In this document: positions 1 through 64,000 of the stretch, piece after piece | How the letters are laid out: each line of letters starts with the position of its first letter | Numbering within the stretch: the first letter of the stretch is position 1 | Assembly: GCA_014905635.1 (NCBI GenBank) | Contig: CM026547.1 | Span: forward strand, 3,596,001-3,660,000 | Origin: Scenedesmus sp. PABB004 | Lineage: Eukaryota | DNA: 64,000 nt | Direction: 5' to 3' | Position numbers and translations under genes: made by a program | The notes under the pieces: generated by a model | Database searches by the model: none | Told to the model about the DNA's origin: nothing | Seen by the model: the letters and a program-made list of their open reading frames with translations, nothing else

Positions 1-498
1 AGCCAAGGCCGGCGTCGCTCTCTGGTTTGGTTTGGCACCTCCCCTGAAGGCGAGGCGCGTGTGCCCGGGGCCCCTCAGCTGCCCACATAAGCAAGTGCAC
101 AACCAGGCTGTGGGGCGCCGCCCCCCCCGCGGGGGGGCGGCGCCGTGGGTTGAGTGGCCACCACCGATCTGGGCCGCCGCGCTCCCGGCTCACCAAGAGA
201 GCCAGACAGGCGCCAGGCGTCCGTGTGTGTGGGGTTTGAGCCGCCGCCTCCCCGCCGCGGCCGCCCAGCAGGCGCGCGGCGGCGCAGAGGCATTCAAGGG
301 ACAGGCGGCGCTTGGAAAGCCCCAAGGTGCAACGCGCGCGTGGCGGGCACAGAGGTTGGGTTGGGCAACAACGCCCCGTGCAGAGAGCGGGGCGGCGGCC
401 GGCGCGCGCGCGCGCCCGCGCTCGAGCAGGCTGGAAAGAGAATGCGCCAGCCTCAAACCAAGCACGCGCGGCCTTGAGGTTCGGTCAAGCGCCAGCGC

Positions 499-3095
499 CT
501 AGTAGAGCCAGCCGGTGAAGCCGCCGCCGCCGGGCAGCTGGCCGCTCGAGGGGTCGGCGCTCTGGGGGCCGCTCTGGGGGGCGTGCCTGTAGCCCCTGCT
601 GCCGTCCGAGGCGGCGTGCAGCTGGTCGAACATGCTGCCGGACGTGGTGCTCAGGCCGCCGCCGCCCTGCACGCCCGGCCACAACGCGCCGCCGCTGCTG
701 GCCGCGGCCTGCGGCTGGCCGCCGAGGCCGTGCTGCTGCGGCAGCATGTAGAGCAGCTGCTGCATGTCAAACGCGGGGCCGCCGGCGGCGGCGAGCCCCG
801 TGCCGGGCAGGCCGCCCGTCGCGGGCGGCGGCGCCCACATGTGCATGCCGCCGCCGCTGCCGCCGGCCATGCCGGCGCCCTGCACCACCGCCACGCCCGG
901 CAGGCCATACACCGCCTGCGCCTCCTGCGCCGCGGCGGCGTAGCCGTACGGCAGCGCCACCTGCTGCTGCTGCTGCTGCGCGTAAAGCAGCTGCGGCGCC
1001 AGCCGGCCGCCGCCGGCGGCGTAGCCGCCGTATGGCGCGCCGAGGCCGCCGGCGCGCAGGCCCGGCTGCGGCTGCGGCTGCGCCGCGCCGCCGGCGCCGG
1101 CGCCGCGGTGGTACCCGGGCGCCTGCACGGCGAGCTTGCGCGGCCCCTCTGGCGTCATGAGCACCGTGTTGCGCAGCGCCGCGAGCGCCGCCTCCGCCTG
1201 GCCGCCGGTCGCGTACCAGACGGCCGTCGGCACGTCGCCGCCGGGCGCGGCGCCGCCCGGCTGCTGCACGACCGCGACGACGCTGCCGTAGGGTGCGAGG
1301 AGCTCCTGCACGTCGCCAGCGGAGTAGGTGCTGGGCAGGTTGGCGAGCACCAGGCGGAACGCGTCGGGTGCGCAGCCCGGCGGCGGCGCGTCGAGCGCGC
1401 CGCCCGGCGGCCCCGCGGGGCCGCCGGGCTCGGCGTAGCGCGACACGCCGCCGCGGTGGCCCTGCTGGTAGCGCAGCCGCACGCCGCCGCCGGGCGGGCC
1501 GGCCTCGGGCAGCACCGGCAGCTGGTGGGGGCCGACGCGCTCCGCGCCGTAAAAGGGCTGCACCAGCAGCGGGCGCTCCGCGCCGGGCCAGGTGAGCTTG
1601 CCGCTCAGCGCCTCCATGGCCGCCAGCGCGGACGCCTCGCTCTCGAGCACGACCAGGCCGCAGCCGCGCGACTGGGGCGGGCCCTCGCGGCGGTGCGCAA
1701 AGGGCACGACCTGCAGTACCACGCCAAAGCGCTCAAACGCCGCGGCGACCTCGCTCGGCGTCACGCGCGTGGGCAGGCAGGAGTAGCTCACGGTGAAGCC
1801 CTTGGGCATGGGCGGCGGCGGCCCGCCGCCCGCGGGGCTGCGCCGCGGCAGCGTGCTCAGCTGCGCCCACGTCACCTGCGCGCGCGGCGCAGGGTGGAGA
1901 GGGGGGGGGGGCGTGGGCGTGGGCGGCGCGGGCGCGCGGGCGCGGGCCCCCGTCTCCGGCCGCCGTCGCGCCGTCGCGCCGCGCACCTTGAGCGGCGCGG
2001 TGCCGGGCTGCAGGACCTTGCCGTCGAGGCTGTCCATCGCGGAGGTCGCCTCCTCGGTCGAGTACATGGTCACCGTGCCGCTCGCGAGCACGCCGAAGCT
2101 GTCGGTGTAGACCTGGAGGTGCCGCACGCGGCCAAACGCGCTGAAGAGCGCGAGGATGCTGTCGCGGCGGAAGCTCGCGGGCGTGCCGCAAAAGTAGAGC
2201 TTGGCGTTGCGCGCGGGGCAGGACTCGCGCTCCGCGGGCGCGTCGTGCTGCTTCTTGGCGTAGTACACGCTGAGCAGCGCGCCGCCGCCGGTGAGCTGGA
2301 GCTGCCCGTCAAACGTGCCGATCGCGAGGTCGGCCGCCTCCTTGGCCGCGTACGACACGTAGCCGTACCTGCGCGCGCGGCGCGCGGCGCTCTCGGGCGC
2401 GCCCGGCGCGCGGGCGTGCCGCGCGCCGCGCGCCGCGGTGCCGCGCCGCCGCGGTGCCGCGCCGCCGTGGCGCTGCGCCGCCGCGCCGCACCCGACGGGG
2501 CGGCCGCTGGCCTTGTCGAGCACGATGCGCGCCTCGACGACCGCGCCGCACAGGCTGAACAGCGAGCGCAGCTGGTCCTCGCCGTAGCCGTCGGGGATGT
2601 TGACCACCTTGAGCCGGTACACGCCGCCGGCGGGGTCGGGGGGCCTGGCGGGCCGGGGCCAGGGCCTGCTGCGCGGCGAGGGCGGCGGGCGCGGCGCGGC
2701 GCGGCGGTGGTGGGCGCGCGTCGTGAGCGCCGCCAGCTGATGCCCCCTGCGGCGCCCTGCCGCCAGCCCTCGCTGCGGGCGCGCCCGGCGCCCAACGGCG
2801 CTGCGGGGGCGCCGCGGCAGCTGCGCGCGGCGGCGGCGGCGCGCAGCAACGTCGGCTCACCTGGCGGCTGGCCGGCGTCGTACTGCACCAGCGTGACGCC
2901 GGGCTCCCCCGGAGCGGCGCTGCCGCGCCCGGGGCTGCCCGGGCGCGCGGCGCCGGCCATCGCGAGGTCGGGGAAGGCGCTACCTTCTGCCGCGCCGCCG
3001 CTCCCGGCGCCTATGGCGCCCCCCTCGCTGGCGCTGCAGTCGCTGCCATCGGCCGCGCCCGCCAGGGCGCCGCAGGCCTCTCCGGGCGCCTGCAT
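499..3095 (-). CDS. Multi-RRM (four RRM) RNA-binding protein, CELF/FCA/ELAV-like, with Q/G/P-rich C-terminal tail; spliced
   Basis: RRM1 YRLKVVNIP..LFSLCGAVVEARIVLDKASGRPV|GYGYVSY; RRM2 KLYFCGTP..LFSAFGRV; RRM3 SRGCGLVVLESEASALAAMEALSGKLTWPGAERPLLVQ; RRM4 GCAPDAFRLVLANLP. Introns about 2860-2667, 2491-2369 and 1987-1876. Start is uncertain, and joining exon 1 to exon 2 needs one extra C in the C-run near 2638-2643. Confidence 0.8.
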
Positions 3096-3557
3096 CCGCT
3101 CCTAGGCGGCTCCTGCGCGCTCCGGCGCCGGCCCTACCATTACCCAGGGATTGGTTTCAAGCTCCTAATTGGCGAATGGCGGGCGACAATCGGGGCGGCA
3201 GCGGGACAGCAGGGCGCGCCAGCGGTTTGGGACCCGCCCGACGGATAAAAACCGCCCCTCACTCCTACACGGCCGCTCACAGCTCCGCGTTCGAGCGCGA
3301 CAACCGCCGCGCGCGCCGGCGCCGGCCGCCGCCAGCGCGGCAGCGGCAGCGGCACCGCTGCTGGTGACGCTGCGGCGGTGCGACACTGCTGGCTGCTGCG
3401 CTGCGCCCGCGGCTGGCGCTGGCCCGGAAATCACTGCCCGTCCGAGCGCCGCCCGCTGCTCGCGTGTGCGGCGCGCGCGCGCCGGCAGCACCGCCCGGCG
3501 TGTTCCCGGTGTGTTCACCTCCTGCCCGCCCCCTCCCTCCCCCCAGGCCCCTCCTCC

Positions 3558-4257
3558 CTATTGCTGCGCCGCGCCGTGCTGCGCCTTAATCGCCTCGATC
3601 ATCTGCAGGCGGCGGGCGGGCCTGCGTCAGCAGCAGGCGGCGCGGGGACGCCCGTGCCGCGCGCGGCACGCTGCACGGCGCGGGGCGCACCTCCTTGACC
3701 GTGGGCGGGTGCTCCACCTCGGGCGTGCGCGAGCGCTCGATCAGCGCGCGCACCGCAAACGGCACCGTCATGCCTGCGCGGGCGCGGCACCAGGCGCGGC
3801 GGCGACGTCGGGCAGCGGCGGGGTCGGGCAGCGCCGGCGCGCCGGCGGCGCGGCGCTCAGCTGCGCCCGCTGGCGCGCTGGCCCGCGCCCGCCGCACCCG
3901 CCACCGTCCAGTAGAAGGTCCACATGAGAATGGGCTCCCTGCGGCGGCGGCGGCGCGCGGCGCGGTCGGAGGTCGCCGCGCAGCTTGGGCGGCGCCGCCG
4001 GCGCGCGGACACGCGCCCGCGGGGGCTGCCGGCCCTCCCGCGCGTCCCCGGCGGGCCGGGCGTCCCAGGACGCGCAGCTCCCGCTGCCCCCGACGCCCGG
4101 AGCGCCTGATCTGCGGCTGCAGATTGGTCCGGGCCCCGGCGCCTCGCCCCCCGCTCGCCGGGTGCGCGGCGGCCCCGCCGGAGCGTCCGCAGCGCGGAGG
4201 GGGCGCGGGACGCGCAGGGGCTGACCTGAACGTCCACTTTGCGAAGAAGCCGACCAT
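3558..4257 (-). CDS. Small 4-exon single-TM protein (about 66 aa), probable mitochondrial complex I subunit NDUFA3/B9-like
   Basis: Spliced translation MVGFFAKWTFR-EPILMWTFYWTVAG-MTVPFAVRALIERSRTPEVEHPPTVKE-MIEAIKAQHGAAQQ*, with GT-AG introns in consistent phase. The W..R/K-E-P-hydrophobic helix pattern resembles NDUFA3/NI9M. Confidence 0.6.
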
Positions 4258-4562
4258 TTTGCCCCCTGCGCCCGCTCCTCGTTGCCTGTTGCCTGCTGCG
4301 CCGCCCAGGCGCCGCGACCCCGGCCGCCGAGCGCTGCCGGGCCCGGGCGCGGGCGGTGCTGCTGCCGGCTGCGCCGCGGCCGCCGCCGCTCCCCCTCCTG
4401 CTGCGGGCGCGGTCTCGGCTGGCGGACGCGTGCGGCCGGGCCGTGCGTGCGGCTGGGTGAACGAACGGCGGTGTGTGGCGGACCTGCGGCACCGCTCGCT
4501 GCGCGGCTCGCTGCGGCCCGCCGGCAGGGCTCAGCGGCGTTGCACCGCGAGGCCTGCGCCGC

Positions 4563-5895
4563 TCACGCGGCGTCCGGCACGACCACCTGCACCTTGATGC
4601 AGCCCCCGCCGCCGCCCGCGAGCGCCATCGCCTCGACGCCGCGCGCGAGCGGGACCTCGTGGCTGACCATGCGCGCCAGCAGCGCGCGCAGCGGCGCGCT
4701 CCCCGACATCAGCTCCAGCGCCGCGCCCATGGGCCCGCAGCGCGAGCCGACCAGCGTCTTTTCGTTGACCACGATGTCATTGGCGAGCTCCGCCCACGTC
4801 GGCGCGTCGCGCGCCGCGGAGGGCAGCGCTGACACCGTCGTCTCCACGGCGGCGGCCGCGGGCAGCGGGCAGCGGGCGGGAGCATCAGCAACTCAGCGCC
4901 TGCGCCGGACCTCTCGCCGCGCAGCGCAGCGCCGCCCGACCCGCACCTTCAGCACGAGCGTGCCGAGCGGCCGCGTGAGCGCGAGCGCGGCGCGCACGCC
5001 CGCCGCGGAGCCTGCGCGCCGGTGGCGCCGGCATGCCGGCGGGCGGGGTGGCCGCGTGGGCGGCCAGCCGCGCGCGCGGCGCGGGGCGCGGCGCGGCCCG
5101 GCGCGGCTGGCGGCGCACCCGACGCCTCGACGACGAGCTCAAACCCGCCTGCGTGCTCCTCAAGGGCACCGGCACCCTCGCCGACCACGACGCGCGCGGC
5201 GGTGCCCGGCACGAGCGCGAGCTTGTCGGCGTGGCGCCCAAAGTGCGTGACGCGCCCGGGCGCGCGGTCGGCGAGCACCGCCGCGATGAGCAGCCCCAGC
5301 CGGCCGTCGCCGAGCACCGCCACCCGCCCCTGCTCCAGCAGCAGCCCCTGCTCCACGATGCGGCAGGCCGCCGCGAGCGGCTCGCAGAACGCGGCCTCCG
5401 CGTCGCTGAGGCAGTCCGGCACGACCAGCAGGTTGCGCGCCGGCAGGGTGCAGAACTCGGCGAGGCAGCCGTGGCGGCCGATGATGCCGAGGACGGACCT
5501 GCGCGCGCGGGCCGCAGCACAGCGCGCGTGATGGTGTGCGAACGAGCTCGCCCGGTCCGCGCGCGCCGCCGCGCCGCGCACCGGCCGGGGGCGTGGTTGC
5601 GCGTGAACACCGCGTCGGCGCATGCGAAGCCGCCGTCGTTGCAGTTGATCTCGCCGACCACCCGCTGCCCGACGAGCCCCGGTCGCGAAGCGCACTCGAC
5701 GACGATGCCGACGAACTCGTGCCCCAGCACGCCGTCGTAGCCGGGCACGTAGCCGCGCGTGATCTCCAGGTCTGTAGAGCAGACGCCCGCCCGCTTCACG
5801 CGCACGAGCGCCTCGCCCTCGCCGGGCACCGGGCGGGGCTGGTCATGCACGAGCCGCAGCGAGTCGGTCGCCGCGGTGTACACCAGCGCCTGCAT
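4563..5895 (-). CDS. Zinc-dependent medium-chain dehydrogenase/reductase (threonine/alcohol dehydrogenase-like); spliced
   Basis: GVCSTD, GVLGHEFVG, GQRVVGEIN, AAFCEPLA, VAVLGDGRLG (Rossmann), VVEASG, LVGSRCGP motifs. Confidence 0.9.
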
Positions 5896-6354
5896 CTGGC
5901 CCAGCGTCTGCACCCGCGGCGGAGCTACCCCACGTCGCAGCTGCGGCCGCTGCGCGGCGGGCGGCGGGCGCGCGGTGGGCGCGCGGCGGGGCACCGCGCT
6001 GCGGGGCACCGCCGCTGCTCGCCGCCGCCGGTGCGCCGGTGCCGCTGGCCTGGAGCAGCGCCCTCGCGCCGGTCGCGACTGAGAGCTCAGAGGCAGCGTG
6101 ATGGCCGGGGCGAAAGCGACTGGGATGCCCCAGGAGGCGGCGACGGCCACACCAGCGCAGGAGCTGAACTGAACCCCTGCCGCGGTGCGCTTGGGTCGCC
6201 TCTGGTCTCAGAGGTGGTCCGCACGCACGCACACGCACACGCACACGCACGCACCCTCGCGCCAGTCGCCGCTGTCGCTGCCGCTGCGCCCGCCCGCCGC
6301 TGCCGCTGCGCCCGCCGCTGCCGCCGCCGCCGCGCGAGCACGGCTGCCGCTGCG

Positions 6355-7523
6355 ATGCCCTTCGCGCCCAGCAGGGCGGGACAGCGGATCCACGCTCCAG
6401 CAGGGCGGGATCCACGCTCCAGCAGGGCGGGACAGAGGATCCACCGGGCCAGCGGGCACGCTGCGGTCGCCCCGCGCCGCCCGGGCGCACGCAGCGCGCG
6501 GCTCGCGGCGGGCGGCGGGCCGCCGCAGGGCCTGGCCGCGCCGCCGGCGTCGCCCGCCGAGAGCAGCCTGCCGCCTGGCAAGGCCTGGCTCGCGGGCGTC
6601 GGCCCCGGCGGCTGGGACCACGTGACGCTCAAGGTCGCCCGCCTGATCAGCCAGGCGGACGCGCTCGTGTACGACGACCTCGGCGCGGCGGAGCTCTGCG
6701 CCGCCGCGCCCCCGTGGGCGGAGGCGCACTTCGTCGGCAAGCGCGGCGGGCAGGCAGGGTCGACCAAGCAGCCCGAGATCGACGCGCTGCTGGTGCGGCT
6801 CTGCGCGGCGGGCAAGCGCGTCGTGCGGCTGAAGGGCGGGTGCCCCTCCACGTTCTCCCGCGTGCGGAGCGAGGCGGCGGCGCTCGCGGCGGCGGGATGC
6901 GCGTTCGAACTCGTGCCCGGCGTGAGCACCGCGACGTCCGCGCCGGTGCTTGCAGGTGCGCTGGTGCAGGCGGCGCGGGACGCCGCGCGGCCGCGGCCGG
7001 TTTGACGGTCTGCCGTCTCAAACGGCGCCGCCGCCACCGCCGCGCCGCCGCGCAGGGCTGCCGCTGACTGACGCGGCGCTCGCCGGGGCGTACGCCGTGG
7101 TGAGCGGGCACGACGCGGCGGGCGTCGACTGGGCGGCGTTTGCCCGCATCCCGACCCTCGTCGTGCTCATGGGCGGCCGCGCGCTGCCGGCGATTGTGCA
7201 GCAGCTGCTGGCCACGGGCTGGGCGCAGGACACGCCGGTGAGCCCAGCGCAGCGCACCTTTTCAGCCGGCTGCGCGGCGCGCGGCACCGAGCGCGCAGAG
7301 CTGCGCGTGACTCGAGCCCGCGCCCGCCCGCGCCGGCCGCCACGCGCAGGCGGCGCTGGTCAAGGCTGCCGGCACGCCGGCACAGCGCTGCTGGTTCAGC
7401 ACGCTGGCGCGCCTGGAGCGCGACACCGCGCCGGGCGCGCCGCTGTCGCCGTGCGTCATCGTCGTGGGCAAGGTCGCGGGCCTTCCTGCGGCGTGGGCAG
7501 CGGCGGCGCCGCCGCCCGGCTGA
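6355..7523 (+). CDS. Uroporphyrinogen-III C-methyltransferase (SUMT/UPM1/CobA)-like protein, plastid-targeted; 3 exons
   Basis: GVGPGG..VTLK..LISQADALVYDDL, FVGKRGG, QPEIDALLV, VVRLKGG, FELVPGVS, VVSGHD, TLVVLMG, SPCVIVVGKV. Introns about 6957-7055 and 7238-7349. Confidence 0.85.
6368..6444 (+). repeat. Imperfect three-unit tandem repeat (29/22/26 nt) inside the predicted transit peptide
   Basis: Three copies of CCAGCAGGGCGGGA(CAGNGGA)TCCAC starting at 6368, 6397 and 6419. Confidence 0.9.
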
Positions 7524-7636
7524 CCGGCGCGAGCTGCGCGTGCTTACACGCGCCCCGTTCGCGGCTGCGTTGATGCCGTAACCGCCGCTCCGCCGGCGCG
7601 CGCGCGAGGCCAGGGGCCGGTGTCTGCCGGGGCTGC

Positions 7637-9221
7637 TCAGTCGTCAAAGAGCAGCACGCGCGGCCCCACGCCGTCGCCGCCCGCGCCGAGCGCGGCCGCG
7701 ACGCCGGGCGTGGGCCGCAGCGCGGGCGTGGCGAGCATGCCGATGATGTCGCTCAGCGGCGTGCCGGGCGCGCCGCGCGCGCCGCACAGCGCGAGCAGCT
7801 CCCCCGCGTCGATGTCGTCGTCGCTGCTCTCCGCGCCGCACGCGCCGTCGCCGCGGCCGTCGCCGTCGTCGCTGCCGCCGCGCGCGCCCGCCACGAGGCC
7901 CGCCGTCGGGCTGCCGGGCTGCGGCGCCCCGTCGCCGCCGCCCTGGGCCGCCAGCATGAGCCGTATGACCTGCTGCTCGGGGCTGGGCGGCGGCGCGGCG
8001 CCGAGGCGCGACTGCTGCGCGCCGCGGGGCGTCTGGCCCTCCAGCATCAGCTCGATCACGGCGCCCACGGGGCTGCCCGGCGGCGCGCCGGCGCCGCGGC
8101 CGGGCGTCGGCCGCGGCCGGCCGCCCAGGCCCAGCTGGCTCAGCGGCGTCGCCAGCGCGTCGCCGCCGGCCTCGCAAGCGCCGCTGCCGGCGGCGGCGGG
8201 GCTGCTGCCGACCGGCGTCGGCGCGGGCGCGCGCGGCGGCGTGCGGGGCGGCGCGCGGGCGGCGGCGGCGCCGCCGCACGCGAGCGCCGCGCGCGCCGTG
8301 GCGGCCGCGACCTCGTGCGCGCCCACGGTCGTGGCCGCCTCGCTGCCGCCGTCGTCGCCGTCGTCGCCGTCCTCGCTGCCCGCGTCCGCGGGGCCGAGGT
8401 CAAACAGCGGCCGGCTGCGCGGCTGCGCGCTCGCGGGCGACACCGCCGAGCGCGGCAGCCCCGCAGCCACGGTGCTCATGGGCGTGCCGGCCGCGGGGGA
8501 CGGCGCCGGCGCGCGCGGCGGCGTCGCGCCGGCCGGGCTGCGGCGCGGCGTCCACTTGGCGCTGCCCGTCGCCGCCAGCCAGGCCTGGAAGTGCGCGCTG
8601 CCGCCTGCGGCGCGGGCGGCGCGCGCGCGCGCGTGGGCGCCAAGCGCCCGGGGCGCCGGCGCCGCCGCGCCCTGCTCCGGCCCAGCCCCGCCGCGGCGCG
8701 GCGCCGCACCCGAGCGGTCAGGCTGCTCGCGCCCCTCGACCGTCGGCGGCGGCGTGTTCTCGTCGCCCGGCCGCGCGCTGGCCATGGACGCCGTGGGCGG
8801 CGTCTTCTGCCCCGCGTAGGGGCTGGTGCACATCACCCAATCGCTGAACCTGCGCGGCACAGCGGTCGGCGCGGGCCGCGCGGAGGGCGAGAGGGCGAGA
8901 AGGGCCCGCCGCCGGGCGGGCGGCGCTGGCGCACCGCTTGCCGCTGTCGGCGGGCGTGGCGTTGAGGCCGCCGGGGGTGCGCCGGAACAGCAGCGGGCTG
9001 TGCTGCATGGCGTTGTCGACGGCGCCGCCCTGCGGCGTGCGCGCCCTGCGCACGAGCGCGCGCCGGCAGCGGTCGGCGGCGAGCGCGCCGGCGCAGCGGC
9101 GGCGGGCCGCGGCGGCGCCGGCGGCCGCCCCAGCGCACCCGTTGCCCAGCTTGCTGTCGGGCGTGCCCGGGCCGCCGTGCGAGGCCTGCAGGGGGCTGCC
9201 GAAGCAGAAGGCGTCCGCCAT
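7637..9221 (-). CDS. Hypothetical low-complexity protein rich in S/T-P motifs; 2 exons
   Basis: MADAFCFGSP...MQHSPLLFRRTPGG..SGK|RFSDWVMCTSP...PRVLLFDD*. Intron about 8934-8850. TGTAA signal at 7544-7548 downstream. Confidence 0.6.
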
Positions 9222-9577
9222 CCCGCGTTGCGAGCGCGCTCGCTGCCCAGAAGGCCGGGGTCGGGCGCTGTGGCCCGTGGGAACGCGAGCAACGCGGCTG
9301 CAGCGGGACGGCGGGCCCTCCTGGCGCGGCCAGCGAATTTGAGCGCCCAGGTCTCGCCGTTCATGGACCCTGCGGCGCCGTGGCGACCGCGATCACCGCC
9401 GTCGCACCACACGCCACACGGCACACGCAGCTGCGCGGCGCCCTCTCCAGCGCAGCCCGCGGGGCCAGCCATCACCGCACCCAAGGGCGGCGCCCGCGCC
9501 AGGCCGGCCCCTGTCCTCCCCTTCTTTCGCTCCCACGCAGCAGCAGCCATGAGCCTGCTCGGTTCCGGATCCGTCCA

Positions 9578-11234
9578 CATGGCGGGCCGCATCGCGCGGG
9601 TGCGGCGGCGCGGCGCGCGAGCAGCGCCGCCGTTCGCGGCCCGCCCGCGCGCCGCGGCGCCCGATCCGGCCGGCCCCGGCTGACGCCTCCCCGTTCCCGC
9701 CCGTCCCGCGCCCGCAGCCGCTGGCGGGCGGCGGCGGCAGGCCCGGCGGCAGCGAGCCGCGCTGCCAAAAGTGCCTGCAGGCGGGGCACTGGACCTACGA
9801 GTGCAAGGGCCAGCCGGCCTACCAGTCGCGCCCCTCCGCCAGCCAGCAGCTCATGAACCCGGTGCGCTGCCCGGCCGCGCGCTGCGCGGGCGCCGCCGCC
9901 GCTGCCGCGCGCCGCCGTGCCGCGCTCGCCGATCCCCCGCCCCGTCCCGCCCCGCGCCCGCCGCAGGCCAAGCGCAAGTACCTGGACGCCTCGGAGGTGC
10001 CGGAGTGGATGCGCTTCAGCAAGAAGGAGCTGGAGGCGCGGCAGCGCGCCGAGGCCGAGGAGCGGCGCAAGGCGCGCAAGAAGAAGCACAAGCCCGCGCC
10101 GTCCTCGTCGTCCAGCAGCAGCAGCAGCAGCTCCTCGTCAGACTCTGGCAGCACCACCAGCTCCAGCACGACCTCGTCGGGCTCGTCCTCCAGCTCCGGC
10201 AGCAGCGGCAGCAGCGGCAGCAGCAGCAGCAGCAGCGACAGCAGCAGCAGCAGCGACAGCGGGCGCCGGCGCAAGTCGCCGCCGCGCAAGCGCTCCAAGC
10301 GCGCCGGCTCGGGGGACAAGCGCGGCGCCGCGCGGGACCGCAGCGCGTCGCCGCCGCCGCCGCCGCGCGGCGGCGGCAGCGCCGAGGACGTTGAGGAGCG
10401 CGCGCCCGCCGACGGTGACGCGCGGCAGCGCAGCCCGCCCGGCAGCGCCGGCCGCCGGCCTGACGGGCGGGCGGACGGGCGGGCCGCCGCGGCGGCGGCC
10501 GACCCCGCCGGCGGCGGCAAGCTGCGCCCCGAGCAGCAGGCGCCCGAGGCTCGCGGCGGCGGCCGGGACGACAGCCGCGAGCGGCGCGGCGGGCGCGGCC
10601 GCAGCCGCAGCGCCAGCCCGGGCAGGTGGCGCGGCAGCGACGACGAGGGCGACCGCCGCCCCACGCTGGGCGCGCGCCACGCGCGCGAGCGCCTGGCCGC
10701 CCCGCCGGGCGAGCGCCGGCGCCACGTGCGCTCCGAGGTCGCCGACCGCGGCGGAGACGTGGCGCGGGGCGGGCCGCGCGGCCGCTCGCCGCAGCGCCGC
10801 GGCGGCGCCGGGCGCAGCCCCGACCGCAGCCGGGAGCGCGGCGGCGGCGCGCGCGGGCGCGCCCGCGCTCGCCGCCGCGCGGACGGTCGGGCTCTCCGCC
10901 GCGCGGCCGGCCCCGCTCGCCGCGCGGTGCGCCGCCCCGCTCGCCTGCCAGGCGCGGCGGCGAGCGGCGCCGCAGCCCCTCGCCCCGCGCCGGCGAGCGG
11001 CGGGCGGAGCGCGGCGGGCGCGAGCCGGAGGCGCGTGCGGGGCGCAGCCCCGGGCGCAGCGACGGCGGCGACCGCCGCAAGAGCCCCGGCAGCCCCTCTG
11101 GCAGCAGCAGCAGCAGCAGCTCCTCCAGCAGCTCGGGCGGCAGCAGCGACAGCGGGCGGCGGAGCGGCGGCGGCGAGCCCAAGCGCGTGCCGCTGCGCCG
11201 CGGCCGCGCGCGCAGCCCGGCGGCGAGCAGGTAG
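9578..11234 (+). CDS. Zinc-knuckle ZCCHC10-like protein with Ser-rich and RS/RSP-rich tail; spliced, with an apparent frameshift near 10850
   Basis: MAGRIAR|..[40 protein letters not shown].. matches the ZCCHC10-type knuckle. Poly-Ser and RSPP repeats follow. 3' end is uncertain. Confidence 0.75.
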
Positions 11235-11769
11235 TGGGAGGCTCTGGAACTCGCAGGCGGCCTTGCCCTGGTCGCGCGAGGCGGCGCCTGGCGTCGTGCC
11301 CGGCCGACGCCGCCGCGCCGCGCAGCGCGCCGCCGCCGGCCGCGCCCGGCGCGGTGGCGCGTACGATGACGCCGGCCACGGCCGCCTGGGGGCGCGCGCG
11401 CAGCCGCGGCGAGCGGCGGCCCGGCCTTCAAGCGCCCTGCGCCGCGGCGGCCGGGACCTCGCTTTGACCATGCTCTGTGCGCGCCCCCGTCGCCCTCGCC
11501 CGCCAGAGTCGGCTCTCGTCCCGTCGCCAGGCGCCCGCGCACGCCACGACCGCGCCGCTCGCTGCCGCTGCCCCCCTGGCACCAGCCCTTCGTCGCGCAC
11601 CGGCGCCGGCCGAGTACGCGCGCGCCGGCGCCGTCGCCCGGGCCGATCGACGCCGCTCGCCGCACGGCCGCGGGCGGGCTGGGCGCGCGCGCGCGCGCCG
11701 ACCGGGTGCCCGGCCCTCTCAGAGCGCGCGCAGGCCGCGCCAGGCCGCGTGGACGGCACCGGTGTCGCG

Positions 11770-14700
11770 ATGCAGGCGGGCGGCATGCCGAGCGGCCTGC
11801 TGGGCGTGCCGCGAGACGTCCTGGAGGTGGGGCGGGCGCGGAGCAGCAGCATGCCGAGACTCCGCCCGCTGCGGGCGCAGGCCGGCCGCTCACGCCCGCT
11901 GCCGCCGCTCCGCGCATGCAGAATCACGTGCTTGATCGCATCAAGCACTTTGCGGTCGTGTTCGCGCAGGAGCTGGCCCCCGGCATCACGCAGCAGCAGC
12001 TCGACCTCGCGTTCTCCCGCACGCTCTACTCGCTGAGCGCGCAGGAGGCGCAGGGCCAGGCACAGCTGCTGCTGCGCTTCAGCCACAACTGCAGGTGCGC
12101 GGCGCGGCAGCGGCAGCGCGGCGCGAGCGCCGCGCGCCGCCGGCAGCGGCGCCGGCAGCGGCGGCAGCGGCGCCGACGCGCCGCGCGCGCGCCGCAGGTT
12201 CCTGGGCTGCACCGCACAGGACTGCGAACTGTGCAAGAACAACCCGCACAAGACGTGCCCCGACGGCGAGAACTTTGACGAGGCGTACGCGGACAACCAG
12301 GCGCGCGCCCGGGCGGGGCGGCGGCGGGGGCGGCGGCCGCCGCCGCGGCGCGCGCGGGCCCCGGCGCCGCCGCGGCCGCCGCGCGAGCGCGGCCCCCGCC
12401 CGGCGCCGGCGCAGGTGCTCAAGGCCAAGTGCGAGGCCGAGATCTTTGTTGAACTCTTCAGCGAGGGCAGCGGCGACCTCTTCTCCTCGCCCGGCATCGA
12501 GGTGCAGGTGTCGGTGATCGACGGCGACGCGTTTGACGAGGCCGCGCCCGAGCCGCTGACCACCATCACCGAGCTCCACACCAACGACGACGGCCTGCCG
12601 CTGCTGCAGTGCTTCGGCAACAACCGCGGCGTGCACGTCGGCACGGTGGTCGTCTCGCTGCAGGTCGGCGCGCCCGCCGCACCGCCCGCCGCGCCGCCCG
12701 CCGCCGCACCGCCCGCCGCCCGCCGCGCGTGCGCGCCGCCGCCGGCGCCCACCCCTCGCCGCGCCGGCGCAGAACGGGCGCGCGCGGCTGCCTGACGTGT
12801 ACATCACCGACAAGAACGACACCTTCCACTACGCCGACGGCGCGACGACGGGGCGCTTCCGCCTCCTCGCGCTCGCGATGCGCCGCGACGAGTGCGGCAA
12901 CCCCGTGCCCGTCGAGGGCGTTGGCCCGGCCGTCTCCAACGCGTTTGTGGTGCGCCCGCCCGCCGCGCCCGCGCCTGCGCGCCCGACCGCGCGTGCCCGA
13001 CCGGCGCGCCGCGCCGCGCCGCGCGCGCCTGACCTGACCCGCGCGCCGCCGCGCGCTGCCGCGCGCCGCCGCCCGCAGGTCAAGACGCAGCGCGCGCTGA
13101 ACGACTACCGCAAGAGCGCGTACCCGCACTTCCGCGACGAGCTCACGCGGCTGCGCTACATCGGGGCCATCACCGCGGCGCGGCTCAAGGACGCGCGCGC
13201 GTGGCTCGGCGCCGACGTGCCGCTGCCGTGCATCGACAGCGTCGCCGCGCTGAAGCAGCTGCTCGAGTACGCCGAGACCAACCGGTGCGCCACCGGCCCC
13301 GCCGTGCCGTGCTGTGCCGCCGCGCCGCTGCGCGGCCGCCGCGCTGCGCCGCCGCGCGCCGCGTGACGCCGGGCGCGCGCCCGCCGCCCTGCGCCGCCGC
13401 GCCGCGCGCGCAGGGCGGTGGAGCAGAAGCTGCTGGAGCTGCTCAACATGCGCGGCCGGCACCGCCACAAGTGGGAGTTCCTGCGCATGGTCGTCACCGA
13501 GCGCGTGGTCTACGACGACGCCGCGCCGCGCGTCTGGTTTGCGCCCAACGGCACCGGCGGCGGCCTGCTGTATGTGGTCAAGCAGGCGCAGGCGCGGACG
13601 CGCGGCGCGCGCGCGCGCGCGCCGGCGCGTGCCGCCCGCGCAAGCCGGCTTGTGCGGACGCTTGTCCGCGCCGCGTCGCGCCCACGCGCCCACGCGCATC
13701 CGCCGCATCCGCCGCCGCCGCCGCCGCCGGCGCAGATCCAGGCCATGGATCGGCCCGCGGCCGTGGTGCAGCGCGTGGCGCGGCCCGACGGCAGCTGCGC
13801 ACTCGCGGCGATGCAGCTGGGCGAGGTGGCGCAGCACCCGCAGCTGCTGGAGTGGCGGCAGCTCGCCGAGGCGGCGTGGCGCGAGCGCGGCCACCCCGGG
13901 TGGCATGTGGTGCAGGAGCAGATCGTGAGTGCCGCGCCGCCGCGCGGCTGCCGCCGGCCGTCGAGGCGGGGCGCTCGCCCCCGCGCGCCCGCGCGCGCCC
14001 GCCGTCCCACGCCCTCGCCGCTGGGCGCGCCGCCGCCGCCGCTGCCGCAGGAATACGTCAACAGCTGGCCGCCGAGCGCGCCGCCGGCGCCGGCGCCCCG
14101 GTGCACCGTGTCGCAGGCGCTGGGCTCCGCGGCGCTGATGGGCGCGCCAGGCAGCACGGCGCAGCAGCAGCTGGAGCAGAAGCCGACGGCGCAGCAGCAG
14201 CTGCAGCAGCAGATGCAGCAGCAGGGCCAAGGGCAGATGGCGCAGCAGCAGGCGCAGCAGCAGGCGCAGCTGCAGCAGCAGCTGCAGCAGCAGCAGCAGC
14301 AGCTTGCGGAGCAGCAGAAGCTGCTGCAGCAGCAGGCGCAGCTGAAGGCGCAGCTGCTGCAGCAGCTGCAGCAGCAAGCGCGCGCGCAGCAGTCTGCTCC
14401 GCCGCAGCAGTTGGCCGCCCTGCGCGCGAACAGCGACCCGCCCGGCGGCGCGCGCCTGTCCGCGTCCGTGCCGGCCGCGGCGCCGCGCAGCCGGAGCGAC
14501 GCGTTTGCGCTGCCGGACGGCACCGCCGCCGCCGCCGCGCACCTGCCGCCGCGCGCCGCGTCGTCGGCGCTGCCCAGCATCGCGGAGCGCGGCCCGAGCG
14601 ACGCCGCGGCGGCGCTCGCGGGCATGCGCGTCACGTCGGCGACGTACGCCGGCGGCGACAACGGCCTGACCTACGGCCCCGCGGACGAGCCGGAGCCCGG

Positions 14701-15602
14701 CGCGGGCGTGCCCGCCGCCGAGGAGGCCGCGGGGTCGGCGTTCATGATCCAGCACGCGTTTGACGCGGTCGAGGTTGCGCTCGCGCGCGAGGTGCTCGCG
14801 CGCGAGCTCACGCGCCGCCCCAGCGCGCCGCACGAGGGCGGCGGCGCGCCTGCCGCGGCGCCGGCGGCGGGCGCCGGCGGCGGCGGCGCGGGCAAGCGCG
14901 GCCGCGCGGCGGGCGAGGTCCACGCCGTCGCCGACCCCGCCAGCAACACAGTGCTCTTCACCACCCCGAGTGAGCGCGCGGCGTGCGCGCGCCCCGGGCG
15001 CGCGCCCCGCCCATGCGCGCCCCCGGCGGCCCGCGTGCGCCCGCCGACGCCCGCCGGCGCCCCCGCCCCGCCGCGCAGGCCGCGAGCGGCACCGCCCCGT
15101 CGCGCGCGGCGCGGCCGAGAGCGCGGGCGCGGCCAAGGCCATCGCCGGGCTGGCGAGCCTCACGCCGGAGGACATCGAGGCGCTGACGTGGACGCACAGC
15201 GACCGCCCCGACGCGCTGCAGCCGCGCAGCGCGGCCGAGGTCGCGCCGCCGCTGGAGGACGACGTCAGCGGCGGCGGCGGCGGTGGCATCGGTGAGCCCG
15301 CAGCGGGCGCGGGCCGCACCGCGCGCCGCGCGCCGCACGCCAGAGCGCGCGCCGCCCGGCTGCGCGGCCCCTCGCCCAGCGCGCGCCCGCCGCGCCGCGC
15401 AGCGCTGACCAACACCTTCAGCGCGGCGCTGAAGCTGGGCGACTCGCTGGACGTGCCGCTGCTGTCGTACATCACCAAGGGCCGCACGCTCACCAAGAGC
15501 AGCAGCGACTCGTTCAAGCGCATGCTCGGTGCCATCGGCAGCGCCGAGCTCGGCGTCGGCGTCGAGGCGATGCTGGAGGCCGCCGGGCGCGGCGCGCCGT
15601 GA
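11770..15602 (+). CDS. CBP60/SARD1-like (calmodulin-binding protein 60 family) DNA-binding protein with N-terminal Cys-rich module and poly-Q region; about 11 exons
   Basis: Spliced product contains VQVSVIDGD, PLL, VVVSLQNGRARLPDVYITD, RFRLLA, AVSNAFVVKTQR..YRKSAYPHFRDELTRLRYIG and IDSVAALKQLL..KLLELL..KWEFL. These are collinear with recalled plant CBP60 motifs (LDVVVLEGD, PLL, VTLKEGVGTLGELTFTD, KFRLG, TEAFTVKDHR..YKKHYPP.L.DEVWRLEKIG, I.TVEDFL..L..IL..KMW). Confidence 0.75.
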
Positions 15603-16117
15603 CGGCGGCGGGGGGCGGGACGGGTGGGCGGGCCTTGCATCTGTGAAGTCTCGACGCGCGACACCTCACTGCCCTGGTTGGCGCCTGGTTGGACGGCGAC
15701 GCGTGCGCGCGCGCATTCGTGGTGCGCGCCGCCCGCGCACGCACTGCTTCTGGGCATCGTGCCTCCGGCAGCGTGCTCCTGGCATCGTGACCGGCCGCGA
15801 GGCGCTCCCTGACCGCTGACCCATCTGGACACCCGACTTGAAACTGAGCAGCACGGCTGCGGCTGCGACAGAGTCCGCCATTGATGTGAGGCGCCTGCTC
15901 CCCGGGGCGGCGCGGCACTGAACGAGCTGACGCCAGCGTGGGCGATCGCGTGGGCCGACTTGCGGCACCGTCGAGGGCTATGTGTGTATCACTTGTAACG
16001 GGCGGAGTGGGCCAGCGCACTCACCCGAGCTGCGCGGCGGGGGTTGGGCTGCACGCCGCGCGCGGGGACGCCCCGGCGCTGCGGGGACCTCGGACGGTTC
16101 AGGCGCGCGCAGACGGC

Positions 16118-19100
16118 TCACGACAGCTCGCTCGCCGCCTCGCGGCGCGCAGCGAGCACGCGCTCCTCCTCGTCCTGCCCCTCCCCGTGCTGCTGCAGGT
16201 CGCGCTCAGCCGGCAGCGCCGCCGCCGCCGCCGCGGCCGCCGCCGCGGCCGCGGCGTCGAAGCTCTCGACCGCGCCGTCGTCCTCCAGCACCTCGAGCTG
16301 CCCCGCCGGCAGCTCGCCGGGCGCGGGGGGCTTCACCAGCCCCGCCGCGGCGCGCGGCAGCAGGCCCAGCCCGGCCTCGCCGCCAACAGCCCCAAACCCG
16401 CGCGCCGGCGGCTCGCCGGGCTCGTGGTAGCGCCCCGTGGCGCGGTCGTAGACGAGCACGCACTGGCCCTTGCAGCCGCTCGTCTTGTTGCGCACCTTCT
16501 CCACGATCACCTCCACCTCATACTCCACCTGCGCCGCGGCCGCCGCGGCGGCAGCGGCCGCGGCGCCGCCGTCCGCGGCGCCGTCGCCGCCGCCATCGGC
16601 GGCGGGCCCGGGCGGCGGCGGCGGCGCGTCGTCGCCGGCCGCGCCGCCGCCGCCGCCGCGCGACTTGCGGGCCTTGCCGGCGCCAGCGCCTGCACCGCCC
16701 GCGCCGCCGCCGGCGCCGGCGGCGGCGGCGCGCTGCTGCAGCTCCTTGAGCCGGCTCCAGTCGCGGTGCACGACGATGCCGTTGTCGGCCTTGTTCATGA
16801 AGTTGGCGCCGCCGCTGATGTCCTGCAGGCCGGGGCGCTGCCCCTGCCACGCGCCGCCCATCTGGCGCGGGTGCGCGACGAGCCACACGTGCACGCGCTG
16901 CTCGCGCGCGAAGCGGCGCAGCCGGCCCATGAGCTCGTTCACGTGCTCGTGCTCCTTCAGCGCCGCGGGGCGCGTCGGGTCGAGCTCGTTGTAGGGGTCG
17001 ACGATGAGCCCGTGGATGCCGTGCCTGCGCGGCCGGCGGCGGCGGCCAGCGCCCGGCGGTGGTCAGCGCCCGGCGGTGGTCAGCGGCCGAGGCGGCCGGC
17101 GCGCGGGCTGCGCGCGGGCGGCACGCGGGCGGTGGCCGCGCAGGAGGCGGGGGCAGGGGCGCGGCGCCGCAAGACGCACTGAATAACCGCGGCCTTGGCC
17201 TTGTCGAGCACCCACGCGACGCTGGGCATGCGGTCCTCGCCGCTCGCAATGACCACAAAGTGCTCGCACAGCACCGTGTACGCCGCCTGCAGCTCCTGCG
17301 CGCGCGCCGCGCGCAAGCGCCGCGCAGCACACGTCGGCCGCCGCGCCGCGCCGACTGGCTGCCTCATGGCGCTGCCCGGCGCTCCCCACCCCCCTCCCCT
17401 CCCTTCCCCCCGCCGCACCTCCTCGGTCATGCGCGGCACGTCCGCGGCGTAGCCCGCGGTCAGCAGCGGGCGGCCCGCGATCTTCTCGACCAGCTGGCGC
17501 GCGTGGTCGCGCGGGCGCTTCTCCATGCTGCACACCGCAAAGCGCCAGCCCTGGCTCAGCGCGAGGTTGACCGCGAGCGCGTCGAGCCACTCGCTCTTGC
17601 CGCTGTTGGGCACGCCCGTCACGAGCGTGAGCTCGCCGGGCGCGACCTGCGGCGCGCGGCGCGCGGCGCGCGGCGGGCAGCGCTCGCGCGGCGCGCCGCG
17701 CGGCGGCCGCCTCTGGCGCCCCGCTGGGCGGCCGTTGCGCCGCGCCGCGCCGCGCTGCCGCGACCCGCCCGCGTGCGTGGTCGGCGCACCTTGTAGTACC
17801 GGTCGAGCGCGGGCCAGCCGGTCGACACGGCGAGGCTGTCGGTGCTGGGCGTCTCCCAGTAGGCGAGCAGCTCGCCGGCAAAGTCGGCAAAGCGCTCCAG
17901 CCCCGCGATGGGCCACACGTACGCCGAGCTCACCGCGCCCAGCGCCGCGCCCGGCCCCAGCAGCGACGCGACGAGGCCGAGGCTCCAGCCCGCGGCCGGG
18001 CGCGCGGCGAGCGCGTCGACGAGCGCCTGGCTCGGCGGCGCGCCGCCCGCCGCCGCCAGCTCCGCGCCCGGGTGGCTGCTGGGCCAGGCGGCGTGGCGGC
18101 ACGCGACCTCGCCCAGCAGCGCGGCGAGCTCGTCGCCCACCGCGTCGCCGACGGGGCCCTGGTCCAGCGCCAGCACCGCCGCCTCGGCCGCCGGCAGCAG
18201 CAGGCTCAGCCCCGTCACGGGCGCGGCCGCCACGTCGGCGGCGATCAGCAGCCCCTCGGCCGGCGGCTCGCCGCCGGTCGCAGCCACGGCGGCCGCCGCC
18301 GCGCCGCGCCGCGTGGCGCCGATCTCGTGCTGCCGCCGGCGGCTGGCGAGCTCTGCGGTCAGGCCCGCCAGGCGCAGCCGCGGGTCCTCGCTGTGCGCGC
18401 CGCCTGGGCCCGCGGCGAACGGCCGCGCCGGCGCCTGGCCCCCCTGCTCCCGCTGCCACAGCAGCTGCTGCAGCTGCTCTGCCGGCGCCGGCTGCGCCTC
18501 GCCCGGCTGCTGCTGCCCATCCGACGACGGCGATGGCGACGCGCCCTGCTGCTCCTGCGCCGGGGCGACCCAGGGCGCCCAGTATGGCGCCTGCAGCGGC
18601 ACCGCGATCGCAGGCACGCCCTCGGCCGCCAGCATGAGCGCGTCGAGCTCGCAGCTGACAAATACCACGAGGCTTGCGTCCTGCGGGCACGCGCGCGGGG
18701 CGTCGGCGCCGGCGCTGGCGCCTCAGCCGCCGCCGCGCAGGCCTGAGGTGCAGCGCCGCACCTGCAGCTGCGCCTCGCTCATGTATGGCTGCCGCGCCGC
18801 GAGCGCGAGCCAGCTGCCCGCGAGGCGGCCGTCCTGGAGGTGCAGGTAGCGCACGTCGGCGAGCTTGCCGCCGCGCCAGTACGGCAGCGCCAGCACCTCG
18901 ACCTGCGCCGTGGCAGCGGCAGCAGCGGCGTCCGCGCGTGGGCGGCAGCCCCCGCGCGCGGCGCGCCGTGCCGCGCCTCTGCAGCGGCGCCGCGCGGCCC
19001 GGCCGCCCGGCGCCGGCGCACATGCTTGCCCAGCAGGGGGTGCTGCACGGCCGCCATGCCCGCGCCCGCCGCCTGCAGCGCGCTCTCGGGGACGCCCACG

Positions 19101-19919
19101 CCCGCTGCCCACGCGACGGCGGCGGCCGACGGCGGGTCACTGGGCGCCACGAGCGCGGCGGCGGTGCGGTTGCTCCGAAAGGCGTTGCGCAGCGCCATGT
19201 CGGGCTCCCGGCCGTACGCGGCCGCGCCCTGCTCGGCGCCGGCCTGCTGCGCCGGCGCGCGCGCCGCCTGGGCCGCCGCCGGCTTGCGCTGCTTGGGCGC
19301 CGGGCCGCGCCGCGCCGCCGCGCCGCCGTCGGCCGCCGCCGCCTTTGTCGCGGCGCGCTTCTTCTTGGCCGCCGCCGGCGGCTCGTCGTCGTGGGCCGCC
19401 GGCGACTGCGAGCTGGAGCGCCGCGACGAGGCGCGTGGGCGCGGCTTGCTCGGCCGCGGCGGCGCGACCGCAGCGGCCGCGCCGTTGGCCGCGCCGTTGG
19501 TGCTGCCGCCGGCGCCGTTGCCGTCGGCGGCCGCGGCGGCGGCCGGCAGCGCCGCGTCCGTGCTCGCCTCGCGCGGCGCCTGCGCCGCCGACGGCGCCGC
19601 ATCCGCCGCCGCCGCGGCCGCGCAGACGCCCCGGCGGCAGAGCTGCTGCTGCCGCGCAGACGCCAGCACGACAGCGGCCGGGCGCGCCGCCGCCAGCCAC
19701 CTGCGCGCGGGCGCTGCGGTGAGCGCCGGGCGCCCCCGGCGCGCCTGGACGAGCGAGGCGCCCCCGCCGCCGCGCACCCCACCTGGCGGCGCTGGCCGGC
19801 AGCTGCTGCGCGCCGGCGCCACCGGCGCCGCCGCCGACCGCGCCCGCGCGCGGCGCCGCGCCCGCGAGCAGCCCCCGCATCGCGGCCGCTGCCAGGGCGG
19901 TCAGCTGCATCGCACGCAT
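16118..19919 (-). CDS. Twinkle-family SF4 DNA helicase with degenerate primase region (no zinc finger, TOPRIM acidic residues lost); about 7 exons, organellar
   Basis: Helicase motifs intact: VSTGWPALD, PGELTLVTGVPNSGKSEW, CSMEK, LIVDPYNELD, HVWLVAHPRQ, DISGGANFMNKADNG, KVRNK. Primase-equivalent segments read FVSCELD, LALDQG and lack KDAN. Confidence 0.9.
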
Positions 19920-20461
19920 GGCGGTGCGGGGCGGCAGGGGCGGCGGCCTGCCATGGGCGGCGCGGCGCTGCGCCGGCGTTCGCAGCGGCGGCGAGTGGGA
20001 CGGCGGCGCGGCGGCGTGCTCTGCGCGGTCGGTGGTGCCGGGCCAGCCGGGTCACGGGGGCAGCACCGAGATCTGCGCCGGGCTGCAGGTTTCGCAAGCG
20101 CCCGCCGCCCGGTCTGCCGGCTGTTCAGGGCCCCCGCGCTGCCGCTCGTCAGCCGCACCGCAACAGGCCTTTTCCGCGCCCGCGTGGGGCCGGGCGTCGC
20201 CGCGCCCGCGCCCGCAGCAGCAGCAGGCCCTGCGCTCCCAGCTGGCTGCCCGCCCGTCCCCTCTCGCTGGCCCACGCGACGGCCTCGGGCCCTGCACACC
20301 CGCCCCGGCGGCGGGCGGGCGATCCCGCAGCCCGGCGCGCCGCTCTCGGCGTTCGCGGCGGCGCGCCCGCCAAGTCGGCGCGCGCGCTCGCCGTGCGGCT
20401 AGGCCGCGCGGGCGCGCGCAAGGAGGCGCCCCAGCCGCGCCGCCACACTCCCGCCAGGGGA

Positions 20462-22900
20462 ATGCAGGCCGCGGCGCTGCGCAGCGGTTGGGCGGCGGCG
20501 GCGCTCCCGAGCGCGCTGCTGCGCCGCCCGCAGCCGCCGCGCCGCGCCGCCGGCGCGCGTGCCGCCGCCGACTCGGCGCTGAGCAACGGCGAGGCGCCGG
20601 AGCAGCCGGCCCCGCCGAGCCGGCGCAGGCTGCGGCGGAGCAGCAGGCGCGACGCGAGCAGCGCCGGCGACGAGCTCGCCCCGCCCCTGGCGCAGCAGGC
20701 GCAGCAGGCACAGCAGACGCAGCAGGCGCAGCAGCAGCAGCCGCCGGGCGACCCGCAGCCCGCGGCGGCACGTCTGCAGCCGCTGCTGCTGCAGCAGCAG
20801 GAGGCGCGGGCGCCGCGCGTGCAGCTGGGCAGCCTGCTGGCGCGCCAGCCGCCGCCGCCGCTGCCGTCAGGCGCTGCCCCTGACGCGCCGCAGCCCGCCG
20901 CCGCAGCCGGCGGCCCGGGGCCGGCCGCGGCCGGGGGCGAGCCGCAGCAGCGGCGGCGCGGCGCGGTGGGCACGGCGCACCGCGCGCGGTCGCGCGCGCT
21001 GCCCGAGGCGGCGCCGGGCGCGGGCGAGCTGGGCCTGCCGCTGACGCTGCGCTACAGCGAGCACCACCAGTGGCAGGAGTGGCGGCAGCAGCAGCGGCAG
21101 ATGCTCGGCCGGGCCAGAGTGCTGGCTGCGCAGCTCGCGGCGGGCGCCCGCACGCAGCCGCCGCCGCACGACGCGGCGGCCAGCAGCGTCGTGGCCGCGG
21201 GCGCGGTGCTGCTGGAGCGCCCGCAGCAGCAGCAGCAGGCGAGCACGCCGCCGGCGCAGGGCGCCGGCGACGCGCCGGCTGACGCCGGCGGCGGCGGCGA
21301 TCAGCGGCGGCGCCTGGCAGCGCGCGGCGACGCGGCGGCAGAGCAGGAGGACGGCGGCGCCGACGCCGTGTTGGCCGCCCTCGAATCCATCCATCCCTTC
21401 CAGATCGAACGCATCAGCGGCATCGGCGACCACGACAGCGGCAGCGGCAACAGCAGCAGCGGCGGCGGCTCGAGCAGCGCCTGCCGCGGCGGCCGCGCCG
21501 CCGCAGCCGGCGACGACGAGGCGGACGAGGGCGCGGTGCTGGCGGAGCTGCAGGACCTGCTGCAAGCGTGGGGCATTGCCCTGCCGCACGCGCACTTTGG
21601 TCAGCAGCGCACTCCCTGCCCGCGCTGCGAGGGCGGCCGCAGCCGTGAGGACTGCTTTGCAGTCAACCTGTCGGCGGACGGCTCGGCGGTGTGGTGCTGC
21701 CACCGCGCCACGTGCGGCTGGAGCGGCGGCGTCACGGCGCCAGCCGCGCGCCAGCGGAGCCGCAGCAGCAGCACCAGCAGCAGCACCAGCAGCAGCACCA
21801 GTGCCGGCGGCAGCGAGGACGGCGGCGGCAACGACGGCGGCGGCGCGGACGCCGTTGCAACGGCGCCCAAGGTGTGCGCGCCTCTCCTGCTGGTCGCTCC
21901 CGCTCCGCTGCGCCCGCCCGCGCCGCGCCCGCGCCCCCGCGCCGAGCGCTCTGCCCCCCCCCCCCCCCGGGCGCGCAGGCGCCGCTCGACACTTCGCGCC
22001 TGCAGCCGCTCGGCCCCGACCTGCTCGCCTGGTTTGCGGGCCGCGGCATCGGGCGCCGCACGCTCGCGCGCAACCGCGTCGCGGCGGAGGAGCGCTTCGT
22101 CCGCGCGCTCGGGCGGCGCGCGGCGCACGCCGCGTTTCCCTTTTACTGGCGCGGCCGCGTCGTCAACGTCAAGTACCGCACCCCGGACAAGCACTTCAGC
22201 CAGAGCCCCGGCGGGCTGCAGGTCTTCTACGGCCTCGACGACATCCAGGTGTGTGTGGGTGTGTGGGTGCGTGGGTGTGAGGGTGTTGAAGGGGGGGGGG
22301 GGCTTGGGGCGCGCGCCGCGCCGCCGCGCGCGAGAGGCCCGCCGCGCGCGCCGCGCCCACGCCCGCGCCCGCGCGCGGCTCGCCGCCCGGGTGCAGGCGG
22401 GCGCGGCGGAGGTGCTGATTGTGGAGGGCGAGCTCGACAAGCTCGCGGTCGAGGAGGCGACGGGCAAGACGGCGGTGCTGAGCGTGCCCGCCGGCGCGGC
22501 CGCGCCGCCCGCGGCGGCGCGCGGCGCGGCGCCGCCGGGCGCGCGCAAGTTTGCGTACGTGCACCGCGCGGCGTCCGCGCTGTCGGGCGTGGGGCGCGTC
22601 GTGCTGGCGCTCGACGGCGACGACGCGGGGCAGCACACGGTGCGCGAGCTCGCGCGCCGCCTCGGCTGGCAGCGCTGCGCGCGGCTCGCGTGGCCCGCGG
22701 CGGGGCGCGCCGGCGCCGCCGCGCTCGCGCGCGTGGCGGCAGCGGCGCGCGCGGCCGGCGTGGCGCTCGACGCCGGCGCGGGGCGGTCCTGCAAGGACGC
22801 CAACGACGTCCTGCTCCGCCTCGGCCCCGCCGGCCTGGCCCTCTACCTCGACCACGCGCCCGAGCCCTGCCCCCCGCCCGACAGCGACGACTGGTGGTGA
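20462..22900 (+). CDS. Twinkle-family primase-only protein (zinc finger + RNAP-basic + TOPRIM, no helicase); 3 exons, organellar
   Basis: CPRCEGG..WCCHRATCGWSG zinc finger; WFAGRGI; FPFYWRGRVVNVKYR; FYGLDDI; LIVEGELDKL; LALDGDDAG; CKDANDVL; stop after DSDDWW. Introns 21872-21978 and 22249-22396. Confidence 0.9.
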   Translation: MQAAALRSGWAAAALPSALLRRPQPPRRAAGARAAADSALSNGEAPEQPAPPSRRRLRRSSRRDASSAGDELAPPLAQQAQQAQQTQQAQQQQPPGDPQPAAARLQPLLLQQQEARAPRVQLGSLLARQPPPPLPSGAAPDAPQPAAAAGGPGPAAAGGEPQQRRRGAVGTAHRARSRALPEAAPGAGELGLPLTLRYSEHHQWQEWRQQQRQMLGRARVLAAQLAAGARTQPPPHDAAASSVVAAGAVLLERPQQQQQASTPPAQGAGDAPADAGGGGDQRRRLAARGDAAAEQEDGGADAVLAALESIHPFQIERISGIGDHDSGSGNSSSGGGSSSACRGGRAAAAGDDEADEGAVLAELQDLLQAWGIALPHAHFGQQRTPCPRCEGGRSREDCFAVNLSADGSAVWCCHRATCGWSGGVTAPAARQRSRSSSTSSSTSSSTSAGGSEDGGGNDGGGADAVATAPKVCAPLLLVAPAPLRPPAPRPRPRAERSAPPPPRARRRRSTLRACSRSAPTCSPGLRAAASGAARSRATASRRRSASSARSGGARRTPRFPFTGAAASSTSSTAPRTSTSARAPAGCRSSTASTTSRCVWVCGCVGVRVLKGGGGLGRAPRRRAREARRARRAHARARARLAARVQAGAAEVLIVEGELDKLAVEEATGKTAVLSVPAGAAAPPAAARGAAPPGARKFAYVHRAASALSGVGRVVLALDGDDAGQHTVRELARRLGWQRCARLAWPAAGRAGAAALARVAAAARAAGVALDAGAGRSCKDANDVLLRLGPAGLALYLDHAPEPCPPPDSDDWW

Positions 22901-23499
22901 CGGCGGAGCTGGCGGCGCGCCGGGCGCCGGCGCGCCCCGCCCTGGCCTGGCCTGGCCTGGCCCGCCCCGTGCGCGCGCGGGGGCGCCGCGGCGGCCATTG
23001 TGTATAGGGCTCGCGCACCGGCGAGCTTGCGATGTTGTTGTTGTGTTGTACTCTTGAGCTTTCCGAGCGGCGGCGTCGCCTGTACAGAGAGGGCTGGCGG
23101 CCGAGCGCGGCGCGGCGCGCAGGCCGATTCGTAACACAGAGGCCTGCCTTTACACACGCTGCGCGGCGGCGGGCCCGCGCATGAGGCCACAAGGAATCGC
23201 GCGGCACGCGGCGCGCACGCCGCCACGACGGGCGCGGCAACTCATCCCAGCCCAACGCCGCGCGCACACAGAAGCTCTCTCCAGCGCCGCGGCCGGCCGG
23301 CGCGCGCTCGCGCGCACGCGCCAGGCGCCGCGCGCGCCGCCCCAGCGCTCTCGGCACACACAAATGGCTCGCAGCCGCACACGCTCGCCGCCCGTCCCCC
23401 GCGCAGTGCCCCACGCCCGCGAACCCCCGCCGCGCGCCGCCGCCGGCCCGCGCGCCCCCGCACCCGCCTGCGCGGCCGCCGCGCCTCCGCGGGCGGGGC

Positions 23500-25519
23500 T
23501 CAGCCGAGCGTGTAGGACTCCTTGTCGAGGTTGATGACCGTCGACTTGGTCTTGCACATGAGCATGAGGCTGTTCTTGATGCCCTGGCTGCCGATGCCGC
23601 TGTCGCGGAAGCCCTGGAAGGGGAAGTGGTCGGGCCCGCGCGCCGGCGCGGCGTTGACCTGCACCGTGCCGGTCTGCATCGCGTCGCTGATGCGCATCGC
23701 GGCGTTGATGTCGCGCGTGAACACGCAGCCCTGCAGCCCCAGGTTGCTCGCGTTGCAGTGCGACACGGCCTCGTCGACGCTCGACACGCGCATGATGGGC
23801 AGCACGGGGCCAAACGGCTCCTCCCACGCGATGCGCATGTCGGGCGTGACGCGGTCGAGCAGCACCGGCGACAGCAGGTTGCCCTCGCGGCGCCACTGCG
23901 TGAGGAACGACGCGCCCTTGGCGCGCGCGTCCTCGACGAGCCCCTGGATGAAGTTGGCGCTGCTCTCGCTCACGACGGGCGTGATGTCGGCGTTGTCCTC
24001 CGGCCGCCCGACCGTGAGCTTGGCCACGCCTGCGCGGGGGCGGCGCGCGGGCGGCGCGCGGCGGGGGTCGGCCCGGGCCGGCGGCGCGGGCGGGCGGCGT
24101 GCCGGCGCGCCGGGGGGGGGGGGGGGGGCGCCGCGCCGCGCCGCTCCTCGGCGTGCCCCGCGCCGCCGCCGCCGCCGTCGCCGTGGCACCACTGCCGCCG
24201 CTGCCGCCGCGGCGGGCGCACCTGCCGCGACCTTTGCCACGAGCGCGTCGGCGACGCTGTCCATGACGAGCACGACCTTGACCGCGGTGCAGCGCTGCCC
24301 GCTGTAGCTGAAGCCGCCCTTGACGATCGCGCTCGCCGCGAGGTCGAGGTCGGCGTCGGCGCACACGATGCACGCGTCCTTGCCGCCGAGCTCCATCTGC
24401 AGCGGCACCATGCCCGCCTTCTTGCTGATCGCGATGCCCGTGTCGCCGCCGGTGAAGGAGATGCAGTTGACCGCGGGGTGGGTGGTGAGGAAGTCGCCGA
24501 TCTCGCTGCCCTTGCCCGTCACGAGGTTGACCACGCCGTCGGGCAGCCCCGCGGCGGCGAAGCAGGCCATCATGTGCACGCCCGCGACGACGCCCTGGCT
24601 CGGCGGCTTGAGCACGACCGCGTTGCCCGCCATGAGCGCGGGCGCGAGCTTGGAGACGGCGAGGTTGACGGGGTAGTTGAACGGCGGGATCGCGAGCACA
24701 ACGCCGAGCGGGACCTTGGACACGAGGCAGAGCTTGTTGCGCGCCTGGCCCGGGAAGCTGTCGCTGGAGAGCAGCTGGCCCTCGCCGAGCGCGCGGAGGC
24801 CCTCCTCCGCGGTGTAGTCGATGAGGTCGGCGCTGCGCAGCACCTCGGTCGCCGCGTCCTTGGCGGGCTTGGCGATCTCGCGCACGAGGCAGTCGGCCAT
24901 GGGCCCCGCGTGCTCGCGCATGAGCGCCGCGACCTTGTGCAGGTACTCGGCGCGCTTCCACAGCGGCGTCTTGGCCCACCCCAGCTGCGCGGCCTTGGCG
25001 GCCGCAAACACCGCGTTCACCTCATCCTGCGTGCACGCTGCGCGCCCGGGCGGCGGCGCGGCGCGGCGCGGGTGGGCGCGGGCGCCGCTGCCGCCGCCCA
25101 ATTGGCGCCGCCGGGGCCTGCGCGCAGCGGCGGGCCGCGCCGCGCCGCGCCGGCGGGCCGGCATGCATGCGCGCTGCGCCGCGCGCGGCGGCAGCGCGGC
25201 GCGCGGGCGCCGCCGCCGCCGCGCGCCGCCGGCACGGCGCGCTGCTGCTGCCGCCGGCGCACTGGCGGGCCGGGCTCGGCGGGCGTGCACACGCGGCGCG
25301 CGCGCGCGGCCGCCGCCCGCGTGGGCGTGGGCAGCGCCATCTGCTGCTGCTGCCGCCTGGCGCGCGCTCACCCTGGACCGCAAAGTCCTTCTGCAGCGTC
25401 GACGGGTTGGTCACCGGCACTGTCTTGCCGCTGGAGGACTCCAGCCACTGCCCATTGCAGAACCATTTGTAGGCGCCGCTGCCCGCCTTGATGCAGGCGT
25501 AAAAGTCGGCGCTGGCCAT
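23500..25519 (-). CDS. GAPN: NADP-dependent non-phosphorylating glyceraldehyde-3-phosphate dehydrogenase (ALDH11); 3 exons
   Basis: IPPFNYPVNLAVSK, ISFTGGDTG, LQMELGGKDA, GFSYSGQRCTAVK, EEPFGPV, APARGPDHFPFQG, DSGIGSQG. Confidence 0.96.
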
Positions 25520-26239
25520 TGCGGCGCTGCTGCTGTGCCGCGCCTGCGCGAGGCCAGCGACCAGGCAGCCCGTCGAGCCGGCGGCGCGTCCCCGCGACGC
25601 AGCTGCAGCGAGCAGCGCGCCAAACATGCGGCACCAGGCGCTGGGGGGCGCTGCGCGCACGAGAGCAGCTGGGGTGGTCCAGACGCGGCTAATTGGGCGC
25701 GCGGCGACCGGGCGAAGCCTCCTACGGCGGGACCCCGCCGCGGCGGCGTGCGCACGACGGCGGCGCGCCAGCGCCCGCCCGCCAGGCTGCCGAGCGCGCG
25801 GGCGCCGGCGGGCGCGCTGCTGCGGGTGCGGGCCGCTACGGAGGAGAGGACGCTGACCCAGCAGCTGCGGCTGCGCCGGCTTGGTGCGGCCGCTCAGAGT
25901 TTCAAGAGACCCCCCCCCCCCCCCGAGCGAGCGCGGAGCCCATGGGGGCATCTGCGTGCGAGCCTGTGCTACCCCGCGACAAATGAAAGGTCCGGCCGCG
26001 CAGCAGCAGCGGCGAGCTGTGCAAAATGGGTTGAACGCACGGCGGCGCACGCGCGCCTGCGCTGTGCTGCGCTGCGCCGCGCGGCCGCGGAGGCGGCCGG
26101 CAGCGGCCTGCGGCCGCTGGCTGTCTATGTCCGCGGGGCGCGCGCCCCAGCATGCGTCCAAGGGTCCGCCGCAGTTCCGTGCAGGATGTCCGCCGCGCCG
26201 CGCCCCGACCGCCCCGCTCCCGCGCCACATCCGCGCGCG

Positions 26240-28685
26240 TCAGCAGATCACGCAGCCGGCGCAGCAGCGGCTGCGTCGCCGCTGCTCCTCCTCGGCCTGC
26301 CACGAGAGCTCCTGCGCGCGCAGCAGCAGCTCCGCGCCCTGCTCGAGCACCTCGAGCCGCTGCAGCACGCCGCCGCCGGCCACGCGCGGCGGCGCCAGCC
26401 GGCCCTCCAGCCGGCTGTAGGCGTTGGCGGGCATGTAGCCCTTGAGGCGCTGCATCTGCTGGCCGTACAGCCCCTCCAGCGCGGCGAGCCGCTCCAGCAG
26501 CGAGCTCTGCCTGTGCGGCGGCGCGGGGCGGCGCGACAGGGCCGGGTCAGGTCAATCGCCGGCCGGCGCACGGCCGCGCGCGGGTGGGGGCTGGCGCGGC
26601 CGCTGCGCGCGCCCGTGTGCGCGCCGCCGCCGGGGCGCGCACTTGTGCGCATTGACGGCCGCAATGGTCAGCGTGCTGCCGGCGCCGCCGGGCGGGTGGT
26701 CGCCGAGGTCCGGCAGCCCGCCCTCCTCGCCCGTGGCCGACAAGCTGCTGCGCCCCACGCCCGCCTGCCAGCCGCCCGAGGGCGCGTGCTGCAGCAGCGG
26801 GATGCTGCTGTCCCCGGGCTGCGTGCTGCTGATGGAGACGAACGACGCCTCCGACCTGCGGCGCCGGCCGCGGCAGCAGGTGCGAGGCGCGCGGTCAGTG
26901 AGGGGGGTGCGTGACCGCCAACAACGCCCCTCTGCCCAGCGCCCCGCGCGCGCCGCCGGGCCGCGGCCGGCCGCGCGCCCCCGCCGGCACGGCGCGCGCA
27001 CCGCGGCGAGTGGTAGCCGTCGGCCTCCTCCAGCACCGACGGCATCTCCCCCGCGCCGCTGAGCGTGGCCATGCGCTTGAGCGCCTTGCCTGCGACCGCG
27101 AGGCTGCCCTCCATGCGGCGCAGCACCTCGGCGTCGCTCCAGGGGCCGACGTCGTCCAGCAGTGTGCCCTTGGAGCTGCCGCCCAGCCACTCGGGCAGGT
27201 TGTCCGCGTCCACCCACTCCAGCAGGTCCTTGGTGTAGTTGGTCTGGCAGATCTGCGCCGCCGCCGCGCGCGGCCGGCCGCGGCGCCGCGCGCTCGGCGC
27301 CGCGCGCTCGGCGGCGCGCGCTCGGCGGCTGCGCGGCGCCGCCTCGCTGCGTCCCTGCCCCCCTGCCCCTGACCCTGCGCGCGCGCGCGCCTGGATCTTT
27401 GAGAGCGTGCGGGGGTTGAGCAGCGGCTTGACGAGCGCCCAGATGGCCTTGAAGACCATGGGCGCGTTGATGATGCAGATGCGGCCCAGCATCTCGGGGT
27501 AGTTGTCCTGGTCGTACTTGGTCAGCGTGGTCATGAGGCGCTTCACCTCGCCGCTCAGGTGGCTCATGCCCACGCCTGCGGCGCGCCCGGCGCGGGCCCG
27601 GCGCGGCGGCGCGGGGCTCAGCGGGCGGCGGCCCGGCCCGCGCCGCGCCGCCGCCGACGTGCGCCGTGCGCTGCCGCTGGCGCGCCGCATCCGCCGCCGT
27701 GCGCCTCGCACTGCCGCCGCCTCCGCCACCGCCGCCGGCCCCGCGCCGGCCCCGGCGCTGCGTGTGCCGTGTGCGCACCCTTGACGTCCATGATGCCAAA
27801 GGTCTGGTCGATCTGGCGCCCCGCGAGGCGGGAGCAGATGGGCATGATCACGCGCCCGCAGCGCTCATACTCCTGGATGTGGAACTTGATCATGCGCTCC
27901 TCCGTCGTGATGGCCTTGAGCGTGCCGATGTCAATCTTGCCCAGCAGCTGGATGTAGATGGGGCGCCCCTGCGCGCGCGGGCGCGGCGCGCGCGCGCGTC
28001 GCACGCAGCGGCGCCGGCCGCCGGCCGCGCGCCGCGCCCCTGACCCCGCCGCCCCCGCCCCGCCGCCGGCGCGGCGGCCGCGGGCGCGCGCGCGCACGAG
28101 CTTGTCGGTCTTGTGGTATCCCTGCGGGTAGGCCATGAGGAACTGCTCGCGCTCGTGGAAGGCAAAGGCGTCGAGGATCGCGTCGACGTCGTACTGCCGC
28201 CGCCACTCGAGCGTGTCGAGCCACATCTTGGTCGCCTTGTCGAGCTCGTAGTTGCGCGCGCGCAGGAAGCGCAGCAGCACGTAGTAGTCTGGCGCGCCGC
28301 GCGCGCGGGCGGGGCGGGCGCGGTCCGCGCGCGGGACCGACGCAGCGGCGCAGCGCGGCGCGGCGCGGCGCACCGTGGTCCTCGCGGCGCCAGGCGTTTT
28401 TCGACTCCAGGATGCGCCTGAACTGCTCCACGTGCGTCTCCTGCGGCCGGCGCGGCGCCAGCGCCCGTCGGCGCGCAACGACAGCGGCGACGCAACCGCT
28501 GCTCCCGGCGCCGCGCGCGCCGCCGCCGCGGCGCCGCCCGCCGGCTCGGCGCGGGGGGCCTGCCGGCAAGGGCAACGGCCACCCGAGCGCGCCTGCTGCT
28601 CGACGGTGAGGCCCCAGTCATCGACCCTGTCCTCGGGCGGGTAGGGCACGGCGCCCGCGAACTTGAGCACCTCCGCCTTCGTCAT
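26240..28685 (-). CDS. SEC14/CRAL-TRIO phosphatidylinositol transfer protein with C-terminal CaaX-like end; multi-exon
   Basis: LLRFLRARNYE, YPQGYHKTDK|GRPIYIQLLG, QDNYPEMLGRICIINAP, NLPEWLGG. Ends RRRSRCCAGCVIC*. Confidence 0.92.
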
Positions 28686-29666
28686 ACCGCCTCACGACGC
28701 TGGGCGCGGCCCCAGCGGGCCAGCCCGCGCGCGGCGTGTGGGTGCTGCTGCGGCCGCTGCGGCACACAAGAGGCCGCGGCGCCGGGCGGGCGGGTCGGCC
28801 TCTCCCAGCGGCGTTCAGCGCCGCTTCGGCGCGGGCGGGGAGGCGCGGCGTGGGCAGGGCATCGGTGCGAGCTGGTGCTGGAGTCGGTTGGCACCCCCGC
28901 TGCGGGCGCGCTGCTTGCCAGGGGAGGTCGCTGGGCGGAGGCAGCGCGGGCGGTGTGGCGCGGGGCGGCGCCGCCACGCGCGGCCGCCGCCCGGCGCTGC
29001 AGCGGCCGCGACGGGCGAGCCCGCGAGCCCTGAGCCCCGGCCGGCGCGCGGCCGGCCCGAGGCAGCCAGGCGCTGCGTGGCAGACAGATGAGCGGGCCAG
29101 CTGCTCTGGCGCAGCTGGACGCGCGACGGACGCGTTGCGTGGTCGCGACCAGTACGCGACCAGCGCGCGCCGCCGCTGGTCTCGCCGCGCGGCGGCCGCC
29201 ACCGCGCGCAGCCCGGCGCCGCGTCAGGGAGCTCGCGCCAGCTCTAGGAGCTCTGTGTGGAGGTGCTGCGCCCGGCGCAGGCGGCCGCTGCGGTGCGCGC
29301 GCACTGCGGGCTGCGCTGCGCGTGCTCTGACCCGCCCGACGACTACCAGCGCGTCGTGCACAACGTGTGGATCACGCTGCAGGCGTGGGCGGCCACGCGC
29401 CCGGCTGGGCTCGCGTAGCGCGGTGGCGTGTGGGCGGCCACAACAGCGTGTTGCGCAGGGGCCGCCACCCTGGCGCGGCGCCCCCATGGCCGCGCCGTCT
29501 CGTCCCACAGCGCCCGCACGCGCCGCGCGGCTCCGGGCTGGCGCGCAGCGGGCGCGACCAGGATCGTGCGGGCCGGCGTCGCACGCGCGCCCGGCCGAGC
29601 GCTGCCGGCGGCGGCCGACCAGCGCCGCGCGCTCAGAAAAACATCTGCAATTTTCATTTCGGCCGG

Positions 29667-29758
29667 CGCGACGCCACACCCGCAGGCGGTCGCGCAGCCG
29701 CCCGCCTCGCCGCCGCACCGCGCCGCGACGCCACACCCGCAGGCCGTCGCGCAGCCGC
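29667..29758. repeat. Intergenic about 34-bp direct repeat (2 copies, 1 mismatch)
   Basis: CGCGACGCCACACCCGCAGGC(G/C)GTCGCGCAGCCG at 29667 and 29724. Confidence 0.85.
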
Positions 29759-30575
29759 GTGGGCTGCCGCGACGCCAGGCGTCGACGGCGGCGGACCCGG
29801 CGGCGGACTCGGCGGCGGCAACGCGCGCTGCTGCTGCCGCGCGCCTCGACGGAGGCGCCGCCGCGGCCGCTGGCGCGGCGGCCCCGGGGGCCTCCGCCGA
29901 GACGGTGGCGCTGCGCTGGAGCATCACGTGCACCTGCGCCGGAGTTGCGCCCCTCGGAGTTGCGCCCCCCGGCATTCGCGGGGTCTGCCCGCCCGCACGC
30001 GCGCCCGGCGCCGCGCCCATCACACACCCCTCTCCTGATAGGTAGACACGCACCGCCTGCGCCTCCCCACGCGCCCTCACCGCTCACCCCGCCCATCCCC
30101 CGCCGCACTTGCCCATCCCCGCCTCACCGTGAGTGGCTTGAAGGCTCTCCACGCTCGTGGGCGTGCCACGGGGCAGCCGGGACGCAGCTCTCGCGCGGCC
30201 GCGGCCGCGGGCCAGGCGCAGCTGCACTACGGCGCGCAGCTGCGGCCGCCCGCGGCGCCGCAGCGGCCCACGGCCGCGCCTGGAGCGTGGTCACACCGAT
30301 GTACGTCCCTCACGGCCTCGCGCGGCCCGCGCCCGCGCCCGCGCCCGCGGCGCAGGCCGCACCCAATCGCGCAGCATGTCGGGCGGCACACACACGCGCG
30401 AGCGCGCCATCGCGCGCGGCTGCTACGGTGAGCCGGCCTGGACGTCCGGGCACGCCGTTTACAGCTGCTAGGGCGCTGCAAGCGCGGCGGAGCAGCGCGC
30501 ATCGGCATCGGGAGTTGCGCGCGCGCCTGGCGCCGTGCGCGCCCTGAGCTGCCCTCCGCCGCCCGCGCGGCAGAC

Positions 30576-31799
30576 ATGTCGCGCGCCAGCTCGAACCGGC
30601 CCCTGACCTCAAAGTACGTCGCGTACCTGAGCGAGTGGGACCGGCGGGACCGGCGGCTCAAAAAGGCGGCGGAGCCGCTGCCAGAGGCCGCGCACCGTGA
30701 GGGCCGCTCCGGCGGGGCCAGGCTGCCAAGGCCGTCCTGCACCCGCGGCGGCGGTGGCGCGCCGGGCGCGGCTCACCGCTGCGCCGCCGCCGCCGCCGCC
30801 GGCGCAGCGTCGGAGCTGAACGGCGTCAAGGTCGCGCGCAAGGGCCGGGGCGCGCCGCCGCCCAGCAACCGGGAGGTGCTGTGGAGCACGCACGGCCGGC
30901 GCGAGGTGGCCGGCAAGAGCCACGCCGCTGTGTGAGTGCCGCCGCACCGGGGGGCCGTGCGGCCGCAGCTGGGCCGCGCTCCAAGGGAGAGGGGCATGCG
31001 CGGCTGCGGGCCGGCCAGCAGCGCCGGCGGCTCACCCTCCGCCGCCGCCCGGTCGCCCGCCGCGCGCAGCGACGGCCTGCTCACGACCATGCCGGCCAGC
31101 GACGCGGGTGCGCTGCTGACGGGCGACCTCACGCGCAGCCGCTTTGTGCGCCGCGTGACGCACCACTTCAATGAGTCGAGCCTCGCGGGCGGCGGCGCGC
31201 TGGTCAAGGACGAGGTGAGCCACTGTGCGGGCAGCCGCCAGCAGCAGCGCAGCTGGCAGCGACGCGGACTGGGCGCGAGCCGCTGCCAGCCGCCGCTGGG
31301 CTCCCCGTCGCCCACTTTCCTTGCCCCCCCCCAAAAAAAACACACGCACACACACACACACCCGCCCGCGCCGCCCACGCAGGTGAGCACCGAGCGGCGC
31401 CCCATCCGCAAGGCGGGCGAGGCCAACCCGGGGTGGGGCATCGCGGAGCACATGGCCAAGACGCTCGCCTTCACGGGCGAGGCGTGGGAGGAGCGCCGCC
31501 GCTCGGCGCGGCGCCAGGTGTGGACGGTCGCGGCGGAGCACGCGCCCAACACCGCCGACAGCATCATCCGGCACCGCCACGACGACCCGGAGCTTGACGC
31601 GGAGCCCGCGGCGACCGGCGAGCGCGTGCTCACGCCCGCGCTGCGCAAGGTCAACGTCGCGGAGAGCCGCGCCGTGTTCCTCGCAAACCTGCAGAGCTAC
31701 GCCGCCAACCTCAGCCGCGCGCACCACGGCGACGCGCGGCTGCGCGCCACGAGCAGCAGCTTCAAGTCGGCGGGGCTGGGCGGGCTCGCGGGCCTGTGA
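30576..31799 (+). CDS. Hypothetical basic protein, about 4 exons
   Basis: Coding-like blocks MSRASSNRPLTSKYVAYLSEWD.., ASELNGVKVARKG.., ..RSRFVRRVTHHFNESSL..KDE|VSTERRPIRK..GLAGL* separated by GT-AG introns. No family recognised. Confidence 0.65.
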
Positions 31800-32594
31800 G
31801 CCCGTCGGGGGCCGCGGCCGCCTGCGGTGCGCTCTCTGTACATAAGCCGCGCGCGCTGGGCGCGTGCGCAGCCTGCCCCGGTGGGCTCGCCCCTCGGCGG
31901 CCCTCGGCCAGCGCCGTCAGGTCCTGGGCGCGGGTGAACGACTCTTGCAGCGTGTGTATGCTGCATCAGGCACTGGGGGCAGGAGCGGGGGCAGGAGTGG
32001 GTTTGTTGGTTGCGATTGTTGCTGCACACAACCTTTTGGCTGCAAGCACCCCAGGGGCACGCCTCGCCGCTGCCGCCGCCCTCTGCGGCGCGGCGGCGGG
32101 ACGGGGTCGCCTGCCGCAGGGGCGGGCCAGCCGCTTAAACCACCAGCGGCGCGAGCGGCCCGCGCATTGCTTCCCTGCCGAGCGGGCGGTGCGAGCGGCC
32201 CGCTCCTGGAGGCGCGGCCGCCGCATGCAGGCAACGCATGGCCCGCTCTGTCCATGTGCGCGCCGCCGTGTGTGCGCGGCGCCCATCGCATTGATCACTG
32301 CACGTGCGAGCAGCGTGTGACTGCTGCTGCGGAGGCTGCCAGCAGCAGAGGGGGCCGGCAGGCTGCCCGCCGCGGCGCGCGCCTGACCGGCGAGCGCAGG
32401 CCCGGCGCCGGCGGCGTGCACGCCTGGGTGTGTGGGCGGCGGGCACACCCAGGCACAGCCCAACGGCGAGCGGGCTGCAGTGCACATCACCGCCCTGGGC
32501 TGCGCCCGGCGCGCGGGGCGCATCAGCTGCTGTGATTGGTGCCCGCGGCGCGGCAGGTAAGGAACACACCGCGCTCCCACCCGTGCCGCCGCAG

Positions 32595-33414
32595 CTAGCG
32601 CTTCTTGCCCGGCGCCGCCTTGCCCTGCCGCGCGTTGCCGGGCTTGCCCTCCCGGCCCTCGCAGCGCGCCAGGTGGAAGGGGTTTTCCTGCGGCGGCGAG
32701 GCACGCGCAACTCAGCGCCCGCCAGCGCAGCTGCTGCAACAACACTGCGCGCATGTGTGGGGGCCACCACCCGGGACATGGCGCACCGCGAGGTCGTCCA
32801 GCTCTGGGTGCACGGGCGTGAGCTCATAGATGCTGCTGCTCAGCGCCGGCACGTCGGCGCCAACGATGCGGGCCCGGAGCTGCCCGTTCTGCGCGCACGC
32901 GCGTGGGGCGGCGCGTTGACGGCCGCGCCGCGCACCGCACGACCGCCGGCGCTCGCCGCGCACACCCTGAACAGGAGAAAGAGCGGCTCGGACGACTCTC
33001 CGTGCTCCTTGGCAGCGTCCAGCGCGCTGCACTTGTAGGACGCGATCTACGGTCGCGTCGAGCGGCGCGGCGCGGCGCGGCGCGGCGCGGCACGGCGCGG
33101 CGCGGCGCGGCGCGGGGGTGAGGGCGCCGTGTTCAGCCCCAGCTTGCCAGAGCTTTTGGACCATGCCTCGCGCAGCGCTGGCGGGGCTGGCCGTCGCAGC
33201 TCGCAGCCCGGCGGCGTCGCACCGTGAGGAAGGCGAGCGCGGACTTGTCGTCCTTGTCTTGCCGAATCGTTTTGAACAGCGTAACCGTGCTCTTGCAGGG
33301 TCCGCACCACTCAGCGTGCACCTCGAGCACCGAGAGGCCTTTGGTGGCGAGGGCAGCGCACGCGTCGTCCGCCGAGTGCAGCGCGTGCTGCAGCGGCGCG
33401 TGCGGGGCCGCCAT
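32595..33414 (-). CDS. Thioredoxin-like outer dynein arm light chain (Chlamydomonas LC3/DLX1-like); 4 exons
   Basis: KGLSVLEVHAEWCGPCK, DKDD..LAFLT|IASYKC..AAKEHG.SEPLFLLFR|NGQLRARIVGADVPAL..LTP...LDDLA|ENPFHLAR..GKPG..GKKR* resembles LC3 along its full length as recalled. Confidence 0.8.
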
Positions 33415-33672
33415 GGCCCGCGCCGTGTGCTAGGCCGTGCTAGGGACCACGCTTCTGACCACCAGGGCAGCGGCGCGGGCGTGCGGGCGGGTGCGCGGGG
33501 TGCGCGGCGGATGGCGGTCAACGCTGCTCTGCGAGGCGCCACGCGGCTCCGCCGTGGCCGTGGGCGATCAGGCGGGCGTCTGCTGACGGCGGTATTCTGC
33601 TGACGGCGCGTGAGACCGCGGCAGGGCGGTCACATGACGGCGCCCCGCGCCGCCGCTGCTGCCAACGCGGGT

Positions 33673-34823
33673 TCAGCTCGCCGCCTTCCGCTTCTTCCGG
33701 GCCCCTGCTGCCGCCCCGCCAGCAGCCGTCTGCTGCTGGACCGGCTGCTCCTGCTGCTGCTCCTGCTGCTGCCGCTGCCGCTGCTGCTGCTTGGCCTTCT
33801 TCTTGGCCTTGTCCTTGCTGCCGCCCGGCGCCGCGGCGCCGCCGGCGGGCGGCGGCCCCATGAAGCGCGCCGCCCACGCCGCCGCGTCGCCGCCCACCAG
33901 CGGCGCCAGCTCGGCGGCCGCCGCGGCCTCGACGTCGGGCGCGCCGCAGTGCAGCAGCCCCGCGAGCACCTTCTCGGCGTGGCTGCCCACGAGCGGCGCG
34001 CAGCGCCCCGCGAGCGCGCGCGACCAGAGCGCCGCGGCAAAGGCGCGCGCGCCCGCGCCGTCGGCGCCGTCGGCGCCGCCCGCGAGCAGCAGGCGCCGCA
34101 GCGCGCGGCTGGCGTGGTAGTGTGTGAGGAGCCCCTCCTGCTGCTCCGGCGCCTGCTCCGGCGCCTGCTCCGCCGCCGCCTCCGCCTTGGCCTTCTTCTT
34201 CTTGGCCCCCTGCGGCTGCGGCTGCTGCGGGGCGCCGCTGCCGCTGCAGTCGGCCGCGACCGCCGCGACGATCGCCGCGTGCACGCCCTCCACGCCGCCC
34301 TGCTGCAGCTCCCACAGCAGCCCGCCGGCGCCGCCGCGCGACACCTCCACCACGACGTCGCCGCCGACAGGGCTGCGCAGCAGCTCGCCCGCCTGGCCGG
34401 CGCACAGCGCGCACAGCGCCGCGGCGAGGCAGTCCTTGCCGCCGCCCAGCAGCTCGCGCCGCCGCGCGTCGGCGGCCTTTTTGCTCTCGCCCAGCGGCCG
34501 CTCCACCAGCTTGGGCGCGGCGCCGCCGTTGGCCGCCGCCTCGCCGTCGCTGCCGCTGCCGTCGCCGGCCTCCGCGGCGGCCTCGCCCTCGTCCTCCTCC
34601 TCCTCGTCCAGCTCCTCGTCGTCGCCGTCCGGCGCCGCCCCGCTCTCCCTGGGCCCCGACTCGGGCACCATGCGGCTCTTGGCGGGCGGGTGCAGCAGCT
34701 CCAGCGTGGCCGGCGGGAGGTAGCGGTGGCAGTCGGGCGCGAGCAGCTGCATCAGCACGCGGTGCGCGTGCTTGTTGGTGGCCAGCTCCTCGAGATGCTC
34801 CTGTGGGCGCGGCGGCAGCGACA

Positions 34824-34862
<39 letters not shown>

Positions 34863-35509
34863 TGGGGTCGGGCCGCGCCCAGCAGCCGCGCGGCAGGGCC
34901 CGCGCCGCCCCGGCGGGCGGCGCCCGTGCCGGCTCTCAGCGGTGCTCGTGTGTGAGCGGACGACACTCAACATTGCGTCTTCAGTCCGCCCGTCGTGTGG
35001 CTGTCATCACCGAGCCTTCCCGCCGCAGCACCCGCGCCCCGCCCGCGCGCCGCGCCGCACCCTGAGCTCGCTGACGATGGTCTTGCTGGTCAGCGCCGTG
35101 TCGTCCACCACCGTGAGCGCCGTGGCGACCACCGCGTGGCCCCACTCATTCTCAGCCGTCTGCCACACAAAGCCTGCGGTCGGCGCGGCGCGCGGCGCGG
35201 CTCAGCGCCGGCCCCGCGCGCGCGGGCGCGCGGCCCGCAGCCCACGGCGCGATGCCCACGGCGCGTGGCCCGCGGCGCGCGGCGCACCCTTCATGCCCTT
35301 GACGAGGCGCTTGCGGTCCTTGGGCGTGCCGTAGGCCAGCGCCATGCACGCCGCCGCGGCACCGTCGTGCGTGTGCACCAGCTTCAGCGCGTTGCCGCCG
35401 GTCGCGGCCAGCGTGTCGACGACGTCCGCCACGAGGGACCTGCGGCGGCGGCGGGCCAGCGTGAGCGGCACGCGGCGGCAGCTCGGCGGCGCGGGCTGCT
35501 GCGGCTGCT

Positions 35510-35552
<43 letters not shown>

Positions 35553-37380
35553 ACGGCGCACGCAGCGTGCACAGCACACACACAGACAGCGCAGGCAGGG
35601 GGGCCGGGCGCGGCGCTCTCGGAGGTGCTCTTGTGAGCGGACGACACTCAACATTGCGTCTTCAGTCCGCCCGTCGTGTGACTGTCGTCACCGAGCGCGC
35701 GCCCACGCGGCACAGCAACAGCAACAGCAGCAGCAGCGCGTGCGCGCGGCGGGCACACACGAAGCAGCGCCCGCGCCGCGCGCTCACCCCGGCGCCTCTG
35801 TGAGCAGCTCGCGCAGCAGGCGGTGCGTCATCACCGGGTGCAGCAGCGCCTTCTCCAGCACCGGCGCGAGGCCCTTGTAGAGGTGCGCGACCACCGCGGC
35901 GCGCTTGGCCGGCTCCGCGCCGGCGAGCAGCTGCCCCAGGTGCGCGATCGACTCGGCCGGCATGGCCACGCCGCCAAAGAGGCTGAACTCGCGGGCGTAG
36001 AGCTCGGCGCAGAGCGCGTTGCGGCACGGCGGCGGCGCGACAGAGTACAGGTCGTCCAGCACGTCCGCGCCGGCGGGGTGGCGCAGCAGCTCGGCGACGT
36101 GGCCGCGGAACAGCTTCACCAGGCCTGCGCGGCGCGGGGCGCCGGCGCGGGCGCGCGGGGCGGCAACGGGCGCGCGGCGTGAGCGGCGTGCAGGGCGGCT
36201 CAGCGGCGCGCGGAACACGCAGAGAGGTGCGGGCGGACGCGCGCGGTGTGCCGGATCGAAAGGACCGGGCGCCCATGGGGCCGGGGCGCACGGTGTGACA
36301 TTCCTGCTGCTTCAATGTGAGCAGCGCCGCGGCGGCGGCGGGCGCGGCGGGCGCGGCCCCGCCAGGTGCCGCGGCCCTGCTGTGGCACAGGGTGGCGCAC
36401 ACACGCATGCACACGCGCAGGCAGGCAGGCGCGCGGCCACACACAATGTCAACGGCGGGCGGTGCTTCAGCACGTGTGTGTCGACAATTGCCAGCGCCGC
36501 GTGCGGCGGGAGGCATACTGAAAGATAACGCAGTTGTGTAGAGCATCACAAGCAGCGCCCCGCGCGCGCACACCCAGACCCACACACGCCGCGGGCGCGG
36601 ACCAGCGCGCAGTCTCTCCCTCCCCTCCCCCCGCTCCCCTCTCCTGCCTCCCTGGCCCCCGGCGCGCACCTGGCACGTCCTCCTTGGGCGCCAGCGCGAT
36701 GAGCTTCTGCACGACGTGCCGCCCAAACTTGCTCTTGCTCAGCGGCACGACCGCGGCGCGGATCTCAGCCTGCAGCCGCGCGCGCTCGGCCGCGCCGCCC
36801 TCCTTCAGGCACCACTGGATCACGCGCGACGCGCTGTGGTGGTTGGCCAGCTCCACGGTGTTGCCCTGGAGCTGCGCACGGGCGCGGGCGCGGGGCAGCA
36901 GGAGGCGTCGGCGGCGGCGCGCTGCGCGCCGCGGCGCGCGGCCGCTGCGTGCCGCGTGGCCGCTGCCGCGCGCCGCGACCGCCTCACCTTTTTGAGGATG
37001 CGCGACACCAGCGCCGCCTTCTCCTCCTTGGTCGCCTGCTTGGGCCGCAGCTGCTCCCACAGCACGACCGTCTCCTGGATCGTCGCGTAATTCTTCTTGA
37101 ACTTGAGCTTCTTGCTCTTCACCACCTCCTTCTGCTCCTTCCTGCGTGCCACGGGCGCGTGCGGCGTGAGGCGCGGGGCGCTCGCGGCCGCGCGCCGCAG
37201 CACCACGCAGAGCGGCGGCCGCCGCTGCGCGCACTTGCTCAGCAGCTTGGGCGCCGCCTTGGGCGCCGGCTTGGCGGCGGGCGGGCCCTTGCCGGCGGGG
37301 CGCTTGGACGCGGGGCCCTTGGGGGTGTCGCCGCCCGCGGGGCGCTTGCGCTTGGCCTCCGTCTTCATGCTGCTGCCCAT
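33673..37380 (-). CDS. PUM24: Pumilio/PUF-A family nucleolar protein (Puf6/PUM3/APUM24); multi-exon snoRNA host gene
   Basis: Lys-rich N-terminus, LWEQLR, HSASRVIQWCLKEG, LSKSKFGRHVVQKL, FRGHVAELLRHP, LVHTHDGA..YGTPKDRKRLVKGMK, VVDDTALTSK, SKKAADARRRELL (CPL domain). Confidence 0.9.
34932..35015 (-). ncRNA. Intronic box C/D snoRNA, U43/snR70-like, copy 1
   Basis: GCTC/GAGC terminal stem, box C GTGATGA, guide CGACGGGCGG + A + D' CTGA, C' ATGTTGA, box D CTGA. Guide pairs with SSU rRNA CCGCCCGUCG. The D'+5 base is the E. coli C1402 / yeast Cm1639 equivalent. Confidence 0.9.
35614..35697 (-). ncRNA. Intronic box C/D snoRNA, U43/snR70-like, copy 2 (variant boxes GTGACGA / CCGA)
   Basis: Near-identical to 34932-35015 but in a different intron. 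Same guide and D'/C' boxes, CGCTC/GAGCG stem. Confidence 0.85.
36463..36554 (-). ncRNA. Intronic box C/D snoRNA, snR68-like (LSU Am2640 equivalent)
   Basis: TGCT/AGCA stem, box C GTGATGC, box D CTGA. 13-nt guide CTGCGTTATCTTT is complementary to LSU rRNA AAAGAUAACGCAG and is followed by a degenerate D' (CAGT). Confidence 0.7.
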
Positions 37381-37880
37381 GGGCCGCCGCGCGCGCTGCA
37401 GCGCATGGGGGGCGCCGCGGCCGCGGCCCGGGGTGGATGGAGGCACGGGGAGGCTGTGTAGGGGCGGTGGGCGCGCGGGGCGCCTTGGATGCGCAGGTTT
37501 GTCACTTCCGCGCAGTCACGACCGCTGCGCCCTGCACCGCGCGTGGTGCAGCGCGGCGCGGCATCCCAGGCGCGCCCACGACCTCTCTGCCCCACAACGC
37601 GCTGCGGCAAGCAGTCCCGCGCCGCCGCAGAGCGCCACGCCGCGCCGCCATCGCACGCGCCCCTCGTCGCCCGCCGCCCGCGCGCCGCACGGCGGCCACG
37701 CCCGTCCGGAGCGTTGCAACGGGACCCCTGTGACTGGCCGGAACCGGCCTCGCGGCGGTCCCTCGCTAGCGGCGGCGGCGGCGCCGCACGCAGCGGCAGC
37801 AGCGCTGCTGCCGGCGGCCGCCGCGCTCCAGGAGGCTCCCCCGTCGCCGCCCCGCGCGCCGCCGCGGCGGGCGCGCCGCC

Positions 37881-39081
37881 ATGCGGCCGCTCAGCGAGGA
37901 GGAGACCAAGATGGTGTTCGAGAAGCTCTACAAGTTCGTGGGCAAGGACATCAAGTCGATGATCGAGCGCCCCGACGGCCGCTACTGCCTGCGCCTGCAC
38001 AAGAACCGCGTGTACTACGTGAGCGAGGCGCTCATGAAGAAGGCAACCAATGTGAGCGGGGCGCGGTAGCACCGCCAGAGAGGGGTCGCGGGCGCGCACG
38101 GCGGCGGCGCACCCCCGCGGCGGCGGCACGCGTCCGCGGCGGCACGCGTCGGCGGGGCGCGGCGGCGCTCGCCCACGCGCGTCCGGCCCGGCGGCGCCGC
38201 AGATCGCGCGCGACAAGCTCGTCGGCCTCGGCACGCCCGTGGGCAAGCTCACGCACTCGGGCAAGTTCCGGCTCACCATCGGCGCGCTGGACGTGCTCGC
38301 GCGCTACGCCAAGCACAAGGTGCGGCGGCGGCACGGCGCGCGGCGCGCGGCACGGCGCGGCTCGGCGCGCGCGCGCCGCGGCTGCCGAGGACGACCGACA
38401 CTGCGCCCGACCCCTGAGGGCCGCAACCCATCTTTTCATCTTTCCACCGAGGCTCCCGAGCGCGCGGCGCGGCGGCGCGGCGGCGTGTTGGCGTGCGTGT
38501 TGGTGTGTGTGTTTGCGCGTGCGCGGCGCGTGAGCTGCGCTGCCTGTGCTGCGTGCGCGGCCGCGTGCAGCGGGCGGCGCGGCGCCCGATGACGAAGAAT
38601 CAGATCACCTTCAGTCTTCAACCTGACTCACCCGTGAACGACTGCATCTTTCTCCAGCCGAGGGCGCCGCCGCGCGCTGCCGCCGCCGGTGGCGCGCCTG
38701 CCGTTGACGTTGCCATTGCCGTGCGCGCGTGTGTGGGCTGGCCCGCCGCCTGTTGCCGCCGTGCCGCGCCGCGCCGCGCCACCCACCGCCCGCTCGCTCG
38801 CTCGCGCCCCTCCCTCGCTGGCGCCGCAGGTGTGGCTGAAGCCGTCGGCGGAGATGCAGTACCTGTACGGCAACCACGTGCTCAAGTCGGGCCTTGGGCG
38901 CATCACCGAGAGCACGCCCGCGTACGCCGGCGTCGTGGTGTACTCGATGGCCGACGTCCCGCTCGGCTTCGGCCTCACCGCCAAGTCGACCAACGAGGCG
39001 CGCGGCATGGAGCCGTCGGGCATCGTCGTGCTGCACCAGGCCGACGTCGGCGAGTACCTGCGCGCCGAGGACGAGCTGTGA
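37881..39081 (+). CDS. NIP7: 60S ribosome subunit biogenesis protein NIP7; 3 exons, snoRNA host gene
   Basis: [97 protein letters not shown]. Confidence 0.97.
38384..38453 (+). ncRNA. Candidate intronic box C/D snoRNA (variant boxes AGGACGA / CCGA)
   Basis: GCC/GGC stem, internal CTGA. 15-nt guide TCTTTTCATCTTTCC lies one base before CCGA and is complementary to the LSU rRNA 5'-domain sequence GGAAAGAUGAAAAGA. Confidence 0.7.
38579..38670 (+). ncRNA. Intronic double-guide box C/D snoRNA (variant boxes ATGACGA / CCGA)
   Basis: 9-bp terminal stem GCGGCGCCC/GGGCGCCGC. Guide CTTCAGTCTTCAA precedes D' CTGA and guide CTTTCTCCA precedes box D. They are complementary to adjacent parts of LSU rRNA UUGAAGACUGAAG-UGGAGAAAG. 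Confidence 0.85.
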
Positions 39082-39466
39082 GGCGGCGCGCGGGACGGTC
39101 CGCGGCGCGCTCGCGGCGCGTGCTCGCGGCGCGCGCTCGCGCCGCGCGCGGCTGAGTTTGCAGCCGTCGCGCGCGCGCGTGTACAACAACAACAGTGCGT
39201 TCCTGCGCACCGAGCAGCGTGTGCGCGGGTAATTTACCCCCCCCCCCCCCCCCCCGCAGTCGTCCGCGGCCGCGGCGTGGCACCGCGCGCGACCGGTCGC
39301 GCGTGGCTACGCCGCCGCCGCCGCCAGACCGCGCGGCCGCCGAGCTCGTCGCTCGCCCCCGCCGCTCCCGTCGCCTAGTGACCTCGCAGCCCGCCGCACG
39401 CGCCTGAGCGCAGCTCAAGCCGCGCACGGCTCGGCCATCACAGGTGCCATCACCCACCTCACCGCC

Positions 39467-40452
39467 ATGCGCGCCTGGGCGGCCGGCGGGCCCGCCGGCG
39501 TGACGTGCAGGTGTGTGGCGCATTGTTCCAGGGGCGGCGTGACGGCTGCGGCGCCCACACGAGCTCACGGCGCGCCCCGCGCTCGCTGCCGCTGCTGCCG
39601 CCCAGGCGCGCCGCCGGGGCGTGCGCGGCCGTGCCGCCGCCCGGGCGCAGCGGGCCAGCGTCCGCCTGCTGCTGCGTCCGCCCGAGCGAGCAGCAGCAAT
39701 GCCGGCAGCGCGCGGCCGCGGCGGCCGCTACAGCAGTCGCGGTCGCGCTGCACGCCGCGCTGCTCGGCGCGCCCGCGCTGGCGGCGGCGCCGCCGCCGCC
39801 GCAGCAACAGCCGGGCGCCCCCGCGCCGGAGCGGCAGCTGGAGCAGCGGCGGCACGCGGCGGCGCGCGGAGCCGGGCTGCCGGCGGCGCCGTCGCCGCTC
39901 GGCGACATCGGGGGGCTGTTTGACGACGCGGCCGACCCGTTCACGCTGTACGGCACGACATTCAAGCAGTTCCAGATAGAGAAGATGCAGGGCGAGAAGG
40001 TCGTGAGCCGGGCGCGGGGCTTCACCGTCGACAGCTGCGTGAGCGCGGTGCAGGCGAGCGCCGAGACGCCCGAGTTCAACGGCCTCGCCACGGGGCAGAA
40101 GGTCCGCGCGCCGCGCGCCGCGCGCTGCGCTGCGCCGCAGCGCGGCGGCCGCGCGCGAGCGCGGCGCCGAGCAGCCGCGGCGCTGCTGGCCGCCGCGCAG
40201 GTGCAGGCGGGCGACAACCTGCTGTGCAAGCGCGCGACGGGGCAGGACCTAAAGGCCTCCTGCAAGGCCTCGTGCGGGGCGGCGTGCACCGACGCGCTGG
40301 CTGGCTACGAGGAGCGGCTGTTTGCTGAGAGCGGGCTGCGCCTGGACGACAAGGAGCGCGCGCGCGTGCTGCGCAACTGCCGGCACTCGTGCAGCTACGA
40401 GTGCACCAAGAGCGGCAAGGCGCACGACTTTGTCGTGCCGTCCCGGCGCTGA
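39467..40452 (+). CDS. Cys-rich protein of unknown function, probably thylakoid-lumenal; 3 exons
   Basis: Bipartite presequence ending in a hydrophobic stretch and A-L-A. Mature region DPFTLYGT..RGFTVDSC..SCKASCGAAC..RNCRHSCSYEC. Confidence 0.65.
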
Positions 40453-40793
40453 CGCCGCTGCGGGCGCTGCGAGTCAAGAGGCGCGCGGTGGCGCGCGGGC
40501 GGCCGGTCGCGGCGGCGGGGCTGGCACGCGGCGTGCGCAGACGCGCGAGCGCGCTGCCTGGGATGTGTCTCGCTGCGGCTGCGCCTGCTGGGACGGCTGT
40601 GCATCGTCATGTTACAGGACCCCGTGCCTCGCAGCGGCGCGCGCTGCAGCTCCGCAGCAGACCCACACGCGCCGCGCTGCGGCCGCCCCGTCCGCGATCG
40701 GCGGCGGCGCGACTGCCGCACCCACCGCCGCCGCCGCCGTGCCGGCCGGGCGCCCCGGCCGCGGCGCCCCGGCCGCGGCGCCGCGTGCCTGGG

Positions 40794-41162
40794 TCAGTCG
40801 AGGTCCAGGAAGTCCATGCGCGCGCGCATGGTGCCCTTGAGCCGCGCCTCCTCCTTCTCCGCCTGCAGCGCGGTGCGGATCTCGGGCTCGCTCACGAGCG
40901 TGAGCCCCGGCGGCACCTCGCGCGCGGGGTCGACCTGCCCCAGCAGCACCAGGTTCTCGCCGCGCAGCAGGTAGAGCCCGAGCGGGACGTCCGCGTAGAG
41001 CCCGCCCACGATGATGCGCTCGACCGCGTGCTCCAGCACCAGGTTTGCAAACTGGTCGAAGCTGCGCAGCACGCCGATGATCTTGCGCCCGTCGCGCAGC
41101 TGGATGAGCAGCTTCTTGTCCAGCTCCTCCACCAGCGCCGTGCCCGGCGGCGGGTAGTCCAT
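40794..41162 (-). CDS. LSM1: Sm-like protein LSM1 (single exon)
   Basis: LVEELDKKLLIQLRDGRKIIGVLRSFDQFANLVL..ERIIVG..GLYLLRGENLVLLG. Confidence 0.95.
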   Translation of the reverse strand: MDYPPPGTALVEELDKKLLIQLRDGRKIIGVLRSFDQFANLVLEHAVERIIVGGLYADVPLGLYLLRGENLVLLGQVDPAREVPPGLTLVSEPEIRTALQAEKEEARLKGTMRARMDFLDLD

Positions 41163-41713
41163 GGCGGCGGCGGCGCCGCTAGCTCATGCGGCGGCGCGCC
41201 TGGCCGGCCGCGCGGGGCGGGGCGCCGGCGGCCGCTGGCGGCGCCCGCTGCTGCTGCTGCCGGCGGCGGCGTGGGCGGCGGCGGGGGCTGCGCCGCTTGG
41301 CTGCGGCTCCTCGAAATGCAGAGAGAGTGTGGGCGGCGACGGCGGCCAGGTGGCGGGCGACAGGGGCCGGCTGACTGCGGCGCGGCGGCGCGCGATGGCG
41401 GCGGTCGCGTGCTGCTGCGGCGGCGGTGCGTCGGCTGCGTTGCGCCCTCGTTGCCTGCGTTCTCGCGGGCAGCGGGCACCTGTCGAACGGTGCTGTGGTC
41501 TGGAGAGGAGGAACGGCAAAGGACAGCGCGCCACCAACCCCAAACACCAACCGGCGCAGAACAGCCTCACTCGACGACGCACGGCGCACGACGCGATCAT
41601 TCACGTCGGACTGCTGCCCGCGCGCTCGCTCGATCTGCGGAGCAGCAGCAGACGCACCCACACGCACCCGCCGCGCTCGGGGAGAGCGCCCAGCGCCCCC
41701 AGCGCCCGGCAGC

Positions 41714-43848
41714 ATGCAGCTGCGCGCTCCCTCCGCCCGGGTGGCGGGGCGGCGCGGCGCCAGCGCGCCCCGCGCGGCGCTGCCAGGGCGGACCAGCTGC
41801 GCGCCCTCGCCACGCCGACACCGCGGCCAGGGCGCCTCATTGCTGCCCGCAGCCCCGGCCCTGGCGGCCGCCGCGGTCTCCAGCAGGCTCGGCGTGGTTG
41901 CCCGCGCCGCCGCGCCGGTGGCGGTCGCGCCGGAGGTGCGTGCGCCGCGCCGCAGCGCGGCCGCCCGCGCGCGCCGCGGGGCGCCTGCCCGGCAGCCCCG
42001 GCAGCCCCCGCAGCCCCGGCAGCCCCGGCAGCCCCAGCGGCCTGCCCGGCTCGCTGCCACCGTCGCAGGCGCCGCCGGAGCCGGTTGTGCCGATCGAGGG
42101 CGTCGTGTGCCTGCCCGTGACGGCCAACATCAAGTGCCTGCGCGGCGTCTGCAACGAGCGCCTCAAGTACGAGGTGGAGTACAGCCTCAAGAGGGGCACG
42201 AGCGAGAACTCCTACCTCATCAGGGTGCGCCGCACGCCGCGTGCCGCGCGCTGCATGCGCGCTGCAGTGCGCGCGCTGCGCGGCCGGGCGCCAGGCTGAG
42301 CCGCGGCCGCGCCGGCGCGCAGGGCGTGGGCGGCAAGTTCACGGTGCTGCTGGACGTGCCGTTCAAGGCGTTCGCCAACGACTTCAGTGAGCCGCGCGCC
42401 GCGCCGGCCAGCCGCCGCCCCGCGCCGCGCCGCGCCCGCGCCTCTCGCCTCACGCCCGCCCTCCCCCCTCTTCCCTGCCGCGCAGTGACGGCGCTGGCGG
42501 CCGAGGTGCCGCCGTCGGAGCTGAGCCACGTCATTATCACGCACGTCGGCCCCAACCGCATCCCCACGCTCAAGCTGCTGCTCGAGGCCGCGCTCGCGGG
42601 CCGCCCCGCCGACCGCCCGCTGCGCCTCGTCGTCACCAACCCCGCCAAGGGCGCGCTCGAGAAGGGCCTCGCGGGTGCGCGCCGCGCCGCAGCGGCGCAC
42701 TGCGCACCGCGCGCCCCGCACGCCGCGCGCCGCGCGCCGCGCCGCGCCGCGCCGCGCCGCAGCGCCCCGCCCCGGCAGCGTCCCACGCCCGCCCGCCACG
42801 GCGCCGCGCCGCGCGCAGACGTGCTGGTGCCGGGCGCGCCGGTTGAGTGGGAGGTGGTCAAGGGCGGCGGTGAGGCGCAGATTAAGATCACCGAGGCCTA
42901 CGCGCTCACCGCGCTGCTCACGCCCACGCCGCGCTGGCCCGACGCGATGTGCGTCATCGACCCGCTCAGCAAGGTCGTGTTCACGAGCAAGCTCTTCTCC
43001 GCCCACGTCGCGCCGGGGCTGCTCAACGCCAAGGCGCGCCCCGCCGCGCACCGCCGCCCACCGCCGCGCCACGCGCGCGCCGCGCCGCGCCGGCGGCGCC
43101 ACACGCGCGCGCGCGCGCGCTCGTCCAGCGCCCGACCCGCGCGCCGCGCCGCCGTCGCGGCCGCAGGCGGGCGGGAGCGCGTTTGACGTTGGCGGCTGGT
43201 CCGCGTACGGCGAGCACTGGCGCTACTTTTTCGACTGCATGCTCGCGCCCGTGGCGACGCAGGCGTCGAGCGCGCTCGACAAGCTGCCCGTCACCGCGAC
43301 GCCGCGCGCGTCGCTCGACACGCCGGCCGGCTTCCTCGGCTCGCTCCTCACCTCCTGGTCGAGCATGGTCGCGGAGCTCACGCGCGGCAGCAAGGGCAGC
43401 GGCGGCGCGGCGTGGGCGCCGCAGCCGGTCTCGCTCTTTGCGTACGCGCTCGCCCCGCAGCACGGCCCCGTCGTGCGCACGGGGCTCAGCCAGCTCGTGG
43501 CCGAGTACCGGCGCTGGACCCAGGACCAGGTGCGCACGCGCGCACCCGGGGCGTGTGCGCGGCCGGCGGGCGCGGCGCGGCGCGGCCCGCCCAAGCCCGC
43601 GCCACGCGCCGCGCGCCCGCCAGCCCACCCCGCACCGCCGCCGCCGCGTCCGCGTCCGCCCCAGGTCGCGGCGCTGGCGCGCAGCAGCGTGTGCGTGATG
43701 TATGCGAGCGCGTACGGCAACACCGCGGCGCTGGCGCAGGCCATCAGCCGCGGCGTGACCAAGGGCGACGTCGCGGTCAACACCATCAACCTCGAGCTCG
43801 TCACCCTCGACGAGGTGCGGCCGCACCCACGCCGCCGCCGCCGCCGCT

Positions 43849-43902
<54 letters not shown>

Positions 43903-45413
43903 CGGCGGCCCCGGGCCGCCCAGCCCAGCGCGCGCAGCGGCGCGCGCGCCGGTGGGCCCGCGCCGCCGCCGCCGACGCGCTGTGCGTGCTGTGCTGCGCG
44001 CCAGGTCGTGAGCGCGATCAAGGCGAGCGATGGGTTTGTCATCGGCAGCCCCACGCTCGGCGGCCACATGCCGACGCCCGTGCAGGTGCGGGCGGGGCGG
44101 CGCGGCGCCGCCGCCGGCCGCCGCGCGCCGGCGCGCGCGCTGACGCGCGCGCCGCGCTGCACCGCGTCAGCTGGCGCTGGGGTCGATCCTGCGCGAGGCG
44201 GGCGCGCGCGAGCTGCCGTGCGGCGTGTTTGGCAGCTTTGGCTGGAGCGGCGAGGCGGTGGACGAGATGGAGGCCAAGCTCAAGGACGGGGGGTACGGCT
44301 TTGCGTTCAAGCCGATCAAGGTCAAGTTCAAGCCCACCGCCACGGTGCGCGCCGCGGGGCGGCAGGGCGGCGGCGCCCGCGCTTGCCACGCGGCCGGCCA
44401 CGGGCGTGGCGGCGCGGCACGCGGCGCGGCACGGCGGCGCGCGCGCGCGGGCTCACCCCCGCTCGGCGGCGGCGCTGCCACAGGACCTCACCACGTGCGA
44501 GCAGAGCGGGCGCGACCTGGCGGTGCAGGTGAAGCGGCGCCTCAAGAACCGGGAGCGCAGCAGCGCGGGCTCCATGGCGGCGGTCGCCGCGAGCGGCGCG
44601 CAGCTCGCGATGGGCCGCGTCGTGGGCAGCCTGTGCGTCGTGACCAGCCGCGACGAGGAGGCGGTCAGCGCGATGCTCGCGAGCTGGGTGTCGCAGGTGC
44701 GCGCGCGCGCGCGCGCTGCGGTGCGACGCGCCGCGGCGGTGCGCGGCGGGGCGCCCCCGCGCCGACCCTGCGGCGCCCCTGCGGCCTAAACCCTGCGCGC
44801 CGCAGGCGTCGTTCGACCCGCCCGGCATCACCATTGCTGTGAAGAAGGACCGCGGCATGGAGACGATGCTCACGCCCGGCAACGCCTTTGCGGTCAGCAT
44901 GGTGCCGGAGAGCCAGGAGCGCGCCGTCATGAAGGTGCGGCGACACAGCGCAGCAGAGCAGCGCCGCGCGCCGCAGAGCGCGTTTTGCCCCCCGCCGCGC
45001 CGCGCCCGAGTGCCCGGCGCCAGGCCCCCCAGCGAGCGCCGCCGCCGCCGCGCCCGCGTCTGCCACCGCGTCGGCGTCGCCGTGCCCCAGGCGATGACCA
45101 AGCCCTTTGCCCCCGGCACGGACCGCCTCGCGGCGCTGCCGCACCACGACAGCGAGGCCAGCGGCTGCCCCGTGCTCGACGACTCGCACGCGGTGCTCGA
45201 CTGCAGCGTGGTGCGCGCACTGCGCGCGCGCCGCCCCTCGCCGCGCCGTCGCGCCGCGCACGCGCTCACGCCCTGCCCCCGCGCGCGCCCCAGGTGAGCC
45301 GCATGGAGGCGGGGGACCACTGGATCGTGTACGGCCAGGTCAACGCCGGCAAGCTCACCAGCGACACGCTGCTGACCGCGGTGCACCACCGCAAGGTCGG
45401 CAACCACTACTGA
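41714..45413 (+). CDS. FLVA: Chloroplast flavodiiron protein, Flv1/FLVA type (beta-lactamase-like + flavodoxin + flavin reductase); many exons
   Basis: EVEYSLKRGTSENSYLI, THVGPNR, TPTPRWPD, FTSKLFSAH, YASAYGNTA, GSPTLGGH, FGSFGWSGEA, GRVVGSLCV, MLASWVSQ, MEAGDHWIVY, HHRKVGNHY. Confidence 0.93.
43848..43900 (+). repeat. Intronic (GCA)n microsatellite
   Basis: About 17 consecutive GCA/CAG units in an FLVA intron. Confidence 0.9.
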
Positions 45414-46630
45414 GCGCGGGGCGCCCCCGCGCCGGCTGGCCCCCTCGGGGGCCTTTGGACGCCCCCCATTGCTCTGTGTATCAGTAGGCGAGCGCGCACT
45501 TCAATTGCAGTCGCCCGCGGTTTTGGCTGGCGTTGACGTTTGAGGCGCAGCGAGTCGAGGCGTGCGCGCGTGAGGGAGGGACGGAGGGAGGCACCAAGCG
45601 AGGAGGCTGGGCCCGAACTGGCTGTTGCCGCACTGCCGCACTGTCGCTGACCGAGGCGCCCGCGCCGGGCCCGAGCGGCCTGGTCGTCACACGCGCTCGC
45701 GCGCTCTGCGAGAGTAAACAGACCGGCAAGTGTGATCCCTCGCGGTTCGTGCGCCGGCGCGCACCACTCGCCTCGCCTAGCCCTCGCGCACCGCTCCGCC
45801 TCCCTACTCGCCAGCTGGCGCGGCGCCAGCTCGTCCCTCGGTCGAATCGAATGGCTCAAACGCTCGTGCGTGCCAGCGGCACAACCCTCTCGCCTGTCGC
45901 CCGACCCGCGAAACACCAACACGTGACACGACGCACCACGCGCGCGCGGCGCGGCGCCCACAATGCACGGCGCGGCAGGCCGCCGCTGCCGCGCTGCACC
46001 ATGCACGATGCACGTGCATGGAGGGCAGGCACAGATTTGAACAGCAGCAGCTAGAATACAGCCGCACGGCGCGGCCCCTCGGGCGGCGCGCGCCCGCGCC
46101 GCCCACGGCGGGCGGCGCACGACGAGGGGAGAGAGAGAGAGAGAGCGAGTGTACAGGCAGCGGGAGCTGCTGGAACCGCGCCGCCACCACTCGCCGTCGG
46201 GCCGGGCGAGGGCAAAACTCGCGCCGCGCCGGCGCGGCGCGGCGCGGCCGCCGCCGGCGCCTGCTGCCGGAGCGCCTGCCGCGACCAAAACCGGGTGCCT
46301 GGCGGCGCCAAAGGCGCCGCAGACAGACGCGGCGTCGCGCCCCTGCCGCGTTTGGCGGCCGGCCGGCGCGCGCGCGCGCCTGCAACTGACGCGCGCTGCG
46401 CCGCGCCCGGCGATCAAGGGCTGCTGCCCGCCCGCGCCTGCCCCAATCAAATAGAGAAAAGGGGGGCCGCGGCGGCGGCGGCGGCGGCGGCGGCGCCCGC
46501 GCACGCCCGCGCGCCCCGCGGCTGCGCCTGCAGCCGCGAGCGCGCGCGCGCGCGCAGGCGCCACGCCGCTCCGCGCCGGGCGCGCCGCGCCGCGCGCGCC
46601 TCCAGCGGCACACAGTGGCGTGCGCGCCTC

Positions 46631-48541
46631 TCAGAGCTCAAACATGCTGTCCTCGTCGTACGTGGCCAGCGCCTCCTCCGTCAGCACGCGGCAGGTGACC
46701 TCGCCGCCCTCCTCGTCGGGCGGGCTGATCTCCAGCACGCCCGCGGGCGCGTTGAGCACGCCGCTCGACATGCCCACGTCGACGCGCCACACCTTGCCGT
46801 CGCACTCGGAGTTGACGCCGCGCATCTGCGGCGTGTGCCCCACGACGACGCGCTTGGCGCCCACGCGCGCGAGCGCCTGCGCGACCATGTTGCACGCGTG
46901 GAAGCGGTCGATCGGGTTGGCGTAGCTCTCCCGGCTGAGCTGGCGGTTCCACATCACGCTGTTGCCGTCGCCCATCGCCAGGAACGGCGGCGTCGCGTAG
47001 CCCTCCTCGTCCTCCAGCTTGTCCCGCCGCATCCACGCCGCGACCTCGGCGTTCATGCGCTCCAGGCCGTAGTTCACTGCGCCACGCGGCGCGGCGTCAG
47101 CGGCGGCGTGGTGCGGCGCCGGCGGCGGCCGCCGCACGGCCGCGGCGCGGGCGAACACGCCGGGCGGCGGCGCGGCGCGGGGCGGCGCGCACCGTGCGTG
47201 GGCAGCAGGCCGCCGTGCGCAAAGGCGGTGTCGTTGACGATGAGGACGGTCGGGTTGCGCGCGAGCTCGCGCGCGATGCGGCCGCCGGGGAGGTAGAGCG
47301 CGGCGCGCGCCTGGATGCAGCCGTCCCAGTTGCGCATCGCGACCTCGCGCGGGATGCCAAACTCCTGCGCCGCCTCGATGAACGCGCCGGGCGTCACGTA
47401 CCTGGGGCGGCGCGTGCGCGGGCGGGCGCGCGGGGTCGGCGAGCGGGGCGCGCGGGCCGTGGGCGGCGCAGCGGGGCCGCGCGGCCGCTCCTGCCGCTGC
47501 CGCCACCGCCGCTGCCGCCGCCGCTGCTGCTGCTGCTTGCGCCTGCTGCCGACTGCTGCCGGGCGCCACCGCTGGCGCCGGCAGGCGGCTCAGGTCTGCC
47601 CGGGCCGCGGCCAACCGCAGCCAGCCGGCCGGCGGGCGCGCCGAGCGCGGCGCGGGGCGGCGCGCCTGAAGTCGCCGCAGACGTTGAGCGATTCGTGGTT
47701 GCCGTTGAGCATGTACACCGCGCCGCCCTCGGCCCGCGCCTGCACGTCCAGCGCGCGCAGCAACCGCACGATGCCTGCGGCGCGGGGTGCGTGCGTGGGC
47801 GCGTGTCGCACGCCGGCCGTGGGCGCGGCGGCGCGCATGCATGCGGCGCCCGCCCGCGGCGCGGCGCGCCGCGCCGCCGCTGGCGCACCGATCTCCGTGT
47901 CGCCCCGGTCCAGCACGTCGCCCAGCTGCACCACGACCGTGTCGCCGCCGGTCCAGACCATCGCGCCGTCGCGCTCCTCCGCGACGCGCGCGACCGCGAG
48001 CGACTTTTTGGTCTTGGCCATGTCTCCGTGCAGGTCGCCGACTGCGCGGCGCGCGCGCGGCGCGGGCGGTCAGCGCACGCTGGCGGCGGCGGCGCCGGCG
48101 CCGGCGCTGCTGCTGTCCTCGCCCGCCGCCGCCGCCGGCGGCGGCGCGGCGGGCGGCCGGCACCCTGCGCGCGCGCCGGCGGCACGCACTGGCGATGATG
48201 CGGCCCGTGGCGGTCACGTAGGTGGGCGGGTCCTCCGCCGGCGTGGGCGCGCCGTCGCTCTCCTCGTCGTGGGACGGCAGATTCACCGAGACCTCGTGGT
48301 AGACGGCCGTTGCCGCCTGGGCCACGCCCACGCCGCCGGTGCCCACGCGGAGCAGCTGCTCCGCGCCCAGCAGCGCGCTCCCCGCGCTGAGCAGGCCGCG
48401 CCGGGTGGGGCTGGCGCTGTGCAGGCCGCTGCACGCCCCGCTGCGCGCCGGCCGCGCCGCGGGCGGCGCCTGGCCGGCCCGCGCCGGCACGCGCCGCTGC
48501 TGGGCGGGGCCGCAGGCCGCGCGGCGCCCGGCCAGCAGCAT
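46631..48541 (-). CDS. SLP1: Shewanella-like protein phosphatase 1 (PPP family), plastid-targeted; 5 exons
   Basis: PPTYV..GRIIA, GDLHGD, QLGDVLDRG, LNGNHE, FAHGG, VVGHTPQ, WRVDVGMSSG. Confidence 0.92.
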   Translation of the reverse strand: MLLAGRRAACGPAQQRRVPARAGQAPPAARPARSGACSGLHSASPTRRGLLSAGSALLGAEQLLRVGTGGVGVAQAATAVYHEVSVNLPSHDEESDGAPTPAEDPPTYVTATGRIIASACRRRARRVPAARRAAAGGGGGRGQQQRRRRRRRRQRALTARAARAPRSRRPARRHGQDQKVARGRARRGGARRRDGLDRRRHGRGAAGRRAGPGRHGDRCASGGAARRAAGGRRMHARRRAHGRRATRAHARTPRRRHRAVAARAGRAGAGRGRRGVHAQRQPRIAQRLRRLQARRPAPRSARPPAGWLRLAAARADLSRLPAPAVAPGSSRQQAQAAAAAAAAAAVAAAAGAAARPRCAAHGPRAPLADPARPPAHAPPQVRDARRVHRGGAGVWHPARGRDAQLGRLHPGARRALPPRRPHRARARAQPDRPHRQRHRLCARRPAAHARCAPPRAAPPPGVFARAAAVRRPPPAPHHAAADAAPRGAVNYGLERMNAEVAAWMRRDKLEDEEGYATPPFLAMGDGNSVMWNRQLSRESYANPIDRFHACNMVAQALARVGAKRVVVGHTPQMRGVNSECDGKVWRVDVGMSSGVLNAPAGVLEISPPDEEGGEVTCRVLTEEALATYDEDSMFEL

Positions 48542-49190
48542 CCTGCGCTGCTCGAGCGCGGCAGATAGGAGCCGCGGCCGCAATGCGCCACGGGGCGGCG
48601 TTCACGGACGCGTCACGGACCGCGCCGTCGGCGGGGCGCCGGCTGTGGGGCTGGCGCGGGGCGGCGCAAGGGTGCTCTGCTCCCGGCCTGGCACCCTGAG
48701 CCCCGGCGTCGCGCGCGCCCTGGTGCCGGGCGCGGCAGCTGCTCCGTGATCGGCCAGCGCCCTGGCCGGGCCTGCGGCGGCGCCGCTGCGGCGATCGGGC
48801 CGCGGCCGAGCCCCGCGCGACGCGCGGCCAGCGCCGCGCGCCGCCGCGCGCCGCCGCGCTGCGGCGGGCCCTGCTGCTCGTGGCTGCCGCAGTCACACGG
48901 GCACAACTGCGCCGCGCCGTCCCCGCGCCGCCTCGGCGACGCTGCGCCGGGCCGCGACAACAACTCCGGACGTCGCGCGCCCCGGTGACGCGCTCAGCAG
49001 AGCGAGCTGGGGCGCGATCCGGCAATCCGGCCAAGGGGAGGGGGGCAGGAGATCGGGCTGTCGCGGCGTCGCAGTTCAATGCGTCGACACGCGCTTCAGG
49101 ACGCGCGCTGCCTCTGCGGCAGCGGCGCACACGCCCAGCGCACACGCCCAGAACCCAGTGCGGCAGCGCGCTCTCTGTACATGCGCTCGC

Positions 49191-51531
49191 TCACTCCTCG
49201 CTGATGCGCGTGCTCAGGGGCAGCGGCGAGAACAGCACGGGCGACGCGCGGCCGGCCGCGCCCGGCGGCCCGCCGCCGCGCGCGGCCCAGGCGTGCAGCT
49301 CCAGGCCACGCCCCAGCGCGGCGCCCCCGCCGGCGCCAATGGCCGCGAGCTGGCGCTGCACGGCGAGCGAGCCGCGCAGCCGCGCGCCGAGCAGCGCCGC
49401 GACGCCCGCGAGCGCGGCGCTGCCGGCGAGCGCCGCGGCCAGCGCGAGCCGCGCGGCGCGGCGCTGCCGCCGCAGCGCGGCGCCCTCGTCGCCGCCGCCG
49501 GACGCGCTGCTGAGGTGCAGCACCGCCGCGCCGAGCGCCCAGTCGAGCCCCACCTCGCCGCCGCCCGCGCCGGCCGCGCCGCCGGCCGCGGGGAGCGTGT
49601 TGGTGAACGTCACGACCGTGCCCTCGCCCAGGCGCAGCACGTCGATCAGCAGCGTCCAGGCAAAGGCCGAGCCAAAGCAGTACCGGAACAGGAAGGCCGC
49701 CTGCTCGGGCTGGCCCGCGTGCGCGGCGAGCGTCTGGGGCCACGGCCGCGAGCAGAAGCGCCGCGCGGCGAGGCCAAACTCGCCGATGCTCGCCACGCGC
49801 GGCAGGCCGAGCGCGGCCGCGGTGTACGCAAAGTTCTCGACCGCCACCAGCTCGCCTGCGCGCACGGGGCGGCGGCAGCGCGGCGGCGCTCGCGGCGGCG
49901 GCGCAGCGCGGGCGCGGCGCGGCTGGACGCCGCAGGGCGGCGCCGCGGCGGCGCGTCACCCGCGAGGCGCGGCATGTCGCTGGGGATCTCGGGGCAGGGC
50001 GCCCGCGCGGCGGGCGCCGCGGCCTTGCAGTTGCTGGGGTCGATCGCGCGCGCGACGAGGCCCTGGCACACGGACCACTCGCCCGAGCCCATGCGGCCGT
50101 CCGCGGCCGCGTACCTGCGCCAGCGGCGGCGGGGCGCTCAGCGGCGGGCGGGCGGGTGGCGGTGCCAGGCGCGCGCACCCAGCGCGCGCACCCGGCGGGG
50201 AGGCAGGGGTCCATCACTTGCAGCCCGCCCCCCGCGGCGGGCGCCGCCGGCTGCTGGCCCGCCCGCCCCTGCTCCCGCTGCTGCTGCCCCTGCTGCCCCT
50301 GCTGCTGCTGCTGCCCCTGCTGCTGCTGCTGCTGCTGCTGCCCCTGTGGCCCCTGCTGCTGCTCCCCCTGCGGCTGCTGCGGCCCGCCGGCGGCCGCGCC
50401 GAGCACGAGCGCGCCAACCGCGGCCTCGACCACGTCGAAGCCGTATCCCAGGTAGCTGTGGCTCCACAGCGGCCGGCTCACGCCCGGCAGCGACACGCGC
50501 ACGCTCGCGCCGCCGCCGGCGTCGCGCGGCGCGGCGGCGCCGCCGCCGCCGGCGGAGCCATCTGGCATGAATGTGACCTGCGCGCTCGCGCCGCCCATCT
50601 CGATCAGCGCCTTGAACCCCGCGCCGCCGCCCGGCAGGCGGGGGTCCTTGCGGCTGCGCATGTTGCGCGCGGCGGCCTGGAGGCTGCCGGAGGCGTAGTT
50701 GGCCGCGACCCACGCGTAGAGGCCCTCCGTGCTGCCGCTGATGAGGCGCGCCCACTCGGGGCGGAACGCAAAGGGGCTCGCGCGCAGCGCGCCGCGGCAC
50801 TGCTCCAGCACCGCCTCGGCCTGCGCCGCCGGCAGCAGCCGCAGCCCCGCGGTCGCGAAGAGGAACACAGGCGTCGCCGCGCGCGCGCCGGGCGGCACGC
50901 GCGCCGCCGCAAACTCGAGCAGCGGCCGCAGCGACGCGCCCGCGCCGGCCGCGTCGTCGGCGTACGCCGACAGTCCGGGCGAGACCTTGAGCTTGGCCTC
51001 CGGCAGCGACAGCGCCGCGTAGCTGCTGCGCGCGTCGGCCGCGTAGTCAAACACGTGCACGCGCGTGCCCGTGCTGCCCGCGTCCAGCACGACCAGGTGC
51101 CGCGTCGCGTGCGCCTGCGCGCGACGGCCGGGCGGCGGTCGCGGCCGGCGCTCGCGGGCGGGGCGCGCGCGCGCGCCGCCCCGCTGCCGCCCCGGCCGCC
51201 GGGACCGCCTCACCTGTCGCAGCGCGCGCGCGTGCAGCACCCACAGCGCGGCGACGAGCAGCAGCAGCGCGGCCGCGAGCGCGGCGAGCGACGGCAGGCC
51301 GCCGCCGCCCGCCGCGCCGAGCCTGCGTCGTGCCCGCTCCCAGCGGCCCCGCAGCAGCTTCACGGGCGGCGCTGCCTTGTCGCCGGTGTAGGCGTCGCCG
51401 CGCGCCGCGCCGCCGCCCGGCGACAGCAGCGCCGGCGCTGCCAGCGCGCCGGCCGCCAGCGCGCCCGCAGCCTGCTCCGGGATGCCCCAGGCGCCAGCGC
51501 TGAGCCCCGTGGCGGAACGGGGCCTGAACAT
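49191..51531 (-). CDS. GDA1/CD39 family apyrase (NTPDase) with N- and C-terminal TM segments; spliced
   Basis: ACR1 VLDAGSTGTR, ACR2 FATAGLR, ACR3 ISGSTEGLYAW, ACR4 EMGGASAQ, ACR5 DWALGA. Confidence 0.92.
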
Positions 51532-51936
51532 CAATCACCCGGGCTGCAGGGGCGCCGTTGCCATTGCCGGGGCAAACGCTGGCCGGCGCGGCCCCTCTCA
51601 GAGTGCGTCGCAGTCACACGCGGCTTGCTGGTGCTCACGCGCGAGCATGCGCGACGCGCATGCGCCCGGGGCTGGCCCGCGGTGGCCAAGCGGCGGCGGC
51701 GACCGTCGCCGCGCTGCTGTCCGCCCGGCGGCGACCGTCAGCTCGAGCAGCAGCGAGCACACAGAGGCAGCTGCGGTTGGCGCTCAGGTGTGGGCCCGCC
51801 GGCAGGGAGGTCGAGGGCCCACATGACGGCGCGCGTCGCTCACCCGCGCGTCCCGACGGCGGCGAGGGCAACAGCTGAGCCTCGGGCATGCGAGCGCCGG
51901 AGGGGGGTGTCGGTCGGCGGCAGCGCACGCCGCGCG

Positions 51937-53708
51937 TCAGCCGCCCGGCCGCGTCTCCAGCGCGGCGTCCTCGATCGCCTCGCCGCAGTGGAACCACGCC
52001 GTGCACCCCGGCTCCTGCGCCGCGCGGGCGGCGGCGCCGGGTCGGGCGGCGGCGGGTCGAGCGGCAGCGGCGGCCAGGCGGTGGGCCGGGCGGCGCCCTG
52101 CCGCTGCGCGGCGCCCGCGCACCCGCATCGAGTGCGTCAGCAGCGTCGCGCACACGAGGTCGCCCGCGGCGGGCGCGCGGAGCAGCTGCAGGCGCACGTG
52201 CGGCAGCGCGCGCCACTGCTCGCCGAGTGCGGGCTTGTAGTTGTAGTTCACGTCGCCGGGGCCCAGCCGCGCCTGGCCGCCGCCGCCGCCGCCGTCGCGG
52301 CCAAAGCCGCCGCCCGTGCCGACCACGTGGTTGGTCAGCAGCACCGCGAGCCGCAGCGCGTCGGCCACGTGCCGCAGCAGCCGCCCCGTCTCCGCCACAA
52401 CCACGTGCCCTGCCGCGCACGTGCCGCGCACGTGCCGGCGTCGGGCTCCGCGCCGCGCCGCCGCGCGTGCCGCGCGTGCCGCGCGCGCCGCGCGTGCCCC
52501 GGCGCGGCCGTGGTGCCAGCGCCACACCTTGGTTGTGCTGCTGGCTGCCCATGACCGGGGCGAGCAGCGCAGAGATGGAGTCAACGATGAGCAGCTTGGG
52601 CCAGGTGCTCGGGTCCTGCGGCGCGCGTCCCGCGGCGCAGGGCGCATTGGCCGGCTGCGCACGAGGGCCTGCGCCGCCGGCGCGCGGGCGCCAGCCCCGC
52701 CCGCCCCAGCACACCGAGCCGGCCGCGCGGCGCGCCAGCTCGTCCAGGCTCGTCAGCAGCGCGTGGATGCTGTGGACCGCCACGACCTGGATGTGCGCCA
52801 GCGCCGCCTGCGCGCGCGGGCGGTGGCGCCGGGCGGTGCCGGTCGGGCGCGCACGCGCCCGCCCGCCGCCGCGCCCCGGGGGACTCCCCCGGGCGGCGCC
52901 CGCGCGCGTGCACGGCGCCGCACGGTGTCGTCGGTGAACTGCGCGAGCAGCTGCCGGGCGCGCGGCGCGCTGAAGGCGTTGGTCGAGTCAAAGTAGATCA
53001 CGCCCTCGCCGCGCTGCGCGGTCGTGACCGCGGCGAGGTGGCACAGCTGCGTGCGTGCGTGCGCGGGCGGCCGGCGCGGCGGCGGGTCGGCGGCGGCGGC
53101 CGCGGCCGCGCGGCGGCGGCGGCGGCAGGCGCGCCGCGCGCCGCGCGCGCGCCTGCGTCTTGCCGGCGCAGGTCTCGCCCGCGACCTCTGTGACCGTCGT
53201 CTCGCGCAGCCCGCCGAGCAGCATCGCGTCCACGCTCTCCACGCCGCTCGGCATGATGCGCGTGGCCTCCATGTGGCTGAGGAGCTGCATGCCGCTCAGA
53301 AACTCGGGCGCGCGCGCCGCCGCCTGCGACAGCACCGCCGCGTGCACGCGCGCCGCGAGCGACTGCGGCAGCGGGGGCGGCGCGGCGGCGGGCGCGGGTC
53401 GGCGCGCGCGCCGGCGGGCGCGCTGAGGCGCCGCGCGCTGCTAGAGGCGCGCCGCCGCGCGCGCCTGGTCGCCGCCCGGCTGCTGCTGCTGCTGCTGCGC
53501 GTGCTGGGCGAGCAGCGGCAGCGCGTCGCCGCTCGTGAGGTAGCGCTCGACTGCGGCGGGCGCGGGCGCGGGCGTCAGGCGCGGGTGCCCAGGGGCCAGG
53601 GCGCCCAGGGCCCGGCGCGGCGCGCGCACGCGAGCCGTGGGCCGCCAGCGCCGCGGCGACGGCGCCGTCGGCGTCGCCGGCGGGGCCGTGCGTGGCGAGG
53701 CGCGTCAT
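51937..53708 (-). CDS. RAD51D: RAD51 paralogue, RAD51D-like; multi-exon
   Basis: SGVESVDAMLLGGLRE..TEVAGETCAGKTQ|LC, VIYFDSTNAFS, LLIVDSISALLAPVMG, AVLLTNHVV, KPALGEQWRALPHVRL. Confidence 0.85.
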
Positions 53709-54093
53709 GGCTGCCGTTGGTGATGATCCTGGGCAGCCGCGCTGTTCTGGGGTTGGGAGGGGAAGGGGGCCTGAGGCAGCTGGCGTGTCGCGACGGCCCG
53801 CTGCTCAGCACAACCGCGGCGCCGCCCAACAAGAACCGGGCCGGACCTGCCACGCGCACCACTCCACAAGGCGCCGCGCAGCAGCCCACCGCCGCCAGGA
53901 CGCGCACGCGCCGACAGCAGCTCGCCGACAGCAGCGCGCCGACAGCAGCGCGCCGCGCGTTGCGCCGCCGCCGCCGCCGCCCGCCGCTGCGTGGGCGACC
54001 GGCGCTGCTGACGTCGCAGCCGGCGGGGCCGCGCGATGTGAGGGCTCTGCAGCAGCAGCAGCAGCAGCAGCAGCAGCGGCGGCGGCGCCAAAC

Positions 54094-55392
54094 ATGTCGG
54101 CCTGCGTCAACCTCGTCGCGCCCCAGCCGGGCGGGGCGACCGTGGCGTATGACCTGGTGCGGCCCGCCGCGCGTCCCTGGTTGCCGGCTGGGGGGCAGTC
54201 GCCGCCCGCGAGCGCAGCTGAGCGCCGCTGCTGCTCTCGCCGCCGCCGCCTGCGCTGCCAGGCGGTGGGCCTGCCTGCGCTGGCGTTCCTGGCGTTCCTG
54301 GTGAGCCCTCGCGCACGCCAGGCCGGCGTCCCCCCGCGCGCCGCGGCCGCCCGCGCGCGGCGCCGCCGCCGGCGGCTCACCGGCGTCCCGTCGCGCGGCG
54401 CCGCCGGCGCGCGCGCAGGCGCTGCGGCTGCAGCCGAGCCTGCGCAAGCTGCGGCGCTCGCGCAGCGTGATGATGGGCGCATACTACACCTTCCTCTGGG
54501 GCGTCGCGCTGCTCAACGCGGCGCGCTGCGTGCTGCAGCTCGCGCAGCGCGGCGACGGGCACGCGGCGCTGTGGAACGCGCTCTGGCTCGTCACGCGGTT
54601 CGGTGCGCGGCCGGGGGTCGCGCGCGCTCGCACGCGCCGCCCCCGTGCGGCGCCCCGCCACGCCGCCGGCGGCCGCCGGCGCGGCCCCCGACTGTCGCCG
54701 CCACCGGCGCCGCCACTGCTCCCCCGCGCGGCAGGCATGATCTCGCTGGAGGCGTCGGTGGTCGTGTACCTGCTGCAGGGCTTTGCAGCGCCTGGCGAGC
54801 AGGTGCGCCGCCGGCGCGGCGGCGGGGCGCTGCTGCTGCGGCCGGGCGCGGCCGACCCGTGGCTGGTGCGCCGCGCGCCGCCCCGTCGCAGGCGCTGCGC
54901 AACACGCTCGCGGCGTCGGGCGCCGCCGCGGCGGTCGACACGGGCGTGAAGGCGCTGCTCATCTTTGTGAGCCGCGTGCCGCTGTACTTGTACGACCCCG
55001 CGTCCGACATGGCGTGGTCAAAGTGGGCGTTCTGGCTCGCCCACGGCCTCGCCGGCGTGGCCGCGTACGGCGCGCTCGCGGCGCTGCCGTGGACGCCCTG
55101 GCGCGAGGCGCTGCCGGCGCGGCGCGGCTTCCGGCGCTACGTCGCGGCGCTGCTCGGCCTGCACGCCGCGCTGTCGGTCGGCGCGGCGCTGGTGGGGTCC
55201 AAGCTCGTGGGCGGGTACTGCGTGTATGGGCTCGCGAGCTGGCTCTACTACGCTGCCTGGCCGCCGCTGCTGTATGCGACGTTCCTGTCCGAGTTCCTGG
55301 CCGACAGCGAGCTCGACACCGACCTCCTGCTGTACAGCGAGATGCACGAGGCCGGCTGCTTCGCCGACGACGACGGCGGGCCCGCGACGTGA
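54094..55392 (+). CDS. TPRA1/GPR175-family 7TM protein (plant CAND2/PMTR1-like); 5 exons
   Basis: LPALAFLAFL, KLRRSRSVMMGAYY.FLW, WNALWL..F|GMISLEASVVVYLLQG, LPARRGF.RY, PLLYATFL.EF, YSEM.EAG.F. Confidence 0.85.
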   Translation: MSACVNLVAPQPGGATVAYDLVRPAARPWLPAGGQSPPASAAERRCCSRRRRLRCQAVGLPALAFLAFLVSPRARQAGVPPRAAAARARRRRRRLTGVPSRGAAGARAGAAAAAEPAQAAALAQRDDGRILHLPLGRRAAQRGALRAAARAARRRARGAVERALARHAVRCAAGGRARSHAPPPCGAPPRRRRPPARPPTVAATGAATAPPRGRHDLAGGVGGRVPAAGLCSAWRAGAPPARRRGAAAAAGRGRPVAGAPRAAPSQALRNTLAASGAAAAVDTGVKALLIFVSRVPLYLYDPASDMAWSKWAFWLAHGLAGVAAYGALAALPWTPWREALPARRGFRRYVAALLGLHAALSVGAALVGSKLVGGYCVYGLASWLYYAAWPPLLYATFLSEFLADSELDTDLLLYSEMHEAGCFADDDGGPAT

Positions 55393-55489
55393 GCGCGCCG
55401 GCGCGGCGGCCGGGGCGAGGGCGCGCGACGGGCGCCTCTCAGCGGCGGCGGCGGCGGCGGCGGCGGTCCATCTGACCCGCCGGCCTGCG

Positions 55490-55494
55490 TGTAA
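55490..55494 (+). promoter_or_regulatory. Chlorophyte polyadenylation signal TGTAA (example)
   Basis: About 100 nt after the CAND2-like stop. The same signal follows other genes (+15994, +58341; -7544, -23149, -40612, -58164) although it is rare in this GC background. Confidence 0.75.
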
Positions 55495-55740
55495 CTACCA
55501 ACAGCGGCGGCGGCGCGAGCCACCGCGAGCCGGCCGCGTGCGGCGGCGACCGAGCGGGCGGCGCGCCGTTTCACCACGCGCGGTCCAGGCGCACGTCTCG
55601 CGACCTCACGCACGCCCCGCACCAATCTCAAGCTGTTCCGAAGGAGGAGAGGAGGCGCGCTGCTCGGCGGCCGCGCAGCAGCGGTCAATCTTCGCGGCCC
55701 CTGCACGCCGCCTGCACGCCCTGGAGCTGCGCGGGGCGCG

Positions 55741-57970
55741 ATGAACCTGCTGCGCAGTTTTGTGCCTCGCGCCGTCTGGCGAGCGCACGGCACCAAGCTC
55801 CGTGCGCTGCGCTACGTGCGCGCGGCCGTCTACCTGGTCAACGTGCACACGGTCGCGCTGACGCTGCTCAGCTGCCTCGCCGTGGCGCTGTGCCAGCGGT
55901 GCGCGGCCCCACAGGGCGCGAGGCGCAGCTCGGGGCCGCGCGCGCCGCCTCAGCGCGCCGCTGGCCGCCGCGCCGCGCAGGTGGTGCTTCTCGTACAAGA
56001 TGGACCTCACGCTCGTGGCCACAGGTGTGGGCGTCGCTGCCGTGTGTGCAACCGTTGCCCAGCGCGCGCAGGGCTGACCGTGCACGTCGCGCACGTCACG
56101 CGCGCGCGCAGGCACAACCTTCCCGCTGATCTTCGGCATCCAGCAGGCCTTCACACGGCGGGAGAAGGCGCTGAGCCTCATCGCAAACCTGCGGGCTTCC
56201 GCCATCTGCATCTACCTGCAGCACCGCGACTGGGCGCAGGACGAGGGCTGGCCCGCCTCGCTCGGCAACGACCGCACCGCGGCGGCGCTCGGCTGCAAGG
56301 CGCTGCTGAACGACCTGCTCCGGGACGTGCGGTCCTACCTCACGGCCGTGACGCCCTGGGAGAGCCGCGCCGAGCAGCGGCTGAGCGCGCGGCACCACCC
56401 GGAGCTGCGCATGCTCCTCGCAGGTCCGCATCGCCGCCAGCGCGCGCAGCGTGCCACGGCCGGCGGCGCCGCGTCTGCTGGGCCGCGCGCGACACTGCCC
56501 GCCGCGCAGACACGTCGCTGGGCGGCGGCGCGAGCCAGATGAGCTTCGCCGCCGCGTTCGAGAGCAGCTGCAGGGCCGACCCCGCCGCCGCCGCGCTGCG
56601 GCGCTGCTACCGGGGCTTCAGCCGCCTCAGCGTGCTCAACGAGCGCCTCGGCCTGCGCAGCGGTGCGCGCGCGCGCGCGCGTCGGGACGGAGGGGGCGCC
56701 AGGCTTGCCGGTGTGCAGTCAGTTGGCGCCAAAAGCCACGCGCCGCCCGCCCGCCGCCCGCCAAGGCTACACGCGCGGGGGCGAGGGCGGGCTGTCGCGC
56801 ACCAACCAGTATTTGCGGATGATCGTCGCCAACCTCGAGGAGCTGCGCTGCCTCAAGGAGTACCGCACGCCCATCATGATGCGGTGAGGCGTGGTGGTCG
56901 TGCGGCGCGCAGCGCGCGCAGCGTTGGGCGCGCGCGGCTCGCCGCGGCGGCGTCCGACCGCCGCGCTCCCCGCCCGCCCCGAAGCTTCGCAAACGGCGTG
57001 CTGCTGCACGTCTTTGCCGTGGCGCTCGCGCCGTACTGGGCAAGCTACTGCGATTCGTGGACGGGCGCGGGCCGGTCCGCCGCGACCTGCCCAGCGGGCT
57101 TTTCGGGTGCGGGCCGGGGAGACCAGCACGCGTGCTGTGCGGTGCGCGCGCGCAGCGCCCAGCCCGCGTCGCCACGGCGCCGCCGCCGCCGCAGCCGCGG
57201 TGACCTTCAGCCTCATCACCTTGCTCCTCTTCCACGTCCAGCAAGACATCGAGCAGCCCTTTGACATGGAGGGCCTGGACGACGTCTTCCTGGACGGCGA
57301 CTGCTTCGACCTCGCCGCGGTGGCCGAGCCCGCGGCCACGGGTGGGGGCGCGCGCGCGCGCGCACGGCGCGGCGCGCGCGCAGCACGCGCGGCGTTGCGG
57401 TGGCACCACGGCCACGCCGACGGCGGCGCGCCGACTCGCGCCGCGTGCCGCGTGCCGCGCGCCGCAGCCGCGCCGAGCGGGCTCAGCACGCCGCGGCTGG
57501 CGTGCTTCGACTGCGGCCCCGGCAGCCCCTGCGGCGTGCGCGGGCCGCCCGACCTGCACGCCTGGAGCCTGCAGGCCCAGCTGGCGGGGCCGCGGCTCAC
57601 GCCGCAGGCGAGCAGCGCGCTGCGGCCGGTCAAGGAGTGCGGCGTCGAGGGGGGCGGCGGCGCCGCCGGCAGCCGGCCGGCTCCGCAGCAGCCGCAGCGG
57701 CGGCCGTCTGGCACGGGTGCAGCCAGCCCGCGGCGCGGCGGCTCGCCGCCGCCCGGCCCCGCCCCGGCCAGCGCCGGCCGGCTGAGCGGCGCCGGCAGCC
57801 TCGACGCGCTCGCCGGCGGCGCCGGCGGGGGGCCCGGGCTGGCGCGGCGCAGCAGCTGCGGCGGCAGCTGCCCTGACGGCGACGTGCCGCCACGGCCGCG
57901 CCGCGCGTCGAGCGGCGAGGGCGAGGCGCTGATCAAGGCGGGTGCGCACATGTACAGCGACGCCCGGTAG
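55741..57970 (+). CDS. Bestrophin-like (RFP-TM/UPF0187-related) membrane protein with low-complexity tail; multi-exon
   Basis: FPLIFGIQQAFTRREKAL, LEELR..KEYRTP, LFHVQQDIEQPFDMEGLDD, four hydrophobic segments. Confidence 0.7.
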
Positions 57971-58501
57971 CTAAGGGTTTAGCTGCCTGCCGCTGACCCG
58001 GCGGGAGCACGGCCTTGAGCGGCACCACCCGGGCCTGCTGAAGAGCGGAGAGGGGGGCGCTCCATGCGCGCCGGGGGCACTCCATGCGCGCCGCACTGAC
58101 GCCGCGCCTGACGCCGCCGCGAGGCGGCCGAGGCGGCCGAGCGCTCGCGCCTGTTGGGGTGTCTTACACACTGCTTGCACTCCTGGCGGCCCCCGCGCCG
58201 CGCACGAACTTCACGCCGTGCTTCTTCTCAGCACGCGCCCTCCTCTGCCTGTGTGTGGAGATCAAATGGGCCCGGGCGCCGCGCGCGGCAAGTGGGATGT
58301 ACTTGCCCTTGCAGCGCGCTCCCCTCGCGGCCCCGCCGCATGTAATGCCGCGCCGAGCTAGCTGTGCACGTACAGTCGCCAACGCGCGCCGCGCCCGCAA
58401 CGATCACCGCGCCCCGGGGTCGATCGCCGCGGCCCGCCACACCCAGCCCGCCCCCGCACATCCCGCCCGCTGCCCCCGCGCCACGCGCGCGCACGCGCGC
58501 G

Positions 58502-61500
58502 TCACTTGCCGCCGCCGCCGAACCAGCCGCCCGGCTTGCCGGGCTCCTGCCCGCGCACGGTGAGGCCCTGGATGCGCCAGGCCATGTCGCTGCAGAGCAC
58601 GACGTCGTAGTCGACGTCATACTCGTTGCTCCACGCGTTGCCGGCCTGGCCGTCCACGCCCCAGGTGTTGGAGGTCTCGCCGATGCGCGCGGTCACGGTC
58701 ACGCGCTGCCCGCTGCTGCTGCGCGGCGCGAGGCGCGTGACGTCGACCTTCCACACGTGCGACGCGCGGAACCAGCCCTGGGCAGCCCACTCGGCGCTCA
58801 TGTCGGTGAACTGCGCCAGCGCGGGGCCGATGCACACGCCGGGCAGCTTGGACGCGTCAAAGCTGCTGCCCAGCGCGGCCGCCTTGGCCTCCTGGAAGCG
58901 CTTGACCAGGCGCGCCGCGCCGCCGCGGTCGAGCGCGCGCGCCGCAGCGGCACGCTCGCCGCGCGCGACCGCATGCGCCGCGGGCGCGGGCGCGGGCGCC
59001 GCGCCGCGCCGGCTCAGGCCGGCGCCGAGCGCGACCGCGCCGAGCGCGGCGGCCGCGGCGAGCGCGACGGGCCAGCGCGGGCCGAGCCGGGCCTGGAGCG
59101 CGCCGCGCACGCGGCCCACCAGCCCGGCGGCGCCGTCGGCCCGCTCCAGGGCGTGCGGCGCGTCCCAGGCCTCCTCGTCGCCGTCCTCAAAGCCCGCTGC
59201 GCCAGGCTCCATGTCTGCCGCGAGCCGCGCGGCCACCGAGCGCCCGCCGGCGCCGGCCCCAGGTGCGCCGCCGCCGCCGCGCACCTGCAGCCCGAGCCGG
59301 CTGCCCGCGGACGCGGCGCTGGCGGCGATCTGCTGCACCAGCGGCTGCACGCCCGCGACCGCGCCCGCGAGCGCGCTGAGGCGGCCCGCGAGGCCGGCGC
59401 CGCGCTCCAGGTCCTCCTCCAGGCCCGCCGCGACCTCGGGGCTGTCAAAGTAGCGTGGCAGGCTCGCCGCGCCCGGGCGCAGGCCCGAGGTGTCCGGGAA
59501 GCCCGCAAACACGACCTGTCGGGCGGCGCGGGGTGCAGCAGAACGGGCACGTGGGCGGGGGGCGGCGCACGCCGCGGCGCCACGGCCGCGCTGCCCGCCG
59601 CTGGCGCCGCCCCCGGCGGGCCGTCCGCCGCCGCAGCCGCGCCCAAGGGTGGCGGCGCACCTTGGCCATGAAGACCTCGGTGAAGAGGCACAGCCCGCTG
59701 AGCATCTCCGGCTCGCCGGGCGCGCTGTGGCGCGCGAGGAACGCGGCCGCGTCGGGCCCCGCGGGCAGCCGCGTCGCGGCGACGAGGTCGGGCTCGTCGT
59801 CGCTGTCGGCCGGCCCCGGCGCGCGCGCGTCGGCGGGCCACGAGATCGCCGCGTCCGGCGGCGCCCTGCGCGGGCGCGGCGGCGGCGCGGGCGTCAGCTG
59901 CGCGCGGGCGCCGGCGCCGCCGCGCACGCCGCGCGGCGAGCGGGAGCGCGTCGCCGCACTGCGCCGCACCGCGCGGCCGCCTTGATCGACTCCACCGCCG
60001 CCGCGGGGTCGCCGAGCAGCACGCTCGCCACGCCGCGCAGCAGCAGCACCTCACACGACACGGGCACCGCGCGCAGCAGCGCTGCCGCGGTCCGGACGTG
60101 CTCGGGGCGGCGCTCCTTGAAGCCGCGCGCGAGGTGCGCGGTCGCCGCGACCTGCAGCAGCCCGGGGTACAGCCTGCGGCGCGGGCGGCGCGCGCGCGGC
60201 GACTGCGGTCGGCGCGGCCGCCCCCGCGCGGCGTCTCTGCGCGGCTGCGCGCCCCCGACCGCGCGCGCGCACCAGGGCGTCGCGGCCGCGCAGCGCGCGA
60301 CGGCGTCCCAGGGCGCCATGGCCACGATCTCATGGCTGGCCATGCAGTCTACCACGAGGCGCACGTAGTCGCCGTTCACGCCGCTGCCCGCGGGCAGCGC
60401 GCCGGCGCCGGCGCCGCCGTCGGCGGCGGCCGCGGCCGCGAACGAGGCCATGAGCCCGCCGCCGCCGCCGAGCGCGCGGCGCGGCGGCGCGCCGCGGCCG
60501 AGCAGGTCGCGCAGCATCGCGACGGCCTTGCGTCGCGCGGGCGCTGACTCCGGCGCCATCGGGCCGCGCAGCTGGTCGAGGATGCGCTGCACGACGAGGC
60601 CGTCCACCGCGGCCTGGATGTCGGACGCGAGGCCCGGCGCGAGCGGCGGCTCGCCCGCCGCCGCGAGCATCGCCTGCGCCTCCTCCAGCACGAGGCAGCC
60701 GTCCGCGACCTGCGGCGCGGCGCCCGGCGTGTCGGCCCGCGTGTCGGCCCGCGCCGCGCGTCGCGGCGCCGCCCAGCGCGCGCCCAGCGCGCGCCGCGCC
60801 TTTTGGTCGGCCAGCAGGTCGCGCGCCGCGTTGCAGCGGGAGACCGCGAGGGAGAGGATGATGTCGCGCTTGAAGGTCTTGCGCATGTCCCAGTTGTCGA
60901 GCAGCTTGGTCGCGAGGTCCCGCACCGCCGCGTTCTGGTCGAGCTGCGCGAGCAGCGCGAGCGCGCTCGGCAGCAGCTGCACGGGCACGTCCACGCCGCG
61001 GCCGCGCGGCGGCGCGACGCGGCCCTCCGCAAGGACGGCCTGCTCCTTGGCGTAGTCGAGCAGCTCGCGCCGCCCATCCGCGACGTCGGCGGAGTAGCCC
61101 TCCGGCAGCGGCAGCCCCCGCATGTGCTCGTGGGCCTTGGTGATGTCGCAGAGCAGGTAGGAGTCGCGGCCGTGAAGGTCGAGCAGCTGCCGCGGCGCGC
61201 GGCGGCGGCGCGGCGCGGCGGTTGGCGGCGGCCAGCGGCGGTCGCCGCGCCCGCCGCCAACCCCCAGATCCCTGCAGGCCCCCCGCATCGCGGGCCGCGC
61301 ACCTCGGTGGCGTCAAACTCGAGGCGCAGGTACTCGAGCTCCTGCTCCACGTCGCCCGGCGCCCCCTGCTGCTTGAAGCGCGCGACCACGCCGCCGCCGT
61401 CCCGCCCGGCCCGCTGGCCGCCCGGCGCGGGCTGGGGCGGCGCCTGGGCCGTCACGCGCGCCGCCAGGGGCCGCGGCAGACTGCTGGGGCGGGGGCCGGG

Positions 61501-61578
61501 GCGCGCCGGCGCTGTCGGTTGTTGGCGCCTCGCGCGGGCGCCGGGGGCGCCCGCGGGGCCGGCGCGCATCGTCATCAT
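58502..61578 (-). CDS. ARC6/PARC6/Ftn2-family plastid division protein; multi-exon
   Basis: Transit peptide, degenerate J-like region (EGYS....GRRELL), LPSALALL, RDIILSLA, LAPGLASDI, single TM, C-terminal intermembrane domain (AARLVKRFQEAKAAALG..GPAL). Confidence 0.85.
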
Positions 61579-62095
61579 GGCGGGTCGGTGACGCAGGGAC
61601 CGCCGGGAGGCGGGCGAGCCGCCTTGGAGGGGCCGGTCCAGGCGAGCCGCGCTGCAGCGGCGGAGGCGGCGGCGGGCTGCCAGGCGATCGATCGACACGC
61701 GCTGCTCGAGCTGCCGGTGCCCGGCGGCGGGGCCTGGGAGGGCGGCCTGGGCCCCGGCGCTGCGCCGCGGCGCGAGCGACAGCCGGCGTTTGAGCGTCGG
61801 CGGCGGCGGCGCGCGCCGGTCGGGCCGTGATCCTTCACGCTGCGTCGTGCCGCCCTGCTGCCGGGCGCGCGCTGCCAGCAGTCGCCGCGGCAGGGAGGCG
61901 GGCGCAGCGTGCAGCGGGCTGACAGGCGGTCTCCGGCTAGCGCCCACGCGCCCCTCCTCCGCCCTGCCGCACACCCGACGTCGACGAAGACGCTCCCCTC
62001 GCGCCGCCGCGCGCATCAGCGACGACCGCGCTGCGCCACGCGCCGGCGACGCGCTCCGACAGGCAGGATCTCTCGCGCCCCGCGCCGGCCGCGCC

Positions 62096-63373
62096 ATGGC
62101 GTTCGCGCCCAGCCTGCGTAACGCGGCGCCCGCCGCGCGCGCGGGCGCGCGCGGCGCGTGCAGCGGCAGCAGGCGGGCCAGCTGCCGCGTGGCCCGCCCC
62201 CGCGCAATTGCAAAGGTGCGGCGCCCAATGGGCCGCCGCCACGCGCTCAGCGCACCGCTCGCACGGCGCCGCGGCCGGCGTCGCGCCCGGCGGCGGCGTC
62301 TGCGCGGCGCGGCGCCGGCTCCCGCTGCTGCCGCCGCTGCTCCGCCGCGCGGCGCGCCGGCGCGGCCGCCGCATCCGCCCACCGCGCGCCCACCGCGCCG
62401 CGTTGCGCCGTGCAGGAGGAGGCGCCGCCCGCGGCGGCGCCCGCGGCCGCGCCGGACGCGCCGTCGACGTCGAGCGACGCGGGCTACCGCCGGCGCCTCA
62501 CGACCGAGGAGTGGCGCGCGCTGTACGAGAGCGACGGCTACGTCGACCTCTTCCTGCAGGACGACTTCAACTCGGGCGCAAAGATCGTGGTGCGCCGCCG
62601 CCGCCGCCGCCACGCAGCGCCCGCGCCCGCGCCCGCGCCCCGGCCTGCCGCCGCGCCCCGGCCGCGCCGCCTCTCGCCTCACCGCCGCCGGCTGCTCCCC
62701 CTGCCCCCTCCTCCCGCTGTCCCCGCGCCACCAGGACGGTCAGGTGGTGTACCCCGAGTACGGCGTGGGCACGGGCGAGGGCCGCTCGCTCGGCGCGGCG
62801 CCGCGGCACAAGGTGCGCATCATCAACCACTACGCCGACCAGGAGATCGAGGTCGAGGTGCCCGAGGACAGGTGCGGCGACGCGCAGCGCGCGGCGCGCG
62901 GCGCGCGGCGCGCGGCGCGGGCGCGCGCGGGGCGGCCGCGGGCGCGCGGGGCGGCCGCGGGCGCGCGCGGGGCGCGCGGGGCGCGCAGTGCCCGCCTGGC
63001 GCGCGGGCGCCGACCGCGCCCCGCCGCCGCCGCTGCCCCTCTCAGGTACATCCTGTGGGAGGCGGAGGACCAGGGCCTGGAGCTGCCGTGGAGCTGCCGC
63101 ATGGGCTGCTGCACCGCGTGCGCGGTGCGCGTGCGCGAGGGCGCTGTGTCGCAGCCGCAGGCGCTCGGCGTGAGCGAGGAGCTGCGGCGCCAGGGCTACG
63201 CGCTCATGTGCGTGAGCTTCCCCGAGAGCGACTGCCTGCTGGAGACGGTCCCCGAGGATGAGGTGTACGACCTGCAGTTTGGCCGCTACTTTGCGGCGCA
63301 GGCGCTCAACCCCGACGCGCCGAGCGTCGAGCGCGACGACTTTGCGCTCGAGATTGCGCAGATGGACGAGTGA
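62096..63373 (+). CDS. FDX6: Plastid [2Fe-2S] ferredoxin with C-terminal extension (FdC2/FDX6 type); 4 exons
   Basis: VPED|RYILWEAEDQGLELPWSCRMGCCTACAV, QPQALG, GYALMCVSFP, EDEVYDLQFGRYFA, VERDDFALEIAQMDE. Confidence 0.92.
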   Translation: MAFAPSLRNAAPAARAGARGACSGSRRASCRVARPRAIAKVRRPMGRRHALSAPLARRRGRRRARRRRLRGAAPAPAAAAAAPPRGAPARPPHPPTARPPRRVAPCRRRRRPRRRPRPRRTRRRRRATRATAGASRPRSGARCTRATATSTSSCRTTSTRAQRSWCAAAAAATQRPRPRPRPGLPPRPGRAASRLTAAGCSPCPLLPLSPRHQDGQVVYPEYGVGTGEGRSLGAAPRHKVRIINHYADQEIEVEVPEDRCGDAQRAARGARRAARARAGRPRARGAAAGARGARGARSARLARGRRPRPAAAAAPLRYILWEAEDQGLELPWSCRMGCCTACAVRVREGAVSQPQALGVSEELRRQGYALMCVSFPESDCLLETVPEDEVYDLQFGRYFAAQALNPDAPSVERDDFALEIAQMDE

Positions 63374-63774
63374 CGGCGGCCCCGCGGCGGCGGCGGGAGC
63401 AGGGGGAGCGGCGGCGGGGAGCGGCCGGCGGGCTGTGGGGCAGGGAGCGGCGGGGGCGCGTGTGCGCGGGCGGGCTGGCGCGCGTGCCGGGGAGGGGGAG
63501 GGGCGCCTCTTCAGCAGGCGCAACGACGGGGGACGCAGGATGGCGAGCTTGCGCCACGGCGCCGGCGGCGGGGGTGGGCGAGCAGCGGCGGGCTGCGGCT
63601 TTGCGGTGACGCGGCGCGTGCGGCGGTGACGGCTCTTTTCCCTGCGTCCTCGCGCGCTTTCCCTCGCTTTCCCTCGCTTTTCCGCGGAGCGGCGCGCCAT
63701 TCCGCTTCACGCGCGCATCGAATTCGCGCCAAACGCCGAGTCGCGCGCAAACCGGCCTGCGCTCCGCGCGCGCC

Positions 63775-64000
63775 ATGGGCGGCCACGCGCCGGAGCCCGA
63801 CTGCGTGGCGCAGGCCAGCGAGGCTGTCACAAGCGTGCGAGAGCTCAACTCCGCCGCGTGCGGGCTGGAGCACTCGCTGCACGCCGTGCTGGTCGGCGCT
63901 CACAGGCTGGAGGTGCCCCTGGCGGCCCGGCAGCTCTTCCACCAGCAGCAGCACTTCAACGAGCTCGCCGCGGCGGTCAGGCAGCACGCCGACGGCGCGC
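63775..64000 (+). CDS. 5' part of a hypothetical protein running off the window
   Basis: GCCATGG start, open frame MGGHAPEPDC..FHQQQHFNELAAAVRQH with typical codon usage. Confidence 0.5.
   Translation, partial: MGGHAPEPDCVAQASEAVTSVRELNSAACGLEHSLHAVLVGAHRLEVPLAARQLFHQQQHFNELAAAVRQHADGA

What the first reader, a model, noticed from the sequence alone, without database searches (positions are those of the whole stretch)
16118..22900. Head-to-head 'split Twinkle': primase-dead helicase paired with helicase-less primase
Seen in sequence: two Twinkle paralogues diverge from a spacer of about 540 bp (19919/20462) and show reciprocal losses. The minus copy has all SF4 helicase motifs but no Cys4 zinc finger. 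Its KYR reads RYL, TOPRIM VEGE reads VSCE, DGD reads DQG, and KDAN is gone. The plus copy has the zinc finger, KYR, VEGELD, DGD and KDAND intact and stops at the primase/linker boundary. Established knowledge: T7 gp4 and plant Twinkle fuse both activities, metazoan Twinkle has a dead primase, and Arabidopsis has a truncated primase-only paralogue next to a fully active Twinkle. Inference: this is clean subfunctionalisation into a two-subunit organellar primosome (DnaG/DnaB-like, rebuilt from phage-type parts), possibly co-transcribed from one bidirectional promoter.
Basis: partly seen in the sequence, partly recalled or inferred. Interest (0 to 1): 0.88.

Follow-up and report, generated by a model that had tools for sequence, protein, structure and literature searches.

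The report
Neighbouring primase-only and helicase-only Twinkle genes
A very GC-rich green alga carries, head to head, one gene that kept only the DNA-unwinding half and one that kept only the primer-making half of the phage-derived organelle replication enzyme Twinkle. Related algae keep the same pairing, but probably alongside a third, more complete copy.

Summary
On the minus strand (16118-19919, 7 exons, 1032 aa) lies a Twinkle/T7-gp4-type SF4 helicase. Its N-terminal primase-like domain has no zinc finger, and the catalytic residues equivalent to T7 E157, D209 and D237 are replaced. On the plus strand (20462-22900, 3 exons, 727 aa) lies a zinc-finger plus TOPRIM primase with every catalytic residue intact. 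It stops at the start of the linker, and the window holds no helicase exons for it.

Both forms are conserved clades in Sphaeropleales-like algae. In Scenedesmus sp. NREL 46B-D3 the two orthologues carry consecutive accessions on one contig. The primase-only orthologue is transcribed there, and a helicase-type orthologue appears in an Enallax transcriptome.

The "clean two-way split" is not shown. That Scenedesmus also has a third, co-expressed gene with intact primase motifs. In related metagenome contigs the primase-dead helicase sits head to head with a complete fused Twinkle. The trees do not resolve how the three forms arose. Binding between the two products is untested, and this organism's genome was not available.

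Verdict: a real, conserved, apparently undescribed variant of known Twinkle themes. Interest is moderate.

The parts
16118..19919 (-). Gene B: Twinkle-family SF4 helicase with an inactivated primase-like N-terminal domain. 7 exons, 1032 aa, stop at 16120-16118.
   Evidence: Splice model (6 of 6 introns GT..AG). GC3 is 0.89-0.99 in each exon. The best relatives are Scenedesmus sp. NREL 46B-D3 (85%) and Raphidocelis (81%) over the Walker A exon. The gene sits in a 100/99 clade.
19783..19919 (-). B exon 1: predicted start and an Ala/Arg-rich N-terminus with no acidic residue, which looks like a transit peptide.
   Evidence: Read from the sequence. The start codon and the first intron (19782-19701) are predictions. 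No targeting predictor was available.
19022..19700 (-). B exon 2: a low-complexity region followed by the start of the primase-like domain (from about 19207). There is no Cys4 zinc finger.
   Evidence: Translation. In the alignment the zinc-finger columns are gaps in all B rows except P0013, where the match is chance.
18762..18902 (-). B exon 3: N-terminal subdomain of the primase-like domain. The canonical VNVKYR reads LADVRYL (18837-18860).
   Evidence: K122 is R, R124 is L.
17790..18680 (-). B exon 4: degenerate TOPRIM subdomain and linker. VFVSCELD (18636-18665) stands for IVEGExD, LDQG for DxD, and WSLG for KDAN. It carries a B-specific helical insert (DPRLRLAGL...).
   Evidence: No Pfam family at E <= 0.1. 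The AlphaFold2 model has mean pLDDT 70.9. VIA-align to T7 gp4 1q57_A residues 149-265 gives Z 10.5, rmsd 2.2 A over 98 residues, and Z 9.8 to human Twinkle 7t8c.
17419..17646 (-). B exon 5: helicase motif H1 (Walker A, GVPNSGKS, 17587-17634) and H1a.
   Evidence: K318, S319 and E343 kept.
17180..17295 (-). B exon 6: helicase segment between H1a and H2. It ends in phase 2.
   Evidence: The junction is continuous, without indel, in the Enallax costatus transcript-derived protein P0006.
16118..17024 (-). B exon 7: helicase motifs H2-H4 (DPYNELD, VAHPRQ, DISGGANF, KVRNKT), a low-complexity insert, the C-terminal tail and the stop codon.
   Evidence: (DnaB_C at 15.3 bits, below the cut-off of 27 for this piece alone).
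19920..20461 (.). 542-bp spacer between the two predicted start codons. It is a candidate shared (bidirectional) promoter region.
   Evidence: Coordinates. No codon periodicity. No promoter evidence. Only an 11-12-mer is shared with the L004 spacer, which is not above chance.
20462..22900 (+). Gene C: stand-alone zinc-finger plus RNA-polymerase/TOPRIM primase of the Twinkle family. 3 exons, 727 aa, stop at 22898-22900, no helicase domain.
   Evidence: 2 of 2 introns GT..AG; GC3 periodicity from 20462; no helicase exons on this strand anywhere in the window. The gene sits in a 100/100 clade of 8 primase-only rows.
20462..21871 (+). C exon 1: an Ala/Arg-rich N-terminus, a long low-complexity extension, then the zinc-binding domain (CPRC at 21614-21637 ... 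CCHRATC).
21979..22248 (+). C exon 2: N-terminal subdomain of the RNA polymerase domain, with FPFY...VVNVKYR (22165-22188).
   Evidence: (52% identical to Scenedesmus P0122).
22397..22900 (+). C exon 3: TOPRIM subdomain with VLIVEGELD (22412-22438), LALDGDDAG (22604-22630), a clade-specific insert (WPAAGRAGAAALARVAAAARAAG...) and CKDANDV (22787-22810). It ends at the first motif of the linker and then the stop codon.
   Evidence: Pfam Toprim_4 at 32.4 bits, Toprim_2 at 28.4 and Toprim at 26.8, all above their cut-offs. Also. E163, G164, E165, D247, D249 and K307-N310 (P0122 numbering) are nearly invariant over 52 rows.

Best explanation
The locus holds two divergently oriented nuclear genes of a green alga, probably of or near Sphaeropleales. 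Both descend from the phage-T7-gp4-like organellar primase-helicase Twinkle.

Gene B encodes a ring helicase with an intact motor. Its primase-like domain is kept as a folded but catalytically dead module, as in animal Twinkle. Gene C encodes a self-contained primase (zinc finger plus TOPRIM catalytic domain) that ends where the helicase linker would begin, as in Arabidopsis 'Twinky'.

Both are functional, conserved genes and are kept as neighbours. The most likely working model is that B unwinds organellar DNA and primers are made in trans by a primase-competent paralogue. That paralogue is C here; in related lineages it is a full Twinkle (my label A) sitting in the same head-to-head position.

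This is one arrangement within a three-member paralogue family, not a clean replacement of a single fused Twinkle.

Shown: the gene structures, the reciprocal motif losses, conservation, neighbourhood in one relative, and transcription of the orthologues in relatives.

Inferred: organelle targeting, co-regulation from the spacer, and co-operation of B and C at the fork.
For: - Gene models and motifs.
- Loss in B: all 6 of 6 B-type rows lack E157 and D209, and 5 of 6 lack D237.
- Retention in C: all 8 C-type rows keep EGExD, DxD and KDAND. Two are in the table; six were read. Those columns are nearly invariant.
- Clades: B is 100/99 over 6 of 29 rows. C is 100/100 over 8 of 30 rows.
- Neighbourhood: Scenedesmus B (KAF6262532.1) and C (KAF6262531.1) have consecutive accessions on one contig.
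- Constraint: dN/dS of the dead primase domain is 0.33-0.42 against 0.18 for the helicase (window against L002). For L003 against L004 the values are 0.48 against 0.17.
- Fold: the B exon-4 model retains the TOPRIM fold of gp4, Z 10.5.
- Expression in relatives: the Scenedesmus C gene 1635883 rises about 4- to 13-fold at the 8-18 h time points, depending on the control series. The B-type protein P0006 comes from an Enallax costatus transcriptome. It runs across 4 of the 6 predicted exon junctions without indels.
- Truncation is real: there are no helicase exons for C in the window.
- Partner in the same position: head-to-head pairing of B with a primase-competent paralogue recurs in L004 and L003.
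Against: - No RNA, protein or localisation data exist for this organism, and its genome is not held. A third, complete Twinkle can be neither found nor excluded here.
- In the closest named relative a third gene with an intact primase (P0141) is transcribed at the same level and phase as C. C is therefore not the only available primase there.
- The expression row of the Scenedesmus B gene could not be seen, because the supplementary file is cut.
- Nothing shows that B and C touch.
- C has no recognisable helicase-binding module after the catalytic domain.
- The AlphaFold2 model of B's domain was built from an alignment that includes canonical Twinkles. Foldseek on it gave no hit at E <= 0.001.
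- dS between the window and L002 is near saturation at 1.0-1.4.
Confidence: 0.6

Rival explanations
1. B and C are neighbours only because of their duplication history. They work independently. For example, a complete A-type Twinkle elsewhere in the genome runs replication in one organelle, B acts as a primase-less helicase as in animal mitochondria with primers from an RNA polymerase, and C is a repair or restart primase, or a primase for the other organelle.
For: A third gene with intact primase motifs exists and is transcribed in Scenedesmus sp. NREL 46B-D3. A fused TOPRIM-helicase fragment exists in Monoraphidium. Complete fused Twinkles are encoded in L004 and L017. C ends without any known helicase-binding domain. 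Animal Twinkle works without its own primase (passage in PMC4166229).
Against: Neighbourhood is kept in two species (window). B is also head to head with a primase-competent paralogue in L004 and L003. This suggests that the pairing itself is maintained. Chance linkage on one 0.6-Mb contig is unlikely (my estimate, not computed).
Confidence: 0.27
2. C arose in place from the full Twinkle that sits head to head with B in related lineages, by loss of its helicase exons. B plus C is then a true two-gene replacement of the A/B pair in this lineage, and the third Scenedesmus gene is a separate, later or unrelated copy.
For: C occupies the same position and orientation relative to B as the complete A gene does in L004 and L003. 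The zinc-finger region of C shares DCFA...WCCHR.TCG with L004_A. The AU test does not reject C plus L004_A plus L017_A as one clade (p = 0.082).
Against: In the free tree C groups weakly (78/99) with another primase-only group (P0129, P0135). L004_A and L017_A fall elsewhere, nearest to the third Scenedesmus gene and to Monoraphidium A. The held-together tree is 20.6 log-likelihood units worse.
Confidence: 0.3
3. One of the two genes is a decaying pseudogene, or the models are artefacts of open frames in very GC-rich DNA.
For: At about 80% GC, long stop-free frames occur on both strands. There is no RNA evidence for this organism. The N-terminal halves of both proteins are low-complexity.
Against: 8 of 8 introns have consensus ends and restore the frame. 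Strong GC3 periodicity is confined to the exons. Both forms are conserved clades with catalytic motifs kept (C) or a constrained dead domain (B, dN/dS below 0.5). Orthologues are transcribed in relatives.
Confidence: 0.04

Closest known systems
Bacteriophage T7 gp4 primase-helicase (63-kDa full form and 56-kDa form lacking the zinc finger)
   Same: Both window proteins align with gp4 along its domain order. C covers the zinc finger and RNA-polymerase/TOPRIM domain with all catalytic residues. B covers the TOPRIM-like subdomain, linker and SF4 helicase. That T7 also mixes a primase-competent and a primase-deficient form is recalled, not from a call.
   Different: gp4 is one gene and one polypeptide. 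Here the two activities are on separate genes, B's active site is mutated rather than merely lacking the zinc finger, and C has no helicase domain with which to join a ring.
Arabidopsis Twinkle (At1g30680) and truncated 'Twinky' (At1g30660)
   Same: Twinky is a primase-only Twinkle paralogue encoded near the full gene, and C has the same architecture. The reviews state that Twinky lacks the helicase domain, keeps the primase domain, and has no published work (passages in PMC6843274, and PMC4166229).
   Different: In Arabidopsis the partner is a fully bifunctional Twinkle. Here the neighbour is primase-dead. The land-plant sequences form their own 100/100 clade away from C, so the truncations look independent. 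Orientation and spacing in Arabidopsis were not examined here.
Metazoan (human) Twinkle
   Same: It is a helicase with a retained but catalytically inactive primase-like N-terminal domain. The B exon-4 model matches human Twinkle 7t8c at Z 9.8, rmsd 3.0 A over 114 residues. That animal Twinkle shows only helicase activity is stated in PMC4166229.
   Different: Animals have no separate Twinkle-derived primase gene (recalled). B arose within green algae. Its relation to the animal loss was not tested and is presumably convergent.
Bacterial DnaB helicase with DnaG primase
   Same: The division of labour is the same: a ring helicase and a separate zinc-finger/TOPRIM primase.
   Different: DnaG binds DnaB through a dedicated C-terminal domain (recalled), and C has nothing after its catalytic domain. 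B is an SF4 helicase of the gp4 type, with a dead primase domain where DnaB has its N-terminal domain.
The two TWINKLE genes listed for Chlamydomonas reinhardtii (Cre12.g503150, Cre12.g514950)
   Same: Chlorophycean algae are already on record as having more than one Twinkle gene (Table 1 of PMC4166229). In Volvox I see one copy with intact primase motifs (P0029, P0031) and one with a degenerate primase region (P0039).
   Different: The table says nothing on dead or missing domains. A full-text search for the two gene names returned only that paper. The Volvox copies are not neighbours by locus tag (Vafri_4009 and Vafri_4176). Whether Volvox's degenerate copy is orthologous to B is unresolved.

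Membership tests
T7 gp4 / Twinkle primase-helicase family (gene B, minus strand) | SF4 helicase motifs: Walker A GxxxxGK[ST], catalytic Glu (T7 E343), motif H3 His (T7 H465), H4 and C-terminal KVRNK...GRY block | tested here: met
   K318, S319, E343 and H465 are kept. The protein aligns collinearly with 19 relatives. It lies in a 100/99 clade with proteins that carry precomputed DnaB_C and AAA_25 hits. The last exon alone gives DnaB_C at only 15.3 bits, below the cut-off.
T7 gp4 / Twinkle primase-helicase family (gene B, minus strand) | Cys4 zinc-binding domain at the N-terminus | tested here: not met
   No Cys cluster lies upstream of the primase-like domain in the model. The zinc-finger columns are gaps. 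An unseen upstream exon cannot be fully excluded without RNA.
T7 gp4 / Twinkle primase-helicase family (gene B, minus strand) | TOPRIM acidic metal-binding residues (T7 E157, D207, D209, D237; their role is recalled) | tested here: not met
   The residues read S, D, G and S. The same pattern of loss is seen in 6 of 6 B rows for E157 and D209. The TOPRIM fold itself is retained.
T7 gp4 / Twinkle primase-helicase family (gene C, plus strand) | Zinc finger, K-x-R motif and TOPRIM acidic residues | tested here: met
   CPRC...CCHRATC, VKYR, EGELD, DGD and KDAND are present. Three Toprim Pfam models score above their cut-offs. The canonical primase profile scores C at 283.6 bits.
T7 gp4 / Twinkle primase-helicase family (gene C, plus strand) | Helicase domain fused C-terminally in the same polypeptide | tested here: not met
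   The stop codon follows 12 codons after the linker-start motif (APEP), about 30 codons after KDAND. There is no helicase-like sequence on the plus strand anywhere in the window. The other 7 C-clade proteins also end there.
Plant 'Twinky'-type primase-only paralogue | Common descent with the land-plant truncated copies | tested here: inconclusive
   The land-plant rows form a separate 100/100 clade and C groups elsewhere. However, At1g30660 itself was not in the set and the backbone is unresolved.
DnaB-DnaG-type two-protein primosome | Direct binding of the separate primase to the helicase | not testable with these tools
   This needs co-purification or a reliable complex model made with full-length cDNA-derived sequences. 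No recognisable helicase-binding domain follows C's catalytic domain.
Organelle-targeted replication protein | N-terminal transit or presequence, and localisation in plastid or mitochondrion | not testable with these tools
   Both N-termini are Ala/Arg-rich. There are no acidic residues in the first 78 (B) and 36 (C) residues. No predictor or experiment was available.

The most novel reading that the evidence does not exclude
In Sphaeropleales-type green algae the primase-dead helicase B is an obligate partner of a primase-competent paralogue encoded head to head with it. That paralogue is a full Twinkle in some lineages and the helicase-less primase C in this one. The pair is co-expressed from the shared spacer. 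It assembles into a hetero-oligomeric primosome in which B's dead but conserved primase domain, with its clade-specific helical insert, serves as the docking platform for C. This would be a eukaryotic re-invention of the DnaB-DnaG arrangement from a fused phage enzyme, caught at intermediate stages in living lineages.
Probability: 0.25. Interest if true: 0.75.

Novelty: new variant of a known kind. Interest (0 to 1): 0.55.

Why it matters
Twinkle is the core of organellar DNA replication in most eukaryotes. How its primase half is used, lost or replaced is an open question: animals lost it, plants keep it, and Arabidopsis has an unstudied primase-only copy.

This alga and its relatives offer a natural separation of function. 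One conserved gene has only the helicase activity, and its conserved neighbour has only the primase activity. Related lineages have a full Twinkle in the neighbour's place.

That makes three questions testable in a tractable group of microalgae:
- Can a gp4-type primase work in trans?
- What is a retained dead primase domain for? [quoted passage not shown]
- How does a fused phage enzyme come apart during evolution?

There is also a practical point for annotation. These genes are currently 'hypothetical protein' or mis-modelled in public algal genomes.

Tried and rejected
- **Whole genome of the window's organism.** None is held, so other Twinkle copies could not be sought.
- **Sequencing runs.** None was listed for 16000-23000 and no RNA holder was listed.
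- **Single exons against solved structures.** phmmer found only low-complexity chance hits with E > 0.1. One reference had stops in frame (error) and was not repeated.
- **First homologue search with C's last exon.** It was swamped by low-complexity words: 1 hit among 8000 candidates.
- **Alignment A1.** It misplaced the zinc-finger piece and was replaced by A2.
- **Complex prediction.** I used the Scenedesmus orthologues: B residues 125-535 with C residues 150-335. The answer was 'no answer' and the tool did not use my alignments. This is no evidence either way.
- **Foldseek on the B exon-4 model.** No match at E <= 0.001. The best hit, at E 0.21, was human Twinkle.
- **Shared promoter motif between the window spacer and the L004 spacer.** Only an 11-12-mer is shared, about what chance allows.
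- **Origin of C.** The AU test of C with the head-to-head A genes gave p = 0.082, which is undecided.
- **Relation of B to Volvox's degenerate copy and to the A forms.** This is an unresolved polytomy.
- **Expression of the Scenedesmus B gene (1699247).** It was not found. Supplementary file 2 of PMC7955037 is cut at 8,448 rows, files 13-17 were not searched, and one file is too large to read. Its co-expression with C is therefore unknown.
- **Earlier notes of this scan.** There are none on this genome or on algal Twinkle.
- **Literature.** Five full-text searches listed no paper on a primase-only/primase-dead Twinkle pair in green algae. Subscription papers, such as Shutt and Gray 2006, are outside the library and were not read.
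Full report
**What the window is.** All 2-kb bins have 75-83% G+C. Stretches with strong codon periodicity encode ordinary eukaryotic nuclear proteins. These include an RRM protein, an aldehyde dehydrogenase, CRAL/TRIO, a Puf/CPL protein, NIP7, an LSM protein and an ARC6-like plastid-division protein. The closest named relatives of the helicase exon are Scenedesmus sp. NREL 46B-D3 (85% identity) and Raphidocelis subcapitata (81%). I therefore read the window as nuclear DNA of a green alga in or near Sphaeropleales. No whole genome is held for it and no sequencing run could be listed.

**Gene models.** I built both models by hand from the sequence and checked them in a script.
- The minus gene has seven exons: 19919-19783, 19700-19022, 18902-18762, 18680-17790, 17646-17419, 17295-17180 and 17024-16118. 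It encodes 1032 residues.
- The plus gene has three exons: 20462-21871, 21979-22248 and 22397-22900. It encodes 727 residues.
- All 8 of 8 introns begin GTG and end CAG, and each restores the frame.
- Every exon has GC3 of 0.89-0.99 with lower GC2. The introns and the 542-bp spacer have no such periodicity.
- The protein P0006 is derived from an Enallax costatus transcriptome. It runs across four of the six minus-gene junctions without any indel.
- The first exon and intron of the minus gene, and both start codons, remain predictions.

**The observation.** I aligned both proteins with T7 gp4 (fetched) and 17 relatives, and read out the columns of known gp4 residues.
- The plus protein keeps the Cys cluster, K122/R124/K128, E157, D207, D209 and K236-D237-A-N. 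It also matches three Toprim Pfam models above their cut-offs.
- The plus protein stops 12 codons after the motif that begins the linker in fused Twinkles.
- tblastn with four fused relatives finds no helicase-like sequence on the plus strand anywhere in the 64 kb.
- The minus protein has no zinc finger. It reads R-Y-L for K-Y-R, S for E157, G for D209 and S for D237.
- The minus protein keeps Walker A K318/S319, E343, H465 and the remaining helicase blocks.
- A profile of 64 canonical primase domains scores the plus protein at 283.6 bits, T7 gp4 at 70.5 bits and the minus N-terminus at 36.3 bits. No shuffled control appears among the 40 best rows.
- So the minus N-terminus is a recognisable but strongly diverged primase homologue.

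**Both forms are conserved families.** I call the primase-dead helicase form B and the helicase-less primase form C.
- In a helicase-domain tree of 29 rows, the window's B groups at 100/99 with Scenedesmus P0002, Enallax P0006, Raphidocelis P0005 and two JGI proteins.
- All six B rows lack E157 and D209.
- A profile search of 1.84 billion representatives with the C primase returned a set of short proteins that share a clade-specific insert before KDAND. They end just after the catalytic domain.
- With the window and Scenedesmus P0122 they form a 100/100 clade of 8 rows in a primase tree of 30 rows (100/97 with 7 rows).
- All eight keep the catalytic motifs.
- A second primase-only group (P0129, P0135) is a weak sister at 78/99. 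Land-plant sequences form their own clade.
- Primase-only Twinkle derivatives therefore seem to have arisen more than once in green plants.

**Constraint and fold of the dead domain.**
- Between the window and the B orthologue on contig L002, dN/dS is 0.33-0.42 in the primase-like domain and 0.18 in the helicase. dS is near saturation.
- Between L003 and L004 (dS about 0.47) the values are 0.48 and 0.17.
- The active primase region of the A genes gives 0.35.
- An AlphaFold2 model of B's exon 4 (mean pLDDT 70.9) found no Foldseek match at E <= 0.001.
- Structural alignment of Foldseek's top chains put T7 gp4 residues 149-265 first (Z 10.5, rmsd 2.2 A, 98 residues) and human Twinkle next (Z 9.8).
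- The alignment behind the model contained canonical Twinkles, which favours this outcome.
- I conclude that the domain is retained as a folded, constrained, non-catalytic module.

**Neighbourhood.**
- Scenedesmus B (KAF6262532.1) and C (KAF6262531.1) carry consecutive accession numbers on the same 596,042-bp contig. The adjacency is therefore conserved. I could not see the orientation there.
- A scan of metagenome contigs with the B alignment gave 79 loci.
- Of these, 74 encode ordinary fused Twinkles on one strand, two are cut at a contig end, and three (L002, L003, L004) are B-type.
- In L004 an intronless B gene (7991-11641, plus strand) lies head to head with an intronless complete Twinkle. 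That gene (3385-7947, minus strand) has a zinc finger, an intact TOPRIM and a helicase.
- L003 has the same arrangement as far as the contig reaches.
- L017 carries another complete A-type gene.
- So B is found head to head with a primase-competent paralogue in two different forms.

**A third paralogue.**
- The profile search also recovered P0141, a further Scenedesmus sp. NREL 46B-D3 protein (KAF6258971.1). It lies on a different, 399,318-bp contig.
- It has canonical FPYY...VNVKYR, IIVEGEMD and DSD motifs. Its annotated C-terminus runs into nonsense before KDAN, so I cannot tell whether a helicase follows.
- In the primase tree it lies outside the C clade, nearest to L004_A, L017_A and the Monoraphidium fragment P0026, which does join TOPRIM and helicase.
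- In the expression table of the Scenedesmus multi-omics paper the C gene (1635883) and this third gene (1059082) are both transcribed at low levels. Both peak at the 8-18 h time points, and they correlate at r = 0.87 over 72 samples.
- What I saw of that paper (PMC7955037) was supplementary file 2, which is held cut, and passages of the main text. The units were not stated in the part I saw. A figure legend speaks of FPKM.
- The row of the B gene lies beyond the cut.
It could not be tested in the window's organism.

**Origin of C.** C sits where A sits in L004, and their zinc-finger regions share a distinctive pattern, which suggests truncation in place. The free tree does not place them together. 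Forcing them together costs 20.6 log-likelihood units with AU p = 0.082, so this is undecided. The relation of B to the A forms, and to the degenerate Volvox copy P0039, is an unresolved polytomy.

**How it most likely works.**
- Shown: a helicase-competent, primase-dead protein and a primase-competent, helicase-less protein are encoded side by side. Both are conserved, and both are transcribed in relatives.
- Inferred from the known roles of Twinkle in plants and algae (passages in PMC4166229 and PMC6843274): both act in plastid and/or mitochondrial DNA replication. B unwinds, and primers come in trans from C and/or a complete A-type Twinkle.
- Both N-termini are Ala/Arg-rich and free of acidic residues, which fits organellar presequences. 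No predictor was available.
- Whether B and C bind each other is open.

**Comparison with what is known.** Each half has a precedent: animal Twinkle for the dead primase and Arabidopsis Twinky for the primase-only copy. Two TWINKLE genes are listed for Chlamydomonas without comment on their domains (PMC4166229, Table 1). Five full-text searches listed no paper describing a paired primase-dead and primase-only Twinkle in green algae, or the head-to-head arrangement. Papers outside the library were not seen. I rate it a new variant of a known kind, of moderate interest. It is a clean natural separation of function and a visible evolutionary series, but probably not the sole primosome of these algae.

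Noticed in passing
L004:3385-11641, L003:1-4711, L017:3-3221: In these unnamed high-GC (74-77%) metagenome contigs the Twinkle paralogues are single uninterrupted ORFs of 1520, 1216, 1136 and at least 1073 codons. The window's orthologue of B has six introns and C has two. This points to a relative with far fewer introns, at least in these genes.
   Followed up: partly
P0124, P0126, P0136: These land-plant-like proteins from the profile search contain two primase modules in tandem and end after the primase domain. They could be gene-model fusions of neighbouring Twinky-like copies or real tandem duplications.
   Followed up: no
P0129, P0135: This is a second group of algal primase-only Twinkle derivatives. 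They lack the C-clade insert, end in ...ESLV, and are a weak sister to the C clade. One is named 'ribonuclease M5' by its source, presumably because of the TOPRIM domain.
   Followed up: partly
P0039 and P0019: Other green-algal Twinkle-like helicases also have degenerate primase sites: a Volvox africanus copy, and an unnamed Logan protein reading D/D for E157/E159 and S/T for D207/D209. Loss of primase function may be recurrent in chlorophytes.
   Followed up: partly
window 23503-25410 (-): This is an aldehyde dehydrogenase gene (Pfam Aldedh, E 6e-133) directly downstream of the primase gene and convergent with it. Its long open frame contains an Arg/Pro/Ala-rich stretch between the two matched parts that looks like an intron read in frame.
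   Followed up: no
window 59897-61312 (-): An ARC6/PDR-like plastid-division protein (Arm_PDR and ARC6 domains) is encoded here, which confirms that the organism has a plastid.
   Followed up: no
window 22880-22897 (+): The window's C protein ends in an acidic-aromatic tail (DSDDWW). This recalls the acidic, aromatic-tipped tails of T7 gp4, gp2.5 and bacterial SSB (recalled). It is not conserved in the other seven C-clade proteins, which end around A-P-x-P-F.
   Followed up: partly
window 1-64000: G+C is extreme (75-83% in every 2-kb bin), so stop-free frames of hundreds of codons occur on both strands. ORF length alone is useless here. GC3 against GC2 periodicity separated real exons well.
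   Followed up: yes

Follow-up and report, generated by a model that had tools for sequence, protein, structure and literature searches.

The canonical box C/D kink-turn (k-turn) is formed by the boxes RUGAUGA and CUGA and is bound by Snu13/15.5K; its 3b.3n pair is normally U.U (PMC5689011, PMC6770171). Few features of box C/D RNAs are as strongly conserved as this U.U pair, which follows the sheared G.A pairs, and published k-turn work has tied the identity of this pair to protein-free folding and to conformational class. In Kt-7, folding in Mg2+ accompanies a C at 3b, and in the presence of L7Ae even the variant with the worst pair is folded (PMC4382518), C-C pairs belong to the N1 conformational group and U-U pairs to the N3 group (PMC4914095), and the sole L7Ae contact to 3n which is reported is to the 3n/4n phosphate (PMC4316175). 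Statements from the literature refer, here and below, to the accessible parts of the cited papers.

We analysed a 64 kb stretch of DNA (the window), with a G+C content of 78%, for intronic box C/D snoRNAs and describe five of these, A to E. They share with canonical box C/D k-turns the 3-nt bulge, the tandem G.A/A.G pairs, the 4b-4n G-C pair and terminal stem I, and with canonical box C/D snoRNAs the guides placed 1-2 nt before D or D', the intronic location and the ribosome-biogenesis hosts. They differ in having C.C in place of the strongly conserved U.U at 3b.3n in three of the five. Our preferred reading, held with moderate confidence, is that all five are maintained snoRNAs, that C.C in three of them is specific to this lineage, that GC pressure is the likeliest driver of the change and that 3b and 3n are weakly coupled.

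Anatomy of the snoRNAs and their host genes

All five snoRNAs lie in introns and in the sense direction of their hosts, a Puf-A/PUM3-like gene (A, B and C) and NIP7 (D and E), which are divergently arranged (Table 1); the exon/intron limits of the Puf-A/PUM3-like gene are predicted and were set by eye from the sequence. Both hosts are ribosome-assembly genes. The clusters of a protein atlas to which NIP7 belongs are assigned to Eukaryota, with Streptophyta the most frequent group. The intron containing B is the next one upstream of that containing A.

Table 1 Features of the window, with boxes, k-turn register and position of the 3b and 3n nucleotides
Feature	Position	Strand	Box C	Box D	Register	3b.3n	3b	3n	Terminal stem	Remarks
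snoRNA A	34931-35016	-	GUGAUGA	CUGA	GGU-GA-U-G-A ... C-U-G-A	U.U	35006	34938	5 bp	
snoRNA B	35613-35698	-	GUGACGA	CCGA	GGU-GA-C-G-A ... C-C-G-A	C.C	35687	35621	6 bp	paralogue of A
snoRNA C	36463-36554	-	GUGAUGC	CUGA		U.U	36545	36469	4 bp	
snoRNA D	38384-38453	+	AGGACGA	CCGA	GAG-GA-C-G-A	C.C	38392	38448		
snoRNA E	38579-38670	+	AUGACGA	CCGA	GAU-GA-C-G-A	C.C	38593	38659	9 bp	D' CUGA 38623-38626
NIP7 host gene	37883..39081	+								three exons in view; pre-PUA and UPF0113 PUA domains (Pfam)
NIP7 intron 2 (GT..AG)	38321..38829	+								contains D and E; Pfam on flanking exons
Puf-A/PUM3/Puf6-like host gene	33673..37380	-								PUF repeat, CPL/NUC119 domain; introns contain A, B and C

The GA core of RUGAUGA is present in box C of all five snoRNAs. 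A has the full consensus. Position 5 alone differs from it in B and E (U to C), positions 2 and 5 in D and position 7 in C. Box D is CUGA in A and C and CCGA in B, D and E, where the GA and the 4n C are kept and position 2 is changed. In their sequence register all five would form a standard k-turn, and the two variable positions are its 3b.3n pair, as the initial annotation had proposed. Direct reading also confirmed its count of C.C in three snoRNAs (B, D and E), U.U in two (A and C) and a mixed pair in none of the five. The C.C snoRNAs retain the 3-nt bulge, the G.A/A.G pairs, the 4b-4n G-C pair and the terminal stem.

In A, B, C and E the boxes are directly abutted by 4 or more base pairs of terminal stem. 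When folded for minimum energy, A, B, D and E each form this stem, and E has the strongest one among the five (fold z-score -3.4). The stem of D is short, with 3 bp, or 3+3 bp across a 2x2 mismatch if extended to 38379-38458, and its loop nucleotide L3 is G and not U.

The bodies of A and B are approximately 93% identical and their flanks are unalignable. The statement that these paralogues differ at exactly the 3b.3n pair was overstated, as they also differ in CAGCC/CAGTC, in a 2-nt indel and one substitution in the D-guide region and at 5n (G/U). Four metagenome DNA runs contain small shares of the stretch. Among their contigs, one with approximately 98% identity over B retains both C's, and short ones are identical over C and E.

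The 3b.3n pair in orthologous lineages

Many metagenome contigs carry orthologues of D and E in the corresponding NIP7 intron. In 58 of 80 metagenome loci the guide word of E closely precedes the last NIP7 exon; the E loci comprise 33 unique sequences, including that of the window, with many terminal stems which are different yet complementary. Orthologues of D were found in 10 loci (5 unique sequences), with the boxes AGGAUGA/CUGA, and the G at loop position L3 is common to D. No orthologues of A, B or C were found in the 80 NIP7 loci. C occupies 6 of 10 3b/3n sites in the window vs 2 of 46 in the orthologous lineages (binomial 1e-6), which were grouped as 22 E lineages and one D lineage in a hand-curated count, with the boxes of four clusters (L101, the L104 group, L136 and one L103 variant) assigned by reading. 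Judged by these orthologues, the shift to C.C is specific to this lineage. Mixed pairs were found among the E orthologues in L066 (C.U, with a 6-bp stem) and L081 (U.C), and L068-70, the sister of L081, has CUGA at the same place. Changes at 4b-4n are also seen among the E orthologues: U-A in L101, U.G in the L114 group and G.U in the L123 group.

Under our preferred reading the 3b.3n pair, following the two sheared G.A pairs, would have turned from U.U to C.C in B, D and E with the rest of the motif kept. Extreme GC pressure (78% G+C) on the two box positions is the most likely driver, and the positions may need a pyrimidine.pyrimidine pair, no base-specific contact of the Snu13/L7Ae type being reported for them in the sources compared. 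By analogy with the Kt-7 variants, C.C is predicted to be compatible with folding, to give better ion-induced folding and to fall into the N1 instead of the N3 class. It should be noted, however, that GC pressure alone is not sufficient: among the other lineages with a G+C content of at least 0.65, C at either position was found in L081 only, and L112 (0.76), like most of these lineages, keeps U.U. The suggestion in the initial annotation that a C.C k-turn is tolerated or selected in an extreme-GC genome thus holds in part, as the snoRNAs look functional by their conserved guides, the conserved body of B and their host-intron position and C is enriched as given above; the covariation that went with it is not established.

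That 3b and 3n strictly covary could not be upheld, as there are too few cases to prove strict coupling: the Fisher test gives P = 0.1 within the window (n = 5) and P = 0.17 across the E lineages, in which L066 and L081 have changed singly. Such single changes are of the kind which had been named as counting against the proposal, although they are seen across species and not within this genome. Coupling is at most weak, and probably takes the form of mixed C.U or U.C pairs being somewhat less fit, so that a second change soon follows.

The foremost alternative, which is possible but on the unlikely side, is that there is no coupling, that both positions drift to C independently under GC pressure and that mixed pairs are missing among the five by luck of sampling. 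The single changes in both directions and the two Fisher tests are consistent with this, as is the Drosophila scaRNA in which replacement of U-U by A-U or U-A kept guide activity, which suggests that the pair is permissive (PMC6770171). However, finding no mixed pair among five has a probability of 0.038 under independence with p = 0.6, and the one genome would have undergone three independent double changes and no single ones; the likelihood of this outcome (zero mixed in five, three independent double changes) is 0.35 under coupling vs 0.012 under independence. In addition, A and B differ in five columns, two of which are exactly 3b and 3n, with a chance of 0.003 to 0.03 depending on the number of free sites, and a C-U pair is said to have lowered the affinity of archaeal L7 (Kuhn 2002, cited second-hand from PMC6461891).

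A further possibility, which we regard as doubtful, is that this lineage has re-tuned its k-turn. UGACGA/CCGA would then be prevailing and selected genome-wide, mixed pairs would assemble poorly and so produce covariation, the protein-dependent N3 U.U pair would have given way to an ion-foldable N1 C.C pair, and matching changes in Snu13 or Nop58 would be expected. Less likely again is selected co-evolution, in which Snu13 and Nop58/Nop56 are altered to prefer C.C, covariation is strict and A and C, as U.U copies, are remnants. Enrichment in C is both strong and lineage-specific, the other lineages of at least 0.65 G+C lack the shift save for the single C in L081, and the assignment of C-C to N1 and U-U to N3 (PMC4914095) means that a switch could need adjustment of the protein. 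Against this, U.U is kept in two of the five, A is conserved no less well than B, its C.C paralogue, and the L7Ae contacts which are reported near 3n are to the backbone only (PMC4316175).

Guides, maintenance and chance matches

Fungal-type rDNA, a contaminant in prokaryote assemblies, served for the comparison of the guide targets as a stand-in for the organism's own rRNA. All five snoRNAs carry an antisense element of at least 10 nt (10-16 nt) to rRNA, as represented by the rDNA of other eukaryotes, lying 1-2 nt upstream of D or D', and these guides are AT-rich islands against the 78% G+C of the window. The D' guide of A (...CGACGGGCGG-A, followed by CUGA) is complementary to 18S helix 44, and the D' guide of B is the same; they give a perfect 10-mer to 18S CCGCCCGTCG (positions 1642-1651 of the L036 18S), and the fifth-nucleotide rule selects the first C after G, C1645 of the L036 18S. 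This C is the Cm of helix 44 for which the U43/snR70 clan is the guide (PMC2794176, PMC3511168). The guide of C (36521-36533) is perfectly complementary over 13 nt to LSU rRNA in its 3' part, or over 17 nt if one mismatch is allowed. The box-D guide of D (38432-38445) is complementary over 14-16 nt to LSU GGAAAGATGAAAAG in the LSU 5' part, a match which is present in 36 of 61 rDNA loci, and the complementarity stops one nucleotide before CCGA. E pairs with adjoining parts of one LSU segment, through 13 nt of its D' guide and 11 bp of its D guide. We considered E as U24 (SNORD24), which guides Cm and Am at LSU sites 12 nt apart (AtU24 Cm1439, Am1451; PMC3511168). The LSU stretch is the same, but in the L004 register the fifth-nucleotide positions are both A and are 13 nt apart, and E was not filed as U24 because the predicted target positions do not fit.

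A search of the window with Rfam at the gathering score gave no matches, and at E ≤ 5 over 34800-38800 none of the five was matched, including A and B to RF00221 or RF01238. The Rfam result bears only partly on the expectation that standard finders would miss the C.C class: B, D and E are missed at E ≤ 5, but so are the two canonical snoRNAs A and C, and the miss is not specific to C.C. Among the E and D orthologues in 8 loci none was matched, the sole match being to an unrelated snoU36a in L116.

We then scanned both strands of the window (128 kb) for TGAYGA followed 45-130 nt on by CYGA, with a directly abutting terminal stem of at least 4 bp. This strict scan returned exactly A, B and E and no others, whereas 200 dinucleotide-preserving shuffles gave a mean of 0.245 matches and a maximum of 2, and never 3. 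A relaxed scan gave 98 candidates, 61 of which were C.C by composition alone, so bare motif matches are uninformative in such a GC-rich genome. No extra or mixed-pair snoRNA in the window was supported by low-GC islands, 11-mer rRNA complementarity or the relaxed box scan. Two candidates were rejected: one at 9995-10009, an rRNA match followed by CCGA, sits in apparent coding sequence, and one at 63616-63748 lacks a D' box and matches rRNA through a tandem 11-mer. In the loci of high-GC relatives the relaxed scan found only U36a-like and E-type RNAs, plus unsupported matches.

By their anatomy, their excess over chance, their guides and their orthology, the five are genuine intronic box C/D methylation-guide snoRNAs, which are presumably expressed, assembled into snoRNPs and active in methylation. 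It is very unlikely that the C.C copies are decaying or non-functional snoRNAs with boxes eroding under GC pressure. In the accessible parts of the snoRNA surveys compared, CCGA appears only as a variant of D', and in D the terminal stem is weak and box C deviates twice; however, D and E, which are apparently single-copy, have kept AT-rich guides that are correctly spaced and complementary to rRNA over 13-16 nt, the body of B is conserved and its flanks are not, both C's are kept in the strain with approximately 98% identity, and the G.A pairs and stems, like the 4b-4n pair, remain intact, with the strongest stem in E. That these are chance motif matches in GC-rich DNA is hardly credible, for although CCGA and GACGA are common words (CCGA occurs 254 and 275 times per strand) and C.C prevails among the relaxed candidates, shuffles never reached three strict matches, the guides match rRNA, and in many contigs the NIP7 intron occupied here also contains orthologues, whose stems show compensating changes.

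Comparison with known systems

A described UGACGA/CCGA class was not found in the accessible parts of the limited literature searched, which yielded only CCGA as a variant of D' and a single catalogue word. A natural C.C lineage with functional-looking snoRNAs would offer a ready-made snoRNP test of k-turn rules, and would show the reach of extreme base-composition pressure on a protein-binding RNA motif. For very GC-rich genomes, motif-based annotation should leave box C position 5 and box D position 2 unfixed; annotation cannot rest on bare motif matches, because C.C-type words are common there by chance.

A and B select the same conserved helix-44 C (CCG-C-CCGUCG) as the SNORD43/U43/snR70 clan (Rfam CL00059), and differ from it in having no Rfam match even at E ≤ 5, in having the guide upstream of D' and, for B, in the C.C boxes. 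The cryptophyte nucleomorph snoRNAs GtNM-R12-14 (AUGAUU/AUGA; PMC6461891) likewise combine paired changes in box C and box D, an extreme base composition and a viable k-turn. The 4b-4n changes among the E orthologues given above are of the same kind as in these RNAs. In the nucleomorph case, in an AT-rich genome, the Watson-Crick 4b-4n pair is changed, in an ordinarily compensatory way, whereas the present change affects 3b.3n, a non-Watson-Crick pair, in a GC-rich genome. Arabidopsis snoR4-2, given with 'tgacga' in PMC1669756, shares the C at box C position 5; as far as the accessible part of that catalogue goes it is a single box C word, whereas here a paired change recurs within one genome. 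Engineered 3b.3n variants of H. marismortui Kt-7 have shown C.C to be k-turn-competent (PMC4382518, PMC4914095), but these are in-vitro ribosomal constructs, whereas here C.C stands in a natural box C/D context with a 4b-4n G-C pair.

Five intronic box C/D snoRNAs and their host genes

The G+C content was 76-82% across the whole window, and Rfam at gathering score found zero families in the entire 64 kb. Re-reading of the sequence confirmed the coordinates and letters of five box C/D units, A to E, which had been listed in the initial annotation. All of these (5/5) are intronic and sense to their host gene, with exon and intron limits predicted from reading frames and GT..AG ends. The hosts are two divergently transcribed ribosome-biogenesis genes.

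Box C/D units of the window and their host genes (3b is position 5 of box C and 3n is position 2 of box D, in k-turn nomenclature)
Feature	Position	Strand	Boxes C/D or domains	3b.3n
A	34931-35016	-	GUGAUGA/CUGA	U.U
B	35613-35698	-	GUGACGA/CCGA	C.C
C	36463-36554	-	GUGAUGC/CUGA	U.U
D	38384-38453	+	AGGACGA/CCGA	C.C
E	38579-38670	+	AUGACGA/CCGA	C.C
Puf-A/PUM3/Puf6-type gene (hosts A, B and C)		-	exons with PUF repeat and CPL/NUC119 domain	
NIP7 (hosts D and E)		+	pre-PUA and UPF0113 PUA domains	

The two host genes lie head to head with start codons approximately 500 bp apart (37380-37883), an arrangement which suggests a bidirectional promoter common to both snoRNA hosts. Microsatellites of the (GGC)n and (CAG/CAA)n types, together with a stretch of approximately 20 C, occur in introns of the host genes and in the 3' region of NIP7 (34828-34862, 35500-35550, 35715-35740 and 39215-39235).

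A strict scan of both strands (TGAYGA, CYGA 45-130 nt on and, directly against the 3-nt bulge, a terminal stem of 4 bp or more) returned A, B and E and nothing else. In 200 dinucleotide-preserving shuffles the mean was 0.245 strict hits and three were never reached. A relaxed scan gave 98 candidates, 61 of which were C.C because CCGA and GACG-type words are plentiful in the window; bare motif matches are uninformative in this genome, and therefore other lines of evidence are required. Terminal stems were present in the minimum-energy folds of A, B, D and E, with fold z-scores of -2.4 for B and -3.4 for E. The bodies of the U43-like paralogues A and B are ~93% identical and their intron flanks are unalignable. 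Judged from their sequences, A to E are real snoRNAs. A and B each also fold an internal hairpin (GGGCGGAC ... GUCGUCCGC), kept between the two paralogues, in which most of the D' guide is paired with the downstream spacer.

No additional supported snoRNA, mixed at 3b.3n or not, was found in the window by examining low-GC islands, rRNA 11-mers and relaxed boxes. A weak sixth candidate of 133 nt at 63616-63748 (+), with GGUGACGG ... CCGA and a 9-bp stem including two G.U pairs, lacks a recognisable D' box; it carries CTTTCCCTCGC in tandem, complementary to the LSU directly upstream of the target of D, and is probably due to chance.

Guides and predicted rRNA targets

Targets were mapped on rDNA of other eukaryotes that contaminates prokaryote assemblies (universal primer, Rfam-annotated). 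The guides form AT-rich islands against a 78% GC background. In A and B, the 10 nt preceding the D' box match 18S CCGCCCGTCG in antisense without a mismatch, and the fifth-nucleotide rule leads to the first C after the G, which is C1645 of the 18S in rDNA locus L036. The predicted site C1645 corresponds to the helix-44 Cm that the tables of PMC2794176 and PMC3511168 assign to the U43/snR70 clan. The guide of C matches the 3' part of the LSU as a perfect 13-mer, or over 17 nt with one mismatch. The guide of D shows 14-16 nt of complementarity to GGAAAGATGAAAAG of the LSU in 36 of 61 rDNA loci, the match stopping one nucleotide short of the CCGA box; its predicted methylation site is the second A of GGAAAG in the 5' part of the LSU. 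E has two guides: the D' guide has a 13-nt match to TTGAGGACTGAAG of locus L004, and the D guide, which adjoins CCGA, forms 11 bp with TGGAGAAAGGT, a sequence present in L008 and in three further loci. The rRNA-matching guides of D and E abut the non-canonical CCGA, a placement in favour of this tetranucleotide acting as box D in both.

The spacer between the two guides of E is complementary to the LSU immediately downstream, and D' guide, spacer and D guide are thus all complementary to a single LSU stretch of ~60 nt. Both predicted sites of E are A, 13 nt apart, and clash with the Arabidopsis U24 sites; an assignment of E as U24 was therefore rejected.

Orthologues and the shift from U.U to C.C

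Using NIP7 exon 3 as a query against metagenome contigs, 80 loci were recovered (top identity 82%). In 58 of these, the E guide word TTCAGTCTTCA is located shortly upstream of the last NIP7 exon; including the window, the E set comprises 33 unique sequences, which form 24 clusters at 80% identity, and the E-bearing loci span 0.41-0.76 G+C. The E-type snoRNA and the last NIP7 intron are an old and stable pairing. None of the Rfam models detects the E-type snoRNA. Terminal stems of E orthologues are diverse yet complementary, including GGGCCT/AGGCCC, TCTTTC/GAAAGA, CATTCG/CGAATG and CCGCCGCC/GGCGGCGG. Orthologues of D occur at 10 loci, as a single lineage of 5 unique sequences; their boxes are AGGAUGA/CUGA, and at loop position L3 they have the same unusual G as D. 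For A, B and C, the 80 NIP7 loci contained no orthologue.

A second, snoU36a-like snoRNA was observed in another NIP7 intron of L116 (456-540, 69 bits) and also in L103/105/106/108, L114, L121/126 and L128/138/139. These RNAs have UGAUGA/CUGA boxes and a terminal stem of up to 16 bp; none is present in NIP7 intron 1 of the window.

Boxes were read by hand, replacing automated calls, for L101, the L104 group, L136 and one L103 variant, and L136 was then merged with L123, leaving 23 E lineages including the window. At 3b.3n these comprise 19 U.U, one U.A (L121/126, box D CAGA), one C.U (L066, GUGACGA/CUGA with a 6-bp stem), one U.C (L081, GUGAUGC/CCGA) and one C.C, which is E of the window. The sister group of L081, L068-70, has CUGA at the corresponding place.

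C occupies 6 of 10 sites at 3b/3n in the window vs 2 of 46 elsewhere (binomial ~1e-6), and among the sequences compared the shift to C is particular to this genome. The initial annotation had proposed that C.C is tolerated or selected in an extreme-GC genome. The enrichment of C fits this setting, but G+C by itself is not sufficient: in other lineages with G+C of at least 0.65, C was found at 3b or 3n in L081 only, and L112, with a G+C of 0.76, retains U.U.

It had also been proposed that the two positions covary, and the comparison is at most suggestive of this. Within the window C.C occurs in 3/5 snoRNAs (B, D and E), U.U in 2/5 (A and C) and mixed pairs in 0/5, but a Fisher test across the five gave p = 0.1 and relatives L066 and L081 carry mixed pairs. 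Since these two loci show single-site changes, the 3b.3n pair is not obligately coupled. All three changes in the window (B, D and E) are double, and one of them separates the paralogues A and B. The probability of zero mixed pairs under independence (p = 0.6) is 0.038, and the likelihood of three C.C and two U.U is 0.35 under full coupling vs 0.012 under independence. A and B do not differ at this pair alone, as had been stated: they are also distinct at CAGCC/CAGTC and at 5n, and their D-guide regions are set apart by a 2-nt indel plus one substitution. The chance that both positions of the pair fall among the five columns in which A and B differ is 0.003 to 0.03, depending on the number of free sites. 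Together these values are suggestive of a weak coupling of 3b and 3n, and of nothing stronger. On this sequence comparison, the predicted C.C k-turn genuinely sets the lineage apart.

Short contigs identical or ~98% identical to the window were observed in freshwater and sediment runs, covering 35563-35894 (run X1), 36400-36550 (X2) and 38458-38700 (X4). As these runs contain near-identical contigs, the organism or a close strain is therefore present in such samples at low depth. The ~98% identical contig of X1 keeps both C's of B, its sole change inside B being at 35681, which makes the B guide flank A-like.

The C.C pair and known k-turns

In box C/D k-turns, U:U is described as strongly favoured at 3b:3n, as is G:C at 4b:4n (PMC5689011). 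For all 16 3b.3n pairs in Kt-7, Watson-Crick pairs are reported to fold poorly in Mg2+ and folding to accompany 3b=C or 3n=G, while L7Ae binding folds even G-C (PMC4382518). The known U-U k-turns form the N3 class; C-C pairs belong to N1, in which the C1'-C1' distance is wider (PMC4914095). Reported L7Ae contacts are to G1b, G2n, loop bases and the 3n/4n phosphate, with none listed to the 3b/3n bases (PMC4316175). Guide activity of a Drosophila scaRNA was intact after U-U was changed to A-U or U-A (PMC6770171), and Kuhn et al. 2002, as cited in PMC6461891, found no effect of A-U and a lower L7 affinity with C-U. Taken together, these published k-turn and protein-contact data suggest that C.C can plausibly function at this position, and why mixed pairs may be selected against. 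C.C is also predicted to alter folding behaviour and conformational class.

CCGA has been reported among the D' boxes of Entamoeba and Plasmodium, an Entamoeba box C consensus permits g/c/a at position 5, and one catalogue lists an Arabidopsis snoRNA under 'tgacga'. In the literature searched, UGACGA/CCGA was not described as a recurrent terminal pair. Paired box changes under compositional pressure have their nearest parallel in the AT-rich cryptophyte nucleomorph (PMC6461891), where AUGAUU/AUGA boxes are reported to maintain a Watson-Crick 4b-4n pair. The 4b-4n pair also varies in step in the E orthologues, with nucleomorph-like changes to U-A in L101 (UGAUUU/AUGA), U.G in the L114 group (L114/L116/L117/L129-L141; UGAUUC/GUGA) and G.U in the L123 group (L123/L135/L136; UGAUGC/UUGA).
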